Shown: piece after piece, positions 1 to 59,071 of the stretch
How the letters are laid out: the number at the start of each line of letters is the position of its first letter
Numbering within the stretch: position 1 is the stretch's first letter
Virus record (IMG/VR): IMGVR_UViG_3300021961_000108
Coordinates: 1-59,071 of that record
Length of the DNA: 59,071 nt
Source of the DNA: a virus
Lineage: Duplodnaviria; Caudoviricetes
Strand: one strand, 5' to 3'
Made by a program: the position numbers and the translations under genes
Notes under the pieces: model-generated
Seen by the model: only the letters and a program-made list of their open reading frames with translations
Database searches by the model: none
Told to the model about the DNA's origin: nothing

Positions 1-77
1 TCGCATGGGATCGCCATGCCAACAAAGATTCCACGAACGGTACGCTTGAACTCTTCGACGATTGGAAACTTTTCCAT
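1..77 (-). CDS. Small early-region hypothetical protein, 5' part only (runs off window)
   Basis: Manual translation from ATG at 77: MEKFPIVEEFKRTVRGIFVGMAIPC...; AAAGGT SD-like motif upstream; starts 11 bp after the stop of 89..268. Confidence 0.6.
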   Translation of the reverse strand, partial: MEKFPIVEEFKRTVRGIFVGMAIPC

Positions 78-88
78 ATACTACCTTT

Positions 89-268
89 TCAGTTAGTGGC
101 TTCCATTACATCGAACGTGATACACTTGTCAAGATAGATGGAACGATAACCCTGCTCGGCCTTGACCGTCAAGAGCATACGATATCCAAACGTCCTAACC
201 GCGACCACTTCACCGTTCACAATCTCGCCGTTAGCATATTCGGCGAAAACAAAGTCACCAATTTTCAT
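89..268 (-). CDS. Small hypothetical protein, 59 aa (possible SH3/Sm-like beta barrel)
   Basis: Not in ORF track. MKIGDFVFAEYANGEIVNGEVVAVRTFGYRMLLTVKAEQGYRSIYLDKCITFDVMEATN*; purine-rich AAGGAAAAG leader and promoter at 296-323. Fold guess from the MKIGDxV start. Confidence 0.75.
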   Translation of the reverse strand: MKIGDFVFAEYANGEIVNGEVVAVRTFGYRMLLTVKAEQGYRSIYLDKCITFDVMEATN

Positions 269-295
269 TTTCTTTTCCTTTTCCTTTATATCGAC

Positions 296-323
296 ATCCT
301 ACATTCGAGACTTGAGTTGTCAA
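296..323 (-). promoter_or_regulatory. Sigma70-like early promoter cassette P1
   Basis: TTGACA-N16-TAGGAT on minus strand with upstream T-tract; same design repeated five times. Confidence 0.75.
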
Positions 324-338
324 GAAAAAAAATTAGGA

Positions 339-479
339 TCAGTATTCCCCGTTATCCTCGACCACTTCCTCACCGACAACCTCGCAGTGTTCCCCACAAT
401 CGGGGCAGATACCGTAGTCGGTTTGGGCGAAGGTCATATCAGCACCACAGCATTCTGACGAAAAGTAGACGTTTACCAT
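339..479 (-). CDS. Small Cys-rich zinc-ribbon-like protein, 46 aa
   Basis: Not in ORF track. MVNVYFSSECCGADMTFAQTDYGICPDCGEHCEVVGEEVVEDNGEY*; CC...CPDC..HC; SD GGGAG and promoter P2 upstream. Confidence 0.75.
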   Translation of the reverse strand: MVNVYFSSECCGADMTFAQTDYGICPDCGEHCEVVGEEVVEDNGEY

Positions 480-505
480 TGTCTTTTTCTCCCTTTCTTT
501 CTTCT

Positions 506-532
506 ATCCTACATTAGATATCGACAAGTCAA
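506..532 (-). promoter_or_regulatory. Sigma70-like early promoter cassette P2
   Basis: TTGACT-tgtCGATAtctaatg(N15)-TAGGAT on minus strand. Confidence 0.7.
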
Positions 533-564
533 CAAAAAGAAATTAGGAAACGAAAATTATCTTT

Positions 565-580
565 TGGCACAATATTTGCT
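565..580 (+). promoter_or_regulatory. Sigma54 (RpoN) -24/-12 consensus site
   Basis: TGGCACaatatTTGCT with exact GG-N10-GC spacing; a degenerate second copy TGGCACacgttTTGA at 583-597. Confidence 0.5.
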
Positions 581-600
581 CCTGGCACACGTTTTGAGTC

Positions 601-700
601 GATACTCGTCGTAAGTTATTGCCACACAAGTACTTACGTCAAAATTGCGGCCGCTTTTTCGCTCTAAGTACTTATCTCACAAGGGTTTACGTCGAGCATC
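601..700. repeat. 100-bp imperfect inverted repeat containing two nested 29-bp palindromic boxes
   Basis: Dyad axis in GCGG|CCGC (650/651), 34/50 positions match by hand; boxes CGTAAGTtaTTGccacaCAAgtACTTACG (610-638) and a degenerate copy (663-691). Confidence 0.8.
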
Positions 701-760
701 GTAGTTTCACGATATTGCCCCCCTTATGGGGGAGGGTACGATCACCCCTCCAATGGTGGG

Positions 761-961
761 TCATCCCACCTTGTGCATGAATACCCTACTGATGCCACAC
801 GATGATACCGCCCAATCGGGGCAGTCCCAAATCCAATCGGGCAACCCCTTACTTTGTGGGTGAAAATATCCGTCAACATGTAACGTATCGGGATTATTTG
901 GAACCTTTTGAACATTCAAGTTATATGATTCTAACCGGACTATCATTTCCGAAACGCTCAT
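761..961 (-). CDS. Small hypothetical protein, 66 aa
   Basis: Start reassigned to ATG 961 (MSVSEMIVRLESY...) with AAGGG SD, just after the stop of the upstream gene. Confidence 0.65.
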   Translation of the reverse strand: MSVSEMIVRLESYNLNVQKVPNNPDTLHVDGYFHPQSKGLPDWIWDCPDWAVSSCGISRVFMHKVG

Positions 962-971
962 GATATACCCT

Positions 972-1181
972 TTACTTCCTGAGACTCGCACCATTCGCCT
1001 TAGCATACCGATACATAGCCTTTTCGTCAATCGCAAATCGACGCACACCGTCAAGGGTGTCGAAACTCCAATGGTATTCTAATACCCTTGACCGTACCAT
1101 CCATCGACCATCGAAATGACCCGTATCCTTCAAGTCATATTGTAGACTATTCAGTATCTTTTCTAACTGCTTGCGATTCAT
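972..1181 (-). CDS. Small hypothetical protein, 69 aa
   Basis: Start reassigned to ATG 1181 (MNRKQLEK...) after an AAGGAAGGAAAG leader and promoter P3. Confidence 0.7.
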   Translation of the reverse strand: MNRKQLEKILNSLQYDLKDTGHFDGRWMVRSRVLEYHWSFDTLDGVRRFAIDEKAMYRYAKANGASLRK

Positions 1182-1203
1182 TTTCTTTCCTTCCTTTTCC
1201 ATC

Positions 1204-1231
1204 ATCCTACATTACTTATCGTCTTTTGCAA
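1204..1231 (-). promoter_or_regulatory. Sigma70-like early promoter cassette P3
   Basis: TTGCAA-aagaCGATAagtaatg(N16)-TAGGAT. Confidence 0.75.
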
Positions 1232-1248
1232 GAAAAGAAATTAGAAAA

Positions 1249-1443
1249 TCATTCTTCGATCACAATCGGGACAAGGCTAATCTTTTCCCTTTCGGGAAAC
1301 TTTTCAACGGGCAGAAAATCCAACGGATCACGACCATTCGACCACACCGTACCACGATATTCACCGTTGTACCACACTGACCACTTATTCGTCCGAACTT
1401 GACGATGCTTGTAATTACGCTTTGCAACCATTGGCCTTTTCAT
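1249..1443 (-). CDS. Small basic hypothetical protein, 64 aa
   Basis: Start reassigned to ATG 1443 (MKRPMVAKR...) after AAGGATAGAAAA and promoter P4. Confidence 0.7.
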   Translation of the reverse strand: MKRPMVAKRNYKHRQVRTNKWSVWYNGEYRGTVWSNGRDPLDFLPVEKFPEREKISLVPIVIEE

Positions 1444-1471
1444 TTTTCTATCCTTTTCTTCCTTTTCCATG

Positions 1472-1499
1472 ATCCTACATTACTTATCGGCAATTGCAA
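1472..1499 (-). promoter_or_regulatory. Sigma70-like early promoter cassette P4
   Basis: TTGCAA-ttgcCGATAagtaatg(N16)-TAGGAT. Confidence 0.75.
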
Positions 1500-1508
1500 G
1501 AAAAGAAA

Positions 1509-1739
1509 TTAGCAGATTCCAAAATCCTCGACAACATAGCCCATATCGTCGATTCTAATAAATCCACCATCGTCACAGAATCCGAGATCGTTGTCGATTG
1601 CAATTTCGTTGTCATTCGCACGAACAGTGTCGAGCAAATCCATACCGAAAGCAACCCTATCGACGAGCGTAGTGAGGGACGTTTCGTTCAGGAAGTTTAC
1701 CAGTTCACCAACCGTATTCAGCACAATCGTATTCGTCAT
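1509..1739 (-). CDS. Small acidic hypothetical protein, 76 aa
   Basis: Start reassigned to ATG 1739 (MTNTIVLN...) after AAGGATAGAAAA and promoter P5; Asp-rich C-terminal half. Confidence 0.7.
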   Translation of the reverse strand: MTNTIVLNTVGELVNFLNETSLTTLVDRVAFGMDLLDTVRANDNEIAIDNDLGFCDDGGFIRIDDMGYVVEDFGIC

Positions 1740-1767
1740 TTTTCTATCCTTTTCTTTCGTTTCCATC

Positions 1768-1795
1768 ATCCTACAAATATTATCGGCAATTGCAA
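1768..1795 (-). promoter_or_regulatory. Sigma70-like early promoter cassette P5
   Basis: TTGCAA-ttgcCGATAatatttg(N16)-TAGGAT. Confidence 0.75.
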
Positions 1796-1827
1796 GAGAA
1801 AAAAATCAGAGAAAAAAAGATTTGTTG

Positions 1828-1843
1828 TGGCACAGCATTTGCA
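1828..1843 (+). promoter_or_regulatory. Sigma54 (RpoN) -24/-12 consensus site
   Basis: TGGCACagcatTTGCA with exact GG-N10-GC spacing. Confidence 0.5.
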
Positions 1844-1980
1844 GAGGCCGTCTCCCACCTATAGGGGGGTTTTTTCATTTTGGGCAGGATAGATAATTTG
1901 GGGAGTCTCGGCCGGGGGTGGTGCAAACACAATCCGTCACTCATAATATAATTGGCCGTATTTCCCCAAGTAATAAGTAA

Positions 1981-2014
1981 AAGAAAAAAGGGAAGCGTAT
2001 TGCTTCCCCCTTTT
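1981..2014 (-). terminator. Rho-independent terminator for 2035..2289
   Basis: GGGAAGC-5nt-GCTTCCC stem (1990-2008) followed by a T-run on the minus strand; T-rich flank also on plus. Confidence 0.8.
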
Positions 2015-2034
2015 CCAGAATCACATTGAGAATA

Positions 2035-2289
2035 TCAACTAGATACTTGGGTTCGTAAATCCAAATTGATTCTGTTTTGTTCAACCATGTTTCGATTCTT
2101 TGGCTTGCGTCCACGATTTTTCTTCAGATCCAACTTGCGTCGTTGACGCCTAATCATTGGAGCAGTAATTCCTGTTGATCCCGAAATTCTAGCTAAATCT
2201 GTTGCTAATTCATCATCGCTTAACAAAACATGGTTATCTTTAATATATTGCAATTCTGATGGTGTCCACTTGTGATAAGATGATCTCAT
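2035..2289 (-). CDS. Small Myb/HTH-like DNA-binding protein
   Basis: KWTPSELQYIKDN...SDDELATDL...IRRQRRKL pattern, basic RGRKP tail; AAGGAG SD upstream. Confidence 0.7.
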   Translation of the reverse strand: MRSSYHKWTPSELQYIKDNHVLLSDDELATDLARISGSTGITAPMIRRQRRKLDLKKNRGRKPKNRNMVEQNRINLDLRTQVSS

Positions 2290-2374
2290 AAATGTGTGTC
2301 TCCTTGAAACTAGACTAAAGGTGTACTAACGTTATTATTATATATCGTTGATCATTTATAGCAAGGGCCGAATT

Positions 2375-2533
2375 ATGACTAAAAAATACCAACTTACCCC
2401 TTCTGTATTACATACAATAGCTAAAGAAGTTGATGTTTCCCACGATCTTACACTACAATCCGACAAAACCATAGCAGAATTACTGGATGAAGAAAAAAAC
2501 AAAGAAGCCGATAATAAAGAAGAAAAAGAATAG
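2375..2533 (+). CDS. Small acidic hypothetical protein, 52 aa
   Basis: ATG 2375 with AAGGG upstream; overlaps the start of the next gene by 47 bp. Confidence 0.45.
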   Translation: MTKKYQLTPSVLHTIAKEVDVSHDLTLQSDKTIAELLDEEKNKEADNKEEKE

Positions 2534-3149
2534 TAACAAATCATCTTTACCAAACAATGTTTCAGAAAGTGATTTTTTAATAGCTATTGATAATGTGGCT
2601 AAAAAACTAGCCCATAAGTTTAAGTTTGGCTATCATAGTTTTGAGGATATGAAACAACAAGCTATTATTTTTGGATTAGAATGTTTAGAAAAATATGATA
2701 GTAATCGTCCCCTAGAAAACTTTTTATGGACCCACGTTCGTAATAGACTTTTCAACTATAAAAGAGACAACTATCAAAGGCCCGATAAACCATGCTTAAA
2801 ATGCCCCGAGAATGACCCATCTTTTTCCTGCTCAAATAATGGCTGCAAAGCTTTTTCTAACAAATCGGACTGTGAACTATACAAACTATGGGAAAAAAGA
2901 AATAATAATAAGAAAAACTTAATGAGCCCCCAAAATATTGATGATATGAGTTTATTTTCAAAAACATCCAGCATATGTACTGATATAGAGAATAAAGAGA
3001 TACTAGATCTAATAGATAAATATATTTCTCCAGCGGACAGATCATTATACATCAAATTTAAACACGGACAAAAAATATCTAGTATAGAACTAAACAAATT
3101 AAAAGAAACAATATTAAATATTATTAAAGACCACCATGACCATTCGTAA
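2487..3149 (+). CDS. Phage-encoded sigma70-family (ECF-like) factor with Cys-rich insert
   Basis: Region-2-like segment (VAKKLAHKF...FEDMKQQAIIFGLECLEKYDSNRPLENFLWTHVRNRLFNYKR), degenerate region-4-like tail (ISPADRSLY); PCLKC..C..C..C insert. Confidence 0.7.
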   Translation: MKKKTKKPIIKKKKNSNKSSLPNNVSESDFLIAIDNVAKKLAHKFKFGYHSFEDMKQQAIIFGLECLEKYDSNRPLENFLWTHVRNRLFNYKRDNYQRPDKPCLKCPENDPSFSCSNNGCKAFSNKSDCELYKLWEKRNNNKKNLMSPQNIDDMSLFSKTSSICTDIENKEILDLIDKYISPADRSLYIKFKHGQKISSIELNKLKETILNIIKDHHDHS

Positions 3150-3948
3150 AAAACGCGGACAACTAAGTTTAGATGAAGAAAAATATATTCGAGATAATAT
3201 TGAAACATTATCCATAGAAGATATTGCTAATCATTTAAATCGTAGTCCCGCCCCAATACAAAAATACGCTGAACAAAATTATTTATTTAGCGATCAAGCT
3301 GATACTAACTATTTAAAACTCAAGTTGCATAGCAAACCATTTTGGTCCGAAATTACCAAACAATTTGATAATTCATCAGGAGAATTAGAATACTTTGAAA
3401 ATACATGGGTTAGCCTTATTAAACAATTTAGAGAAGACGTTCTTCCTGCTGAAGAATTACAAATTAAACAATTTATAACTATTGATATTCTTATTAATAG
3501 AAGCATGAAAGAAAGAAAGCGTCATATAGCTGATACTGAAAAACTACAACATGAGGTAGATAAAGAGTATGCTAAAAGCGAAGATGTACGAGATATTCCG
3601 AAACTGGCCAACCTGGAAACGCAACTATCATTCGCCCGTAACAGCATCGCTAATTACACTAATGAATATACCAAGCTGCTTAACGAACAACAAAAAATTA
3701 GTAAAGATCTTAAAGCTACTCGCGAACAAAGAATCAAACGAATAGAAGATGGCAAAAGCTCTTGGACAGGATTAATACGAATGCTTGAAGATGAAGAGAT
3801 AAGAGAAAAACAAGGAAGAGAAATGGAAATATTACGTTTAGCCACAGTTAATCAAAAAAATAAACTTGAAGAATATCACCAATTCTCTAATAATATAGTG
3901 GATAAACCATTTTTAACACCAGATAGCGTGGAGAAAAACAATGACTAA
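3136..3948 (+). CDS. HTH plus coiled-coil protein; candidate terminase small subunit
   Basis: N-terminal HTH (LSIEDIANHLNRSPAPIQKY), long coiled coil, position upstream of TerL. The TerS role is inferred. Confidence 0.5.
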   Translation: MTIRKKRGQLSLDEEKYIRDNIETLSIEDIANHLNRSPAPIQKYAEQNYLFSDQADTNYLKLKLHSKPFWSEITKQFDNSSGELEYFENTWVSLIKQFREDVLPAEELQIKQFITIDILINRSMKERKRHIADTEKLQHEVDKEYAKSEDVRDIPKLANLETQLSFARNSIANYTNEYTKLLNEQQKISKDLKATREQRIKRIEDGKSSWTGLIRMLEDEEIREKQGREMEILRLATVNQKNKLEEYHQFSNNIVDKPFLTPDSVEKNND

Positions 3949-4978
3949 AATTGCCGTAATAACAGGAGTCTCAGGACAAGATGGTAGTTACTTATCAGAA
4001 TACCTATTAGATTCTCCAGACTATTCTAGTGTGATTGGCCTATATCGCCGCTCATCTAACATCTCATCACTAGCCCGAATAAACCATCTTCTGCATCACC
4101 CCAAATTCATAACAGAAGAATGTGATCTAACAGATCCTCATAGCATAACACACATTATTAAAAAGTATGCTCCTCATGAGTTTTATAATCTAGCAGCTCA
4201 GAGTCATGTTGGAACCAGCTTTAAACAACCCAATTTAACTTTTGATGTTAATACTCTAGGAGTAATTAATATTATAGAAAGTATTCTTCAATATTCTCCT
4301 CATACTCGTTTTTACCAAGCGAGCACCAGCGAAATGTTTGGTCAAGAATTTACCGCAATTGAAAATGCTTCATTAAATATTATTGAAAAATTTCAGGACG
4401 AAAATACTCCTTTTAAACCTCAAAGTCCTTATGGGGCCAGCAAACTAGCATCTCATAATCTGGTGCGCATATATCGTGAAGGATACAATTTTTATGGTTG
4501 TTGCGGCATACTATTTAATCATGAAAGTCCACGACGCGGCGTTAATTTTGTAACTAAAAAAATTACTGATTATATTGGCCAACTAGAAAATGGTTTAACT
4601 AATGATAAGCTACATTTGGGAAATCTTAATAGTTGTCGAGACTGGGGCCATGCTAAAGATTATGTAAGAGCTATGCACATAATGTTACAGCAACAAAGTG
4701 CTGATGATTTTGTTATAGCAACTGGCATTACTCACTCTATTAAAGAATTTTTGCTAGCAGCTTTTAATATGGTAAATAAAAATTACGAAGATTATGTTGT
4801 AGTAGATAGTTCTTTTATTCGTCCGGCAGAAGTTGATTATTTGCGCGGTCGATCAACCAAAGCATACCATTTACTAGGGTGGACTCCTCAAATATCTTTT
4901 GATTCATTAGTAGAAGATATGGTTAACTATGATATTAAATATTATAGCAACAGTAAATTTAAAAAAACAAGTAAATGA
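3941..4978 (+). CDS. gmd: GDP-mannose 4,6-dehydratase
   Basis: ITGVSGQDGSYL, YNLAAQSHV, FYQASTSEMFG, SPYGASK, GILFNHESPRRG, LGNL..RDWGHAKDYV motifs. Confidence 0.96.
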   Translation: MTKIAVITGVSGQDGSYLSEYLLDSPDYSSVIGLYRRSSNISSLARINHLLHHPKFITEECDLTDPHSITHIIKKYAPHEFYNLAAQSHVGTSFKQPNLTFDVNTLGVINIIESILQYSPHTRFYQASTSEMFGQEFTAIENASLNIIEKFQDENTPFKPQSPYGASKLASHNLVRIYREGYNFYGCCGILFNHESPRRGVNFVTKKITDYIGQLENGLTNDKLHLGNLNSCRDWGHAKDYVRAMHIMLQQQSADDFVIATGITHSIKEFLLAAFNMVNKNYEDYVVVDSSFIRPAEVDYLRGRSTKAYHLLGWTPQISFDSLVEDMVNYDIKYYSNSKFKKTSK

Positions 4979-5241
4979 GAAATTTTGATTCGCCAGAATA
5001 TAAGTTATGGAGAAAAAAAGTTTATACTAGAGATAGTCACAAATGTCAGTGGCCTAATTGTAATAGCAAAAAAAGACTTAATGCTCATCATATAAAAACT
5101 TGGGCAAACTTTCCAGGATTACGATTTGATACTAACAACGGAATAACACTATGTTATGAACATCACAAAATGATACGAGGAAATGAATCATACTACGAGG
5201 CCGTTTTTCTTAAAATAGTAGCGGATAAAAAAAATGAATGA
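4975..5241 (+). CDS. HNH endonuclease (packaging-associated type)
   Basis: RD.HKCQ..C...LNAHHI...NGITLC..HH motif; upstream of TerL. Confidence 0.9.
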   Translation: MRNFDSPEYKLWRKKVYTRDSHKCQWPNCNSKKRLNAHHIKTWANFPGLRFDTNNGITLCYEHHKMIRGNESYYEAVFLKIVADKKNE

Positions 5242-5713
5242 TCCTGAATATACCATAATTATTGATACTAGAGAACAACAACCGTGGACTTTTAAAAATA
5301 GAACCACAGCAGTTAGCAAACTAGATACCGGAGATTATAGTATAGCAGGATTTGAAAATTTAGTTGCTATAGAAAGAAAGAAAAACGTTAGCGAATTAGC
5401 TACTAATATAACAGAGCCGCGTTTTAAAGATGTTATAAGTCGTCTTAGTACTATTAAGTATTCTTTTATACTACTAGAATTTTCTCTTAAAGATGTATTA
5501 ATATATCCCATAGGTTCTAATATTCCCAAACACAAGTGGCCTTATATTAAAATAACATCTAACTTTATTCTTAAAAATATTACAGATTGGCAAATGGAAA
5601 ATAATATCAAAGTATTTTTTTGTGGATCAGCATCTAATGCGGAAAATTTAGCAGGATATTTGTTACGTAAAATATACAACAAAGAAAAAGGAAATCTTAA
5701 TCATGAAACTTGA
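5234..5713 (+). CDS. ERCC4-domain (XPF/Mus81-like) nuclease
   Basis: IIDTREQ, LDTGDYS, AIERK motifs. Confidence 0.88.
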   Translation: MNDPEYTIIIDTREQQPWTFKNRTTAVSKLDTGDYSIAGFENLVAIERKKNVSELATNITEPRFKDVISRLSTIKYSFILLEFSLKDVLIYPIGSNIPKHKWPYIKITSNFILKNITDWQMENNIKVFFCGSASNAENLAGYLLRKIYNKEKGNLNHET

Positions 5714-6266
5714 TAAACCCATAGTTATTCAACCTCCTCCGTATACTAATCAGCAAACTGGTAAAGTTGTTAATCCTGATCCTATAATGCTAGAGGAATT
5801 AAAAATAGTATATATTGATAGTCCGGATCAAAAAAAGCTAGTAGCAAGAATAGACTCATTACCCTATGTGCTACCACTAACCGAATCTGATCAAGAATAT
5901 GATAGCTTGGGCGATTATTCTAGTTCCATTAGAGAAAATTTAGTGAAGACGAAACTAGGATCTGATCCGGCAGCGAAAATAAGATCTTTGTTTCCTCCAA
6001 CGCTAGAAGAGTTTCCTAATGGTCCGGGTACTATACTATCTGGTATTATTAAAAATTTTGGTATTTCTATAACACCAAATTGTAAATGCATGAAACACGC
6101 TATGGAAATGAATAAGAATGGTCCAGAATGGTGCGAACAAAACATAGAAACAATATTAGAATGGATAAAAGAAGAAGCTAATAATCGTAAAATTCCTTTT
6201 GTTAGTTCCTTAGTTCGTATGGCAGTAACACAAGCTATTAATAAAAGCAAAAAACATGTCGTATAA
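5703..6266 (+). CDS. Hypothetical protein with CxC-H-C motif (paralog of 33290..33847)
   Basis: Shares IQPPP, RSLFPxTLEExPNGPGTIL, CxCxKHAxEMN..G.EWC with 33290..33847. Confidence 0.8.
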   Translation: MKLDKPIVIQPPPYTNQQTGKVVNPDPIMLEELKIVYIDSPDQKKLVARIDSLPYVLPLTESDQEYDSLGDYSSSIRENLVKTKLGSDPAAKIRSLFPPTLEEFPNGPGTILSGIIKNFGISITPNCKCMKHAMEMNKNGPEWCEQNIETILEWIKEEANNRKIPFVSSLVRMAVTQAINKSKKHVV

Positions 6267-8280
6267 TTTTGAAGATGCATGGTTAGGTCTTGGCGATTTA
6301 TCTAAGCTATCTATTAGTCAAAATTTAATGATTAATAGGTCCAGAGAAGATATAGAAAATCCCGACAGACATTTGCTTAAGATTATGAGAAATCCATTAT
6401 ATTTGGGATCTACTTGTAAACTATTAATGAATATAGAGTTACATCCTATTCAAATAGCCATATTACAAGAATTTTGGTCTCGTCCATTTCCAATGTTCGT
6501 GGCTAGTCGTGGTTTTGGCAAAAGCTTTATTTTAGCTCTTTATGCTACCTTAAAATGTATCTTTATTCCTGGAACCAAAATAGTTATAGTTGGTTCAGCA
6601 TTTCGTCAAAGCAAAGTAATATTTGAATATATGGAAACTATTTGGAGAAATAGCCCAATACTAAGAAGTATATTCGGAGGTAATGATGATGGCCCACGGC
6701 GTGATGTTGATAGATGTACTATGAGATATGGCGATAGCTGGGCTATTGCTATTCCTATGGGTGATGGTAGTAAAATTAGAGGTTTACGCGCCCATATTAT
6801 TATTGCGGACGAATTCGCATCCATAAGCCCGGATATTTATGAAACAGTTGTTTCTGGCTTCGCAGCAGTAAGCGCTAGTCCTATTCAAAATGTTAAAGAA
6901 CAAGCTAAAAAAGCAGAAATGCAAAAGCAAGGATTATGGAATGATGAATTAGAAGCTCTAGATTATAAGATGAGCAATCAAGCAATAATCGCTGGAACAG
7001 CAGACTATGCGTTTAAGCACTTTGCAAAATACTGGAAAAGATATAAAGCTATCATTAATAGCAAGGGAGATCCTCAAAAATTAAAAGAGGTATTTACAGA
7101 AGAAATTCCAGATAATTTTAATTGGAAAGATTATAGTATTATTCGTATTCCTTATGAGCTTATTCCCAAAGGATTCATGGACGATAAACAAGTAGCACGA
7201 GCAAAAGCCACAATACATACTGGTATATACAATATGGAATATGCCGCTTGCTTTGTTGAGGATAGCGAAGGATTCTTTAGACGCAGTTTGGTTGAAAGCT
7301 GTGTAGTTTCCGAGGATAAAAATATAACAGATTCCCACGGGAAAATTATACTATTTGATGCCACAGTCAAAGGGTCGAGCCATAAGCAGTATATCTATGG
7401 AATTGATCCTGCATCAGAAAATGATAATTTTAGCATAGTGATTTTAGAACTTAATGGAGATCACAATAGAATAGTATATTGTTGGACTACTAATAGAAAT
7501 AATTTTAAAGATCGTCAAAAAACTGGATTAATAAATGACTATGATTTTTATGGATTTTGTGCAAGAAAGATACGTAATCTAATGAAAACATTTCCTTGTG
7601 CTAGAATAGGATTAGATGCTCAAGGAGGAGGTATAGCTATCGAAGAAGCATTACATGATCCAGATAAACTAGAACCAGGAGAAACTTTAATTTGGCCAAC
7701 AATAGACTATAACAAATCTAAAGATACTGATAATCAACAAGGATTACATATTCTAGAATTGGTGCAGTTTGCAAGAGCCGACTGGACGAGCCAAGCTAAT
7801 CATGGTTTGCGTAAAGATATGGAAGATAAATTAACATTATTTCCTAGATTTGATAATTTAACAATAGGATTAACACTAGCGGCTGAGAACAAAGATATTC
7901 TTGAAGCAGACCTTAATCCTATATATGATAGTTTAAGTGAGTGTGTTGTAGAGATAGAAGAACTCAAAAACGAATTAACAACTATAGTAATGACACAAAC
8001 TAGTCAAGGACCAAATGCTCGCGATAGATGGGATACTCCCGAAGTCAAATTGTCTAGTGGTAAAAAGGGCAGATTACGCAAAGACCGCTATAGTGCATTA
8101 CTAATAGCAAATATGCTAGCAAGACAAATGACACGATCATATAAAACTATTGAGTATGATGTTATTGGAGAAAATGCAAAAAATGCTGTTCAACAAAATG
8201 GTCAAATGTACAAAGGACCAGAATGGTTTACGGCCAATGCTAATGATAATGATATATATTTAGGAATTTATAATAATTGA
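6256..8280 (+). CDS. terL: Terminase large subunit
   Basis: Adenine-binding LHPIQ, Walker A ASRGFGKS, RGLRA and Walker B IIIADE, RNase-H YIYGIDPA, C-terminal KDRYSAL; followed by portal. Confidence 0.93.
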   Translation: MSYNFEDAWLGLGDLSKLSISQNLMINRSREDIENPDRHLLKIMRNPLYLGSTCKLLMNIELHPIQIAILQEFWSRPFPMFVASRGFGKSFILALYATLKCIFIPGTKIVIVGSAFRQSKVIFEYMETIWRNSPILRSIFGGNDDGPRRDVDRCTMRYGDSWAIAIPMGDGSKIRGLRAHIIIADEFASISPDIYETVVSGFAAVSASPIQNVKEQAKKAEMQKQGLWNDELEALDYKMSNQAIIAGTADYAFKHFAKYWKRYKAIINSKGDPQKLKEVFTEEIPDNFNWKDYSIIRIPYELIPKGFMDDKQVARAKATIHTGIYNMEYAACFVEDSEGFFRRSLVESCVVSEDKNITDSHGKIILFDATVKGSSHKQYIYGIDPASENDNFSIVILELNGDHNRIVYCWTTNRNNFKDRQKTGLINDYDFYGFCARKIRNLMKTFPCARIGLDAQGGGIAIEEALHDPDKLEPGETLIWPTIDYNKSKDTDNQQGLHILELVQFARADWTSQANHGLRKDMEDKLTLFPRFDNLTIGLTLAAENKDILEADLNPIYDSLSECVVEIEELKNELTTIVMTQTSQGPNARDRWDTPEVKLSSGKKGRLRKDRYSALLIANMLARQMTRSYKTIEYDVIGENAKNAVQQNGQMYKGPEWFTANANDNDIYLGIYNN

Positions 8281-8297
8281 GTGTATAAAATAAATAA
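8281..8297 (+). promoter_or_regulatory. Putative late promoter motif GTGTAT upstream of portal
   Basis: The same (G)GTGTAT motif precedes several structural genes (10421, 11294, 13633, 33887, 49418). Confidence 0.55.
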
Positions 8298-8334
8298 TCC
8301 AACCACATTTGTACCACAATCTAACTAGGTATTT

Positions 8335-10521
8335 ATGGCTAAAAAATATCCAAAAAGCGAAGCTATTAATTCGGCCGAAACTTCTAATGAACCAGCTTTT
8401 ATAGCTTGGGGTAATGATGATGCTTCTAGAGCAGAAGCAATGAAAGAATCAGCAGGATGTTTGTCTGAATATACAGTTGTTGAAAGGGCAGACGCTACTC
8501 GTCGTTACACCTTAGATTATTCTAATCTAGATAATAATACTTCTGGTCGTCCAGGATTAACCAAATCCGACTACTATTACTTCAGACCGGGTGAAGCTAC
8601 CCCAGTTAGAGTAAAACAAATAATACAAAGAGCCGAAGATATTTATCAAAGAGTAGGTTTGGTAAAAAATGTTATTGATCTTATGGGAGACTTTGCTTCT
8701 CAAGGAGTAAGATTAGTTCATAAGAATAAAAGAATAGAAAGATTCTATAGGAAATGGTTTAAAAAAGTACGAGGCAAAGATCGTAGCGAAAGATTTTTAA
8801 ATAATCTATACAAAACAGGTAACGTTGTTATTAATAGACAAACAGGTAAACTTAATTTAAAAGTTACTAATGAACTATATAAGAGTATAGCAGCTCCTGA
8901 TCTTACCATAAATAGTTTAGAACCTATAGTTGAAAAAAGAGAAATTCCATGGAGATATACTTTTATAGATCCTGTTGTTGTAGATGTTGTAGCAGGACCC
9001 ATATCATCTTTTGTACAGCAAAAATTATTTGAAATATCATTACCATCTCCTATCCGAAAAGCTATTCTTGCACCAAAAACAGATATTGAAAGACAAATTG
9101 TTGCCTCATTACCATTAACTATTATTGAGGCCGCAAAACAAAAAAAGGGATATGCTCTAGATCCTAGTAAAACATTAGTATTTCATTACAAAAAAGACGA
9201 TTGGCAAAGTTGGGCATATCCCATGATATATGCTATTATGGATGATATTACAATATTAGAGAAATTAAAATTAGCTGATATGTCAGCTCTTGACGGCGCT
9301 ATTAGTAATATTCGTATTTTTAAGTTAGGAAGTTTAGAACATAAAATAGCCCCAACCAAAGCTGCTACTGGTAAATTAGCTCAAATTCTTGGTAATAATG
9401 TTGGCGGTGGCACAATGGATCTTGTTTGGGGGCCAGATATAGAATTAGTAGAAAGTAAAACTAGTGTTCATCAATTTTTAGGTGAAGCTAAATATATTCC
9501 GCATCTTAATAGTGTTTATGCAGGATTGGGTATTCCTCCAACACTTACCGGAACTTACGGCGCTGCGGGAACAACTAATAATTTTATTAGCTTAAAAACA
9601 CTTACTCAAAGATTACAATATGGTAGAGATATATTAACAGACTTTTGGGAAGAAGAAATTGCTATAGTACAAAAAGCTATGGGTTTTAGATATCCTGCAA
9701 AAGTAGAATTTGATAAGATGGATCTTAGTAATGAAGATGCAGAAAAGGCTCTATTAATTCAATTAGCTGATCGTAATTTAATTAGTGATGAACTATTACA
9801 AAGTCGTTTTGGATTTGATTCTGATATGGAGAAATCTAGATTAATGAGAGAGTATAAAGATAAGAAGAAGCGTCGCACAGTTCCCAAAGCTGGTCCATGG
9901 CATGATCCACAATTAGAAAATAGCTTAAAGAAAATTGTTTTGCAGGGAGGTTCTGTATCTCCTAGTCAGGTTGGATTAGAATTAGATAAGAAAAAACCTG
10001 GTGAAAAAAATGCTCTAGAGGTTAAACAAGAATTAGTTGTTCCTAAGACCGGTTCGCCCACACCACCAATTTCTAATTCTCCATTATCCGGCCAACCTGG
10101 ACAGGGCCGTCCAAAAAATAGCAAAGATTCAGAACCAAGAAAAACCAAAAGATTTGCTCCTCAAACTGGTGCTAGTTTAAGTATATGGGCAAATAATATT
10201 CAAGATAAAATTAGCAATATTATAAATCCTATTATGTTAGACTTTTATAATAAGAAAAATCTTAGAAGTTTATCTCATGAAGAAAATAAAGAGCTAGAAA
10301 AAATTAAAACCAAGATCTTCTTCTCTCTTGAACCATTTGATGAAGCAACACAAGATCATATTCTAGGTAAACTAAATCAAATAAATGATCAAAAAATTTT
10401 GGCAACAATAGACCAGTATAGTGTATGGTTAAATCAGCTAAAGATGGATCTTAACATAGAACTATCTATAGATAATATCAAACAAGCTAAATCTTCTTTT
10501 TATACTCAAATAAATTCATAA
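8335..10521 (+). CDS. Portal protein
   Basis: 728 aa directly after TerL; helical core with GLVKNVID, LGIPPTL and LQYGRD segments and a low-complexity tail typical of portals. Confidence 0.8.
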   Translation: MAKKYPKSEAINSAETSNEPAFIAWGNDDASRAEAMKESAGCLSEYTVVERADATRRYTLDYSNLDNNTSGRPGLTKSDYYYFRPGEATPVRVKQIIQRAEDIYQRVGLVKNVIDLMGDFASQGVRLVHKNKRIERFYRKWFKKVRGKDRSERFLNNLYKTGNVVINRQTGKLNLKVTNELYKSIAAPDLTINSLEPIVEKREIPWRYTFIDPVVVDVVAGPISSFVQQKLFEISLPSPIRKAILAPKTDIERQIVASLPLTIIEAAKQKKGYALDPSKTLVFHYKKDDWQSWAYPMIYAIMDDITILEKLKLADMSALDGAISNIRIFKLGSLEHKIAPTKAATGKLAQILGNNVGGGTMDLVWGPDIELVESKTSVHQFLGEAKYIPHLNSVYAGLGIPPTLTGTYGAAGTTNNFISLKTLTQRLQYGRDILTDFWEEEIAIVQKAMGFRYPAKVEFDKMDLSNEDAEKALLIQLADRNLISDELLQSRFGFDSDMEKSRLMREYKDKKKRRTVPKAGPWHDPQLENSLKKIVLQGGSVSPSQVGLELDKKKPGEKNALEVKQELVVPKTGSPTPPISNSPLSGQPGQGRPKNSKDSEPRKTKRFAPQTGASLSIWANNIQDKISNIINPIMLDFYNKKNLRSLSHEENKELEKIKTKIFFSLEPFDEATQDHILGKLNQINDQKILATIDQYSVWLNQLKMDLNIELSIDNIKQAKSSFYTQINS

Positions 10522-10525
10522 TATT

Positions 10526-12082
10526 ATGCTAATATATCCAGCTGAAATTAATGATGGTCTAGAAGAAGCTATTAAGGCTTCCGCCTCTATATCGTATGCT
10601 TCTGCTGCTCAAAGATCAGAAAAAGATTCTGATAGCTCAAAATGCTTAATAAAAACAGAAGCTGCTATAAAAGATTCAGATTTATATTATGTACAATCTA
10701 TTTTAGTAAGTTCATCATGGAATAAAAATGATGATATATTTGATAAGGCAGAAATTTGGGTTGCTAAAGATTCACCAGAAGATAAACCAACTAATCTTGA
10801 GCATGATGAAAGTGTTATTATCGGCCATATTACTTCTAACTGGCCCATTGATGATAGTGGAAATCTTTTAGATGTAAATACTCCAGCTGATAAATTACCA
10901 GAAAAATATCATATAGTTACTGGATCAGTTATTTATCGTGGATTTACTGATCCTCATCTTAGAGAAAGAGCCGAAAAATTAATATCTGAAATAGAAAATG
11001 GTACAAAATTTGTTAGTATGGAATGCTTTTTTAAAGGTTTTGATTATGGATTATTAAATACTAAAAATGGACAATATACCATATTACCACGCAATCAAAG
11101 TACTGCCCATTTAACAAAATTTTTACGAGCATATGGCGGAGTTGGAGAACACGATAACTATAAAATTGGTAGAGTATTACGTAATATTACTTTTAGCGGC
11201 AAAGGTTTTGTTGATAAACCAGCTAATCCAGATAGTATTATTTTTTCAAAAAGTTGCATTTGTGATAAAAAAAATGATTCTTTCACAGAATTAGGTGTAT
11301 TAACCAATAAGTCAACCTGTATACCGGAGACCAAAGATATGAGTTTAGAAAATACAACAGAAAATATTCAAACAGAAGAATCCCAAGCTACTACTACTGT
11401 AGAAAGTAACATTGTGGAGTCTCCTGTAGCAGAAGTAGTGACTGAAACAGAAGCCGCTATGCCACTAAAGTCAGAAGATGACATGGATAGCAAAAAAGAA
11501 GAAATCATGAAAATGCTTGAAGAAAAGGCTATGAAAATGGCCGAAGAAAAAGCTATGAAAATGATGGAAGAAAAAGCTATGAAAATGACAGAAGAAGTTG
11601 GCTTAATGAAAGCAGAATATGAGGCCAAATATAAGGCTGCTGTTGCAGAACTAGAAACTGTCAAAACAGAACTTACTCAAGCTCAAGAAGCTATTGCGGC
11701 TTACAAAAACAAAGAAGCGGAAATGATGAAAAAAGAGAAAAAGAACAAAAGAATGGCCGCTCTTGTTGAACTTGGTGTAGATAAGGAGTTAGCAAGTACA
11801 ACTGTTGATAAACTAGAACAAGTTGATGATGACACTTTTGAAACATTCAAGGGTTTATTTTCTGTAAGCACTGTTGCTAAAACAGAAGATAGCGAAGTGT
11901 CAGAATCAGTAGCTTCTGATGAAACAACAGTAACACCTGAACTTCTTGATAATATTGAAACAGAAGAATCCGTTGATTTATCCATTGGTTCAGAAAGTGT
12001 TTCTTCATTAGAAACTACTCGCTCCGAACTTCTTGAATTCGTATGTGCTAGACTAGGCAAAAAACTTAATAAGGGAGAATAA
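10526..12082 (+). CDS. Prohead protease fused to scaffold region
   Basis: NKNDDIF, NLEHD..IIGHI, VSMEC, FSGKGFVDKPANP motifs (His/Ser prohead protease pattern), followed by an acidic coiled-coil C-terminal half. Confidence 0.8.
   Translation: MLIYPAEINDGLEEAIKASASISYASAAQRSEKDSDSSKCLIKTEAAIKDSDLYYVQSILVSSSWNKNDDIFDKAEIWVAKDSPEDKPTNLEHDESVIIGHITSNWPIDDSGNLLDVNTPADKLPEKYHIVTGSVIYRGFTDPHLRERAEKLISEIENGTKFVSMECFFKGFDYGLLNTKNGQYTILPRNQSTAHLTKFLRAYGGVGEHDNYKIGRVLRNITFSGKGFVDKPANPDSIIFSKSCICDKKNDSFTELGVLTNKSTCIPETKDMSLENTTENIQTEESQATTTVESNIVESPVAEVVTETEAAMPLKSEDDMDSKKEEIMKMLEEKAMKMAEEKAMKMMEEKAMKMTEEVGLMKAEYEAKYKAAVAELETVKTELTQAQEAIAAYKNKEAEMMKKEKKNKRMAALVELGVDKELASTTVDKLEQVDDDTFETFKGLFSVSTVAKTEDSEVSESVASDETTVTPELLDNIETEESVDLSIGSESVSSLETTRSELLEFVCARLGKKLNKGE
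11339..12082 (+). CDS. Probable nested in-frame scaffolding protein, 247 aa
   Basis: Internal GGTGTAT (11294), GGAG SD (11326-11329) and in-frame ATG (Met272, MSLENTTE...) at the protease/coiled-coil boundary. Confidence 0.65.
   Translation: MSLENTTENIQTEESQATTTVESNIVESPVAEVVTETEAAMPLKSEDDMDSKKEEIMKMLEEKAMKMAEEKAMKMMEEKAMKMTEEVGLMKAEYEAKYKAAVAELETVKTELTQAQEAIAAYKNKEAEMMKKEKKNKRMAALVELGVDKELASTTVDKLEQVDDDTFETFKGLFSVSTVAKTEDSEVSESVASDETTVTPELLDNIETEESVDLSIGSESVSSLETTRSELLEFVCARLGKKLNKGE
11498..11596 (+). repeat. 24-bp tandem repeat, about 4 copies, encoding (EEKAMKMx)n
   Basis: ATGAAAATG at 11507, 11531, 11555 and 11579. Confidence 0.9.
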
Positions 12083-12083
12083 T

Positions 12084-12533
12084 ATGGCTCTTAAACCTGA
12101 TCGAATCGAAGTACTCACTGATGTATCATTCTTCATGAATACAACTGGTGTCCGTGGTGGCGTAGTTTCTACTGTCACTAGCGGCTCAGGCGTAGCAATG
12201 GATGACGCTGCTGCTGTTGTATCTTATGCATCTGCAGCTAGTGGCGCTCTTCCTGTGGGCGTTTTACTTAATGATGTTGTTAATTATGACCTAACTCGTC
12301 AACACATCAACTGGCATAAAGACGAGGTACAAGTTGGTGGCAAGGTTACTCTATTGAGAGTGGGCCAAGTTACAACCAATATGGTTGATGGCACACCAAG
12401 TGCTGGTAGTGGTGCTTATGTTGGTGCCAATGGTCTAATTTCGACCACAAGTACCAATGCTGTGCAAATTGGCTCGTTCTTGAGCAAAGTAGATGCCGAT
12501 GGTTATGCCAAAGTCTCAGTCAATATTCGATAA
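12084..12533 (+). CDS. Capsid decoration/cement protein
   Basis: 149-aa beta-rich, Gly-rich protein between scaffold and MCP; strong AAGGGAG SD; highly-expressed codon usage. Confidence 0.7.
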   Translation: MALKPDRIEVLTDVSFFMNTTGVRGGVVSTVTSGSGVAMDDAAAVVSYASAASGALPVGVLLNDVVNYDLTRQHINWHKDEVQVGGKVTLLRVGQVTTNMVDGTPSAGSGAYVGANGLISTTSTNAVQIGSFLSKVDADGYAKVSVNIR

Positions 12534-12558
12534 TTTTTTAAATAAGGGAGAAACACTT

Positions 12559-13572
12559 ATGTCAGCAGTTAATACAAAAACTTTTAAACCAACACCAGAA
12601 CTTACCGATCTTTTGGTAAAATCTGGTTCTGCCAATAGAGAGGTATCTCTTGCTGCTAATGCAGAATTTGCTAAGGCACTTGAACTACCACTACGTCAAG
12701 GTTTACTTAGTGGAGATATTCTGGATGGTATTTTCGAGCCAATCGCATTGGCCCAAAGTGCTACTCCCGAGTTTCCATTAGACTTTTTAGCTCCAGGCAC
12801 AGAAAAAGACTTTGTTGCCTACACCGTTCCTAATCACGGTTATGTACCAGAGCGTCATGTTGAAGGCGATTATGTCATGGTTCCAACCTATGATATCGGC
12901 GCTAGCATTGACTATCTCTTAAAGTATGCTCGTGATGCTCGCTGGGACGTTGTTGGTCGTGCTATGGAAGTTCTAGAAGGTTCATTCGTTAAGAAGATGA
13001 ATGATGATGGTTGGCACACTGTGCTTGCTGCTGGTGTTGATCGTAACATCGTAGTTTATGACAGTGATGCTACCGCTGGTCTTTTCTCGAAGAGACTAGT
13101 TAGTTTAATGAAAACAGTTATGCGTCGTAATGGTGGTGGTAACAGCGCCAGTAATAATCGTGGCATGTTAACAGACCTTTATGTTTCACCAGAAGCTATG
13201 GAAGATATCCGTAATTGGGGTATTGATCAAGTTGACGAAACAACTCGTCGTGAGATCTATACCGCTGCTGACGGTACTCTAAATCGTGTATTCGGCATCA
13301 ATCTTCACGATCTAGACGAACTTGGTGAAGGCCAAGAGTATCAACTATTCTATAGCAATACTCTTAGTGGTAGTCTTCCAGGTAGTAAGCTAGAAGTTGT
13401 TGTTGGTCTTGATCTTCGCAAGAGAGACAGCTTCATAATGCCAGTTCGTCAAGAAGTTCAAATCTTCGAGGACGATACTCTACATCGTCAGAAGAGAGCT
13501 GGTTTCTATGGTTGGGCTGAACAGGGCTTTGCTGTTCTAGACAATCGTAGAGTATTACTTGGTGCTCTATAA
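12559..13572 (+). CDS. Major capsid protein (HK97-fold likely), 337 aa
   Basis: Start reassigned to ATG 12559 (AAGGGAG SD); size, position, biased codons and downstream terminator; C-terminal GFYGWAEQGFAVLD. Confidence 0.85.
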   Translation: MSAVNTKTFKPTPELTDLLVKSGSANREVSLAANAEFAKALELPLRQGLLSGDILDGIFEPIALAQSATPEFPLDFLAPGTEKDFVAYTVPNHGYVPERHVEGDYVMVPTYDIGASIDYLLKYARDARWDVVGRAMEVLEGSFVKKMNDDGWHTVLAAGVDRNIVVYDSDATAGLFSKRLVSLMKTVMRRNGGGNSASNNRGMLTDLYVSPEAMEDIRNWGIDQVDETTRREIYTAADGTLNRVFGINLHDLDELGEGQEYQLFYSNTLSGSLPGSKLEVVVGLDLRKRDSFIMPVRQEVQIFEDDTLHRQKRAGFYGWAEQGFAVLDNRRVLLGAL

Positions 13573-13596
13573 TAGCTCATATATAATTTGACTACG

Positions 13597-13631
13597 AAAA
13601 TAGGGCTGGCCTTGTGCCAGCCTTATTTTTT
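13597..13631 (+). terminator. Rho-independent terminator after MCP
   Basis: AAAATAGGGCTGGC-cttgt-GCCAGCCTTATTTTTT. Confidence 0.9.
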
Positions 13632-13632
13632 A

Positions 13633-13650
13633 GGTGTATTATACAAATAG
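13633..13650 (+). promoter_or_regulatory. Putative late promoter GGTGTAT immediately after the terminator
   Basis: Recurrent motif, 40 bp before the next ATG. Confidence 0.6.
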
Positions 13651-13672
13651 CATCCTAGCATAAGGAGAAACT

Positions 13673-14188
13673 ATGGGTTGGCAAGCAGATATTACAAATT
13701 TAGTTAGGGTTCTTATAAATGATTTATCAGAAACACCAACATATAGCGATGATAGAATTGCTCAAACAATAACTGTTGCTGCTAGGTATGTTCAATTTGA
13801 TGTGCAATTAGATCAAGAGTATGTTGTAGATAGCATTAATAATACTATTACTCCGGATCCTACAGTAAATAAAGATGAAATCTTTTTATGCTTAGTAGGT
13901 CTTAGAGCAGCTTGTATTATTGATCAAAGTACTTTTAGAACCAAGGCTCTATTAGATGGGATAAATGCTTCTCTTGGTCCAGCTAAATTAAGTGTTGCTG
14001 GTAATTTAGCCGGATTTAAAGAGATTCTTAATCAAGGTCCGTGCAAACTATACGGAGATCTTTCCGAACATTGGGATGTGCAACAAGCCACAGCGGTTGC
14101 TGCTGTTCTTAGTCCCTTTGTTGGTAACAAATTCGATCCATTTATGCTTATTGCGTACGATAATCATAGACACAAAAATATGTTTTAA
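13673..14188 (+). CDS. Head-tail adaptor/connector-like protein
   Basis: VRVLINDL...YSDDRI N-terminus and position after MCP; AAGGAG SD. Confidence 0.6.
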   Translation: MGWQADITNLVRVLINDLSETPTYSDDRIAQTITVAARYVQFDVQLDQEYVVDSINNTITPDPTVNKDEIFLCLVGLRAACIIDQSTFRTKALLDGINASLGPAKLSVAGNLAGFKEILNQGPCKLYGDLSEHWDVQQATAVAAVLSPFVGNKFDPFMLIAYDNHRHKNMF

Positions 14189-14200
14189 AGAGGCTTCTCA

Positions 14201-14629
14201 ATGTCAGCAGCCAATTATAATTTTTCCATTGAAAGAGGAACTTCTTTTAGGCTTTCTCTTATTTACAAGGATGCTAACGAAAATCCTATAGATATTACAA
14301 ACTGGTGCGCACGATTAACAATGAAAACAGAATATAATGCTGTTAGTAAAAAAAGTTTGTCATCTACGAAAACTTATTCTACAACTAATTTAGACTATTC
14401 TTTATATAAATTTTATATTGATGGTCCAGAAGGCAAATTGACCCTATTACTTCCATCTGATACAACGAATGATTTTGATTTTGATAGTGCTAAATATGAT
14501 CTAGAACTACAAAGTGACGATACTTTTTATGCTAGTGGGGGTAACTATACAGTTAGATTGCTTTACGGTGTAATTACAATTAAACAAAGATATAGTAGCT
14601 CAGACGTAGCATTGGATTGTCAAGTATGA
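14201..14629 (+). CDS. BppU-N-like / fibre-anchoring virion protein (paralog of 33940..34368)
   Basis: YNFSIERGTSF...YKD...IDITNWCAR...YDLEL...RLLYGVITI pattern. Confidence 0.65.
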   Translation: MSAANYNFSIERGTSFRLSLIYKDANENPIDITNWCARLTMKTEYNAVSKKSLSSTKTYSTTNLDYSLYKFYIDGPEGKLTLLLPSDTTNDFDFDSAKYDLELQSDDTFYASGGNYTVRLLYGVITIKQRYSSSDVALDCQV

Positions 14630-14874
14630 GCGATATTGTAATTGTAGAAACATCTAATGAAACTAATATTATAGCTATCGAAGCTGATGGAGATAATATT
14701 ATTAGTTTGGAAGATCAAACAGTTATTAATATAGAAATTGTAAATACTGAAAAACTATTAGCTAGCGATTTACCTGATAATATTCCATTTACGAAGATCA
14801 AAAAAGATGGTGTTGATGGAGTAGACTATTATTTGGATAACTATTTTTATGAATTGGATTGTGGATCACCCTAA
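14626..14874 (+). CDS. Small acidic virion protein ending ELDCGSP
   Basis: ATG 14626 overlaps the upstream stop (ATGA). Confidence 0.7.
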   Translation: MSDIVIVETSNETNIIAIEADGDNIISLEDQTVINIEIVNTEKLLASDLPDNIPFTKIKKDGVDGVDYYLDNYFYELDCGSP

Positions 14875-14896
14875 TTATAACTTATAGAGGTACAAG

Positions 14897-16519
14897 ATGG
14901 CCATCAATAATTTAATTCAATTTAGAAGAGGAACAACTTCTCAATGGAATAATGCATCTGGACTATTAGGTCATGGTATATTATATAATGGTGAGTTAGG
15001 TTTTGATACAACAACAAAAAGATTTAAAATTGGTGATGGATCAACACACTGGGCTAGCGGATTACCATATGCTGCTATAGTTCCCACAGGATTCTTAGGA
15101 ACCAACGGAGTAGGACTAACACTTGGTCCTGATGGATCAACACTAACTATAGAAGTTACAGGAATATATAGTACTCAAGTTAATGATTTTAACAGCGCTG
15201 TTGATGCGAGAATAACCGCCGCTTCTATTAGCGAAGAACAAATACATGATATTCTTGGTAGTGGAAATCATATTACTACTGGATTTTTGCGAAATGGAAA
15301 TGGATTAGAATGGACATACGATGACCCTAATAATACTTTAACTATTGCGGTCACCGGAATCTCTACATCTGTGATTAACGATTTTAATAGTCATACTCAT
15401 GTTTGGTCTAATATTACAGATGCTTCTACCAAAGCTACTCTTGCCGAACTAACATACTTATCTGGAGTAGCGGCCGGAACAGCTAGTGCAGGTAGAGCTG
15501 TTGTATTAGATAGTAGTAAAAATATTGTTGGTATTAATGATTTAACTACTGATGGTAATGTTACTGTTGGTGGAAATCTTAATGTTTTAGGAACAACAAC
15601 TACTGTTAATAGTACTACTGTAAATATTGGTGATAATATTATTCAAGTTAATGTTTCTGGCGCAGAAAGTCTTGGCGGTTTGCAAGTACTAGATCATGAT
15701 AATAGTTTGGCCCATCAAATAGTATGGGATATTAATGATAGTAGATGGGAGTTTATTAGTAATTCTGGATCAACGCCAAATGTTTTTACTTCTGGTAATA
15801 TTAGTGCTAATACATTAACATCAACAGTTAGTAATGGTACAGCACCGTTAACAGTTAGTTCTAGTACTCTTGTTAATAACTTAAATGCTGATCTATTGGA
15901 TGGACAACATGGATCTTATTATAGAAACTTTATTAATTTAAGTGGTTTACCTAGTCCTATTATTACTGGCACATTAACTGGTGATGTTACTGGTACCAGC
16001 AGCGTAACGCTCACAGATTTAACTAATGGCGTTCTTACCATTAATACAACTATTGCTAGTAATAGCGTTGCTCTTGGCACCGATACTACTGGACAATATG
16101 CTAGCACAGTTGGTGTTGCTGGTACAGGATTATCAGCAACATCCCCAAATGCCGATGATGGTACAGCATATACTATAACTAGTAATGCAACTCATGATAA
16201 TGCTACTGGTACAATAGTAGCAAGAGATAGTACTGGCAGTTTCTATGCTGGCACAGTTTATGCTACATTTAATGGTAATGGATCTAGTATTACTAATTTA
16301 AATGCTAGTAATATTAATGCTGGTACAATTGGAGTGGCTTATTTACCAAATAATATTCCTGTTACAAAGTTGGCTAGTAGTGGAATAACATTAGGTAATA
16401 CCACAGTTAACCTTGGACAAACTAGCACGGTTATTGATGGATTAACAAGAATTAGTGGTGTTAGTACTAATAATCCAACTTATTTACACTATGTTGTAAT
16501 TGATGGTGGTTCTCCATAA
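14897..16519 (+). CDS. Tail fibre-like protein with Mtd-N/hyaluronidase-type N-terminal domain
   Basis: IQFRRGT..W..L..GELGFDT..FKIGDG..W; NLNADLLDGQH repeat; S/T/G-rich. Confidence 0.8.
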   Translation: MAINNLIQFRRGTTSQWNNASGLLGHGILYNGELGFDTTTKRFKIGDGSTHWASGLPYAAIVPTGFLGTNGVGLTLGPDGSTLTIEVTGIYSTQVNDFNSAVDARITAASISEEQIHDILGSGNHITTGFLRNGNGLEWTYDDPNNTLTIAVTGISTSVINDFNSHTHVWSNITDASTKATLAELTYLSGVAAGTASAGRAVVLDSSKNIVGINDLTTDGNVTVGGNLNVLGTTTTVNSTTVNIGDNIIQVNVSGAESLGGLQVLDHDNSLAHQIVWDINDSRWEFISNSGSTPNVFTSGNISANTLTSTVSNGTAPLTVSSSTLVNNLNADLLDGQHGSYYRNFINLSGLPSPIITGTLTGDVTGTSSVTLTDLTNGVLTINTTIASNSVALGTDTTGQYASTVGVAGTGLSATSPNADDGTAYTITSNATHDNATGTIVARDSTGSFYAGTVYATFNGNGSSITNLNASNINAGTIGVAYLPNNIPVTKLASSGITLGNTTVNLGQTSTVIDGLTRISGVSTNNPTYLHYVVIDGGSP

Positions 16520-16552
16520 TTTATTATACTGGTAGTTTTTTAAGGATACTTT

Positions 16553-19500
16553 ATGCCAGTAAATGATCTTATACAATTAAGAAAAGGAACAGATGCGGTA
16601 TGGTCCGGCATTAATCCAGTATTATCTAGTGGTGAACCAGGATATGATAGTACCTATAATTTACTAAAAGTTGGAAATGGAACAAGCTCTTGGTTAGATT
16701 TAAATCCTGTTAATCTTAGCGGCACTTATTTTAATAATGCTGTTAGCGGACTTCTTCCAGTCAAAAACATAGTTGCAGGATCAGATATATCGGTTTCTAG
16801 TATTAGTGGTATTTATACCATTAGCAATACTATGACATCTGTTGAAACATCAGCTTCGGTTGTTACAACAGTATTTAATAAAACAGGGGCTAGTATTCCC
16901 AAAATGACTGCTGTTTATATAAATGGTGGTCAGGGTGATCTTCCTACTATACAAAAAGCTCTTGCTACTGCTGATATTAGTAGCGCTGGTACTTATGGAA
17001 TAACTTACGAAGCTATAGATAATATGAGCACAGGCAGAGTTATTGTGCTCGGCGCATTAACAGGATTAAATACTGATCAGTTTAACCCAACTGCTCCTCA
17101 AGGGGATGTTAATGGATCAGTTTTATATTTGAGTCCTACAATATCAGGAGCGTTAACAACAACTAAACCATATGCTCCTTATCATATTGTGGCTATAGGA
17201 ACTATTGTACGAACTCATCAAAACGAAGGAGTTATTGAGGTTAGAGTTCAAAATGGTTATGAGTTGGAAGAGCTTCATAATGTTGCTGTAACCGGGGCGA
17301 CTAATGGACAATTTTTACAGTATAATAGTGTTAGTGGATTGTGGGTTCCTAGCTCTAGTGGAAATTTTATCACATTGCAAGTTAATGGAACCGGTGTTAG
17401 CATTAGTGGTCATTCTCATTTAGCTAGTGATATTACTAATTTTAATGAGGCTGTTGATGACAGGGTTGGTGGCGGTTTAATGATTGAAGGCACTGGTGTT
17501 AATTTAACCTATAATGATACATCAGGCACATTAACTATAGATAATTTACATACTGAAATTAATATATTAAGTCAAGAGCCACAAGGATTTGTTGATAAAA
17601 ATGATAGTTTACTTAGTTTTAATGATAGTACCCGCACATTTACTATACAACCAGCTACATCTGGTGGATTTTATGATGTATATATTAAGGGAATAAAGGT
17701 TTCTAAAACTGGAGTTGAAACAGTTGTTATTAATACTGGAACCGCCTTAAACTATATTCATTTCTCCACCACTGAACCATATCAGTTACAAGCAAAGAAT
17801 ACATTTTTTGATTTTATAGATGATGTTCCAATAGCATATATTCACTGGAATAGTGATATAAACCAGAGTACATTTTTTGGGGAGGAACGCCATGGAATTA
17901 GAATGGATACTACTACTCATAAGTGGATCCATAATACATTCGGTATGCAATATGTTGAAGGATTAAGTATTGGTAATTATACATTACTTGGCAATGGAAG
18001 TTCTAATAGCCATGTGACATTTAATATTTCTGATGGAACTTTATATCAAGAAGATATTATAATAGATGTTATTAATGGCAGCGGAAACCAATCTTTCACC
18101 CAAATACTATCTCCAACTGGATATTTACCAGTTTATTATCATAGTGGAAATACAGGACAATGGGTAAAAGATACAGCCACAGCAATTCCATTAAAATATA
18201 ATGGTACTGGATCGTTATATAATCTATACAATCCTGGCCCGCCACCTAACTGGTCAACTGCAAATGTTGGGAATAATAAATTTTTTGCTATGTGGATTGT
18301 TGCTACTAATGATATTAATGATCCAGTATTTGCAATTATGGGTCAAAGAGTAGACGATAATTTGAGTAATGCAGAAAATAATAATAATTGGAGCGATATT
18401 GATCTAACAAATATTCCTGCTAATGAACTAAAAATATTATATAGATTAATTTTTAAATCAGAGACTTCTTTTACTAATACTCCAAAAGCTAGTTTACAAA
18501 CCGTATTAGATTTACGACTTGCTATAATCACAAATATTGCTGGAGTTACTCAGAATGATCACGGTAGTCTATTCGGATTAGGTGATGATGATCATACTCA
18601 ATATGTGCATATAGATACTGCTAGAACTATAAATGCTACTCATACTTTTCAAAATGGTATTACATTTGATGGTAATGGAACACAATATATAGCGTATATT
18701 CCTAGTGGTGTTAATATTACTGGAGGTAGTGGTAATTTTACTACACTACAAGTTAGTGGCACAGCGGTTCCAACAGGAACTGGCTCAGCCAACTATGTTA
18801 CAAAATGGACTGGAACTAATAGTTTAAATAATAGTATAATTTATGACAATGGAACAAATATTGGTATAGGAACAAGTTCTCCAACTTTTAAATTAGATGT
18901 TGTTGGTAGTGGAGCATTTACTGGAAATGTTTCAGTTAGTGGAAAAATTACTCATCCAGCTCTTACGGGAACAAATGATTTTATTATTTATAGTCAGGGC
19001 GAAGATACATTAATTAGTGCAAAAGCTGGAAATAATGTTCGTATTCGAGCTGGTGGCAATGATTCTAGCTATGAAACTATAATTTCATCTAGTTATATGT
19101 ATATTGGTGGTGATAGAATTAGACTGAATAGTGCCGAAACTATAATTAATGAATTTGGCAGTAATTATGATTTTAGAGTAGAAGGAGATAATGATCAAAA
19201 TCTACTCTTTTTAGATGCTAGTACTGATAGATTTGGAATAGGAACAAGTTCTCCTTCGTATAAACTTGATGTTGTTGGAACAGGAAATTTTAGTCAAAAT
19301 CTTTTGGTGAATGGCACCGGGGTTAGTTTAAGTGGCCATACTCACTCTAGTAGTCAAATAACTGATTTTAATAGTAGCGTGAGTGGATTATTACCAGTTA
19401 AAAATATAATTGCTGGAACAGGCATTAGTATATCTTCTGATAATGGAAATTATACAATAAATAGCACATCATCTGGCGGAGCAGTATCAGCAGAAGATGT

Positions 19501-20428
19501 TATGGATATAATAGGCACAGGAATAGTTGCCGGAACAGGACTTAGTGTTTCTTATAATGATAATGATGGAAACTTAACAATAAATTTATATGCGGTTGCC
19601 ATTACTGGATATGAGATATTAACAACAGCTAAAGATACTTTTACTGTTACTCCAAATTATTTAGTTGGTAATCTACAAGTATATTACAATGGATTTAAAT
19701 TACTGGATGGTGAAGACTATACTGCTACAAATGGAACATCTTTCTTATTAAGTTCTCCAGGAGCTTCTGGAGATGTTGTAGAGTGGGCTGGTTTAGGAGG
19801 TCCCGCACAATATGCTCAACTAAATCATACTCATACCATATCTGACATTACTAATTTTGGTAGTGGAGTTACTGGATTATTACCCACAATAGCTAATAGT
19901 GGAAATAATAGAGTTTTAACAAGTACGGGAAGTAGTACTGGAATTAATGCTGAAAGTAATTTTACGTTTGATGGAACCTCATTATCTCATCATGCTGGTA
20001 ATTTTGCTAATGCTGGAGATGCCCAACATACTATATTAGTTGCTAGACGAACTACTACTGATTCGACAGCAGATGTTGTATTAACATTAGATGGAAATAC
20101 TCCCGGAGCTTCTAATAGACCGACCATACCTGCTCAAAGCGTTTGGACATTTAGCTTAAAATTAAGTGCTTATAATGATACTGATAGTCTTGGAGCATGG
20201 TGGATAATTAGAGGAGGAATACGACGAAATGGAGCAAATGGAACAGCATTAGTAGGCAGTTTGGTTGTGGAAAATGATAGTGAAGGAGCTATGAGTGGAA
20301 CTAGTGCTACTGTTGTGGCTGATGATACTAATGAAGCATTAGAAATTAGAGTAACTGGATTAAGTAGCAAAAATATACGTTGGGTAGGGGTATTAGATAT
20401 TAGTCAAGTTAGTTATGGAACCCCATAA
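16553..20428 (+). CDS. Long tail fibre-like protein, 1291 aa
   Basis: Same N-terminal domain (IQLRKGT..NPVL..GEPGYD..LKVGNG); GIGTSSP and HxHxxSxITxF fibre repeats. Confidence 0.8.
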   Translation: MPVNDLIQLRKGTDAVWSGINPVLSSGEPGYDSTYNLLKVGNGTSSWLDLNPVNLSGTYFNNAVSGLLPVKNIVAGSDISVSSISGIYTISNTMTSVETSASVVTTVFNKTGASIPKMTAVYINGGQGDLPTIQKALATADISSAGTYGITYEAIDNMSTGRVIVLGALTGLNTDQFNPTAPQGDVNGSVLYLSPTISGALTTTKPYAPYHIVAIGTIVRTHQNEGVIEVRVQNGYELEELHNVAVTGATNGQFLQYNSVSGLWVPSSSGNFITLQVNGTGVSISGHSHLASDITNFNEAVDDRVGGGLMIEGTGVNLTYNDTSGTLTIDNLHTEINILSQEPQGFVDKNDSLLSFNDSTRTFTIQPATSGGFYDVYIKGIKVSKTGVETVVINTGTALNYIHFSTTEPYQLQAKNTFFDFIDDVPIAYIHWNSDINQSTFFGEERHGIRMDTTTHKWIHNTFGMQYVEGLSIGNYTLLGNGSSNSHVTFNISDGTLYQEDIIIDVINGSGNQSFTQILSPTGYLPVYYHSGNTGQWVKDTATAIPLKYNGTGSLYNLYNPGPPPNWSTANVGNNKFFAMWIVATNDINDPVFAIMGQRVDDNLSNAENNNNWSDIDLTNIPANELKILYRLIFKSETSFTNTPKASLQTVLDLRLAIITNIAGVTQNDHGSLFGLGDDDHTQYVHIDTARTINATHTFQNGITFDGNGTQYIAYIPSGVNITGGSGNFTTLQVSGTAVPTGTGSANYVTKWTGTNSLNNSIIYDNGTNIGIGTSSPTFKLDVVGSGAFTGNVSVSGKITHPALTGTNDFIIYSQGEDTLISAKAGNNVRIRAGGNDSSYETIISSSYMYIGGDRIRLNSAETIINEFGSNYDFRVEGDNDQNLLFLDASTDRFGIGTSSPSYKLDVVGTGNFSQNLLVNGTGVSLSGHTHSSSQITDFNSSVSGLLPVKNIIAGTGISISSDNGNYTINSTSSGGAVSAEDVMDIIGTGIVAGTGLSVSYNDNDGNLTINLYAVAITGYEILTTAKDTFTVTPNYLVGNLQVYYNGFKLLDGEDYTATNGTSFLLSSPGASGDVVEWAGLGGPAQYAQLNHTHTISDITNFGSGVTGLLPTIANSGNNRVLTSTGSSTGINAESNFTFDGTSLSHHAGNFANAGDAQHTILVARRTTTDSTADVVLTLDGNTPGASNRPTIPAQSVWTFSLKLSAYNDTDSLGAWWIIRGGIRRNGANGTALVGSLVVENDSEGAMSGTSATVVADDTNEALEIRVTGLSSKNIRWVGVLDISQVSYGTP

Positions 20429-20439
20429 AAGGTTAAATT

Positions 20440-23400
20440 ATGGCTATTAATTATCATAATCACAACATTAATACTAGCGGAACTATAACATCTCCTAGTG
20501 GAAATTTTACTACTCTTATTGTTAATGGAACTAGCGTTAGTAATTTTAATAGTAGTGTTAGTGGTTTACTACCAACAATAGCTAATAGTGGTGATAATAG
20601 AATACTTACTAGCACTGGAAGCTCTGTTGGAATTAATGCTGAAAGTAATTTAACTTTTGATGGTACTAACCTTAATCTTAATAATCAAACTGCTAGTACA
20701 ATTGCTAGTTTTGATTCTAGTAAAAATTTAGTATCTTTAGCAACTGCTACCTATCCTTCACTTACTGAATTAAGTTATGTTAAAGGCGTTACTAGTGCTA
20801 TTCAAACTCAGATTGACACTAAAGCAGCAACTAGTACCACAATTACTGCTGGCAGTGGATTAGCGGGTGGCGGTAGTTTAGCAGCAAATAGAACGATTGA
20901 TATTGGTCAGGGCGATGGTATAACTGTTAGTGCTGATAGTATAGCTGTTGATAGTACTGTTATACGAACAACTGGCGTTCAAACTATGAGTGGAGCTAAA
21001 ACTTTTAGCACCCAAACAGTTTTCTCCTCTGGAACAGCAGCAGCACCGGGAATTAGTATACTTGGAGATACTGATACTGGATTATGTCAGATTAGTTCTG
21101 TTGGTACAAATTCATTATCAATAAGTACTAGCGGTGTTGAAAGAGTAAGATTTGCTTCTAATGGCGACGTACAAATTAATACTGGTCGCACAATATCTGG
21201 AGGAACTGGTGGAGCGTTATTTGGTAATAATGGAATAAATAATGATTTTATTAGCACTGGTAGAGCAGCAGCGTTATCTGCTGGATGGGCCACACTAAGA
21301 GTTAACCAAGTTGCTGCTTATGTTGGATTAAGATTAGTTGGAGATACTTCTCAAACAGCATCGTATATGGAAGTGGAAAATTCATCTGGAACTAATTTAT
21401 TTACTATTAATAGTGCTGGAAGTGTTGGAATAGGAACTTCCTCTCCTACACAGAGTCTTCAAGTTCATGGATCGTCAGGTGATGATGTTTATCTAAGAAT
21501 ATCAAATATAGATACTACTACTGCTAGTGGTTTATTGATTGGATTAATGGGAACAGAAGATGCTGTTATAAGAGTTGAACCAAATAAAGCATTAACTTTT
21601 GGAACTAATAATACTGAAAGAATGAGAATAACTAGTGCTGGAGACGTTGGAATAGGAACTTCTGATCCTTTGAGAAGATTAACTATCACTGGCGGTGGAT
21701 TTGCTTTTGTTGAAAGCGGAGGGGCCAGTAGATCTATACATTGGGGTAATACTGATAATACTTTTCCGGTCACAATAGGTGGAGTTGCTACTAGTGGAAA
21801 TTGTTATTTGAATTTTAATACTAATACATTTGGAAATGCTGCTACTGAAAGAATGAGAATTGATAGTGCTGGTAGAGTTGGCATAGGTGTAACACCAGCA
21901 ACAGCGGGATCATCAGCACTACAGGTGCGCGGCGATCTTGACATATTTGGCAACGCCTCTGACCGCAGCATCACATACAACGTCGGTGTAGGCGACGACG
22001 GCATCACCGGGTGGTATAGAGGTAAAATTGCATTTATTCCTAGTTCAGCGACTAATAAGATTAGTACTCATATTGCATTCTTTAATAAGGACGGAGATAA
22101 TGGCGGCTCTACACTTACTGAAAGAATGAGAATAACTAGCGATGGTAGTGTTGGAATAGGAACAACTTCTGTTAGTAGTGGTTTTAAAGTAGACATTAGA
22201 GGACGAGTTTTATCATATACTACAGCTAGTGATGGTTTAATAACAGCTCAAGGTCTGCAAACGGAAAGTGCTGGCACTGGCAAGGCAGCTATCCAAATTG
22301 ACGTTAATGGTAAGGGTGGATTTGCTTGGCAGAATGATGCTAGTAGTGGCACAAGATCATTAAAACTAATAGAAAATGCTGGATATGGAGCTAGTGAAAG
22401 TACGCTACTAACTATACAAAGTGGAGGCAATATTGGATTAGGAGCATCACCAGTTAATGACTATAAATTATTTGCTAATGGAGGAATACGAGCAGATTCT
22501 TCTTCCGCATCATTTCCAGCAATATTAACATTAAAATCTTTTACTAATACTGGTTTTGGGGCTGGCTTAGTACCAACTGTTTATTCATATACAACAACCA
22601 ATGGATCTTATTCAATTACTAATTTTGAAGGTAATATATATCATAAAATTGATTCTGGAAGAAGCAATAGCGCTAGCGCTATTTCAATTACTAATAATAA
22701 TTTACGTAATTACGGATTAACTAATGACGCTGGATCATTAGGTGCATTATTTGGAATTTATAATCAATACGGACATTATAATACTTCCGCTGTTTCTCCA
22801 ACAACTACTACTGTTATTGGCATACAAAATATGCTATGGAGAGCTACTGGAACAATAACTAATGCTTTTGATATTTATTGTCAAGATGTTTCCAGTGGGG
22901 CAACAGTAACAAATAGATGGGGTATTTATGTAGAACATACTGGTAAAAACTATTTTGCTGGTAATACTGGTATTGGTGTATCTCCAACGTATCGTTTCGA
23001 AGTAAGAGGAGTAGGAGCTACTAGTTCAACAGTTTCTTTTTATATATCAAATAGTAGCGCAACAGCACTTCTTTATACAAGAGATGATGGAGCAATAAAT
23101 ACAGGAACAGCAGCAGTATCTCCATATAATAACGTAACAGCAACTGCCGCTAATATGGTTGTTAGTAGTGATGGATTTTTATATAGATCAACATCATCAT
23201 TAAGATATAAAACACAAATTAATGATGCCACTCATGGATTAAATGAGGTACTAAAATTAAGAAGTGTCACATTTAAAAGTCAAAATGATGGAAATCAAAT
23301 ATTCGGTGGCTTAATCGCTGAAGAAGTAGATAGTGCTGGTTTAACAGAATTTGTACAATATGACAACGAAAACAGACCAGATGCTATACATTATAGTAAC

Positions 23401-23490
23401 ATGGTTGCTTTATTAATTAAGGCCATACAAGAACAACAGACTCAAATTAATGAACTTAAAAATAGACTATCGGCTTTAGAAGGAGAATAA
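20440..23490 (+). CDS. Tail fibre with C-terminal peptidase S74-type intramolecular chaperone
   Basis: TERMRI.S.G.VGIG repeats; SSLRYK...GLIAEEV...LIKAIQEQ coiled-coil end. Confidence 0.88.
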   Translation: MAINYHNHNINTSGTITSPSGNFTTLIVNGTSVSNFNSSVSGLLPTIANSGDNRILTSTGSSVGINAESNLTFDGTNLNLNNQTASTIASFDSSKNLVSLATATYPSLTELSYVKGVTSAIQTQIDTKAATSTTITAGSGLAGGGSLAANRTIDIGQGDGITVSADSIAVDSTVIRTTGVQTMSGAKTFSTQTVFSSGTAAAPGISILGDTDTGLCQISSVGTNSLSISTSGVERVRFASNGDVQINTGRTISGGTGGALFGNNGINNDFISTGRAAALSAGWATLRVNQVAAYVGLRLVGDTSQTASYMEVENSSGTNLFTINSAGSVGIGTSSPTQSLQVHGSSGDDVYLRISNIDTTTASGLLIGLMGTEDAVIRVEPNKALTFGTNNTERMRITSAGDVGIGTSDPLRRLTITGGGFAFVESGGASRSIHWGNTDNTFPVTIGGVATSGNCYLNFNTNTFGNAATERMRIDSAGRVGIGVTPATAGSSALQVRGDLDIFGNASDRSITYNVGVGDDGITGWYRGKIAFIPSSATNKISTHIAFFNKDGDNGGSTLTERMRITSDGSVGIGTTSVSSGFKVDIRGRVLSYTTASDGLITAQGLQTESAGTGKAAIQIDVNGKGGFAWQNDASSGTRSLKLIENAGYGASESTLLTIQSGGNIGLGASPVNDYKLFANGGIRADSSSASFPAILTLKSFTNTGFGAGLVPTVYSYTTTNGSYSITNFEGNIYHKIDSGRSNSASAISITNNNLRNYGLTNDAGSLGALFGIYNQYGHYNTSAVSPTTTTVIGIQNMLWRATGTITNAFDIYCQDVSSGATVTNRWGIYVEHTGKNYFAGNTGIGVSPTYRFEVRGVGATSSTVSFYISNSSATALLYTRDDGAINTGTAAVSPYNNVTATAANMVVSSDGFLYRSTSSLRYKTQINDATHGLNEVLKLRSVTFKSQNDGNQIFGGLIAEEVDSAGLTEFVQYDNENRPDAIHYSNMVALLIKAIQEQQTQINELKNRLSALEGE

Positions 23491-23491
23491 A

Positions 23492-23815
23492 ATGCTACCA
23501 CACATAGAACCAGTAGAAATATCTGTAATACCAGCAAAAACATATGATAGATATTGGGTGGAAGAGGTAAATATTTCTGCACCTAATGTTAATGGAGATG
23601 CTGTAGCAAGGGTTAAACTAAGAAAATTTGGAGTATTTGATGGTGTTGCAGAATTTATGCCAAGCGATCCGGGTACTAATATCATTATTGATAATATTTT
23701 AAGTAAGAGTGCCGAAGATAATGACCTTGCAAATATAGTACAATCATTACTATTATATATAAGGAAGGCCGGAATAGAACAGGGGCTAGTTGCTCCTCCA
23801 CCTTCTGAGGTTTAA
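23492..23815 (+). CDS. Hypothetical protein, possible fibre accessory
   Basis: AAGGAG SD; directly follows the S74 fibre gene. Confidence 0.65.
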   Translation: MLPHIEPVEISVIPAKTYDRYWVEEVNISAPNVNGDAVARVKLRKFGVFDGVAEFMPSDPGTNIIIDNILSKSAEDNDLANIVQSLLLYIRKAGIEQGLVAPPPSEV

Positions 23816-23828
23816 TTAGGAGAAAATC

Positions 23829-23996
23829 ATGGAATTAAATGCTGGTGATATTCAAAATCTAATGGTAATTATTGATCTCGCTACTCAACGAGGCGTTTTT
23901 AAGGCTGGTGATCTTGTTGCTATTGGTCAATTATATGAAAAACTAAATGCTATAAACAAAACTTTATCCGAAAAAGATAAACCTGATATGGGGTGA
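23829..23996 (+). CDS. Small helical phage protein, 55 aa
   Basis: Not in ORF track. AGGAG SD; MELNAGDIQNLMVIIDLATQRGVFKAGDLVAIGQLYEKLNAINKTLSEKDKPDMG*; fills the gap exactly. Confidence 0.8.
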   Translation: MELNAGDIQNLMVIIDLATQRGVFKAGDLVAIGQLYEKLNAINKTLSEKDKPDMG

Positions 23997-23998
23997 TT

Positions 23999-26900
23999 AT
24001 GGTAAAGATATTAAATTATGCTAAAAATATTAATAGAAACGTTAATGACAATCTATTAATTAATGGTAATTTTGACATATGGCAAAGAGGTACTCCTTTT
24101 TATGCTGGGGGTTTCACAGCAGATCGTTGGTATTTGGTTTCTAACGGAGCAAATAAAGCATCAAGAATAGCCGGTAATATTGGATTAGATAATGCTACAA
24201 ATCATATACGATTAACAACACTATCTTCAGGATCGTATCCAGTATTATCTCAAGCAGTAGATAGTGATATTACATCGGGATTAAGGGGCAAACCGGCCAT
24301 TTTTAGTTTTTATGCTAAAAAACCCAGCGAAAGCAATTGGACAGGATTAGTATATGGTAAAGTTTATTATAGTACTAATTTTGATTCTTTAGTTAATGGT
24401 AAAACAGAAATCATCGACTCAGCATTTAGTGGAACATTATTAACAGACTCTTGGACACTTTATAGCAAATCTTTTACCGTACCAAATAATGCATCAACAC
24501 TAATGGTTGAGATATCTCCTTCTGGAGCTTTGAATAATACTTCTATAATTGATATAGGACGCGCTAAATTAGAACTTGGGTCTGTTGTTACTAGTTTTAA
24601 ACCAGTAATATGTAATGAAGAATTAACCAGATGCAAAAAGTTTTATCAAAAAGTTGAAGCAAAATTAAAAGCTGGTACAGGAGCTGGAAATAGTACCAAA
24701 AAATTTGGAGTTAGTACTCCTTTGCCAGTTACACCACGGTCTAATACGGCTAAAATTACTGTAGCTCAAAATAGTAATAATTTAATAGAAAGCTTTACAG
24801 CATCTATTAGTAATGATTCTTATCTTAATGTTTTTGCAGAATCTAAGCAACCACATTCTGAATTAAGTTTAGAATTTTATATTGATAGTGAAATTCCATA
24901 TATTACAGTACCAGGAGTTATTAATGGTGCTAGTTTTATTAGAGGTAGTGGGAAAATAGATATTGATTGGAATCCACCAACAAATACTGATACTACTATT
25001 TCTTACACAACATTATATGGATCTAATCCTAGTGATCTTATTAATATACAATCGTTTAGTGATTCTACTGGAACTATTACGGGATTAATTGATAGTAGTC
25101 CTTATTATTTTAAATTGTATTCTACTAATTCTGCTGGAGATTCCCTATTATCAAATTTATTTGAAGTTGCTCCAGCATATACTGTTCCGTCGGGCATTTC
25201 ATCTTTAACTGGTATATGGGGTTTTGACCAAACTATAGTTAATTGGAATCCACCAACAAATAATGGAGGGTCGCCAATAACAGGATACCGTATTGATAGA
25301 TCAATGTACTCTAATTTTCCAGATACTTCTACAACTCCACTTTATAATAGCACTTTTTATTCTCCAGTACCACTAACAACATCTCAAACAACAACTAGTC
25401 AAGGATTATCTTTATACTATAATGGTACAAAATTACAATTTAATATAGCTAAATTTAGTAATGAATTAACATCAACTGGAAATTATTATTTTAGAGTTAC
25501 TCCTATTAACCTAGCCGGAACAGGAACTCCATCATCATTCACATTAGTTAAAACCACACCAAGTGCGCCGATTAACCTCTCATCTTCTGTTGGAGATGCT
25601 TCTGTAACATTATCCTATTTACCTCCTACTGGTAATGGTGGTAATACTATTTCACTAGTTAATTTAGAGCGTAGTACAACAGGAACTTTTACCAGTAATA
25701 CAACATCATCAATTTATGCTGCCAACTATCAGTCAATTACGGTTACGGGATTAACTAATAATACAACATATTATTTTAGAATGAGAGCCTATAACGAATT
25801 AGGTTATGGAACTTATTCATCTGGCATCTTAGCAGTTCCTAACAAACCAGTGACTGTCCCTAATCCACCATCAGGATTTAATGCTGGTTGGGTAGATGAT
25901 GATACCGTTAGTCTATCATGGAATCCACCATCAGATAATGGAGGATCTCCGATCATCAATTATACTATCTATGCTTCTTCGGGTTCGGGGTTCACTAGTA
26001 ATCTTCTCACGCTTACAACCCAAAATAGTATTAGTAGTATAACTTTTGATGTTCCAATAACAGGAAATTATAATACATTCTATTTTAGAGGAAAAGCTAA
26101 TAATAGTGTTGGATCTAGTAATAATAGTTCATCAATATCTCTTAACAAACAAGCTCCCGAATTTATTACTATACATACTTTAAATCCCGGTGATGCAACA
26201 GTAAATGCGGGATGGTTTAAACCAATATCTAAGGGATCAGCAATAACGGGATACAATTTACAATATAGTACAGATTCTACTTTTAATACTAACGTTACTA
26301 ATATTTTTACAACAGGACTCCAATACACTGTAACATCATTAACAAATAATACTCAATATATTTTTAGAGCACGAGCTATTAATAGCGTAGGTACAGGATC
26401 GTTCTCTGTAGCGTTCGCAACAACACCAGTTTCCCCATATTCTGCTCCAACGGCACCTAGTAATACATTAATAACTATATTACAAGTTCCAGCTAGTAAT
26501 AACTTTAATATGTTGCCAGTTAATTTATCTACTCTTAATAATACTTCTGTTAACTATAATACAATGTATGGAGTTTCTATTACAACTCCATTTACTGGTG
26601 GACTTATTTGGGGTGTTAATCCTTATATTAGACAGAGCGATACAAGAACATCAGTCGTTCATGCGGGGGCATTGGGCGCAGCACAAACAGGTACCGCATA
26701 TATTTTTGTTACAGATGGATTATCCCAATATTATCCAGTAACCAGAAATGGTATAACTTCATTATTAGCTGGCTCATTTCCTCTTTCATACGAAATAGTT
26801 GGATCTAATGTTGGTGCAACTTGTAGTAATTTTACATTTGGTACAGCTACTGGGGTTTCTACAAATGGCTATGTGCCGCGGATCTCCTGGAATCCACCAA

Positions 26901-27853
26901 CAAATAACGGCGGATTACCAATAACAGGATACGAAATACAGTATGCTGCTGATAGCTCATTTAGTAGTCAGCTTACTACAGCTTATACATCAGGGAATAT
27001 TAATTATAGAACAAGATGTATTACCCATTCTGGAATTAATTTGTACTCTAGAGTTAGGGCATACAATGCTACTGGAGTTAGTCCTTGGTCATCAACAGCA
27101 TCTTATTTAGGTAAAGGTCTTGGTGCTCCATTACCACCATCTTCTTTTTCTACCCTTGCTCTGGGTACTACTGGAATTAATATCGCTTGGATAGTGCCAC
27201 TTGGACCTGTTGGTAGTGGTTTTGACTCTCCATCTAATATAACATATCGTCTACAATATTGGAATCAAATGGTTGGAGACATAAAATATATCAGTTATAG
27301 TGGAGTAACATCAGCTAATGTTCCGATCTCCGGTGCAGGAACATATACATTGCAATTATTGAGTAAAAATAGTGCTTATTGGAGTAGTACTTATGCATCC
27401 ACAGCACTAACAGTATATCCAACTTATCCTGCTCCAAATTCTTGGACTTTTACAACTAGTACACCTTGTTGCGGTGCTGCTAGTCCTAGTCTTTTAGTTA
27501 ATGCTCTAAGAGATAATACTAATAATGCGGGAAGCACATTTAGTTCATGTGCCGGCGCTAATGGTTTAGCTTATATAACAGCAGATTTTGGATCGATTAG
27601 AAATGTGAGATCTATAAAAATCAGACCTCATTATTCTTATGGAGCGACTTATCTTAATCATACAAAACTAGAATATAGCAATAATGGATCTACTTGGACT
27701 ACTTTAGTTGATTTTGCTACATTTACCTTTACAGCGGTATTTAAAGATTCGACTACAGAAGTTCCAATTAATACTAATATTAATACAAGATACATAAGAC
27801 TAGTATCTGGTAATATTAGTTGTATAGACTTATCGGAATTTAAGTTTAGTTAA
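23999..27853 (+). CDS. Multidomain adhesin-like virion protein: CBM-like, multiple FN3, LCCL-like, C-terminal F5/8 (discoidin)-like
   Basis: NLLINGNFDIWQRG; repeated WNPPxxNGGxPITGY...YYFRxxAxN; IWG..PY...SD....VVHAG; YITADFG...LEYSNNG..W...RYIRL. Confidence 0.82.
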   Translation: MVKILNYAKNINRNVNDNLLINGNFDIWQRGTPFYAGGFTADRWYLVSNGANKASRIAGNIGLDNATNHIRLTTLSSGSYPVLSQAVDSDITSGLRGKPAIFSFYAKKPSESNWTGLVYGKVYYSTNFDSLVNGKTEIIDSAFSGTLLTDSWTLYSKSFTVPNNASTLMVEISPSGALNNTSIIDIGRAKLELGSVVTSFKPVICNEELTRCKKFYQKVEAKLKAGTGAGNSTKKFGVSTPLPVTPRSNTAKITVAQNSNNLIESFTASISNDSYLNVFAESKQPHSELSLEFYIDSEIPYITVPGVINGASFIRGSGKIDIDWNPPTNTDTTISYTTLYGSNPSDLINIQSFSDSTGTITGLIDSSPYYFKLYSTNSAGDSLLSNLFEVAPAYTVPSGISSLTGIWGFDQTIVNWNPPTNNGGSPITGYRIDRSMYSNFPDTSTTPLYNSTFYSPVPLTTSQTTTSQGLSLYYNGTKLQFNIAKFSNELTSTGNYYFRVTPINLAGTGTPSSFTLVKTTPSAPINLSSSVGDASVTLSYLPPTGNGGNTISLVNLERSTTGTFTSNTTSSIYAANYQSITVTGLTNNTTYYFRMRAYNELGYGTYSSGILAVPNKPVTVPNPPSGFNAGWVDDDTVSLSWNPPSDNGGSPIINYTIYASSGSGFTSNLLTLTTQNSISSITFDVPITGNYNTFYFRGKANNSVGSSNNSSSISLNKQAPEFITIHTLNPGDATVNAGWFKPISKGSAITGYNLQYSTDSTFNTNVTNIFTTGLQYTVTSLTNNTQYIFRARAINSVGTGSFSVAFATTPVSPYSAPTAPSNTLITILQVPASNNFNMLPVNLSTLNNTSVNYNTMYGVSITTPFTGGLIWGVNPYIRQSDTRTSVVHAGALGAAQTGTAYIFVTDGLSQYYPVTRNGITSLLAGSFPLSYEIVGSNVGATCSNFTFGTATGVSTNGYVPRISWNPPTNNGGLPITGYEIQYAADSSFSSQLTTAYTSGNINYRTRCITHSGINLYSRVRAYNATGVSPWSSTASYLGKGLGAPLPPSSFSTLALGTTGINIAWIVPLGPVGSGFDSPSNITYRLQYWNQMVGDIKYISYSGVTSANVPISGAGTYTLQLLSKNSAYWSSTYASTALTVYPTYPAPNSWTFTTSTPCCGAASPSLLVNALRDNTNNAGSTFSSCAGANGLAYITADFGSIRNVRSIKIRPHYSYGATYLNHTKLEYSNNGSTWTTLVDFATFTFTAVFKDSTTEVPINTNINTRYIRLVSGNISCIDLSEFKFS

Positions 27854-27862
27854 GGATTAGTT

Positions 27863-28744
27863 ATGATATGTGGCTATGCAAACATTTATGACTTATGCTC
27901 TAATAAATATGCTTATGAATATGCTAGTTTTTCTGTTAACAATGGCTATGCTATTCCAAATACTGGATATGATGGATCAGTGTATAGAACTGATCAAAAT
28001 AGTCAACAAAAAGTATTATTAGAATCCTCATCAACTTTAACCATATCTACTTGCGATCTTTCTGATGATGATCCAGACTTAACAGCATGGGAATGTTATC
28101 TATGGTATAAAAACAATAACGGGTTTATATCTGATCCACCGTTATCGCAATACAAAGAACAACAAATTAAGAATATTACTACTCAGTATAATAATGTTTT
28201 GAGTAATGGTATATTAATAACCATTAATAATTTTGCTACTGATATTAGCGCATCTGAAAATGGAGCATACTCTAATACAACAGTTTCTGAAAAAACAAAC
28301 TATACAATTTTATTACCAGCATTAAATGATGATATTATTAATTTTAGTAATATATTATCTTTAGCCACCCTTATGAACGCTAATGATAGTACTGATCCAC
28401 TACCACCATTAGTTGATTACTATAATAATGCTCATTTTTTAAATTACTATAATTTAAGCAATATATTATCTAACTATTTTAATAAGCTAAAAAACTATAA
28501 ACTCATATTGGATAATCTAATTATTACAATTAATAGTTCTTCTACTATAGAAGATGTTCAAAAACAAGTTTTTTATACATCTTTACCAACAATAACATAT
28601 AATAAAGCTAGCAATTTATCAGCTAGTAATGATACTATTGTAAAATTTAGTGTTTTAACTTATGAAACACTTAATCCATTATGTGATCCACCTTGTGATC
28701 CCGATACTCAACAATGCATTGATGGAACATGTTATGATTTGTAA
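27863..28744 (+). CDS. Tandem paralog 1 (DUF4376-like core, Cys-rich tail)
   Basis: MICxYxN..D.C.NK start, RTD, WECY, SDPPL motifs shared by three adjacent genes. Confidence 0.75.
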   Translation: MICGYANIYDLCSNKYAYEYASFSVNNGYAIPNTGYDGSVYRTDQNSQQKVLLESSSTLTISTCDLSDDDPDLTAWECYLWYKNNNGFISDPPLSQYKEQQIKNITTQYNNVLSNGILITINNFATDISASENGAYSNTTVSEKTNYTILLPALNDDIINFSNILSLATLMNANDSTDPLPPLVDYYNNAHFLNYYNLSNILSNYFNKLKNYKLILDNLIITINSSSTIEDVQKQVFYTSLPTITYNKASNLSASNDTIVKFSVLTYETLNPLCDPPCDPDTQQCIDGTCYDL

Positions 28745-29894
28745 TTACCAAAATATCTACGATTACTGTCTTAATAAATTTTCATATCAATATGTTACTA
28801 CTCCAGCATCAACTTCTGGTGATATAACTACTAGTGTAATTCGTACAGATAAAGATACTGGGGAAATAATTACAATATCTCCAGATTCTAATTTGTATAT
28901 TTTACCATGTGATAATAATGACATAGTAGAAGTTATGAGCGTTTGGGAATGCTATGAAATTTATGTTAGTAATAATAAGATTGTATCTCAGCCATCACTA
29001 GCAACATTAAATACCATTCAAAAAGAAGATGCTATCAAAAATTATGATAATAATTTACAAGACGGAGTTACTATAAAAATAGATAGTTATAATACAATAA
29101 TCCTAGATGGTAAAATAGAAAATCAGATACACTTAGGAAATGTTATTTGTTTGGCTAATATACTATATAACGAAGATGCTAATAGTGTTATGCCATACAT
29201 TTTGGACATTAATAATATTGCCTACTACTTAAATTATAATACTCTTAAAAATATACTTACTAAGTATTTTCAGATAGTATCCGATCAAAAAAAGGCTAAA
29301 GACGATTTATTAAATCAATTAGAAACTATCAAAACTTCTGATGATATTCTTAATAAGTACTATTGTAATAACAAAGTAAGCAAAAATATAATTAAAGAAA
29401 ATACAGTAATAAATTATTCTACATATAAAGAGGTTTCAGTTTTACCGCCAGATATTTGTGATCCACCATGTAGTCCTTCTAATTGTGAACAATGTATTAA
29501 TGGCGTTTGTATTGAAGTAGGATGTCAATGTTATGCTTGTGGCCAAAACTCAGATTGTACGTATTATGGAGTAACAACATATAAATCTTATGGAGACTAT
29601 CCTAATAGTGGTGGAGTTACTATCAAAGAGCACTTTTGGCCTTATACACAACAGGGCAGTCTGGATGCAATAGCATATGGAGAGAGCATAGGACCCTGTC
29701 CACCAAGCAATGATCCTGGCTATTTAGCAGCATTAGCGAACGGTTGTGCTATATGGGGATCCCCTCCTCTTAAATATGGTTTATGTTGTTCTGTTGATGG
29801 AGAAACTTGTTGTAGGCCATCACAATCAATACTACCTGTTACATGTAATGGAGGGTGTGGAAATAATTGCAGCGAGTATATAGAATCACCATAA
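28734..29894 (+). CDS. Tandem paralog 2 (long Cys-rich tail)
   Basis: Start reassigned to ATG 28734 (MICNYQNIYDYCLNK) by paralogy. Confidence 0.75.
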   Translation: MICNYQNIYDYCLNKFSYQYVTTPASTSGDITTSVIRTDKDTGEIITISPDSNLYILPCDNNDIVEVMSVWECYEIYVSNNKIVSQPSLATLNTIQKEDAIKNYDNNLQDGVTIKIDSYNTIILDGKIENQIHLGNVICLANILYNEDANSVMPYILDINNIAYYLNYNTLKNILTKYFQIVSDQKKAKDDLLNQLETIKTSDDILNKYYCNNKVSKNIIKENTVINYSTYKEVSVLPPDICDPPCSPSNCEQCINGVCIEVGCQCYACGQNSDCTYYGVTTYKSYGDYPNSGGVTIKEHFWPYTQQGSLDAIAYGESIGPCPPSNDPGYLAALANGCAIWGSPPLKYGLCCSVDGETCCRPSQSILPVTCNGGCGNNCSEYIESP

Positions 29895-29906
29895 TAGAGA
29901 TATAAT

Positions 29907-31025
29907 ATGATATGTAATTATACTAATACCATTGACTTATGTTCTAATAAATACTCTTATTCATTCATTAATGTAATACCTAGCGGTATCACAGTTATAG
30001 CTAATAAATCAGAGACTGCCCCTGTTTTACGTACTGATAAAAGTACACTAGAAACTAAAATTATTTCACCCTCTTCTAATAATCTTATACCCACATGTGA
30101 TATTAATGATAATAATGAAGACACCACAGACTGGGAATGTTATATAATATATCGTTATTTAGCTAGTGGTATTATTAGCGATCCCCCATTACAAACTTTT
30201 AAAGACGCTCAAATTGATCTAATCAACACCTCCTATTCCTCTACACTAGAGGAGGGCATATTAGTCACTATAAATAGCAAAAATATTATTTTAGGATCTT
30301 CTATAAATGATCAAATATCATATAAAAGTATTCTTAGTTATGCCCAGGCTTTATATGATGATGATACTGATGCCTCTATGCCACCCTTTACAGATAAGAG
30401 CGGTCAGATCTATAATCTATCTTATAGTGATCTAATAGTAGTTTTTAAAACCTATTTTGAGAAAGTTATACTATATAAAAACTTAAAAGACACACTAATA
30501 AATCAATGTTCTAACTCATCAACAATCGATGATATACAACAATTAAATTGGTCTAAGATAAAACCAATAACTGGTTCATTAATTGATACTAAGATTGTAA
30601 CAACAGTTGATAAACCTATAGTACAAAGTTGTATAGTAATTGATACTAATAATCCAGAAGCCGAAGACATAGAATGTCAACAAGATAGCGGAACAATATC
30701 TGGAAATGTTGCAGAATGTGCTTCTGTTAGCAATATAGCTACAATTACTAATAATTATTCCTCTCCAGCATTATTAGAAGCTAGCGGTGGTATTAATGAT
30801 GATTTACTAATTAATGGCTCAATATATGAACCAGGACAATATCCATTCTCATGGAGTTCCTATGGAAGTCCATGCGGATCGGACAATACTACAAATGGAT
30901 CTCATTCTTGGTCTTATTCTGTTATTTTAGCACCAGGAGAATCTATTACTTTTGGCTGTAAAGATAATGGTTTTGGTGGTGGATTTTATGGTAATTCATC
31001 ATGGACTTTAAAAACCTGTTTTTAA
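29907..31025 (+). CDS. Tandem paralog 3 (beta-rich C-terminal domain)
   Basis: MICNYTNTIDLCSNKY; same core, unrelated C-terminus. Confidence 0.75.
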   Translation: MICNYTNTIDLCSNKYSYSFINVIPSGITVIANKSETAPVLRTDKSTLETKIISPSSNNLIPTCDINDNNEDTTDWECYIIYRYLASGIISDPPLQTFKDAQIDLINTSYSSTLEEGILVTINSKNIILGSSINDQISYKSILSYAQALYDDDTDASMPPFTDKSGQIYNLSYSDLIVVFKTYFEKVILYKNLKDTLINQCSNSSTIDDIQQLNWSKIKPITGSLIDTKIVTTVDKPIVQSCIVIDTNNPEAEDIECQQDSGTISGNVAECASVSNIATITNNYSSPALLEASGGINDDLLINGSIYEPGQYPFSWSSYGSPCGSDNTTNGSHSWSYSVILAPGESITFGCKDNGFGGGFYGNSSWTLKTCF

Positions 31026-31627
31026 ATATTGTAATCCGAGACATAATCTGTATTATAATTAAATCTTAAAATATCTGGTTCCCACCACCATTTTAATTTT
31101 TCAATCATATTTTCTGATAATATTTGATGATAAGGTAATGTTCTTTGATTTATATTAAAAGTATTTAGGTTCATAAGATCTCCTCTTTTATCCAATACGT
31201 CTAATTCTAATAATTGATCCTCTAAAGTTTCTGTTTTGACAACAGTATAATCATAGTTTGCTTTTTCTAGTATTTTACTTTGATTCCATTGATAAAAATA
31301 AAAACAATGATTATTATTTGCTATGATATTTACAAAATCATTAATACTTGGGGCGTCTAGCATTTGAGTTACTCTTTCTTTTGCAAGATGACCCCATAAG
31401 CTCACAAATCTTTGTAAAGGATGTCTTACTACAACTATTACTTTCCACTTAAATGATGCTTGAGGTAATATTATAGAATGATGATCATAATAATTGGGGT
31501 CGTCACCGCTTGGTCCTATACAAAAAACCCCATAGTATGGTGGACGACATAATGTTTCAAATAAAGATGTGCTACCAGTTTTTGGTAGAGTAATAATAGC
31601 AGTTTCTTTACTATATAGTAATATCAT
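31022..31627 (-). CDS. Sulfotransferase family protein (Sulfotransfer_2-like)
   Basis: 5'-PSB LPKTGSTS, 3'-PB VVRHPLQRFVS, C-terminal D..RFNY. Confidence 0.85.
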   Translation of the reverse strand: MILLYSKETAIITLPKTGSTSLFETLCRPPYYGVFCIGPSGDDPNYYDHHSIILPQASFKWKVIVVVRHPLQRFVSLWGHLAKERVTQMLDAPSINDFVNIIANNNHCFYFYQWNQSKILEKANYDYTVVKTETLEDQLLELDVLDKRGDLMNLNTFNINQRTLPYHQILSENMIEKLKWWWEPDILRFNYNTDYVSDYNI

Positions 31628-33225
31628 TTTAGTTTTATATTTTTAACTGGATCCCATAACGAATGAATAACAGTATTAGTATAATTGTCTTCGTTCATTT
31701 TTTTAAGCAAGACTTCTGTAAGATCATCTACTCCATCAATATATGGTATATACACTTTGCTCCTACTAATAACACAATCGGTAACTTTATCAAAAATATT
31801 GCAAATATCTTGGTTATGTTCGCTCTTTTTTCTAACACATTCTCCATTCCAACCCACCATTGGTCCTAATTTTGGAGGAATATTGAATTTTTCTAACATT
31901 GTTCCACTACAACATTTTAGTCCAGCTTTTGATGCTCTTTTATTATGATGAAATTTTGTGTTTTCTATATCTTCTTTATATATTCTATCAAAACATATGT
32001 TTAGATTCTGAATGCCAGTATTTTTACGAATACTATCGCTATGTTCCGATACGAACATAATTTTTTGTTTTACATCCTGTTTTCCAAAAAAACTACCCGA
32101 GCTATATCCTGTACCATGAAGATCCACTATTACCTTATCTCTAGTAATATCTAATACGTAATCTATATATTCCTGACTATATGGATAGTAGTAAGAATTT
32201 CTACAAGACTCTAATACTGGAATGTTTGTGCCAAAAATACTATCGTATATTTTTTTAAAATAGTAACAGTCACGATAGGAAAAAATAATATCTTTAGGTA
32301 TTAAATAACTACTATTAATTAGTAGTGGCGTGTTATAAGAACACTGTTCACTCCATAGTATTTTCTCGTCGAATCTTTTTGTATTAATGGGCTGCTCTAC
32401 CCACTGTGCAAATATTGTATTTTCTTGGTTATTATACTCATTTATAATTGTAATCTTGTTTTCTTCTTTATATATAGTAATAATAATATTATCAAATTTA
32501 TCTCTTAATATGATTTTATTGCCAGTATCGTCTATTTGCTGCAGAAGTGTAATTTCTCCGTTTTGTTCTTTTATCCAATATGTTCCGTAGTAGTAACTTA
32601 TGGATCCATTTTCTAGAAGCACTGTTTGATAAGGAACGAAATAAGGATTATTAAGTCTAATATATTTGATCCAGTATGATAAGTATGGACTATATCTTTC
32701 TATTAACTTTTCATGATTTGTTAAATATGAGCCGCCATAATATATTGCTTTAAGATCATTTTTGCGAACTTGTTTTACATCAGAATGAGCATTATCGCCA
32801 GTATGATATTGTATGCCGTATTGATCTTTCAAAGAATCCCATATCGACCCATCGGCTTTTCTACCATATGTTGAATATACTCTAATATCTTTATTTAATC
32901 CATGGTATCTTAAAATATCTAATATTTGTTCCTCGTTCAAGTACATATCAGAAACAATAATATCTCCATCATTTATCCTATTAAAATTTTCTAAAATGGG
33001 ATAACTATATTCTTTTTCCAGTTGTAGTTCTAATTCTGGATCATGATCGGGCAAATGTTGGTATATACCATCTAAAGTTTTTTGTGAACATATTTTTTCC
33101 GCATACTTTCTTCTTTCAATAAAATTTTCATCCCCAGTAATATCTTGAATTAATCGAAATATAGAAACCGGATAATGATAATATCTAGCAATCAGAGTGT
33201 CGAAACAATCCCACGAATTTATCAT
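31624..33225 (-). CDS. HAD-superfamily hydrolase of the glycan-locus type with C-terminal extension
   Basis: SWDCFDTLIAR (motif I), IVSDMYL (II), K (III), HTGDNAHSD (IV); later RDC and IVDLHGTG.S segments. Confidence 0.8.
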   Translation of the reverse strand: MINSWDCFDTLIARYYHYPVSIFRLIQDITGDENFIERRKYAEKICSQKTLDGIYQHLPDHDPELELQLEKEYSYPILENFNRINDGDIIVSDMYLNEEQILDILRYHGLNKDIRVYSTYGRKADGSIWDSLKDQYGIQYHTGDNAHSDVKQVRKNDLKAIYYGGSYLTNHEKLIERYSPYLSYWIKYIRLNNPYFVPYQTVLLENGSISYYYGTYWIKEQNGEITLLQQIDDTGNKIILRDKFDNIIITIYKEENKITIINEYNNQENTIFAQWVEQPINTKRFDEKILWSEQCSYNTPLLINSSYLIPKDIIFSYRDCYYFKKIYDSIFGTNIPVLESCRNSYYYPYSQEYIDYVLDITRDKVIVDLHGTGYSSGSFFGKQDVKQKIMFVSEHSDSIRKNTGIQNLNICFDRIYKEDIENTKFHHNKRASKAGLKCCSGTMLEKFNIPPKLGPMVGWNGECVRKKSEHNQDICNIFDKVTDCVISRSKVYIPYIDGVDDLTEVLLKKMNEDNYTNTVIHSLWDPVKNIKLK

Positions 33226-33232
33226 AATTATA

Positions 33233-33260
33233 TTGCAAATGTAATGGTTAAAACTATAAT
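33233..33260 (+). promoter_or_regulatory. Sigma70-like promoter, overlapping a divergent -10
   Basis: TTGCAA-N16-TATAAT on plus; palindromic TATAATATATTATA also gives TATAAT on minus for the HAD/sulfotransferase pair. Confidence 0.6.
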
Positions 33261-33289
33261 ATATTATACCCTTTTAATAGGAGAAAGCA

Positions 33290-33847
33290 ATGAATCTGGC
33301 GCAAGAAATAGCTATACAGCCCCCACCATTTACAGATCATAACAATAAGTTAGTTCAGCCAAATCTCATAAAATTTAAAACCTTAAATGTATCATATATT
33401 GATAATCCATTATCAAAAAGCGTTTATGCTCAAATTCAACATATCCCGAATAGATTATTATTAGTTGATAAAAATGAGTATGATATTTGGGGAGACTATA
33501 CTCAAGAACAAATAGAAAATCGTTTACTAGAAAAATTAGGAGATGATATTGGTAAAACTCTTAGATCATTATTTCCTAAAACACTAGAAGAATATCCTAA
33601 TGGTCCAGGTACTATTTTGGCTAACATGATTTCGTCTTTAGGCATAAAGAGCAACCCCACCTGTTCCTGCAAAAAACATGCAATAGAAATGAATGAAAAT
33701 GGAGTTGAATGGTGTGAAAATAATATGGAAACAATTATTGCATGGTTAGCGGAAGAAAGTAAGAAACGAAAAATTCCTTTTGTAAAATCTTTGGCTACGA
33801 TGGTTGTTAAAAGAGCAATTAGACGTTCAAAACAATTACAATCATAA
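33290..33847 (+). CDS. Hypothetical protein with CxC-H-C motif (paralog of 5703..6266)
   Basis: End-to-end similarity with 5703..6266; AGGAG SD. Confidence 0.8.
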   Translation: MNLAQEIAIQPPPFTDHNNKLVQPNLIKFKTLNVSYIDNPLSKSVYAQIQHIPNRLLLVDKNEYDIWGDYTQEQIENRLLEKLGDDIGKTLRSLFPKTLEEYPNGPGTILANMISSLGIKSNPTCSCKKHAIEMNENGVEWCENNMETIIAWLAEESKKRKIPFVKSLATMVVKRAIRRSKQLQS

Positions 33848-33886
33848 TTTGATCAAATTATAATACGCTTCACTTTATACAGCAAA

Positions 33887-33903
33887 GGTGTATAACTGTA
33901 TTA
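33887..33903 (+). promoter_or_regulatory. Putative late promoter GGTGTAT
   Basis: Recurrent motif in an intergenic gap, 53 bp before ATG 33940. Confidence 0.6.
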
Positions 33904-33939
33904 GTAGATTATGGCTATATTTTCTATTAGGATGCCATT

Positions 33940-34368
33940 ATGCCAGCAGCAGACTATAATTTTACCATTGAAAAGGGTACTAGTTTTTATATATCTTTTG
34001 ATTATAAGGATGATTCTGGTACTTCTATAAATCTTACTAATTGGTGTGCTAGATTACGCTGGTTAGATAGCAATAATACTACAAAAACATATACAACCAA
34101 TACTGTTAATTCAGAATATCAATTTAATATTGATCCTTTAATTGGCCGTATAATTTTGCGTTTTCCAGCAACCACAACGGCTGCTTTTACTTTTTCAACT
34201 GCTAACTACGATTTAGAATTACAAGAGCCAAACGATCTATATGATGGTGGTGGCAAAAAGGTTTTTAGAATATTAAAAGGAACTATAACATTAGTTACAA
34301 GAAATGTTCCCGGAGACGACGCATTTATCTGTAACTATGATCCACAGGACCCATGCAATACATGCTAA
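33940..34368 (+). CDS. BppU-N-like / fibre-anchoring virion protein (paralog of 14201..14629)
   Basis: MPAADYNFTIEKGTSF...TNWCARL...YDLELQ; same length (142 aa) as its paralog. Confidence 0.65.
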   Translation: MPAADYNFTIEKGTSFYISFDYKDDSGTSINLTNWCARLRWLDSNNTTKTYTTNTVNSEYQFNIDPLIGRIILRFPATTTAAFTFSTANYDLELQEPNDLYDGGGKKVFRILKGTITLVTRNVPGDDAFICNYDPQDPCNTC

Positions 34369-34374
34369 TATCAA

Positions 34375-37300
34375 ATGACTATAATAAATATTTTAGAAGA
34401 CTCTAATAACCCCACAAAATATCTTATAGTTACTAGTCAAGATGGCACTAGTGAAACACTAGTAACAACAAATGTTCTAGTTACTACCAGTTCTAATAAT
34501 AGGGCTGAGCTTATAGAGATTACTAAAATTCCAGGACCAAAAGGAGATAAAGGAGATATTGGTCCGGTTGGTCCAGCGGGACAAAATGGAGTAGTTTTTG
34601 ATATACTACCTATTAATAGTGGTGGTACTAATAACTCATCTTTTATTACGGATAAAGTAATATATTATGATGGGACTAAATTATCTAGTTCAGATCTAGA
34701 TATAAATAGTATTCAAACAAATATTATTAGTAATATTTATTCTGGTACAGGACTATCCAAGGTCCAAAGTGGAGATACTGTTACTCTTAATGCTAATCTT
34801 GGAGATGGATTAACAATTGTTGGCGAAAATCAAATAGGCATAGATACTAATATTGTTATTACAAAAAGTACATTGGATCTATCTGATACAAGTTTTTATC
34901 AAGGTATTTTACCCATAAACTATGGCGGCACCAATAATACTTTTTTTGGATTAAACTCTTTAGTATACTATGATGGAAGTAAATTAGCAACCTATCCCAT
35001 TCCCACCGGACAAATTGTTCATAGTGGTCAAAAAATTAGTGTTGTTGCCGGATCTGGGCTGGTCGGTGGTGGAGATATTACTCTACCAAATGGATCGGTT
35101 GTGATAAAGCTACAAAATTCAGATGATATTATTGTTTTTGATGATCATATAGAATTATCTAATATTATTTCTAGTGGAACTTATACTAAAGTATATGTAA
35201 ATAATAAAGGCAGAGTAATTGGCGGAACTAATCTGACTCTAAGTGATATTATTGCGGCTGTTGGAGGTACTCCATGGACTTCAGCAAATGATGGAGATGG
35301 TTCAGGATTAGATGCTGATTTATTGGATGGACAACAGTCGTCATATTACAGAGACGCTAGTAATATTACTGGAGTATTATCGACCAACCTTTTACCTGAT
35401 ATAGTTACTGCTGGCACAGCTTCTAAGGTACAATTTAATGCAAAGGGACTAATAGTTGATTCTGGAGTTTTACAATATCTAGATATTACAGATGCTTTAG
35501 GATATGTCCCTTTCGATAAAGGTGGTGGACAAATACTAAATGATGTAGAAATATTAGGAAATATTACCGCCGAAAGCGGTTTTTTTACAGATAATAGTAT
35601 AACACTAGGACAACCATATAATACAAATGACATAAGAGGAATACGATTCAGATACAACGATGTTCCTGCAAAATATGCTGTTTTAGCGTACTATCCAGCA
35701 GAAAATATTTTTCGTATATCTTCAGAAAGTCCTGGTACTAGCGGCGTTGTATTAACTCTTGAAAGAGCAGATAGTAAATATGTTGCTGTAACTGGCGAAC
35801 AACAAATTAGTGGTATAAAAACATTTTTAAATAGTATTCAATTATATGCCAGACTAATTGTACGTAATCCCACACCAGAGTTACCTCCATTTGATATAGG
35901 ATCTAACGATAAATTAGTACAATTCTTAAATTCTGATCTTTTAGACGATCAACATGGATGGTACTACAGAAATGCCATTAATTTAACAGGAACTTTGAAT
36001 TCTGATGTTATCATTCCGCATATTCAAAGTCGTGCAACGGTTTCATATTCAAATATTAACTCTCCAGATGATGGTTATTTGGAATACTTCCCAATTTTCC
36101 ATAGACCATCCTCCGGACATCCTATGGTATTAAGATCTAGTTATGTATATCAGACAGGATATAATATCCATATGGATGATGCTAGTTTGTCTATCGGACA
36201 AAATACTTTGGATGATAATATTACAAATTCTTTGGTGATCGGAACATCAAACAGCGGTAGTGCTCTTGCTCAAAATAGTTTAGCAGTTGGGTATGAAAAT
36301 ACTATTTCTGGAACAAATTCTTTAGCATTAAATTATAGAAGCTCTGCGGGTAAAAACAATAGCATAGCACTTGGTAAATACGGAGAAACCTGGGTTGATG
36401 ATCAAATATCAATAGGTGGATTCAAAAATTTCAATGTTGGTCAAGATGGTATCGCTCGTAAAGATTCTCATGGTCAATTATCTTATATACCATTAAAGTA
36501 TCATGGAGAGGCTGCCGGATATGTAAATATTTTAACGTTTACTTTACCAGAAAACAAAACTCTAGAGTATGAAGCAGAGCTGCTGTTCACGAAACAAAAA
36601 AATACTGGCGTAGCATCTTTTCAGATTACACCAGGAATAGTAAAAAATTATGGCTATAGGGATCCGGCCAGGGGTTATGCTGCATATAAAAAAGCTACAA
36701 TGGCAACTCACCATACCATAAAAGAGATATATAATAATTCTCAAGAAAGAACGTATGGATTATCTGTTAACTTAGTAACTGATCATGATGATATTTCAAG
36801 AACAAATAACTTAGAAGTAACAGCAGCTCCTTATCAATATCAAAGTCTTGATATCCAATCTTATGCTAATCCTGTAGTAATTTATCCTAAATCCGATTTT
36901 AGTACAAAGTTAAAAGCCACTAGAGATTCATCTGATCTGGGGTCAACATATAGAAAAAACTTTGTTGTTAAATTAGAACCATACGATAGGTCTCCTTTTA
37001 ATACTGGCGCACCAATAACTCTTGGCAGAAATATTAATCATATAACAGAATGTTTATATTATAGGCCATCAGGATCAAAAAATGGTATTATAAAATTTCC
37101 TAATCATGGATTAAGCAATCAATGTCCGTTTGATTCTTCTATATATATTGGTACAGGTAATATTAAATTATTAGCTAGAACAGATCAAATATTCGATTTT
37201 GGTATGCCCAAAGTTCGTAATACTGGATTATATACAAAGTCATTTTTTAGAGAAAATACTACTGGTAATCTGATTTACAGAACATATATTGATAAAAATA

Positions 37301-40300
37301 TTTATGGAACTATTAGCGGCACAGTATCATTTGACATTTATAAGACAAGTGGAACAACATACGAAGGCAATCTTATTTCTCCAGTCTTACCAACAGGAAC
37401 TACACAATGGAATGATAATTTTCCAGGATCCCATTCCGTTTATGCTACAACTTTATCATTTAATTTTCAAACAACTGGAATAAATTTATCAAATAATAAC
37501 TGGTCTGAATTATATAGTGAAAACAAAGCGCTATCTATTATTAAAAATAATAGTAGTGATTGGAATACATATGGTTTAAGTAATAGTATTAGCGGATATG
37601 TTAATTCCTATCTTGGATTGATAGAGTTTAATTTAAATACTAGTCTCCCTTTATCCGGACCAAATATTTATTTGTATACCAACCCACCATTTCCAGAAGG
37701 AGATGGACAAAATGTATATTTTAATCCGGATTACTATATTGATGATACCAATGCTACCATAAATATTTTACCATATTCTTATATACAATATCTATACGAT
37801 AATTTTTCTTATATAGATCTTAATACTATAGGATTTACTCAAAAACAATTATGTTATATTAATAATAATGATATGATCTTATTATCATATCCAACAACAT
37901 CAAAATATAGAGTAAATTCTAGTGTTACGCCATCCATAGATAATTTATATTTAGAAAAAAATGATACTATATTTATTAATGATACGTTAGATAATATTGC
38001 TAATATTTATATAGATAATAGTGGTCAAAAACATTATACTCTCACAAATTCGTATTCTGCTGGAACAGGATATGTTTATTTAGCAAGTTCAATCTCTGGT
38101 TTGGGTATTTCTTCTAGCAAATCATTCAATAATACAACTGGAACATATACATATAGTAGAAGTTCTAACTCTGATTATAGTACTATTTTACATGCAACTA
38201 CTTATGCTCCATTAACATCAGCCCCGATCATTGGATGTGTTCCTAATGAGCCCCCACACTATAGTCCAACGTGCTTGTATATTGTACCAACAGGACACGA
38301 ATTTATATTTACTCTTAATAGTGGAATTATTCCTAGTGGATCAGACTATGCCGATAATCTTGCATGGACATCATTTAATAGCAACTCTTTGATTGCTACA
38401 TCGTCTGTTATTTTACCACTTGGTCAAGATAGTATTAATTTACCACCTTTATTAATTCCAGAAGCTAGTATATATAGTAGTGGAATTAATGCTGTAAGAT
38501 GTAATGCCTCGATATTTGATTTTCGTTTAGATAATTTAAGATTGTCTAATACATACTACAATATATGGTATAGTGGATATAGTTCAGAAGCTAATACTGG
38601 TACTAATTCTATATATAATAATTTACCTGCTATTTTAGTTAGTGGAGATGTTAATCGATTCTATTTGGCAGTTACTGGAACCGGCGACTGCACTTTTGCT
38701 TATAAGGTATTAACAACTTTAGATAGTAATAATCAAAATTATATATCTAATACTTTTAGATCTCAAATTAATAATACTATCCCTACTATAGATAATATTG
38801 GAAACAAAATTATAAGGTGTTCTGACTGGGGATTATTGTCTAATCCTAATTGGTATGGTTCGGTAGATGTTAGTAATATTTCAGATTTAGATTTTAGTGT
38901 ATCATTACCACTATCATTAAACAATGATTTTATTAAAATTTTATCTACCAATACCTCTTCCACTGGTGTTTCTATTATCGGTTCTGGCACAGGATATCTA
39001 TCACCAGCCGATACTGGATTATGGACATCTTATGGTTTATCAGGGTTAAATAATATTTATGGGGATATTATATTATATCTAAAAGCTAGAGATAATTATA
39101 AGTATACTAATTTTAGTGGAATATTAAGTACTGGAATACCCAGCGATAATACAATCTATAGCAGAGGACTATTAGTTACAGAAATATATCCAGAAATTGT
39201 TTGTAATATATACTCATCAAATGGACAAAATACAGGGGTTTATTCTGTATCATTATCTAATAAGCAGGATTATCATACATTAACAGTTACTTGTCCTAGC
39301 TATCTAGATTATTTTAGAATACTATCATCCAATAAAACTCTAGATATTCATAATAATTTAAATATATCTTTTAATCTATTAGATAACAGTAATAGTGGTA
39401 TTGTATCTGGTATATTTTTACCCAATACTCAAAGAAATAAATATATAGTAAATAAACCATATAGTAAAATGTACAATGTTAGTAATGACACTTTTACTGT
39501 TGCTGTATTAAGTGGATATATGCCATCTGGTCTTCCAAATTCTGGACCAGTTATTCTTAATATTCCAAAAATATATGATCTTTTACATACTAGTCAGATT
39601 CCGTCCTATCATACAGAATCTCGTGGATCTTTTGATTTTAGATCTACCAGTAGTATTCTATCTAATGGATTATATACAATTGAAAGTTTTGATGAATATA
39701 GTATGTATTTATATGATTTTGCTAGAGTATTTGTTACCGGCTCTGACTATGGAACAGGAACTCTACAATACAATAATATTGGTTATAATATTACAGATGA
39801 TAAATTTAGTTTATGGGGTAAAAATTTTGCTGGAGACACTATTCTACATCCTTGGAGAGATGTACCAACATTTATATCCGATATTGCTGGATCGTGCGAA
39901 TCTGGTCGTTTATGTATTAGATTTTCTGGAATACCCAACTATTTTCAACTGAATGATAGTTTTTGGGTTGATGTAATACCTAATATTTATCCTCAATCTA
40001 CTAATTTAGTATATGCTAATGGATATTATGTAACAGGATTAAGTGGAGTCAATGATTCTACAATTTATATAAAGTGTCCTAGTGGAGTTCATTCTGGTAT
40101 AGTTCTTGGTATGAATACTTTTGATGCGTTTAATTATGTTCCGCTTAATTCATATATTACCACTTTTATAAGTGGAGAAGTTATTAGATTGAATAATAAT
40201 AATATTGGAGTACCACCAGTTTTCTACAATAATGTCCATGCTGGAACACTAAATAATCCATACTTATTTAGTTTTAGTAGAGAAACTATTGCTCAAAATA

Positions 40301-43300
40301 CTGAAAGTAATAATTTAAGAGAAGCTTGGAGAAATTTTATATCGGGTAGTTACACAATCTATAAAGATGAGGTTGCTCCAACAGTAGTTAGTATATTAAC
40401 CAGAATTCCACCATTTTATTATGATGCTTCTCATCAATATTATTCTGCTTGGAACACAACTCAAGCAACTAGAGGCGTTAATGTTTGGAGAAATACTGGT
40501 TCGACCGGAATATCAATGATGATTACCGGCACACAAAATATTCAAACAGACAAAAATCCTAATTATGGATATAGATTTGTTAGTACAACACCGTCATTTA
40601 GTTTTGAACCAAGTATAACAGGATACAGCTTATCAGGTAATACCATACATTCTACTCGAAGCGGTAATTTTAGATTTGCTCTTGATGATCTTAATAAGTA
40701 TTTATCTGTTAGCTCTAATAGTGGATTATATAGACCAACAGCTGGTTCTGGAAGATTAAGCTCTACTGTTGTATTTCCAGCAGCTGCTGATTGGACTATT
40801 AATAGCAGTAAAAGTGAAACCGTAAATATAATAGCTACAGATATAGATAATTTTAAATTATTAGGCGTTGATCTTATTAATCATAATAATATACAAACCT
40901 CATTAATTAGTTCTGGTAATTATAATTATATTGCTAGTGGATTAGCTCAAAATAGTGGTATTACTTTACGTTTTGGCTTGTGTGGCGGCGCAGGAGTGGC
41001 TGACCATAGACCAGAAATACAAGTATATGGATTAGAATCTAGTTATTCTTATTCTTCTAAGCACATTTATGGCATTCCTACTGGTAATCAAGGACTACTA
41101 AATTATAGTGAACAAATTAGTCCATATTCAAATATATGGTATATAGATCTATATATTAATGAGTTAAATAATATATCTTCTTTTTCATACTTATTTAAAG
41201 ACATATTATCATCAAGAGTTAGTGGAACAATATTAAATATTAGTGGATTGCCACCAAGTCCTTATATTAACAATTTTACAACTACAACATATTCTAATGG
41301 AACTAATCCATGGGTAGTATCATTTGATATTGAAAATGTTAGTAGTGGAACAAGCATAGGAATAAGCGGAGGCAGTGGAAATAATGTACTAATAATTAGT
41401 AGTGGACTAGCTTATAATACTTATTTATCTAAATGGCAAGCTTATGCTCTTGGTTCTACTCCATCAACTAATACAGTGTATAATACTGTTCCATTGGCTA
41501 TAACTGGTGCAATTACAATTCCATATACAGGAAATATTAAAGTAACTGGTACCAATGCCTCATATGCGCCACGCATTACAAATGTAGTAGATACGGTAAA
41601 ATTTAGAAATACTGGACTTGATCCGATTACATTATATTTTAATTACCAAAAAGAAGTTGGAGAGACTACAAATCCAACTATTCAATTAACAAATTATCCA
41701 ACAGGAGCAACAGTAAATTCCGTAAAGATCAACGACCCCGAACTTTCTGCACTAAATCAAGCGACAAATAAAGAATTATGGAGAATTACTATTAGCAACA
41801 TTGGAGTTACTGGCTATACATTAAATGGTATGGTTTCATTATCTCCATATACAGATAATTTTTCTACTAATATAATATCTTACGATCCATTTGTAATAGA
41901 TGCTGTTCTTGTTCCTGATCCCATAACTTTTGCTGGCCGAAATTGGCAAATTAACATATCTACTCTTGGTGGCGGAGGACCTTCTTATTTACCATATATT
42001 CAATTATTTAATGCTCCATCTATGTATGGTACTGGTACTACGGCGTACGATTACAATGTTGGTGGATGGGACATATCATTAACTGGAAACTTAGATACTT
42101 TGAATAGATATAATATGGTGACAGGACTATATAATATCAATTTATATATTCAAGATATTATTAGTTCAGTTCCAACCACAACCACTATGACATATAAATG
42201 TCCAGCAAATATTTTTGATCTTAGAAAATGGTATGCAGTAAAAGATAAATCATATCCTATAAATCTAGAAATACCTAATTGCTGTCGTTCAGAATACAAC
42301 ACTCTCTCAAACAATTTCACTATAAATCCTGATCTGCCAACTTCGGAAACATTATCATATAAAAAATATAATCCATTTACTAATACATATGAATTACGAT
42401 ATACCGGAGATCCTCCTATCGAAAAGTGGAATACAAGATTAGAGATATCTAATATAGGTAGTGAATATAGTTATGATGATCCAAACTCTAATACTTTTAC
42501 TATTGATGTCAAAGGTTTAGATACAGATGTTATTAGTGTTATTGGTTTATTAAAAATGAAAGAATTAGAGGTTATTAGTACTGATTATCCTCCATTAGAA
42601 ATTATTAATGTTAATCCTGAAGAAGATAAAACTAAAGAGTTAATACAAGGAACAGATTGGACACTTAGTTTTAGTGTTGTAGGAGGACTATCTAACCTTA
42701 ACTATCCTCCAACAATACTATTGAGTGGACTTCCGTCAGTATGTAGTGGTTATTTTCCAGATATTGATCCTGATGGTCCTCCATGCTTATCTAGTTATAG
42801 TTTTAATAATACAACCCTAAGATGGTCATTTAATTTTACTGGATCAAGTAATTGTAACACAGGATTATATAATATCAGCATAAAAGCTTTTGATTCTACT
42901 GGAGAAGATACTGCTTTTACAAATATACTATATACTCCATTGGGTATTCCTGGACCAAAAGTACAGTCAGCATTTCAAACTAATTCATTATTTCCTAACT
43001 GTTTGCCATTTTCTGGAGATATTAAGATTATTTCTCCAGAAAGAGGATTACCATGTCCATATACCACAGGTATTAAAGGATGGGAATTGATAGGATCATT
43101 ACCTAATGGATTAGCACTAGTTTCTAATAATATTGTTGGCTTACATCCTAGTTTATATACTGGCACAGGAACTATCTCCATAACCGGTACAGCAACAGCA
43201 TTTCCAGAAAATAATGTTTTCCCTCCATTTATTATAAGAGCAACAGGATTAAACGATAAGACAGCGCAAGCAACGGTAACTATGAATACCGCAGGAGTTA

Positions 43301-45294
43301 CTCCGATTGATGACAATCCATTATCTTTGACTATTTATTTCCCTTATTCTGGATATATTAGTCCAACATACAAACAAAATGTTAATGATACTCCTCATGT
43401 TAAATCAGAAAGTCAGCATGTTTATAAGCCATATCCAAGTACTGGAGCAATGATTTGTAGAAGTACTTTGTCAGAAAATAATTGTCCAACTTACTATACT
43501 GGCACATATACATTAATGACTCCAACTGGTAGCGGAGTCAATATATCTTTTGGCAGATCACCTATTAGTTCTTCAAACGTATTTGCTGTATTTGATAATA
43601 ATTTAACTAATAATAAAAATGGTATATATCAATTATTCGATATTACAAATCAAGAATTTTTTGATAATATTACACAACAATTATATTATGAATATTATGG
43701 TAAGCTATCTACATTATGCAATCCAGCACCAACTTTATTCTCCGGCTTAACTCCAGAATCGGGCTTTATTAAGCTTATGCCATTTGAAGTAACATCTATG
43801 AATGTCCCAGCCAGTCTGGATCTCGGAGGATTACCAAAAGGAACTATAGGATGTAATACATGTCTTCTTGGAAATGGAGAATTACAACAAAATGAGGGAG
43901 CAACACTTAAATTAATTGGTAAAATGAGACCATCAATGGCTTTTAGTATTACAGGTAATTCTTACCCCCTACAAAATTATGATAGTAATAATTCGTGTTC
44001 TGCTGGTGGATTTGGTTTTAGTATTCCCAATCTTACTTTGGTAAGTGGTGTTGAAACACAATTGTTACCAGGTTTTCCTTCTGGAGAACAAGAAGAAATT
44101 TGCTTTACTAATTGTTATGAAACTGGAGTTGCATATATTAGTGGTGTCGTTGTACCAACACCCATTTTAGAAATTACAGATGCTCCAGTTCCTCCCTACA
44201 TTTATAACGGTCAGTCAAATTCATTTGCATTAAGGTGCTCTTTTGGAGATACCACTGTTAAGAGAAATAGAAAAGAAAACTATAGAGAATTAGAAATCAA
44301 ATATTATATTAAACATTTAAATAGCGGATTATATTGGGATAATACAAACTCATTATTCACAGCAACAAAAACATTTATAAGCAAAAATACAACAGCAGAT
44401 CCTGCTAGTCCACAATCAATAGGATATACGGCTCCAATTATCAGCAGTGGTGCAATATATGAATTATTTATGGAAAGAAAAGCTGATGATTTTCCGACTG
44501 TAAATATTAACTCGTATCCATATATTAGTAATTCTATTTATTGGATTCATAGGGCTAATGATGATTCCACCCCAGCTGTATCTAGCACATATCCTGGATT
44601 CATGCCAATAAATTATGGCAGTGGATTAATTATACAAACAGGAGTTCCGTTCTATATTGCTGCACAAATTCTTGGTGGTAGTGGTTCATATCAACCTTCT
44701 ATATCTGGCTATCTAACATTAGCAAATCAGACAGGTGAAGTATTAGATATTAATGGCTTATCACATAATTTAGCAACAAGTATTAGTGGTTCTAATATAA
44801 CAGATGGCTTATGGAATATTCAAATTACTGGAAATATTACTGGACTATTTAATTCGTATCTTGTTGATTATGATCTTAGAATGGGTATTACAGAAAATAT
44901 ATTGGCCCCATTCCCCAAATCAACCACGAACATTATTCCTGTTACACTGGTTAAGCCGTTAGAACTAACTATTACTAGTGCTGGTGGCACAACATTGTCT
45001 GTAAATATTGGTACACAATGGGTGCTTTCGTTTAATATATCTGGAGGAAATAGACCACCAAGATATCATACTAATACTAGCCAGTGGGCTATTGATAATG
45101 AGCCGATTATAGAAATTAATGGAGATATTTGTAACTATACTATACAAAATAAAATATATAATGTCAATAATAATACTTGGTCATTTACATTGAGATCCAC
45201 AGCAATTATAAATAGCAATACTGTGTTAAACCTAGTTTATATTGATAAATTACAATACTCTATATCTGAAACAATAAACGTTCAAGTGGTATAA
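34375..45294 (+). CDS. Giant virion fibre/adhesin protein, 3639 aa
   Basis: Short collagen repeat (GPKGDKGDIGPVGPAGQNG), GTYTKV.V..KGR and LDADLLDG fibre motifs, head-like NSLAxG repeats, C-terminal Ig/cadherin-like repeats. Confidence 0.8.
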   Translation: MTIINILEDSNNPTKYLIVTSQDGTSETLVTTNVLVTTSSNNRAELIEITKIPGPKGDKGDIGPVGPAGQNGVVFDILPINSGGTNNSSFITDKVIYYDGTKLSSSDLDINSIQTNIISNIYSGTGLSKVQSGDTVTLNANLGDGLTIVGENQIGIDTNIVITKSTLDLSDTSFYQGILPINYGGTNNTFFGLNSLVYYDGSKLATYPIPTGQIVHSGQKISVVAGSGLVGGGDITLPNGSVVIKLQNSDDIIVFDDHIELSNIISSGTYTKVYVNNKGRVIGGTNLTLSDIIAAVGGTPWTSANDGDGSGLDADLLDGQQSSYYRDASNITGVLSTNLLPDIVTAGTASKVQFNAKGLIVDSGVLQYLDITDALGYVPFDKGGGQILNDVEILGNITAESGFFTDNSITLGQPYNTNDIRGIRFRYNDVPAKYAVLAYYPAENIFRISSESPGTSGVVLTLERADSKYVAVTGEQQISGIKTFLNSIQLYARLIVRNPTPELPPFDIGSNDKLVQFLNSDLLDDQHGWYYRNAINLTGTLNSDVIIPHIQSRATVSYSNINSPDDGYLEYFPIFHRPSSGHPMVLRSSYVYQTGYNIHMDDASLSIGQNTLDDNITNSLVIGTSNSGSALAQNSLAVGYENTISGTNSLALNYRSSAGKNNSIALGKYGETWVDDQISIGGFKNFNVGQDGIARKDSHGQLSYIPLKYHGEAAGYVNILTFTLPENKTLEYEAELLFTKQKNTGVASFQITPGIVKNYGYRDPARGYAAYKKATMATHHTIKEIYNNSQERTYGLSVNLVTDHDDISRTNNLEVTAAPYQYQSLDIQSYANPVVIYPKSDFSTKLKATRDSSDLGSTYRKNFVVKLEPYDRSPFNTGAPITLGRNINHITECLYYRPSGSKNGIIKFPNHGLSNQCPFDSSIYIGTGNIKLLARTDQIFDFGMPKVRNTGLYTKSFFRENTTGNLIYRTYIDKNIYGTISGTVSFDIYKTSGTTYEGNLISPVLPTGTTQWNDNFPGSHSVYATTLSFNFQTTGINLSNNNWSELYSENKALSIIKNNSSDWNTYGLSNSISGYVNSYLGLIEFNLNTSLPLSGPNIYLYTNPPFPEGDGQNVYFNPDYYIDDTNATINILPYSYIQYLYDNFSYIDLNTIGFTQKQLCYINNNDMILLSYPTTSKYRVNSSVTPSIDNLYLEKNDTIFINDTLDNIANIYIDNSGQKHYTLTNSYSAGTGYVYLASSISGLGISSSKSFNNTTGTYTYSRSSNSDYSTILHATTYAPLTSAPIIGCVPNEPPHYSPTCLYIVPTGHEFIFTLNSGIIPSGSDYADNLAWTSFNSNSLIATSSVILPLGQDSINLPPLLIPEASIYSSGINAVRCNASIFDFRLDNLRLSNTYYNIWYSGYSSEANTGTNSIYNNLPAILVSGDVNRFYLAVTGTGDCTFAYKVLTTLDSNNQNYISNTFRSQINNTIPTIDNIGNKIIRCSDWGLLSNPNWYGSVDVSNISDLDFSVSLPLSLNNDFIKILSTNTSSTGVSIIGSGTGYLSPADTGLWTSYGLSGLNNIYGDIILYLKARDNYKYTNFSGILSTGIPSDNTIYSRGLLVTEIYPEIVCNIYSSNGQNTGVYSVSLSNKQDYHTLTVTCPSYLDYFRILSSNKTLDIHNNLNISFNLLDNSNSGIVSGIFLPNTQRNKYIVNKPYSKMYNVSNDTFTVAVLSGYMPSGLPNSGPVILNIPKIYDLLHTSQIPSYHTESRGSFDFRSTSSILSNGLYTIESFDEYSMYLYDFARVFVTGSDYGTGTLQYNNIGYNITDDKFSLWGKNFAGDTILHPWRDVPTFISDIAGSCESGRLCIRFSGIPNYFQLNDSFWVDVIPNIYPQSTNLVYANGYYVTGLSGVNDSTIYIKCPSGVHSGIVLGMNTFDAFNYVPLNSYITTFISGEVIRLNNNNIGVPPVFYNNVHAGTLNNPYLFSFSRETIAQNTESNNLREAWRNFISGSYTIYKDEVAPTVVSILTRIPPFYYDASHQYYSAWNTTQATRGVNVWRNTGSTGISMMITGTQNIQTDKNPNYGYRFVSTTPSFSFEPSITGYSLSGNTIHSTRSGNFRFALDDLNKYLSVSSNSGLYRPTAGSGRLSSTVVFPAAADWTINSSKSETVNIIATDIDNFKLLGVDLINHNNIQTSLISSGNYNYIASGLAQNSGITLRFGLCGGAGVADHRPEIQVYGLESSYSYSSKHIYGIPTGNQGLLNYSEQISPYSNIWYIDLYINELNNISSFSYLFKDILSSRVSGTILNISGLPPSPYINNFTTTTYSNGTNPWVVSFDIENVSSGTSIGISGGSGNNVLIISSGLAYNTYLSKWQAYALGSTPSTNTVYNTVPLAITGAITIPYTGNIKVTGTNASYAPRITNVVDTVKFRNTGLDPITLYFNYQKEVGETTNPTIQLTNYPTGATVNSVKINDPELSALNQATNKELWRITISNIGVTGYTLNGMVSLSPYTDNFSTNIISYDPFVIDAVLVPDPITFAGRNWQINISTLGGGGPSYLPYIQLFNAPSMYGTGTTAYDYNVGGWDISLTGNLDTLNRYNMVTGLYNINLYIQDIISSVPTTTTMTYKCPANIFDLRKWYAVKDKSYPINLEIPNCCRSEYNTLSNNFTINPDLPTSETLSYKKYNPFTNTYELRYTGDPPIEKWNTRLEISNIGSEYSYDDPNSNTFTIDVKGLDTDVISVIGLLKMKELEVISTDYPPLEIINVNPEEDKTKELIQGTDWTLSFSVVGGLSNLNYPPTILLSGLPSVCSGYFPDIDPDGPPCLSSYSFNNTTLRWSFNFTGSSNCNTGLYNISIKAFDSTGEDTAFTNILYTPLGIPGPKVQSAFQTNSLFPNCLPFSGDIKIISPERGLPCPYTTGIKGWELIGSLPNGLALVSNNIVGLHPSLYTGTGTISITGTATAFPENNVFPPFIIRATGLNDKTAQATVTMNTAGVTPIDDNPLSLTIYFPYSGYISPTYKQNVNDTPHVKSESQHVYKPYPSTGAMICRSTLSENNCPTYYTGTYTLMTPTGSGVNISFGRSPISSSNVFAVFDNNLTNNKNGIYQLFDITNQEFFDNITQQLYYEYYGKLSTLCNPAPTLFSGLTPESGFIKLMPFEVTSMNVPASLDLGGLPKGTIGCNTCLLGNGELQQNEGATLKLIGKMRPSMAFSITGNSYPLQNYDSNNSCSAGGFGFSIPNLTLVSGVETQLLPGFPSGEQEEICFTNCYETGVAYISGVVVPTPILEITDAPVPPYIYNGQSNSFALRCSFGDTTVKRNRKENYRELEIKYYIKHLNSGLYWDNTNSLFTATKTFISKNTTADPASPQSIGYTAPIISSGAIYELFMERKADDFPTVNINSYPYISNSIYWIHRANDDSTPAVSSTYPGFMPINYGSGLIIQTGVPFYIAAQILGGSGSYQPSISGYLTLANQTGEVLDINGLSHNLATSISGSNITDGLWNIQITGNITGLFNSYLVDYDLRMGITENILAPFPKSTTNIIPVTLVKPLELTITSAGGTTLSVNIGTQWVLSFNISGGNRPPRYHTNTSQWAIDNEPIIEINGDICNYTIQNKIYNVNNNTWSFTLRSTAIINSNTVLNLVYIDKLQYSISETINVQVV

Positions 45295-45296
45295 TT

Positions 45297-45959
45297 ATGG
45301 CTACTATTTTACCAATCCAGCAACCAACATACACAGTTAGTGTCGCTTCATACAATCCTAGCGATACCGGAACATTGATGGGCGTTGATGTTACTATTAG
45401 AGACTTATTGGCTACCCAAATATCTATTATAGAAACTACCAGAGGACTACAAGGATATACCGGTCAACAAGGTAGTGGTTTTAGATATTTCAAAAATAGT
45501 TCAAATGTTAATAATTATATAGAAGCTAGTGGTACTTCTGATAGTATATTTATAGCATCATCTGGCAACACTCAATTATCTTTTAATAATACTACAAAAA
45601 CTCTCACAATTGGATCTACTCCATTTGATACAGGTAATGTCCCTCTACCGTTATCCATCGGTGGCACCAATAACAATATTTATGATTTAGATTATTTACT
45701 ATATTATGATGGCAATAAATTAACTAGTTCATCAATTAGCGAAACACTATTGTCTAATCTTGTAACATCTGGAACCACACTTAAAATTGGAGACGGAACT
45801 AATACGCAAATTAATTGCAATATTCTTGATAAATTGAATATAGTTGGATCTACAGGAATACAAATAAATTATGATGATATAACTAATACTGTAACTATTG
45901 GATCAAGCGGAACCAAAAAAACACTATCACCACTAGTAGCATCACTTATTTTCGGATAG
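45297..45959 (+). CDS. Fibre-related virion protein
   Basis: Short Gly-X-Y stretch; PLSIGGTNN...YYDGNKL motif shared with the giant protein; ends SLIFG. Confidence 0.7.
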   Translation: MATILPIQQPTYTVSVASYNPSDTGTLMGVDVTIRDLLATQISIIETTRGLQGYTGQQGSGFRYFKNSSNVNNYIEASGTSDSIFIASSGNTQLSFNNTTKTLTIGSTPFDTGNVPLPLSIGGTNNNIYDLDYLLYYDGNKLTSSSISETLLSNLVTSGTTLKIGDGTNTQINCNILDKLNIVGSTGIQINYDDITNTVTIGSSGTKKTLSPLVASLIFG

Positions 45960-45969
45960 GAGAAATAAA

Positions 45970-46329
45970 ATGGCAGACCCTAATATTGTTGATACAACTA
46001 TTGTTAAAGGCAAAACAGCGGTTACCGATAATATACCGTCTACTGGTATTACATTATTAACAAATAGTACTAGTAATTCTGTATATAAAATTGGAACATT
46101 AGTTGTTAGTAATATTGATGGAAGTTCACCATATGATCTTAGCGTTAATTTTGTAAGAAATAGTACGTCGTATAAATTAGTTAGTACAGTAGCTATTCCA
46201 CAAGATTCTAGCTTAGTAGTTATATCACGAGATACTAGTATATATTTACAAGAAAATGATTCTTTAAACTTAGTTGCAAGTACAAGTAATAAATTACAGG
46301 CTGTTTGTAGCTATGAGGAAATTTTATGA
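45970..46329 (+). CDS. Conserved-looking small phage structural protein
   Basis: AGGAG SD; MADPNIV...VSNIDG...IYLQENDSL...CSYEEI. Confidence 0.7.
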   Translation: MADPNIVDTTIVKGKTAVTDNIPSTGITLLTNSTSNSVYKIGTLVVSNIDGSSPYDLSVNFVRNSTSYKLVSTVAIPQDSSLVVISRDTSIYLQENDSLNLVASTSNKLQAVCSYEEIL

Positions 46330-47336
46330 GATATAGTAATGGTGGGTATATAGGTTACGCACCAACTCCTAGCACATCTGGAGAATTAGATGGTATATGG
46401 AGATATACTGATGTTACTAAAAATATTAGGAACAATAATTGGTATGTTAGTACAATACCATCAAATGCTAGAATTTCTCCTTCAAGTGTTACCGAAACCA
46501 CAGGTACTTCTATTACATTAACTTGCTTATTCGATAATGATCTTTCAGGATTCGTAGAAACTTTTCAGTGGCAAACATCATTAAATAATAGTATTTGGAC
46601 AAATATATCTGGACAAAATAATAGTACTCTTGTATTTACGATGGCTTCTGGAGATAATAGTACTTATCGTAGATGTAAAATAGATAGAGGATTTAAAAGT
46701 GTTTTTGCCACATCAGCTGAAATATATGTAGCATTAGATACTATTACTATTAGTGATCAACCAGATAATTTAACACTATATGCTGGAGATACTGGTTCTT
46801 TTACAGTAATAGCTAGTGTTGATAGTGAAGCAACAATAAATTACCAATGGCAAGTTTCTACGAATGGTGGTTCGTCTTGGTCTAACGCTCCAGGATCATC
46901 AACATCAGCATCATATTCTGTTACTCCTCCATATAGTAATAATGGATATTTATATAGATGTTATTTAACAGCAACCGGTGCCGCCCCAGCAACATCAGAT
47001 TCTGCTACACTAACTGTTACTAATAATACTATTACAATAATGTCCCAACCCATGAGTCAAGATTGTACTTATGGTGATCCAACATTTACTGTTAGCGCAA
47101 TGATAGACTATGGGTCTTTGTCGTATGCTTGGTATAAATCAACCTCTAGTGGTGGTACTTTCTCATTGATTACTAGTAGTGATGCTGGGTTTACTGGATA
47201 TAGTACAAGTTCATTAACTGTTGATTGTGAAACTCAAACGTCAAATTGGTATTTAAAGTGTAGAGTATATTGGAGTATTTTAGAAGACTATACAAATGTT
47301 GTTTTATATACTGATAGTGGTGGAGGAGGGTACTAA
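46326..47336 (+). CDS. Ig-like domain protein (about 3 repeats)
   Basis: I.SxQP...FTV.A...YQWQ.S..G..W...YRC repeats. Confidence 0.8.
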   Translation: MRYSNGGYIGYAPTPSTSGELDGIWRYTDVTKNIRNNNWYVSTIPSNARISPSSVTETTGTSITLTCLFDNDLSGFVETFQWQTSLNNSIWTNISGQNNSTLVFTMASGDNSTYRRCKIDRGFKSVFATSAEIYVALDTITISDQPDNLTLYAGDTGSFTVIASVDSEATINYQWQVSTNGGSSWSNAPGSSTSASYSVTPPYSNNGYLYRCYLTATGAAPATSDSATLTVTNNTITIMSQPMSQDCTYGDPTFTVSAMIDYGSLSYAWYKSTSSGGTFSLITSSDAGFTGYSTSSLTVDCETQTSNWYLKCRVYWSILEDYTNVVLYTDSGGGGY

Positions 47337-47359
47337 TCCTTAAATGGAGATTTATTAAA

Positions 47360-47893
47360 ATGAATATTTTTACAAATGTTATTACAAAAGAACATAAAAC
47401 CTTATTTAAAGATGCTATTGATTCATTAATATCATCAGAAGGATTAGGAACACCTTGTAAATTATCCTATAACAGTAATATTACAACAACATCAGATTGT
47501 ACTAATTGTTTAATTGATCCAATATATAAAAAATCTATGGGCAAATATAATGGAAGTGGACCAAGAAGCTTTCCAGAAGGAGGAGTTTGTCCAGTTTGTA
47601 ACGGAGAAGGTTTTGTAACCATTAATAATAGTGAAACATTGTATATGGCAGTTTTAGTATCTGAAAAAACATGGATAGATATAGGATTAAGTAGCGTTCA
47701 GATTCCTCAAGGCTCTTTACAAACTATTAGTAAAGCTGATACTTTCTTAAAGATTATGAATAGTTACTCTATGACCATTTCTGATCAAAATGGACTAAAT
47801 AATAATTTAGTTTATCAAAGAAATAGTGATCCTACATATGTGGGCTTTGGAAATAATGATTATATCATTACTATGTGGAAAAGACTAATATGA
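47360..47893 (+). CDS. Putative head-closure/neck protein with Zn-binding CxxC pairs
   Basis: CTNC...CPVCNGEG; first gene of the neck-tube block. Confidence 0.55.
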   Translation: MNIFTNVITKEHKTLFKDAIDSLISSEGLGTPCKLSYNSNITTTSDCTNCLIDPIYKKSMGKYNGSGPRSFPEGGVCPVCNGEGFVTINNSETLYMAVLVSEKTWIDIGLSSVQIPQGSLQTISKADTFLKIMNSYSMTISDQNGLNNNLVYQRNSDPTYVGFGNNDYIITMWKRLI

Positions 47894-48522
47894 AATATTC
47901 TTTAGATTTAGTAGAATCAGATTCTCAAATTATTGAACTAATACTAAAAAATTTATTACCAATGCTTAATAAAAAATTAGATACTGGTATTACTAAAATT
48001 ATTAGACTTATTAATTTGGGATTAGAAAATTCTATACGTAATCAAAGCGAATATGCTTCGTTGATCAGTCCAAATGGTAAGCTTAGAATAGAATTTGGTA
48101 TTCCTGATACAGGCATTGTTGATAATGTGATTACGTCTGTAATAGATAGTGTTTTTGTACAAAGAAAAAATTTAACAATATCTAATAATAGAATAGTAGG
48201 CGGAGTAATGATAGGCTTTTTACCCAATAATGTTATTCTTAGTGTGGCAGAACAGTTTAGTGTAATTACTGAAAAGGGACAACCATTACCTTGGTTAAAA
48301 TGGCTATTATTTGATGGAACAGCTGCTATTATAAAAGATTATGACATAAAAATAGGACCAAATACTAGATCACGAACAGGTGAGGCTATTATGGTACAAT
48401 CTACTAAATCATGGAGAGTGCCACCAGAATTTGTTGGTACTTATAGTGATAACTGGTTTACTAGAGCTATTGATGCTATTGATGATAGCATAGAAGAAAT
48501 TATTAAAAAATCTTTGGAGTAA
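47890..48522 (+). CDS. Putative neck/tail-completion protein
   Basis: ATG 47890 overlaps the upstream stop; PWLKWLLFDG...NWFTRAI; synteny. Confidence 0.5.
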   Translation: MKYSLDLVESDSQIIELILKNLLPMLNKKLDTGITKIIRLINLGLENSIRNQSEYASLISPNGKLRIEFGIPDTGIVDNVITSVIDSVFVQRKNLTISNNRIVGGVMIGFLPNNVILSVAEQFSVITEKGQPLPWLKWLLFDGTAAIIKDYDIKIGPNTRSRTGEAIMVQSTKSWRVPPEFVGTYSDNWFTRAIDAIDDSIEEIIKKSLE

Positions 48523-48528
48523 TAAAAT

Positions 48529-49455
48529 ATGTCAGACTGTGGATTTAGTAATACATTTGATAAGATAGAAGGCTTTAATGAGTACTCTATTCTCGCGCAA
48601 ACAGAAGAAAATTTAAAAGCCTACCTAGATTGGGGATTTTTAAATATAGGAGGTTTTATCAATTGTACTGGATTAGATTCTAATCTTTATGGAATGCAAG
48701 ATACAAAAGCAGTATATTATGAAACCCCGCAATATGTATCTGGAAGAGCATGGAAAACTTTACACAAACCATGGGTTCATGAGAGTGGAATTAGTTATGG
48801 CGGAAAAAGCCCCACTAAAGTTAGTGGAATTAAAATAAATACAACGTTTTATCCTGCACCAACAGGCAGCGGATCAGTATCATATAAGTTAGATTATATA
48901 AATGGACAAATTATTTTCGATAAACCTATTGCTACAGGATCCAAAGTATATGTAGATTATTCGTATAAAAAATGTCAAATATACAAGGGTAGTTCTTGTA
49001 ATTGGTGGGGCGAATTTAAAAATGCTATATATTCTAATTTACCAAATGAATATTCTATACATACTCCTGCAATTGTTATAGAACCGGTGAATACGGCTAA
49101 TATGATTCCTTATCAGATTGGAGATCGATCATTTTATATTAATCAGGACTTTTTGTTATACATATTTGCAGACTCTGCTGTTGAAAGAAATAATTTAGCC
49201 GATATTATTAGATTACAAAAAGAGAAAACATTTTTCACATATGATATTAATAAAGTAATCAAGAATAATGTGTATATGTTAACGTACAACGGAGAGATTA
49301 ATCCTAGTGGTCTTGGATACCAAAATTTAATAACAAACCCTAGTTATCGTTATAAAGACACTTTCTTGTACAATGTTAATTTGTTGGGCTTAGAAAGCTA
49401 TAGTAAAAAGTTATTTTGGTGTATACTTAGGTTAACCACCCAAACAATACATTAA
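48529..49455 (+). CDS. Putative tail terminator-like protein with inserted beta domain
   Basis: PAIVIE...YQIG...ERNNLADII pattern; immediately upstream of the tube gene. Confidence 0.55.
   Translation: MSDCGFSNTFDKIEGFNEYSILAQTEENLKAYLDWGFLNIGGFINCTGLDSNLYGMQDTKAVYYETPQYVSGRAWKTLHKPWVHESGISYGGKSPTKVSGIKINTTFYPAPTGSGSVSYKLDYINGQIIFDKPIATGSKVYVDYSYKKCQIYKGSSCNWWGEFKNAIYSNLPNEYSIHTPAIVIEPVNTANMIPYQIGDRSFYINQDFLLYIFADSAVERNNLADIIRLQKEKTFFTYDINKVIKNNVYMLTYNGEINPSGLGYQNLITNPSYRYKDTFLYNVNLLGLESYSKKLFWCILRLTTQTIH
49418..49434 (+). promoter_or_regulatory. Putative late promoter GGTGTAT upstream of the tail tube gene
   Basis: Recurrent motif, 51 bp before ATG 49469. Confidence 0.55.
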
Positions 49456-49468
49456 GAGGGAGATTCTT

Positions 49469-50572
49469 ATGGCTAATTCTAGAATTTACTATGCCGTACA
49501 ATCAGTTAGACTACGTGGTCCATCGGGTACAGAGGTCTCCTCTATTAATACCGGTTGGGACCGTGTACGTGGCTTACAAACAGTAGGTATCACAACCAAC
49601 TTTAATCTTGAGCCAGTTTATCAGATGGGTCAGTTAGAGTTGTATGATAACTACGAAGAAGTACCAGATGTTGAAGTTACTCTTAATAAAGTATTGGATG
49701 GTTTTCCTCTAATTTATGGTATGGCACAAGGTACTGGTTCTTTAAATCAATTAGCTAATAATAGATGCGGAATTCAGCTTGGTATTTTTGCTGATTCTGC
49801 TACTGCTGCTACTGGCACAACATCTCAACTATTAGAAATTGAACCAGCATATGTTTCAACAGCAACATATACTTTTCCAACAGATGGTAACTTTACAGAA
49901 GATGTTACTCTAGTTGCTAATGATAAAGTATGGGCGAGCGCGAGTGGACAAACAGATTTCGGTGCTTATGGAGCTGCCGACACATTCTGGACAACAGATC
50001 CAACAGGATTTGGTATTGCTCGTAGACAACAATTTGATTTAACACGTAGTTTACTACCAAATAGTGGATCAGCTGCTGCTAGTACACTTCGTTATACTAA
50101 TGGTGGTATTGCTCCGGGTTCTAGAATTAGTAGTATTACTATTACTGCGAATCTTAATCGCGAAGAAATTAGAGAATTAGGTCAAAGACGACCATTTATT
50201 CGCTATATCAACTTCCCAGTTGAAATTACATGCGAAGTTGAAGTTACCGCTGCTAGTGGTGACTTGGTTGGTGTTGATAATAGCAATACTGCTTGTGCTA
50301 ATCCTAAAGCACTAGAAAATAAAGCCATTAAAGTTGTACTATGCGATGGAACAACATTTGACCTCGGCAATAAGAATAAGTTAACAACAGTTGGATATCA
50401 AGGTGGCGATACTGGTGGTGGTAATGCTACTGTTACATATAGTTATCAGAACTACAATGACTTTACCTTTGTTCAAGGTACTGGTTATGCTGGTGGTCCA
50501 ATTTCGTCAGCAATTTGGGAAAGTATGGGAGCAGGTCAAGACTTCAACTTTAATGATGGTAGTAATCCATAA
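49469..50572 (+). CDS. Major tail tube protein (probable)
   Basis: GAGGGAG SD, highly-expressed codon usage, two similar halves (GLQTVGITTNFNLEPVYQMGQ / RISSITITANLNREEIRELGQ), position before chaperones and TMP. Confidence 0.7.
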   Translation: MANSRIYYAVQSVRLRGPSGTEVSSINTGWDRVRGLQTVGITTNFNLEPVYQMGQLELYDNYEEVPDVEVTLNKVLDGFPLIYGMAQGTGSLNQLANNRCGIQLGIFADSATAATGTTSQLLEIEPAYVSTATYTFPTDGNFTEDVTLVANDKVWASASGQTDFGAYGAADTFWTTDPTGFGIARRQQFDLTRSLLPNSGSAAASTLRYTNGGIAPGSRISSITITANLNREEIRELGQRRPFIRYINFPVEITCEVEVTAASGDLVGVDNSNTACANPKALENKAIKVVLCDGTTFDLGNKNKLTTVGYQGGDTGGGNATVTYSYQNYNDFTFVQGTGYAGGPISSAIWESMGAGQDFNFNDGSNP

Positions 50573-50630
50573 TTATAGTTTAGTAGTATAGGAAAATAAA
50601 TAGAGGATGGATAGTAAAATATTAATTTTA

Positions 50631-50687
50631 TCAATTAGCGGCGTTGGTGCTTCTAGCAATGGTTAGAAACATCAGCGCCGTTATTGA
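50631..50687 (+). promoter_or_regulatory. Long RNA hairpin with the downstream start codon in its loop
   Basis: About 25 pairs including 4 G-U, one bulge and one mismatch; loop AAUG (50658-50661). Confidence 0.65.
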
Positions 50688-51693
50688 TAGAATAATTAGT
50701 AAAAAAATTTACTTTGTTTATCATGATAATATCTACTACTATAAATATCCTACTTCGGATTTAAAATTACAATCTAGCTTAATATACGAAGAATTTTACG
50801 ACAAAATTAAATATGATAATTTAATACAAGAAGATATTGATTTTTATTTACAAGATTATGATATTGCTGATTTATCTTTGAAGAAATTTTTAGATGATAA
50901 ATATAAGCAATTAGATAATATTAAAGTAGATTTGTATAAAAATTTTTGGAAAACTAAAGAGAGTAAAAATTTAAGAAATAAACTAAAGACTGTTAGGAAA
51001 ACTATACAAGATACTGAAAATCAACTTCACTATCTAGACTCATTAACAACCGAATATTTATGTTCTCAAAGACAAAATGAATTTTTATTTATTAATGGTA
51101 TATTTGATAAAAATCACGAATTAGTATTTGACTATGATCATTTGGAAACTGTTGATGAGCACATATTTAATGGCATGATTGGTACTATTAATAGTAAACT
51201 ATTAAAAGCTACAGATTTTAGACTAGTAGCAAGATCACCAGAATGGCGTTCATTATGGAATATTAAAAATCATAACTTATTTAGTGATCCAATTATAGAA
51301 TGGAGCGAGGAACAAAAGAGCTTAGTTTCATTTTCTCAAATGTATGATAATATTTATCAACATATGGAATGTCCGGATGACAAAATTATAGAAGATGATG
51401 ATGCATTAGATGGTTGGTCTATTTACCAAAATAAGAAAATGGAACAAGAAAAGAAGAAAAGAGGTGTAGATAGTATTGTGGACAAACATAAAGATGCTCA
51501 AGAAATTTTTATGGTAGCATCTGATGCTAAGGAATTTGAACAAATTATGGAATTAAACGATACAGAAGCTCTTAATAGACAAAAAAGTAAATTTGATTTT
51601 GTAAATAAACATGGACAAGCTAGAGAAGATATGTTACCTGATGTTAGATCAGATATAAGACAACAATATGCCGAAATGAATAAAAGGAAATAA
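50659..51693 (+). CDS. Hypothetical helical protein, possible tail assembly chaperone
   Basis: Between tube and TMP; YDNIYQHMECPDD.IIEDDDALDGW; start uncertain. Confidence 0.6.
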   Translation: MVRNISAVIDRIISKKIYFVYHDNIYYYKYPTSDLKLQSSLIYEEFYDKIKYDNLIQEDIDFYLQDYDIADLSLKKFLDDKYKQLDNIKVDLYKNFWKTKESKNLRNKLKTVRKTIQDTENQLHYLDSLTTEYLCSQRQNEFLFINGIFDKNHELVFDYDHLETVDEHIFNGMIGTINSKLLKATDFRLVARSPEWRSLWNIKNHNLFSDPIIEWSEEQKSLVSFSQMYDNIYQHMECPDDKIIEDDDALDGWSIYQNKKMEQEKKKRGVDSIVDKHKDAQEIFMVASDAKEFEQIMELNDTEALNRQKSKFDFVNKHGQAREDMLPDVRSDIRQQYAEMNKRK

Positions 51694-51696
51694 AAT

Positions 51697-51999
51697 ATGA
51701 ATCATAATATTATAATGGACTTGTTGGAAAAGAGAATGACCACTATAATGATAGGAGCACTTGCTAGATTCGAAGAAAACTTTGATTATTTGTGGGACAA
51801 AGACAAAGCTAATGCTGATTACTTTTTCTCTTTATGGCAAAAGGCCAGACAAGAAATTTTGGATTACGGGAATAATCAAATAAGATTAGCGGAAAAGGAT
51901 TTGGAAAAGTTACAAATAAATAAACCTACTAAATATAAATATCAATATAGATTTGATATGAGGAGAAATGAAAATGAGCGCAAAGACAAAGACTTTTAA
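51697..51999 (+). CDS. Hypothetical protein, 100 aa
   Basis: Tiles with neighbours; TTIMIGALARFEENF. Confidence 0.7.
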   Translation: MNHNIIMDLLEKRMTTIMIGALARFEENFDYLWDKDKANADYFFSLWQKARQEILDYGNNQIRLAEKDLEKLQINKPTKYKYQYRFDMRRNENERKDKDF

Positions 52000-52852
52000 G
52001 ACAGAAGTTGATGGAAAAGAAGTTGAATTCTTAGTACGAACACCGTCATTAGCAGAACAACGAGAAGGACAAAAGGTATATAATCAGTCCTTTAGCGATG
52101 CGGTAAAAGCTAAAGCTATCGTTAGGGCGCGCATGGATGACTTGCTAGAAGAACAAGGCTTGTGGGATGCTACAAAACAAAAGAAGCTCACCGATCTGCA
52201 ACAGGTTATATTGGATAACGAAAGAATTCTTGCAAAGGGTGGTATTCCATTAAAAAAGGCTAAAGAATTAGCTTTAGAGATGAAAGAAACTCGTGTTAAG
52301 ATACGAGAGCTTATTGCCGATAAAACATCACTAGATAATCATAGTGCAGAAGGGCAGGCCGATAATGCCCGATTCAACTATCTAGTAAGTGTGTGTTTGG
52401 TGTATAATGAAACTAAACAACCATATTTTAAGAGTTTGGAAGATTATTTATCACGATCAAATGAGCCAGTTTCTATTTTAGCAGCACAGAATTTGGCTAA
52501 TATGCTATATGGTCTTGATAATGATTATGAGAAAAATTTACCAGAAAATAAGTTCTTGAAAAAATTTAAGTTTATTGATGATGGTTTAAGACTAATAGAT
52601 GAAAAAGGACGATTAGTTGATGCGGACGGAAGACTGGTGGATGAGAATGGTAGGTATATTAATGAAGCCGGTGAATTTATTGATAGATACGGTAATAGAG
52701 TAGACGACAAGGGAGATTATATAGTTGATCACCAACCATTCCTTGACGATGATGGAAACCCCATCTCGGAAGAAAAAAATGAAGCCCCACCAGTATCACT
52801 ATCAGAAAGCAAGCCACAAACTGTTGAAGAACAAGTCGAGACCACTGTTTGA
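51974..52852 (+). CDS. Probable tail assembly chaperone-like protein with 7-aa DxxG repeats
   Basis: AGGAG SD (start 51968 or 51974); directly before TMP; IDEKGRLVDADGRLVDENGRYINEAGEFIDRYGNRVDDKG. Confidence 0.6.
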   Translation: MSAKTKTFKTEVDGKEVEFLVRTPSLAEQREGQKVYNQSFSDAVKAKAIVRARMDDLLEEQGLWDATKQKKLTDLQQVILDNERILAKGGIPLKKAKELALEMKETRVKIRELIADKTSLDNHSAEGQADNARFNYLVSVCLVYNETKQPYFKSLEDYLSRSNEPVSILAAQNLANMLYGLDNDYEKNLPENKFLKKFKFIDDGLRLIDEKGRLVDADGRLVDENGRYINEAGEFIDRYGNRVDDKGDYIVDHQPFLDDDGNPISEEKNEAPPVSLSESKPQTVEEQVETTV

Positions 52853-52888
52853 TTTGATAGTATTATTTATTTGTAATTTTAACTTTGT

Positions 52889-52929
52889 AAGAGATCAGTT
52901 TGTTAATAGCAGCTGGTCTCTTATTTTTT
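52889..52929 (+). terminator. Rho-independent terminator/attenuator before TMP
   Basis: AAGAGATCAGT...GCTGGTCTCTT stem followed by ATTTTTT, ending 11 bp before the TMP ATG. Confidence 0.75.
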
Positions 52930-52940
52930 AGGAAAATACT

Positions 52941-55900
52941 ATGGCAGCATTCAATCTTACTGCACAACTTAATTTGGTTGGACCAACAAATGTTAGACAA
53001 ATTGTTGGAGATATTAGAAAACAATTAGGCACAATAAAGGGTAATATTGATCTTGGTATTGATCCTAAAGCTATAAGAGCTATTGCTCAATTACAAAGTC
53101 AAGCATCTCAAATAAGTTCATCTTTAAATAATGTTTCTAGATCAGCATCAGTAGCTAGTGGCTCTATTAACGACCTTAATAATGCTGCTAGTAAAAATCA
53201 ACTAGGATCAGTTGCTCAATCAGCAGCTAAAGCAGCAAGTGCTGCTAGTGATTTGGGTAAAGAAAGTTCACGATCATCAAAAGATGTTAAAGTTTTAAGT
53301 AACGAATTGGCTGAGTTCGGTAGACAAAGTGGTTTGGCTATTCGTCGTTTTGCCGCGTTTAGTTTAGTATCAGGCGTAATGTATAAGTTGAATAGTGCTA
53401 TTAATCAAGCATTATCACAATATATAGACTTTGATAGAGAATTAGTTAGAGTATCACAAGTTACTGGTAAAAGTGTTGCCGAGTTAGGGAGTTTAGTTAA
53501 TGAAATTAGTTCGTTAGCAACTAGTACCGGTGTTGCTTCAAAAGAATTAATTCAAGTATCAAGTACATTAGCACAGGCTGGTTTAAGTGCTAGAGATGCT
53601 GAGAAAGCATTAAAAGCATTGGCTCTGAGTGCTAATGCTCCATCATTTGATAATTTAAATGATACTGTGGAAGGCAGTATCGCACTCATGAGACAGTTTG
53701 GTATTAGTGCGGATGATCTAGAAAGTGCATTAGGTAGTGTTAATGCTGTGGCAGCTGCATTTGCTGTTGAAGCCAGCGACTTAATTGCTGCTATTCAACG
53801 TACTGGTGGTGTGTTTGCAAGTGCTAGTAGAGGAGTTAGTGAAGGTACTGACGCATTAAATGAATTTATAGCTGTATTTACAAGTGTTCGTGCTACAACT
53901 CGTGAAAGCGCTGAAACTATTGCTACTGGCTTAAGAACAATTTTTACCAGAATTCAGAGAGAATCTACTATTACTGCTCTTAGAGAGTTGGGTGTTGAAT
54001 TGCGCGATGTTGAAGGAAAATTCGTTGGGCCTTATGAGGCTGTTAGAAGACTTAGCGAAGGATTAGGACAATTAGATCCAAGATCTCAAACATTTGCTTC
54101 TATTGTTGAAGAACTTGGTGGTTTCCGACAAATTGGTAAAGTTATTCCTCTTATTCAACAATTTGCTACAGCGGAAGCAGCACTACAAGTTGCTATGAAA
54201 GGTGGAGATTCACTAGCAGAGGCTAATAGACAAGCTCAACAAGCATTAGCCGTACAATTAGCAAAAACTAGAGAAGAATTTGTTGCATTAGTTAGAGATT
54301 TTGCTAATAATACTGCTTTTAGAAGCTTTCTAACAACAACTATTGGTATAACCAAAAGTATACTAAGTTTAGCACGAGCAGGACGATCATTATTTCCACT
54401 ATTAACACTAATGGGAGGATTTAAAGCATTTTCTGCTGTGACTCAGTTTGCTGGCGGCTTTGCTCAAGGAGTAAGACCGTCTGGAGGCAGAGGAGGCGGC
54501 GGAGACGAAGAAGGCATAGATAATAAGGCTCTATCTAGAACTATGGGAAGAAGTGTATCTCGTAGTATTGGTAAGGGTTTGGGAGAAATGTTGAGTGGTT
54601 CAAAAACTGAAAGACAAGCAGAATCATTAGAGCAAATCGTTAGTATATTAAGAAGTAATGCACAAGCTTTTAATACTGATGTTAGTAGTTTATCTCAACC
54701 AATAACATCATTGTCTTCTTTATTAAATGATAATAATTCATTGTTATCTGCTAATACTAGCGGATTAAATAATGTATATGCTGCTTTAGTTAATTTAGAA
54801 GCAGCTATTAGTAGCAAAAGTTTTACTGGTCCAACCACTGCTAGAGGTGGTGGAAGAATACTGGGTTTCTCGAAAGGTGGAACTGTTCCTGGTAGTGGCA
54901 AAGGAGATAAAGTTCCGGCATTATTAGAACCCGGCGAAGTTGTAATGAGCAATAACGCTGTTAATAGATATGGAAGAGGTAATTTGGTAAGAATGAATAA
55001 GTATGCTACAGGTGGCAAGATACAAAAACGACTTAGTGATTTAGATCTTAATTTAAGCAAAGAAGTTTCTGGTATAGATTTAGCACAAACAGATATTAAA
55101 CTTAAAGAAATACAATTATTTCCAAATGATTTTGCTGAAATGCAAAAAACAATTATGGAAACCAAAAAAGAAACAACAAAAATTATAGAAAAATACCCAG
55201 GAAAAGAAACCGAACAATTTACTAAAAAATATAGAGGTGGTCAATGGTTGCTAGGAAAAGCCTTTCAGGAAATTGTTGAAAAAAAATATAATCTTAAAGG
55301 AGTAAGGCCATCTGGATTTGGAACATCCACAGAAAACTTTGATGATATCTTACAGGAACATTTTGCTCCATTGGATTATACAACAGGAGATGCAAAATTT
55401 GTTAAAAATCTAAATAGTATAACAAATGAAGAAATATTAAGTAAAAGATTGAGATATGAGTTTAAAGAGAATAAATTACGTCCAGATCCAAGTACAAAAA
55501 TAGAATCGTTTAATTTACCTGATACATCATTATACTATCCAGCAAAAGGCATTAAAGAAAGATTTGAAAGATATATTCAATCAACAGGAGAGTCTTCTAA
55601 AATTTTAGGAGGATATTTTAATCTTGGTGGATTAGTTCAAAGATTTATGGCCGGAGGAGAAGCTGAAGAAACAACACCTTGGGGAGATACGGCTACTGTA
55701 CCAGAAATTCTAAGACTTTTAACCTTTGATGGAGCTGCTAAGATCGGTAGAGTAGCAAATCCTAGAGAACTACTTAAAAGGAAAAAACCAACAGAAGATG
55801 AAAAAGCTAAGATAAAAGCTATCAGAGATGAAGCAACAAAAACATATAATAGAAGAATAGGAGCGGCCAAAGGAGTACAAACTAGATTAACTGGACAAGG

Positions 55901-58900
55901 ACTAAAATTTGCTGCGGTAGGAATGTTTGGAGATACTTTTCCAGACGAAACATATGATGCTGAAGGAACTAAAGGAACAAGAAAAGTATTGATCACAGCA
56001 GCATTGATGGACAGAGCATTAGCAGAACAACTAGATGCTGATTTTGGAGGTGGTATAGAATCAACAGCCCAACAAGCTGCTGAAAAAGTTATGGTTGGTA
56101 ATATTACTAAAGGGTTATTAGGAGGTAAACAAGCAGAATTTGATTTTGATAGAACATTAGCAGTTGGTGCTGATGATATAGCTAGCTTGAAAGATTTTAG
56201 AGATCCTGCTATTGTTCAAGAAAAATTAAAAAATGCAAGTTTAACAAGATTAGGTAGAGCACTAGTAGATTTAGTTAAAGCTCATCCAGAAATACTTCCT
56301 AATATGAGGATAGTAACAGCACGATCTCAGTCCACAGTACCACTAGTCCAAAGATGGCTAGCAGACAAAGGACTAGGATTGTCTGATTCTCAATTTGTGG
56401 GAGTTGGCGGCGATTCTCAAATAGTTTCCGAAAGCGATATTCCGGCATTAAAAGCTGCTCAATTAAGAGCAGGATCATTATTTGTTGATGATAGCGGCCC
56501 GAATATTAGAGCTGCTGAAGCTAGTGGTAAAAACATAGAAACATATCAGTATGGGGCGCAATTAACTACCCCTAATCCTGTTTTAGAGTCTAGTGTTAAG
56601 GGTATATTTTTTGAAAAAATGATACAAAATCTTGGAGGCCCCGGAGCAATTGCCGGACTAGGATTTGATTATCCCAAAGGTTTAGGACCTGCTGCTAAAT
56701 ATTTTGGTATTGATCCTGATATTCCTACTGATGCTAAAAGAACCATAGTTGGCGCAGGAACTATTAAAGATAATGTTAGAACTTATCTTAAAGCAATGGG
56801 ATATGCTGGTGGTGGAATGATTATGGGCAAAGGAAGAGGAAAGAAAGGGGCAAAGGGAGCCAGAGATGTTATAGAGCCTATTAGTAGTGAAACATATTTA
56901 AAATGGGCTCAGGGCATATATGATGAATATGATAAAGATCCTTCGTTAGTAATGACTACTGATGAACTCGGAATAAGAATGCCCCCAGAAATAGCATTAG
57001 CTAATAAACTATTAACACAACATGCGTTACAAACTGGAGGAGCAGGATTAAGCGTTGGGACAAGATTTGTTACAACACCGGAACAATATATAGACGACGC
57101 ATTAAGACCTTATCTTGTGCCAAATCCTAATAATCCTAATGAATTAGGTTTTTATGAAGATGTTATTGCTAAGTTTGGTAGGGCTAAAGCAGTATCAGCG
57201 GCAGCAACAAAAAAACTTGGTAAAGCAGAAGCATTGAAAGCTGTTGAAGCTAGAATGGAAACGTACACTGGTGCCGAAAATGCAATTACTGAATTTAAAA
57301 AGAGTGGAGTTCTAAATGTTAGTTCATCAATAATGGACTATATAATTAAATCAGTAAATAATCCTGATAATTTACCATTAGATAGTAAAGGTATCAATAG
57401 CATAAAGAAAAAATTAACAAAAAGTAATGTTGATGCTTTTAATGCTTTAGTTGGATCCCAAAAAACTCCTGTTAGTGTACAGGGCCAAAGAACAAAATTA
57501 GGAGAAGTTTTTAATGCTATATTAGAAACTTATGGTAGTGATGTATCTGATTTAGAAGTTGATAATATAACTAGAGCTATGGGAGAAAAATTAAATATTG
57601 GTGGACTAGTACAAAAGTTTGCTTTTGGTGGAAAAGCAGATGGTCCAGGATTTGAAGAAGTTCGAAAACAAATAATGGATAAATATCCAGAGGTTGATTT
57701 TAGAATTAGTAAGCGCAAAAAAGGAAGAGGTTTTGGATATAATTTATTAGGAGCTTTAAAAACAGATGGTGGATTATTAGGATCGAAAGGACTACAATTT
57801 GAACAGCCAAGTAATCTACAAAAACTAATTGAAGTTTCTGATAAAATGGCAACAAGCTTGATAAATCCACAAGAACTAGCGGTTGGTGGATTAGCAGATG
57901 CTACATCAGAAATGGCAAGTTTGATGGGTGGTCTTTATGGTAATAGAAAATCATCAGAAGCAGTCCCGGCTAAAAAACAAAAAGATTTTGGTAGAATAGG
58001 ATTAAATGAAGATGGTAATTTGATTAGTGCTGGTTATTACAAGAATGATCAAAGATCAGGATACGTTCAAGCTTATAAGATGAAAGATAATTTATATTAT
58101 GTAGGATTATCTAAAGCTACTAGTGGTTATGGCCCAAGATTATACGATGTGGTAATGGAAGCTGTTAGTGAAAAAGGGGCTATGTTAACTTCTGATAGAG
58201 GTATGGTTAGCGCAGAAGCTCAAAAGGTATGGCAATATTATTTTAAGAATAGAGGAGATGTTAAGAAAACGCCGTTGGAACCAGAGAACTGGACAAAAAA
58301 TCAATCATTAATTGATCCTAAACTTTATGGACGCAAAGAAACTTGGCCTCCATCAACTGATCCTGCTTGGGTATTACAAAGTGGATATAGTAAAAGTCCA
58401 AGTTTAATTAATGATCCTAATGCAGTTGTTAGAGGAAATAAAAAATCAACAGTATCTTCTGGACAAATGGCTCTGCAGTATTTCCAAAGAGCAAATGGCG
58501 GCAGACTAGGTTTTGCTACTGGTGGAAGTGTTGATGAGAATATAAAAAAGATTTCGGCAATGAGAATGAGGGAGATCGATATTGGAATGAATCTTAGAAG
58601 ACAACTTCCAGCAATGTCTCAAGAAGAATGGCAAAAAGAATGGGAAAAAATAAGATCAGCTCCTGGAGGCTCTCGACAATTAGCAGAGGAATTATTTGGT
58701 TCAGAAGAGGCGGCGAATAGAATCATTACTGAACAAGCTTATGCCAGAGTAAAAAACCCTCATAAGAACGGTGGTTTAATTAACAGATTCGTTGATGGCG
58801 GAACTGTCCCAGCATTAGTTAGTAATGGGGAAGCTTATGTTCCGCCCAAACTAGCTAAAAAGATCGGTTACGGAACTCTTAGCAAGATGAATCAGGCTGA

Positions 58901-59071
58901 TAAGAATGGTATGGGGCGATTTAGTAGTGGTGGAATTAGCGTATTTAAAGGACCCGGTAGCGGGACTAGCGATAGCATACCAACAAGTTTACCAGTTGGT
59001 AGTTTTATACTGAGAGAAAAGGCTACTAAAGCATTAGGCTTAAATAAAGGAGGAATGGTACAAAGATTTGC
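52941..59071 (+). CDS. Tape measure protein (TP901-like core) with multiple cargo domains; 3' truncated, >2040 aa
   Basis: Missing from ORF track (no stop in window). Manual translation MAAFNLTAQLNLVGP...; core FDRELVRVSQVTG, LAQAGL, RESAETIATGLRTIFTRI, GGFRQ; GGTVPGSGKGDKVPALLEPGEVV motif; frame stays open to 59071. Confidence 0.9.
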   Translation, partial: MAAFNLTAQLNLVGPTNVRQIVGDIRKQLGTIKGNIDLGIDPKAIRAIAQLQSQASQISSSLNNVSRSASVASGSINDLNNAASKNQLGSVAQSAAKAASAASDLGKESSRSSKDVKVLSNELAEFGRQSGLAIRRFAAFSLVSGVMYKLNSAINQALSQYIDFDRELVRVSQVTGKSVAELGSLVNEISSLATSTGVASKELIQVSSTLAQAGLSARDAEKALKALALSANAPSFDNLNDTVEGSIALMRQFGISADDLESALGSVNAVAAAFAVEASDLIAAIQRTGGVFASASRGVSEGTDALNEFIAVFTSVRATTRESAETIATGLRTIFTRIQRESTITALRELGVELRDVEGKFVGPYEAVRRLSEGLGQLDPRSQTFASIVEELGGFRQIGKVIPLIQQFATAEAALQVAMKGGDSLAEANRQAQQALAVQLAKTREEFVALVRDFANNTAFRSFLTTTIGITKSILSLARAGRSLFPLLTLMGGFKAFSAVTQFAGGFAQGVRPSGGRGGGGDEEGIDNKALSRTMGRSVSRSIGKGLGEMLSGSKTERQAESLEQIVSILRSNAQAFNTDVSSLSQPITSLSSLLNDNNSLLSANTSGLNNVYAALVNLEAAISSKSFTGPTTARGGGRILGFSKGGTVPGSGKGDKVPALLEPGEVVMSNNAVNRYGRGNLVRMNKYATGGKIQKRLSDLDLNLSKEVSGIDLAQTDIKLKEIQLFPNDFAEMQKTIMETKKETTKIIEKYPGKETEQFTKKYRGGQWLLGKAFQEIVEKKYNLKGVRPSGFGTSTENFDDILQEHFAPLDYTTGDAKFVKNLNSITNEEILSKRLRYEFKENKLRPDPSTKIESFNLPDTSLYYPAKGIKERFERYIQSTGESSKILGGYFNLGGLVQRFMAGGEAEETTPWGDTATVPEILRLLTFDGAAKIGRVANPRELLKRKKPTEDEKAKIKAIRDEATKTYNRRIGAAKGVQTRLTGQGLKFAAVGMFGDTFPDETYDAEGTKGTRKVLITAALMDRALAEQLDADFGGGIESTAQQAAEKVMVGNITKGLLGGKQAEFDFDRTLAVGADDIASLKDFRDPAIVQEKLKNASLTRLGRALVDLVKAHPEILPNMRIVTARSQSTVPLVQRWLADKGLGLSDSQFVGVGGDSQIVSESDIPALKAAQLRAGSLFVDDSGPNIRAAEASGKNIETYQYGAQLTTPNPVLESSVKGIFFEKMIQNLGGPGAIAGLGFDYPKGLGPAAKYFGIDPDIPTDAKRTIVGAGTIKDNVRTYLKAMGYAGGGMIMGKGRGKKGAKGARDVIEPISSETYLKWAQGIYDEYDKDPSLVMTTDELGIRMPPEIALANKLLTQHALQTGGAGLSVGTRFVTTPEQYIDDALRPYLVPNPNNPNELGFYEDVIAKFGRAKAVSAAATKKLGKAEALKAVEARMETYTGAENAITEFKKSGVLNVSSSIMDYIIKSVNNPDNLPLDSKGINSIKKKLTKSNVDAFNALVGSQKTPVSVQGQRTKLGEVFNAILETYGSDVSDLEVDNITRAMGEKLNIGGLVQKFAFGGKADGPGFEEVRKQIMDKYPEVDFRISKRKKGRGFGYNLLGALKTDGGLLGSKGLQFEQPSNLQKLIEVSDKMATSLINPQELAVGGLADATSEMASLMGGLYGNRKSSEAVPAKKQKDFGRIGLNEDGNLISAGYYKNDQRSGYVQAYKMKDNLYYVGLSKATSGYGPRLYDVVMEAVSEKGAMLTSDRGMVSAEAQKVWQYYFKNRGDVKKTPLEPENWTKNQSLIDPKLYGRKETWPPSTDPAWVLQSGYSKSPSLINDPNAVVRGNKKSTVSSGQMALQYFQRANGGRLGFATGGSVDENIKKISAMRMREIDIGMNLRRQLPAMSQEEWQKEWEKIRSAPGGSRQLAEELFGSEEAANRIITEQAYARVKNPHKNGGLINRFVDGGTVPALVSNGEAYVPPKLAKKIGYGTLSKMNQADKNGMGRFSSGGISVFKGPGSGTSDSIPTSLPVGSFILREKATKALGLNKGGMVQRF

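Follow-up and report, generated by a model that had tools for sequence, protein, structure and literature searches.

Large virion-linked polypeptides combining many unrelated domains have been described as the polyvalent proteins of phages and conjugative elements (Iyer, Burroughs, Anand, de Souza, and Aravind, 2017; PMC5512222). As presented in that account, their architectures are combinatorial, their entry into the host along with the DNA is predicted, their repertoire includes GNAT and ADP-ribosyltransferase domains, and zincin-like peptidases are proposed to process them and release their units (PMC5512222). The module array described here can be likened to them in its combinatorial architectures, and would resemble them in its predicted entry into the host and in its candidate enzymatic domains. 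Among phages, the polyvalent proteins described are associated with the head (MuF, portal, N4 virion RNA polymerase, and P1 Dar), and the main text of that paper, supplements aside, does not contain the words "tape measure," "TMP," "linker," or "glycine" (PMC5512222), whereas here a tape measure protein (TMP) is the carrier, and the modules are flanked by joint and anchor motifs that are dedicated and conserved. In addition, almost none of these modules match known domains. The combinatorial, fast-changing architectures are present, with 352 segment families in 121 proteins and swaps at the strain level, whereas the zincin-like peptidase is not constant: HExxH modules occur in 52 of 160 long relatives, and no HExxH was found in the 2043 aa visible here or in the closest full-length relative (P0153). 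Among known systems, we judge the polyvalent proteins to come closest to the array.

TMPs with an embedded or terminal enzymatic domain provide further precedents, the motifs of mycobacteriophage TMPs being one case in addition to T5 pb2 and lambda gpH. In these cases, the TMP serves as the vehicle of a catalytic domain acting at infection, as is proposed here. T5 pb2 is cut after R1127, which frees the enzymatic domain from the ruler, and lambda gpH is reported to be likewise processed (PMC10038345). Such TMPs have no more than two domains and a single cut, which follows an arginine, whereas six to eight modules per protein, hundreds of module families, and Gly-Gly (GG) joints are found here. 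The site consensus of the adenovirus and African swine fever virus proteases is (M/L/I)xGG|x. In these clan CE systems, the structural polyproteins of large DNA viruses are cut at hydrophobic-x-Gly-Gly. The pp220 and pp62 polyproteins of African swine fever virus are processed by pS273R (PMC8450572). No such protease was found in the three partial records searched here, and the present joint is longer, repeated, and conserved on both sides. Lastly, Sle1 of the actinobacterial contractile injection systems belongs to a set of TMP-related effectors described as a "reconfigurable" platform, in which a TMP-derived scaffold with exchangeable functional domains is ejected from a tail-like machine (PMC13277306). 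The functional domains vary between species in that description, which mentions no long module array (PMC13277306); the machine is bacterial and not a phage, and the likeness drawn here is one of description.

The tape measure gene and its relatives

The DNA analyzed (the window) is a 59071-base viral contig rated 39% complete. The reading frame at 52941..59069 (+ strand, like all the features given below) remains open throughout 2043 codons under the standard bacterial code, all three stops counted, and runs off the end of the contig, the window holding less than half of the gene. It matched TIGR01760 with 92.5 bits (cut-off 28.8) over the TP901-type core (53394..54254, aa 152–438) and the Pfam family PhageMin_Tail (PF10145) with an E-value of 2.7e-24 and 86.6 bits (cut-off 33.2) over aa 188–393; PHROG TMP families also match it. 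Its nearest full-length relatives measure 4291 and 4706 aa. On these profile matches, it is identified as the N-terminal 2043 aa of a giant TP901-type TMP from an uncultured large phage. The segments beyond the core, which a preliminary description had called globular-looking, are richer in tyrosine (3.4%) and tryptophan (0.8%) and poorer in alanine (8.6%) than the core (0.6, 0, and 13.6%, respectively), which supports that view. The full-length relatives P0002 and P0153 have the long, Ala-rich helical stretches and the hydrophobic, glycine-rich segments near the C-end that mark TMPs of this type, with 15.3% alanine and hydrophobic windows at aa 3627–4111 and 3837–3859.

The unusual length of the frame, and the fact that a metagenome contig ends inside it, might suggest that the assembly is chimeric, or that an error or an unusual genetic code has fused several genes into a single reading. 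This seems extremely improbable: no stop of the standard bacterial code interrupts the frame, the same continuous architecture occurs in hundreds of independently assembled relatives, and the array is not an assembly chimera, since a single contig of 4305 nt from an independent run (X2) spans 54080–58384 with two differences.

The search for relatives gave 861 representative matches at E ≤ 1e-3, the best 150 of which are mostly 2000–7872 aa long, and 361 proteins of 3577–5000 aa at E ≤ 1e-10, on contigs of up to 232 kb. More than 100 giant relatives (2000–7872 aa) follow one plan, which consists of a core, an anchor motif, a variable module array, an anchor motif, and a long tail, and the sets and orders of the modules differ under this shared plan. 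In the window, the first anchor is an M0 unit reading GFSKGG-TVPGSGKGDKVPALLEPGEVV...MNKYATGG (54831..55034, aa 631–698), which is bounded by the joints FSKGG and YATGG, scores 84.9 bits with the M0 profile, and matches PHROG TMP families. The second anchor (58764..59066) consists of two M0-like units recognized by the M0 profile (aa 1942–1990 and 1987–2042), and is 85–88% identical to those of relatives, although the array between the anchors differs. The array had been described as bracketed by copies of the motif GGxVPGxGxxDxVPAxLxxGE; the profile does find this motif at both ends, but the second bracket is composed of two variant units, with no clean copy. That the motif is common in TMP tails is borne out by the many PHROG TMP families which match near their C-ends. 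M0-like units occur along the whole length of the relatives, often some 700–1200 aa apart and again near the C-end. The M0 profile gave no match with T5 pb2.

Glycine joints and the limits of the modules

The 14 GG sites of the preliminary description are all located where it had placed them (54867, 55002, 55617/55644, 56802, 57591/57618, 57876, 58488/58512, 58761/58788, 58920, and 59040), and the lengths between the joints are 200, 381, 258, 81, 199, and 78 aa, as claimed. About 26 GG positions are present in aa 631–2043, and the choice of 14 was selective, since the remaining ones (at aa 766, 1036, 1061, 1156, 1232, 1366, 1610, 1663, and 1909, for example) fall inside modules; the family comparison later bore out this choice. 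The form [FY]xxGG occurs nine times in aa 631–2043, as against 1.26 ± 1.08 expected (none of 2000 shuffles reached nine), and 10 times in the 15688 aa of the window's other reading frames. The paired form GGx3-6[FYL]xxGG gave six regular-expression matches at five sites, two of which overlap at the triple G of aa 636–638, as against 0.13 expected, and none in the window's other frames. The GG joints are non-random. Their consensus is GG-x-[VI]-Q-[KR]-[FYL]-A-x-G-G-x-V, in one to three units of nine residues, and the joint (n = 1546) has Gly-Gly at P2-P1, preceded by Ala at P4 and a hydrophobic residue at P5, with V at P2' and Q-K upstream, i.e., conservation on both sides and a period of nine residues. 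The M0 unit, a feature of single-copy TMPs as well, starts with this joint. It belongs to the TMP context: free proteins with tandem copies of module 5 have no joints, and the joints therefore serve something specific to the TMP.

In the alignments of the family, 30.8% of the distinct HSP ends lay within 8 aa of a joint, as against 8.6% at random positions. Cutting the proteins at the joints gave 2804 match pairs out of 19103 (14.7%) with a mutual coverage of at least 80%, as against 215–281 of about 32500 pairs with three sets of random cuts, which makes end-to-end homologous units some 17 times commoner with joint cuts. The 804 segments from 121 proteins fall into 352 families, 268 of which are singletons, and the commonest family has 34 distinct neighbors upstream and 24 downstream. 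When a joint was counted if it lay within 20 aa of the projected start or end of a domain, it was present at 42 starts and 46 ends of the 59 copies of module 5 (random: 9/59), at both ends of all 13 copies of module 4 (random: 4/13), and at 35 starts and 64 ends of the 68 copies of module 2 (random: 12/68); several limits, such as 33 of the 68 module 2 starts, have no joint within this distance. These comparisons of sequences show that the borders of homology units coincide with joints in over 100 relatives, and that module content and order are combinatorial.

The closest relative, P0153, differs from the window protein at four places, three of which are at joints: other sequence replaces module 1, beginning right after YA[TK]GG, a 17-aa joint extension is present at YAGGG, and module 6 is absent between FA|TGG and FV|DGG. 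The fourth difference, an internal deletion of the core of module 5 (aa 1664–1820), ignores the joints. Similar events were observed in the DNA of a freshwater strain (run X5) which is approximately 97–98% identical to the window. In a contig of 42653 nt, position 58516 is followed directly by 58793, so that 276 nt (92 codons; window 58517–58792) are missing in frame, and the loss of module 6 runs exactly from FA|TGG to FV|DGG. In a second contig (3349 nt), about 1117 nt of different sequence stand where the window has 619 nt at module 1; the breakpoints lie at 55006, inside YATGG, and at 55626, inside FNLGG. Near-identical strains differ by in-frame, joint-to-joint loss or replacement of modules. 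The family-wide tests, P0153, and the two X5 events thus uphold the claim of a modular array bounded by GG joints at which modules are gained, lost, or replaced; the relatives are not invariant and collinear, nor do the boundaries lie off the linkers. The joints had also been called recombination joints: the events do end at joints, but homologous recombination at the linkers is not indicated, since DNA copies of the joint are only 73–80% alike and the junction of the module 6 deletion shares about one base.

The modules and their candidate functions

The searches of Pfam, PHROG, and NCBIfam gave no family match for any module of the window protein. Module 1 (55017..55616, aa 693–892), which belongs to no known family and is replaced by other sequence in close relatives, is followed by the paired joint FNLGGLVQRFMAGG (FNLGG/FMAGG, 55617..55658), a member of DNA repeat family D1, and by module 2 (55659..56801, aa 907–1287). 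Beyond the joint YAGGG (56802..56816) lies module 3 (56817..57590, aa 1293–1550), and beyond the paired joint LNIGGLVQKFAFGG (LNIGG/FAFGG, 57591..57632) lies module 4 (57633..57875, aa 1565–1645); neither belongs to a known family, and module 4 has joints at both ends in all 13 copies of the relatives. The joint LAVGG (57876..57890) precedes module 5 (57891..58487, aa 1651–1849). Between the paired joints RANGGRLGFATGG (RANGG/FATGG, 58488..58526) and HKNGGLINRFVDGG (HKNGG/FVDGG, 58761..58802), module 6 (58527..58760, aa 1863–1940) has no relative among the proteins compared.

HAD enzymes carry the motifs DxDx[TV], S/T, K, and DD in this order. All four are present in order in module 2, which shows DFDRT at aa 1068–1072 (56142–56156) and DD at aa 1183–1184 (56487–56492). 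In the module 2 alignment (A3, 11 sequences), residues D19, D21, T23, A78, R79, K122, D134, and D135 are invariant and T77, which forms a T-A-R motif, is conserved in at least 90% of the sequences; DxDx[TV] is present in 72 of 88 matches. Six of the seven weak matches listed in the PDB profile search are HAD proteins, at non-significant E-values (0.35–1.6), and no Pfam family at all was matched at E ≤ 5, i.e., there is no significant profile match. The C-terminal half of module 2 is a candidate HAD-like phosphatase.

Module 5 is probably GNAT-like, which is to be taken as a lead. Its homologues also exist as free-standing phage proteins of 115–450 aa, and the GNAT assignment comes from a search for look-alikes, by language model and by structure, with one of them (P0137, 29% identical), whose features reach 0.94–0.95 to N-acetyltransferase clusters of the Atlas and whose structure gave TM values of 0.61–0.63 to Atlas clusters in which 15–31% of the members carry PF00583. 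No GNAT family was found in Pfam with 20 members of module 5, nor in the PDB profile search at E ≤ 10. The ADP-ribosyltransferase family PF03496 was detected in 1 of 20 and in 2 of 120 listed relatives.

A proposed tethered cargo, and possible cleavage or other roles

We think it rather probable that the protein is a giant TMP with a hypervariable array of independently folding accessory modules, which are separated by joints and constitute a tethered, swappable cargo. The array would follow the TMP core and precede a C-terminal half which, in the full-length relatives, is long and helical and bears glycine zippers, and it would be flanked by conserved M0 anchor units of about 65 aa. The joint would act as a standard interface at which a module can be swapped without breaking frame or fold. 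While the tail is assembled, the modules would stay tethered like beads on a string, with cleavage, if any, occurring late or in the host, and they would ride with the TMP into the host at DNA ejection, as in polyvalent proteins. The candidate cargoes would include the HAD-like phosphatase and the probable GNAT-like domain, with ADP-ribosyltransferase and HExxH modules in relatives. The place of the array in a TMP suggests that it may be packaged in the virion and injected; together with the enzyme-like modules, it suggests that the modules may be effectors delivered with the DNA.

Cleavage of the joints, at whatever stage, is rather less likely than not. A true giant polyprotein cut at the joints into free effectors, at tail maturation or after ejection, is a somewhat less likely case. 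The hydrophobic P5, the Ala at P4, and the Gly-Gly at P2-P1 resemble (M/L/I)xGG|x protease sites. In favor of cleavage, T5 pb2 and lambda gpH are cut (PMC10038345), African swine fever virus polyproteins are cut by pS273R (PMC8450572), and peptidase processing has already been proposed for polyvalent proteins (PMC5512222); three recurrent HExxH module families occur in the relatives, and the joints are absent from the free tandem module 5 proteins. Peptidase_C5 (PF00770), C48 (PF02902), C39, S78, and S77 were found in none of the three records, each 39–59% complete, the S77 control also matching nowhere, and the absence of clan CE, C39, and prohead protease families from these partial genomes argues against cleavage. 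The frame 10526..11338, which had been proposed to encode the prohead protease, matched no Pfam or PHROG family and no protease. With no candidate protease family in these genomes and HExxH modules that are inconstant and absent from both the visible part of the window protein and P0153, the earlier reading of the joints as protease sites was not supported. The conservation on both sides and the nine-residue period look structural, unlike a bare scissile site, the joint doubles as the front edge of M0 in single-copy TMPs, and individual joints decay, FMAGG having become FMAGS in P0153. Self-cleavage by acyl shift is unlikely, since GG is not followed by S, T, or C, and a ruler already cut into eight pieces when assembly begins could measure nothing.

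Should the modules be delivered cargo, they would constitute a large, almost wholly unannotated store of early-acting phage effectors, given the number of joint-delimited families present in only 121 proteins, attached to a virion part with which polyvalent proteins had not been linked before. With the conserved joint as a guide, such giants can readily be divided into candidate domains whose structures can be predicted and activities assayed, and the strain-level swaps show that the array is evolving now in natural waters. How a ruler of 4000–8000 aa can be assembled and ejected with so many globular domains strung along it is a mechanical question. A bolder possibility, which we regard as unlikely, is that the joints and M0 form a dedicated cassette socket in the TMPs of widespread large aquatic phages, into which hundreds of effector modules are swapped, to be delivered by the tail and released at the joints by a protease; this would be the phage counterpart, at the protein-domain level, of polymorphic-toxin or integron-like cassette arrays.

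The modules might instead be structural or envelope-penetrating parts of the tail (lumen fillers, a periplasm-spanning conduit, or wall-degrading domains), with the joints and M0 as docking or register elements holding the three TMP chains or binding the tube or chaperones. The recurrence of M0-like units along whole relatives (481 instances in 118 of 121), the glycine-flanked nine-residue repeat of the joint, the lack of an enzyme signature in most modules, and the wall-degrading domains carried by known TMPs such as that of T5 (PMC10038345) are consistent with this. We nevertheless consider it improbable: with hundreds of segment families, most of them singletons, the content is extremely variable, near-identical strains gain or lose modules, which would be unexpected for essential structural parts, and module 5 is a free small protein in other phages. 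Domains of the HAD-like, GNAT-like, and ADP-ribosyltransferase kinds suggest targets in the cytoplasm, and no lysozyme or peptidoglycan-hydrolase family was detected in the domain searches. As regards the surroundings of the gene, no tail sheath family was found in the three partial records, and the ten reading frames upstream of the TMP gene gave no informative Pfam or PHROG match. In record L005, the gene following the TMP encodes a long fibre-like repeat protein.

The tape measure gene and its module array

The gene encoding the tape measure protein (TMP) is the last gene of the window (52941..59069, + strand), a contig of 59071 bases with a completeness rating of 39%; its first 2043 codons are open and it continues past the contig end. 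The protein core matches the Pfam family PhageMin_Tail (aa 188-393, E 2.7e-24), and the N-terminal part also matches NCBIfam TIGR01760 (92.5 bits versus a cut-off of 28.8) and several PHROG TMP families; judging from these profiles, the N-terminal part of the ORF is that of a tape measure protein. The nearest full-length relatives, P0002 (from locus L005) and P0153, consist of 4706 and 4291 aa, respectively, and less than half of the gene is therefore inside the window.

Between the core and a second anchor, six modules (aa 693-1940) are separated by joints, short GG sites of the [FY]xxGG type. All the 14 GG sites (14/14) on which the preliminary description based its polyprotein-like array were found in place, and the module lengths between them agree with those reported; these sites are a selection from about 26 GG positions in this stretch. 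The [FY]xxGG motif occurs 9 times in aa 631-2043, versus 1.26 ± 1.08 expected (2000 shuffles, none of which reached 9), and 10 times in the other ORFs of the window, which total 15688 aa. The paired form of the joint matched the regex 6 times, at 5 sites (two of the matches overlap), versus 0.13 expected, and not once in the other ORFs. The profile of the bracketing motif M0, a conserved anchor unit of about 65 aa, detected three units, at aa 631-698, 1942-1990, and 1987-2042. The composition of the array is globular (Y 3.4%, W 0.8%, A 8.6%); that of the core is Ala-rich, with hardly any aromatic residues. A contig from an independent run spans 54080-58384 with two differences from the window, and the array is therefore not a chimera.

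Another giant ORF (34375-45294, + strand; 3639 aa), located upstream in the same late-gene block, carries only two [FY]xxGG motifs and no paired joints. Two large ORFs of 1291 and 1016 aa in 16553-23490 (+ strand) match tail fibre PHROG families, one of which also matches, over a short N-terminal stretch, a family annotated as hyaluronidase; both ORFs lie far upstream of the TMP gene, and such a gene order is unusual. Positions 1-2000, at the left end of the contig, have a G+C content of 0.43, versus 0.29-0.41 in the remaining 2-kb windows, and a negative GC skew; this end may differ in kind from the rest.

Joints as limits of modules in a family of giant proteins

With aa 906-1945 as the query, a HMMER scan yielded 861 matches at E<=1e-3, and the best 150 of these 861 mostly measure 2000-7872 aa. 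A word-based search at E<=1e-10 found 361 proteins with lengths of 3577-5000 aa, on contigs of up to 232 kb; those named by their source are called "TP901 family phage tail tape measure protein," "hypothetical protein," and "ABC-type transporter Mla subunit MlaD." When the modules of the window were mapped onto the relatives, a common plan emerged: a core followed by M0, then about 600-2400 aa of variable sequence, a double M0-like unit, and a long tail. Within the variable part, differing subsets and orders of the window's modules are interspersed with unrelated sequence, for example 3-2-4-5 in P0004, 2-3-5 in P0019, and some unknown sequence followed by module 2 and then module 4 in P0003. 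The identity between the window and P0002 is 67% over aa 1-908, 27% in module 2 and 88% in the second anchor, and modules 3-6 have no counterpart in P0002.

The relatives are all uncultured, and no cultured one was found in the GenBank phage collection: the core has no close relative there and matches only SPbeta-like TMPs (22% identity), and modules 2 and 5 have no match at all. A word-based scan of viral contigs with modules 3-6 also failed to detect any relative. The M0 motif alone matches a cyanomyovirus protein (52-58% identity; Synechococcus phage S-SM2 and a relative, matches H9-H11) annotated as "putative bacteriophage-related transmembrane protein." The scan of species-representative genomes yielded seven M0-only matches and one full-length relative (L007), a result that points to no host. 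The contig with L007 (141 kb) belongs to a MAG whose only label is "bacterium," and it may be a phage sequence that was binned as bacterial. The Pfam search on 11 whole giants returned only PhageMin_Tail, plus chance-level matches to EF-hand and Aminopep, and the PDB sequence search gave no matches for P0002 or P0001.

The consensus of 1546 joints is GG-x-[VI]-Q-[KR]-[F39% L20% Y18%]-[A35%]-x-G-G-x-[V34%], i.e., a nine-residue unit which is present in one to three tandem copies and with which the M0 unit also begins. Such M0 units occur along the whole length of the relatives, including the vicinity of the C-end (481 units in 118 of the 121 proteins), and M0 matches many ordinary TMP families close to their C-ends. 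In P0005, P0015, P0025, P0013, and P0106, M0-like units are spaced 700-1200 aa apart in the C-terminal half and reappear near the C-end, as if the giants consisted of several TMP-like sections that each end in the M0 motif. The joint is missing from free proteins in which module 5 is present two or three times, and it therefore belongs to the TMP setting.

The relationship between joints and modules was analyzed using the hydrophobic-xx-GG sites of 121 giants and all-against-all BLAST comparisons. Among the distinct alignment ends, 30.8% lie within 8 aa of a joint versus 8.6% at random positions, with a sharp peak exactly at the GG. When the proteins were cut at the joints, 2804 of the 19103 matching pairs (14.7%) covered at least 80% of both segments; with three sets of random cuts, 215-281 of about 32500 pairs (0.7-0.9%) did so. 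The 804 segments cluster into 352 families, 29 of which have at least five members and 268 of which are singletons, and the commonest family has 34 different neighbours upstream and 24 downstream. Domain limits were also defined by profiles, a joint being counted when no more than 20 aa away from a projected start or end. In the case of module 5, a joint was present at the start in 42/59 sequences and at the end in 46/59 (9/59 at random); the corresponding values were 13/13 and 13/13 for module 4 (4/13 at random), 35/68 and 64/68 for module 2 (12/68), and 6/6 and 4/6 for module 3 (1/6). At the junctions inspected, modules 4 and 5 are flanked on both sides by [FY]AxGG regardless of the neighbour. 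On the basis of these four tests, the joints mark module units, though not without exception.

Recent changes at the joints

The closest protein, P0153, shows 90% identity to the window in the core and differs from it at four points in the array. Two other modules replace module 1, from right after YA[T/K]GG up to the FNLGG...FMAGG joint; the YAGGG joint is extended by 17 aa; module 6 is missing precisely between FA↓TGG and FV↓DGG; and the core of module 5 (aa 1664-1820) has been lost by an internal deletion which does not respect the joints.

Public contigs aligned to the TMP gene provided evidence at the DNA level. In the freshwater run X5, the contigs of which are about 97-98% identical to the window, a contig of 42653 nt joins 58516 to 58793, skipping 276 nt (92 codons) in frame and giving GFADGG. 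Another X5 contig, of 3349 nt, matches 53789-55006 and 55626-56639, and about 1117 nt of other sequence replaces the 619 nt of the window, with one breakpoint falling within the YATGG codons and the other within those of FNLGG. The X5 strain retains an intact module 5. Contigs of runs X2 and X5 reach past the end of the window. These events indicate that modules are gained and lost at joints within a living population. A further joining observed in run X4 (56725->57031) was set aside, one of its sides being only 22 letters long, and stretches lacking coverage in X4 and X12 were not counted as evidence. The modular reading proposed in the preliminary description is supported both by the match between joints and units and by these recent gains and losses.

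The DNA copies of the joint are the strongest direct repeats of the region, yet they are only 73-80% alike, and about one base is shared at the module 6 junction; homologous recombination at the joints is not indicated on these grounds. The pattern may instead be due to selection favouring events that keep the frame and the fold. Runs bearing the labels estuary, aquaculture, and marine yielded contigs at least 99% alike, and a freshwater run yielded contigs 95-99% alike (X2, X4, X5, and X12, 4 of the 21 listed runs); the phage or very close strains seem to occur across salinities.

Predicted cargo, possible cleavage at the joints, and candidate module identities

The window carries a TMP with a joint-punctuated, fast-changing array of modules. 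TMPs exit the tail and pass into the cell envelope before the DNA, and for this reason the array is predicted to be cargo. The joints probably provide a standard interface, with which swaps stay in frame and domains fold separately. The string of modules would be expected to remain intact through assembly, because a cut ruler could not measure. The preliminary description also proposed that the joints are protease sites, which we consider rather doubtful. The shape of the site is consistent with cleavage, domains with different targets would need to be freed, and the cutting of a TMP has a precedent in T5, after R1127 (PMC10038345). However, profiles of protease families (PF04586, PF00770, PF02902, and PF03412) found no match in three partial genomes (0/3), and the ORF previously called a prohead protease matches no family; the control, PF03420, was likewise without a match (0/3), so that its search is uninformative. 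In addition, HExxH modules are present in just 52/160 long relatives and absent from the closest one, the GG is conserved on both sides with a nine-residue period, and single joints decay. The slight resemblance of the T5 pb2 cleavage site (FVPR↓AEGG...) to a joint plus M0 was given no weight, the M0 profile having no match in T5 pb2.

The array resembles the polyvalent proteins, for which Iyer and colleagues predicted injection together with the phage DNA; in that paper the phage versions are tied to head proteins, and TMPs are absent from its main text (PMC5512222). As a concept, multi-domain injected phage proteins are already known, and so are TMPs with one enzymatic domain. A joint-delimited module array in a TMP was not found in the literature searched, though the supplements of PMC5512222 might list such architectures; relative to that literature, the TMP as a carrier and the dedicated grammar of joint and anchor appear to be new, as does the scale, with hundreds of giants and hundreds of module families, almost all unannotated.

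Searches of Pfam, PHROG, and NCBIfam with each module of the window gave nothing usable, and modules 1, 3, 4, and 6 are without a family. In the C-terminal half of module 2, DxDxT, T-A-R, K, and DD are invariant in an 11-sequence alignment (DxDx[TV] in 72/88 matches), which corresponds to the four-motif signature of HAD phosphatases. The PDB profile search was not significant (E 0.35-1.6), and 6/7 of its matches are HAD proteins, AphA aligning across all the motifs. Module 5, which also occurs as free viral proteins of 115-450 aa, shows invariant R, S, A, W, and R residues and a GxGPxLYD motif, and its profile has no match in PDB. In the ESM Atlas, a free homologue adjoins N-acetyltransferase clusters (feature scores 0.94-0.95), its structure giving a TM of 0.61-0.63 to clusters in which 15-31% of the members carry PF00583; the signal was weaker in a further comparison. 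These similarities provide a lead, not a proof, that module 5 is N-acetyltransferase-like.

Three recurrent HExxH modules are present in the relatives, and an ADP-ribosyltransferase exoenzyme domain was detected in 1 of 20 relatives in one set and in 2 of 120 among the matches listed. Another recurrent module, without any Pfam match, starts with LYHGS/T...GQGAGFYV right after a joint in P0002 (aa ~1900-1960), P0052, P0075, and P0085; this presumably recalls the H-Y-E motif class of PARP-like ADP-ribosyltransferases.

Follow-up and report, generated by a model that had tools for sequence, protein, structure and literature searches.

A predicted HAD phosphatase domain as an optional insertion in the giant tape-measure protein of an uncultured tailed virus

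In the window, the whole stretch of 59,071 nucleotides of viral DNA analysed here, a HAD domain with a complete set of catalytic motifs is part of a TP901-type tape-measure polypeptide. On balance, we lean slightly toward a function of this domain (residues about 1045-1205) as a small-cap HAD phosphomonoesterase, which would be delivered by the tail and would act on nucleotide-type phosphomonoesters. The phage probably carries a ready-made phosphatase into its host, a delivery that we infer.

Tape measures are usually viewed as rulers and channel formers, at times equipped with a cell-wall-cutting domain. In the lineage described here, a phosphatase that is catalytically intact by its motifs is present as an optional part in about half of the close relatives. 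A literature search of main texts outside the subscription journals found no report of a phosphatase within a tape measure.

The Tape-Measure Gene

The identity of the gene is based on two curated profiles. TIGR01760 (tape_meas_TP901) of NCBIfam is matched by residues 152-438 at E 2.6e-26 and 92.5 bits against a cut-off of 28.8, and PF10145 of Pfam by residues 188-393 at E 2.7e-24 and 86.6 bits against a cut-off of 33.2. Tape-measure families of PHROGs match the same frame as well. The initial annotation had placed the HAD domain inside the tape measure, and both matches above the curated cut-offs, lying with the domain in one open frame, bear this out. All features are listed in Table 1.

Table 1. 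Features of the tape-measure gene and its HAD cassette (positions in the window).
Feature	Residues	Position	Strand	Basis
Giant tape-measure gene, truncated at its 3' end by the window		52941..59069	+	Open frame, 2,043 codons seen
TP901-type tape-measure domain	152-438	53394..54254	+	TIGR01760; PF10145 on residues 188-393
Upstream flank	896-1050	55626..56090	+	Near-direct joining to the downstream flank in HAD-less P0165 and P0155
Inserted HAD cassette (N-terminal helix and HAD core)	about 1051-1215	56091..56585	+	HAD-less comparison, junctions
HAD core (strands 1-5)	1065-1204	56133..56552	+	AlphaFold model; HAD-fold matches
Motif I, 'EFDFDRTL' (nucleophile and acid/base Asp)	D1068-F-D1070-R-T1072	56142..56156	+	Translation, conservation
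Motif II, 'IVTAR'	T1126-A-R1128	56316..56324	+	Conservation; aligns with 'TGR' of AphA
Motif III, 'LKAA'	K1171	56451..56453	+	Conservation
Motif IV, 'LFVDD..N'	D1183-D1184-x3-N1188	56487..56504	+	Conservation
Conserved downstream segment, ends in a GG joint	1216-1292	56586..56816	+	Conservation

The closest relative by its N-terminus (P0077) has 4,291 aa and is 94% identical across residues 1-640. The same N-terminal tape-measure module begins at residues 1-6 in 66 of the 75 HAD-bearing relatives. Among the ten ORFs upstream of the gene, no match to a tail-tube or chaperone family was obtained with Pfam and PHROGs; the sole clear matches there are those of the ORF at 46326-47336 to PHROG head and virion-structural families. 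A Kyte-Doolittle scan of the visible 2,043 residues revealed no clear membrane segment.

The lineage is uncultured, with contigs of up to 238 kb and tape measures of thousands of residues, ranging from 2,000 to nearly 7,900. A tblastn search against 50,697 GenBank phage records yielded no relative at E <= 1e-3 and matches of chance level only at E <= 10. Bacterial and archaeal genomes were scanned for a clue to the host with the protein as a single query, and no relative was found.

Motifs and Fold of the HAD Domain

Four HAD motifs had been noticed in the initial annotation, and all of them are present in one open frame, in the order and at the positions given there. Their conservation was determined in an alignment of the HAD segment with 75 relatives (76 rows), each representing a 50%-identity cluster and retrieved from 1.84 billion cluster representatives. 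Motif I follows the DxDx[TV] pattern of the HAD superfamily at the end of strand 1; here, D1068 and D1070 are both found in 76/76 rows and T1072 in 75/76. Position 1126 of motif II is occupied by threonine or serine in 76/76 rows, as is typical of the superfamily, with T1126 ending the model strand 79-83, and R1128 is equally invariant (76/76). The lysine of motif III, K1171, is present throughout (76/76). The acidic pair of motif IV consists of D1183 (75/76, the remaining row having a glutamate) and D1184 (76/76), and N1188 is present in 65/76 rows. Given this near-invariance across 76 rows, the motif set is judged to be beyond chance. Little or no variation is thus seen at the catalytic positions of relatives that are otherwise 25-54% identical, which argues for selection for catalysis and not for bulk.

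The assignment to the HAD superfamily was followed up by profile searches. With the profile of the HAD alignment, AphA was first in the PDB (E 0.068), in an alignment spanning the four motifs, but no curated family was matched. For the HAD segment, no Pfam family was found at E <= 10, phrog_415 (polynucleotide kinase, E 0.13) was the only match in PHROGs, and HAD-IA (E 0.17) the only one in NCBIfam. A Pfam scan of 26 alignment rows gave at most three rows per family (HAD 2, Hydrolase 1). Neither PF25109 (HAD_PNKP) nor PF03767, the profile of the class B acid phosphatases, matched in the contig at E <= 10. Matches to the 'Pizza' designer proteins (phmmer against the PDB, E 2.5e-8) were rejected, since they are an artefact of summing matches of about 7 bits over identical repeats.

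The AlphaFold model of residues 1044-1233 (pLDDT 88.2, pTM 0.81) displays five strands alternating with helices in the Rossmann-like three-layer fold of a small-cap HAD. This confident model and the motifs agree with the earlier description of the segment as an intact small-cap HAD domain, for which the lack of a predicted Rossmannoid fold had been named as the refuting outcome.

In a VIA-align search with the model, 157 of 1000 chains reached Z >= 8; with few exceptions, the best 50 are HAD enzymes. The best match is the phosphatase domain of T4 Pnkp (5uj0_B; Z 12.2, 126 aligned, rmsd 3.1), followed by Pnkp1 (4xrp; Z 11.7), the plant VSP (4fyp; Z 11.4), AphA (2b82; Z 11.3, 146 aligned, 21% identity) and class C acid phosphatases (Z about 10). 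Foldseek returned 23 matches at E <= 1e-3 with AphA 1z5g being first (E 1.1e-5). The matches in BFVD are phage Pnk enzymes, phosphatases and nucleotidases. Look-alikes in the ESM Atlas are small viral HADs, and 16 of the 30 named matches belong to the T5 dNMPase set, which serves as a lead only. A fit to Pnkp 3'-phosphatases and nucleotidases had been anticipated from the motifs; the nearest solved folds are indeed the T4 Pnkp domain and nucleotide-acting acid phosphatases.

Substrate Classes Suggested by the Neighbours

HADs that act on macromolecules have, as a rule, a small cap. Together with the two Pnkp enzymes at the top of the structural matches and the faint PHROG match to polynucleotide kinase, the small cap would fit a Pnkp-like healing of nucleic-acid ends, in which 3'-phosphates or 2',3'-cyclic phosphates are removed from RNA or DNA. 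Substrates could be, for example, tRNAs that anticodon nucleases of the host have cut, where the domain would perform the first repair step or alter sealing by host ligases. Of 120 HAD-bearing relatives, at least 16 show a Walker A motif 117-160 residues past the HAD, which would suit this reading. However, Walker A is absent from the 2,043 residues encoded within the window, beyond which the gene continues, and it is not enriched with the HAD domain, being present in 58/120 HAD-bearing versus 45/63 HAD-less relatives. Furthermore, the HAD_PNKP profile fails to match, hhalign relates T4 PseT to the HAD alignment with a probability of only 2.3% and aligns motif IV alone (hmmsearch 0.7 bits), no ligase was recognised and the visible part holds no kinase partner. 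Pnkp-like end healing as the role of the domain is regarded as unlikely.

The neighbourhood of AphA would point to another compartment. AphA is first both in Foldseek and in the sequence profile; no other match has a higher identity (20-23%) or a longer aligned span, which takes in the N-terminal helix, and the class C enzymes are among the structural matches. An envelope or periplasmic phosphatase would attack periplasmic nucleotides or phosphorylated envelope components and so aid the crossing of the tape measure, which is supposed to be the first component to enter the envelope (PMC10770324). Against this stands motif IV, since the domain has DD..N in place of the GD-x3-D of class B acid phosphatases ('fvDDdlkni' against 'FYGDSDNDI' of AphA), as well as the lack of a PF03767 match. 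The domain also lies in the N-proximal quarter, which in the usual tape-measure orientation is not the tip end. No HAD is known to act on lipid A or peptidoglycan phosphates. This role is considered distinctly unlikely.

A small cap would also be compatible with a capless-type protein phosphatase dephosphorylating a host protein, for example a regulator or part of a defence that relies on a kinase or a phosphorelay. Foldseek also matched the HAD domain of Lem4, an effector of Legionella (E 6.2e-4), and the few copies injected might suit a low-copy target. Nevertheless, none of the top 50 rows of VIA-align is a protein phosphatase, these rows being nucleotide-acting or small-molecule enzymes, and the sequence suggests no target. 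A protein substrate is considered highly improbable, and the preferred substrates are those of the nucleotide type.

An Optional Cassette in the Tape-Measure Chain

As judged from the comparison of relatives, the HAD domain has been inserted in frame, as an optional part, within a conserved stretch of the tape-measure chain. Of the 120 relatives of 3,577-5,000 aa that match the N-terminus best, 57 carry it and 63 lack it, and the motifs are intact in 56 of the 57 carriers. None of the 63 HAD-less relatives aligns to residues 1051-1200. In two of these (P0165 and P0155), 16-23 residues replace about 165 between the same flanks.

Such a dispensable cassette, missing in 63 of the 120 relatives, could also serve the virion itself, acting as spacer, plug or phosphate-binding module in the virion or during its assembly, or it could be processed off before the tail is completed. 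A folded domain would also suit the tail lumen poorly. The invariance of the catalytic residues at 25-54% overall identity speaks against such a virion role and for selection for catalysis, and accessory effectors would be expected to look like this cassette, optional and intact in its active site. Also the enzyme-bearing tape measure of phage P23-45 (PMC10770324) provides a precedent for the proposed delivery. A cassette that is not delivered is thought very unlikely, and delivery with the tape measure stays the preferred reading.

The segment downstream of the cassette is conserved as well. Among 75 relatives, G1221 and D1243 are each found in 74/75, position 1225 is occupied by glutamate in 66 and by glutamine in 9, and position 1264 by aspartate or glutamate in 75/75, followed by K1266 (74/75), R1267 (69/75) and T1268 (72/75). 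A PD-(D/E)xK nuclease was suspected in residues 1216-1292 from the series E1225...D1243...[DE]1264-x-K1266 and found no support: the segment modelled alone (pLDDT 50.0, pTM 0.25) contains no sheet. Its profile obtained only chance matches in the PDB and its look-alikes in the ESM Atlas no named family.

Proposed Mechanism and Meaning

For the activity of the domain, its storage in the virion, its delivery, its compartment and its substrate, the following course is proposed. The tape measure would be built into the tail, so that the enzyme would be present in the virion before infection, and it would exit the tail upon DNA ejection. In the usual orientation, the N-proximal part of a tape measure lies beside the DNA and leaves last. 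Located in the N-proximal quarter of the chain, the HAD domain would adjoin the DNA and be among the last parts to exit. Once freed, it would fold or refold and bind Mg2+. Dephosphorylation would then proceed via an aspartyl-phosphate on D1068 with D1070 as acid/base, the phosphate being held by T1126, K1171 and R1128 and the metal by D1183/D1184.

The likeliest substrates would be nucleotide-type phosphomonoesters, either 5'-(d)NMPs, as for Dmp of phage T5, or 3'-phosphate ends, as for T4 Pnkp, and they would be attacked prior to any phage gene expression. HAD enzymes cleave phosphomonoesters, and cyclic-nucleotide signals are therefore unlikely substrates. The anti-defence role suggested in the initial annotation is conjectural. 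Two points speak against the proposed course. A folded domain of 16 kDa in three or more copies would presumably fit the tail-tube lumen poorly and would have to be stored unfolded or elsewhere. The few tape-measure copies per virion would likewise supply little enzyme for bulk nucleotide pools.

A broader view is possible, although rather doubtful. Here, giant tape measures would be tail-borne effector carriers, in which a conserved ruler domain at the N-terminus is followed by modules that gain and lose enzymes by in-frame recombination. The HAD domain would travel unfolded, refold beside the DNA and, before expression begins, dephosphorylate nucleotides or the ends of nucleic acids required by host immunity or metabolism.

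If the domain is delivered, virion tails would represent a route for pre-made effectors, which bears on the survival of the phage in the first minutes of infection. The protein would also be a natural scaffold to study the passage of folded enzymes through a tail.

Comparison with Known Systems

T4 Pnkp (PseT; PDB 5uj0, 1ltq) and Pnkp1 (4xrp) likewise contain a small-cap HAD of about 140 residues, and T4 Pnkp shares DxDxT, S/T-x-R, K and a DD-type motif IV with the tape-measure domain. The predicted fold is that of the T4 Pnkp phosphatase domain, whereas neither its profile nor a P-loop kinase is found in the part seen, and a sequence-profile relation between the two is not detectable. Furthermore, T4 Pnkp is a soluble early enzyme with a fused kinase, in contrast to the present domain, which is embedded in a tape measure and has no kinase in the visible part.

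The only near-significant profile match is to AphA (1z5g, 2b82), which is grouped here with VSP (4fyp) and the class C enzymes (3et4, 2i34). The alignment runs through all four motifs as well as the N-terminal helix, with identities of 20-23% and 'TAR' opposite 'TGR'. AphA differs by its GD..D motif IV and its family profile PF03767, and the tape-measure HAD is not a secreted stand-alone enzyme.

T5 Dmp, a deoxynucleoside-5'-monophosphatase of the pre-early stage, enhances virulence (bioRxiv 10.64898/2026.04.02.716235). It is similar in being a phage HAD-like phosphatase which works at the onset of infection, and its family set contains most of the named ESM Atlas look-alikes mentioned above. 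The sequence similarity is insignificant (hhalign probability 2.0%; 7.4 bits over a weak stretch from motif I to 'TAR'), and Dmp is expressed from first-step-transfer DNA rather than borne by the virion.

Enzyme domains within long tape measures are also represented by YomI of SPbeta, annotated as a transglycosylase in some records, whose tape-measure domain is a distant match of the present protein (22% identity, E 8e-6). For such lysin-type tape measures, the cutting of peptidoglycan has an obvious role in penetration, which a phosphatase does not have.

The polyvalent proteins of phages and conjugative elements (Iyer et al. 2017, PMC5512222) are, as described in PMC7824862, large and multidomain, possess several enzymes of early conflict and are thought to enter with the DNA, and would resemble the present protein in this. 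The main text of PMC5512222 contains neither 'tape measure', 'phosphatase' nor 'haloacid'.

Thermus phage P23-45, in which an RNA polymerase is fused to the tape measure, provides the closest published precedent (PMC10770324). Its gp96 is a tape measure of 5,002 residues with an N-terminal virion RNA polymerase, an enzyme of the cytoplasm for which delivery with the tape measure and action as the DNA enters have been proposed. This indicates that a tape measure can also carry a cytoplasm-acting enzyme. Both proteins are giant tape measures, and the N-proximal, cytoplasm-acting enzyme of gp96 would have its counterpart in the HAD domain. The enzyme is a different one, and the HAD domain sits about 1,050 residues into the chain, after the TP901-type domain, as an optional insertion.

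The tape measure and its genomic setting

The HAD phosphatase domain lies in a giant tape measure encoded by the last gene of the 59,071-base IMG/VR virus contig, for which CheckV gives a completeness of 39%. The designation as a tape measure is borne out for the N-terminal quarter, since TIGR01760 (tape_meas_TP901) matches residues 152-438 (E 2.6e-26, 92.5 bits, cut-off 28.8), PF10145 matches residues 188-393 (E 2.7e-24) and hits to PHROG tape-measure families span residues about 45-509. The rest of the visible chain matches no Pfam family outside this N-terminal region. Among the matches listed for residues 1-640 the closest relative has 4,291 aa and, by analogy, the full chain probably exceeds 4,000 residues.

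Features of the tape-measure gene (residues numbered in gene 52941..59069; rows refer to the 76-row alignment)
Feature	Nucleotides	Residues	Strand	Remarks
Giant tape-measure gene	52941..59069		+	open 2,043 codons; last in window, runs off its end
Inserted HAD cassette	about 56091-56585	about 1051-1215	+	
Motif I	56142-56156	D1068-F-D1070-R-T1072	+	D1068 76/76; D1070 76/76; T1072 75/76
Motif II	56316-56324	T1126-A-R1128	+	T or S at 1126 76/76; R1128 76/76
Motif III	56451-56453	K1171	+	76/76
Motif IV	56487-56504	D1183-D1184-x3-N1188	+	D1183 75/76 and one E; D1184 76/76
Conserved tyrosine		Y1204		76/76
Segment directly after HAD	56586-56816	1216-1292	+	near-invariant G, E, D, G-L, P-T-[DE]-x-K-R-T
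Short recurring joints	55626, 57600, 58770, 59049	896, 1554, 1944, 2037; also 643-711, 1957-2030		

Two short joints, GG-x-[VI]-Q-[RK]-F and G-x-V-P-A-L-[LV]-x-x-G-E, recur in the tape measure and separate its modules. The copy at residues 643-711 matches phrog_35029 (E 2.7e-12) and also Synechococcus phage S-SM2 and a marine single-cell virus record (64% identity, 44 residues). The chain may be processed at these joints, or they may contact the tail tube.

The tape measure is immediately preceded by the overlapping ORFs 51697-51999 and 51968-52852 (+), of which the latter is read in the +1 frame. Tail chaperones made by programmed frameshifting are typically encoded at this position; no family matches either ORF. 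The structural region holds a second giant gene (34375-45294, +, 3,639 codons), for which Pfam gives no family at E <= 1e-3. Two large proteins (14897-16519 and 16553-20428, +) start with an Mtd_N domain (E 1.5e-12 and 1.2e-9), which corresponds to the N-terminal part of the tropism determinant of Bordetella phage, and are probably receptor-binding fibres. The 1,286-aa protein at 23993-27853 (+), which combines fn3, F5/8 type C, LCCL and Ig-like domains, probably serves the virion as a decoration or fibre that binds carbohydrates.

Related loci in IMG/VR number 37, on contigs of up to 238 kb. GenBank phage records contain no detectable homologue, and the terminase reaches 24-27% identity at best to siphophage terminases.

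Conservation and fold of the HAD domain

Translation of the frame places all four HAD motifs exactly where the initial annotation had put them. A full HMMER search with residues 1044-1233 against 1.84 billion cluster representatives retrieved 75 proteins at E <= 1e-3, 42 of these at E <= 1e-10; with three exceptions, their lengths range from 1,897 to 7,872 residues. The matched stretches and the query were aligned in 76 rows, none being dropped. Elsewhere, identity to the query is 25-54% in a 26-row subset (one row at 81%), and such invariant or near-invariant catalytic residues amid divergent sequence are the pattern expected of an enzyme kept active.

An AlphaFold2 model built on the 26-row alignment (pLDDT 88.2, pTM 0.81) shows an N-terminal helix and five strands alternating with helices; the cap is small, comprising no more than two short helices (model residues 40-54) located after the flap and before the first core helix. 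Foldseek against the PDB ranked the class B acid phosphatase AphA first (E 1.1e-5, 20% identity), followed by other HADs. VIA-align gave the T4 Pnkp phosphatase domain (5uj0_B, Z 12.2, 126 aligned, rmsd 3.1), Pnkp1 (4xrp, Z 11.7), plant VSP (4fyp, Z 11.4), AphA (2b82, Z 11.3, 146 aligned, 21% identity) and class C acid phosphatases (Z about 10). In BFVD, the model matched phage polynucleotide kinases, phosphatases, nucleotidases and HADs fused to XkdF-like proteins. A small-cap HAD fold is thus predicted, as the initial annotation had proposed.

The segment matches no Pfam family even at E <= 10, and neither PF25109 (HAD_PNKP) nor PF03767 (Acid_phosphat_B) matches anywhere in the contig. With the 26-row profile, AphA again ranks first among PDB sequences (E 0.068) in an alignment passing through all four motifs; here TAR of the HAD falls on TGR of AphA, whereas DD..N falls on GD..D. 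The hhalign probability is 2.3% for T4 PseT and 2.0% for T5 Dmp, which score 0.7 and 7.4 bits, respectively, with the 76-row HMM. As a lead only, the ESM Atlas groups the segment with small viral HADs, the T5 dNMPase set making up 16/30 named matches. Taken together, the likenesses in modelled fold and motifs and the lack of a curated family match indicate that the HAD would function in the manner of those small-cap HADs that make up the S/T-x-R branch, namely Pnkp, the acid phosphatases of classes B and C and perhaps Dmp. In sequence it forms a separate family.

The HAD as an optional insert of a modular tape measure

The same tape-measure module, starting at residues 1-6, opens 66 of the 75 HAD-bearing relatives; the nine others lack it and may be fragments. 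A word-indexed search with residues 1-640, restricted to proteins of 3,577-5,000 aa (2,512 candidates scored), yielded 349 proteins at E <= 1e-10. Among the best 120 of these, 57 carry the HAD according to the 76-row HMM, with motifs intact in 56, and 63 are HAD-less. None of the 63 aligns to residues 1051-1200; two align over 951-1050 and about 8-11 over 1201-1300. Two of the HAD-less relatives, P0165 and P0155, keep both flanks, linked by 16-23 residues compared to about 165 in the protein of the window. Because HAD-less relatives do not align to this stretch and these two join the flanks directly, the HAD is a clean in-frame domain insertion. In two other giant relatives, P0151 and P0169, precomputed annotation assigns PF03496 (ADP-ribosyltransferase exoenzyme family); therefore, other enzyme cassettes occur in the same scaffold.

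The segment following the HAD is also present in HAD-less relatives, there joined to the upstream flank. In its 75-row alignment (one relative was left out because its sequence was too short), G1221 is kept in 74/75, E1225 in 66 with Q in the other 9, D1243 in 74/75, D or E at 1264 in 75/75, K1266 in 74/75, R1267 in 69/75 and T1268 in 72/75, so that it is as conserved as the HAD active site. Modelled alone, it reaches pLDDT 50. A nuclease-like pattern in it found no support from a PDB profile search, the segment model or the ESM Atlas.

Proposed mechanism, substrate and delivery

In HAD chemistry a nucleophilic aspartate attacks the phosphate, a second one protonates the leaving group and an acidic pair holds Mg2+. 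Here, D1068 would attack, D1070 would protonate the leaving group, T1126, K1171 and R1128 would hold the phosphate and D1183/D1184 the Mg2+.

Enzymes of similar structure act on nucleotides or on the ends of nucleic acids. What the initial annotation observed is confirmed, and its interpretation is supported in part: the Pnkp-type small-cap fold agrees with it as far as the enzyme type is concerned. In at least 16/120 HAD-bearing relatives (e.g., P0004, P0078 and P0036) a Walker A motif follows 117-160 residues after the HAD. However, Pnkp-like repair would lack its partner, as the 2,043 residues seen contain no Walker A, which is also rarer in HAD-bearing (58/120) than in HAD-less relatives (45/63). 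Cyclic-nucleotide signals as substrate appear unsuited, since they are phosphodiesters, which are not known as HAD substrates. Action on bulk nucleotide pools would achieve little with the few enzyme copies of a virion.

PMC10770324 describes the tape measure as presumably metastable inside the tail tube, from which it would be driven into the envelope when the phage infects. For P23-45, whose tape measure has 5,002 residues, the same paper reports an RNA polymerase in the N-terminal part that transcribes pre-early genes while DNA is entering. The chain considered here probably exceeds 4,000 residues, with the HAD in its N-proximal quarter; by analogy with P23-45, the HAD would be released last, adjoining the DNA. 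T5 Dmp shows, according to bioRxiv 10.64898/2026.04.02.716235, that a dNMP phosphatase can benefit a phage during the initial minutes of infection. Owing to the structural neighbours, T5 Dmp and the analogy with P23-45, a virion-delivered, nucleotide-directed phosphomonoesterase is favoured, for which we infer activity, storage form, delivery, compartment and substrate alike. Enzyme carriage by a tape measure is already known; the literature searched (main texts) contains no report of a phosphatase there.
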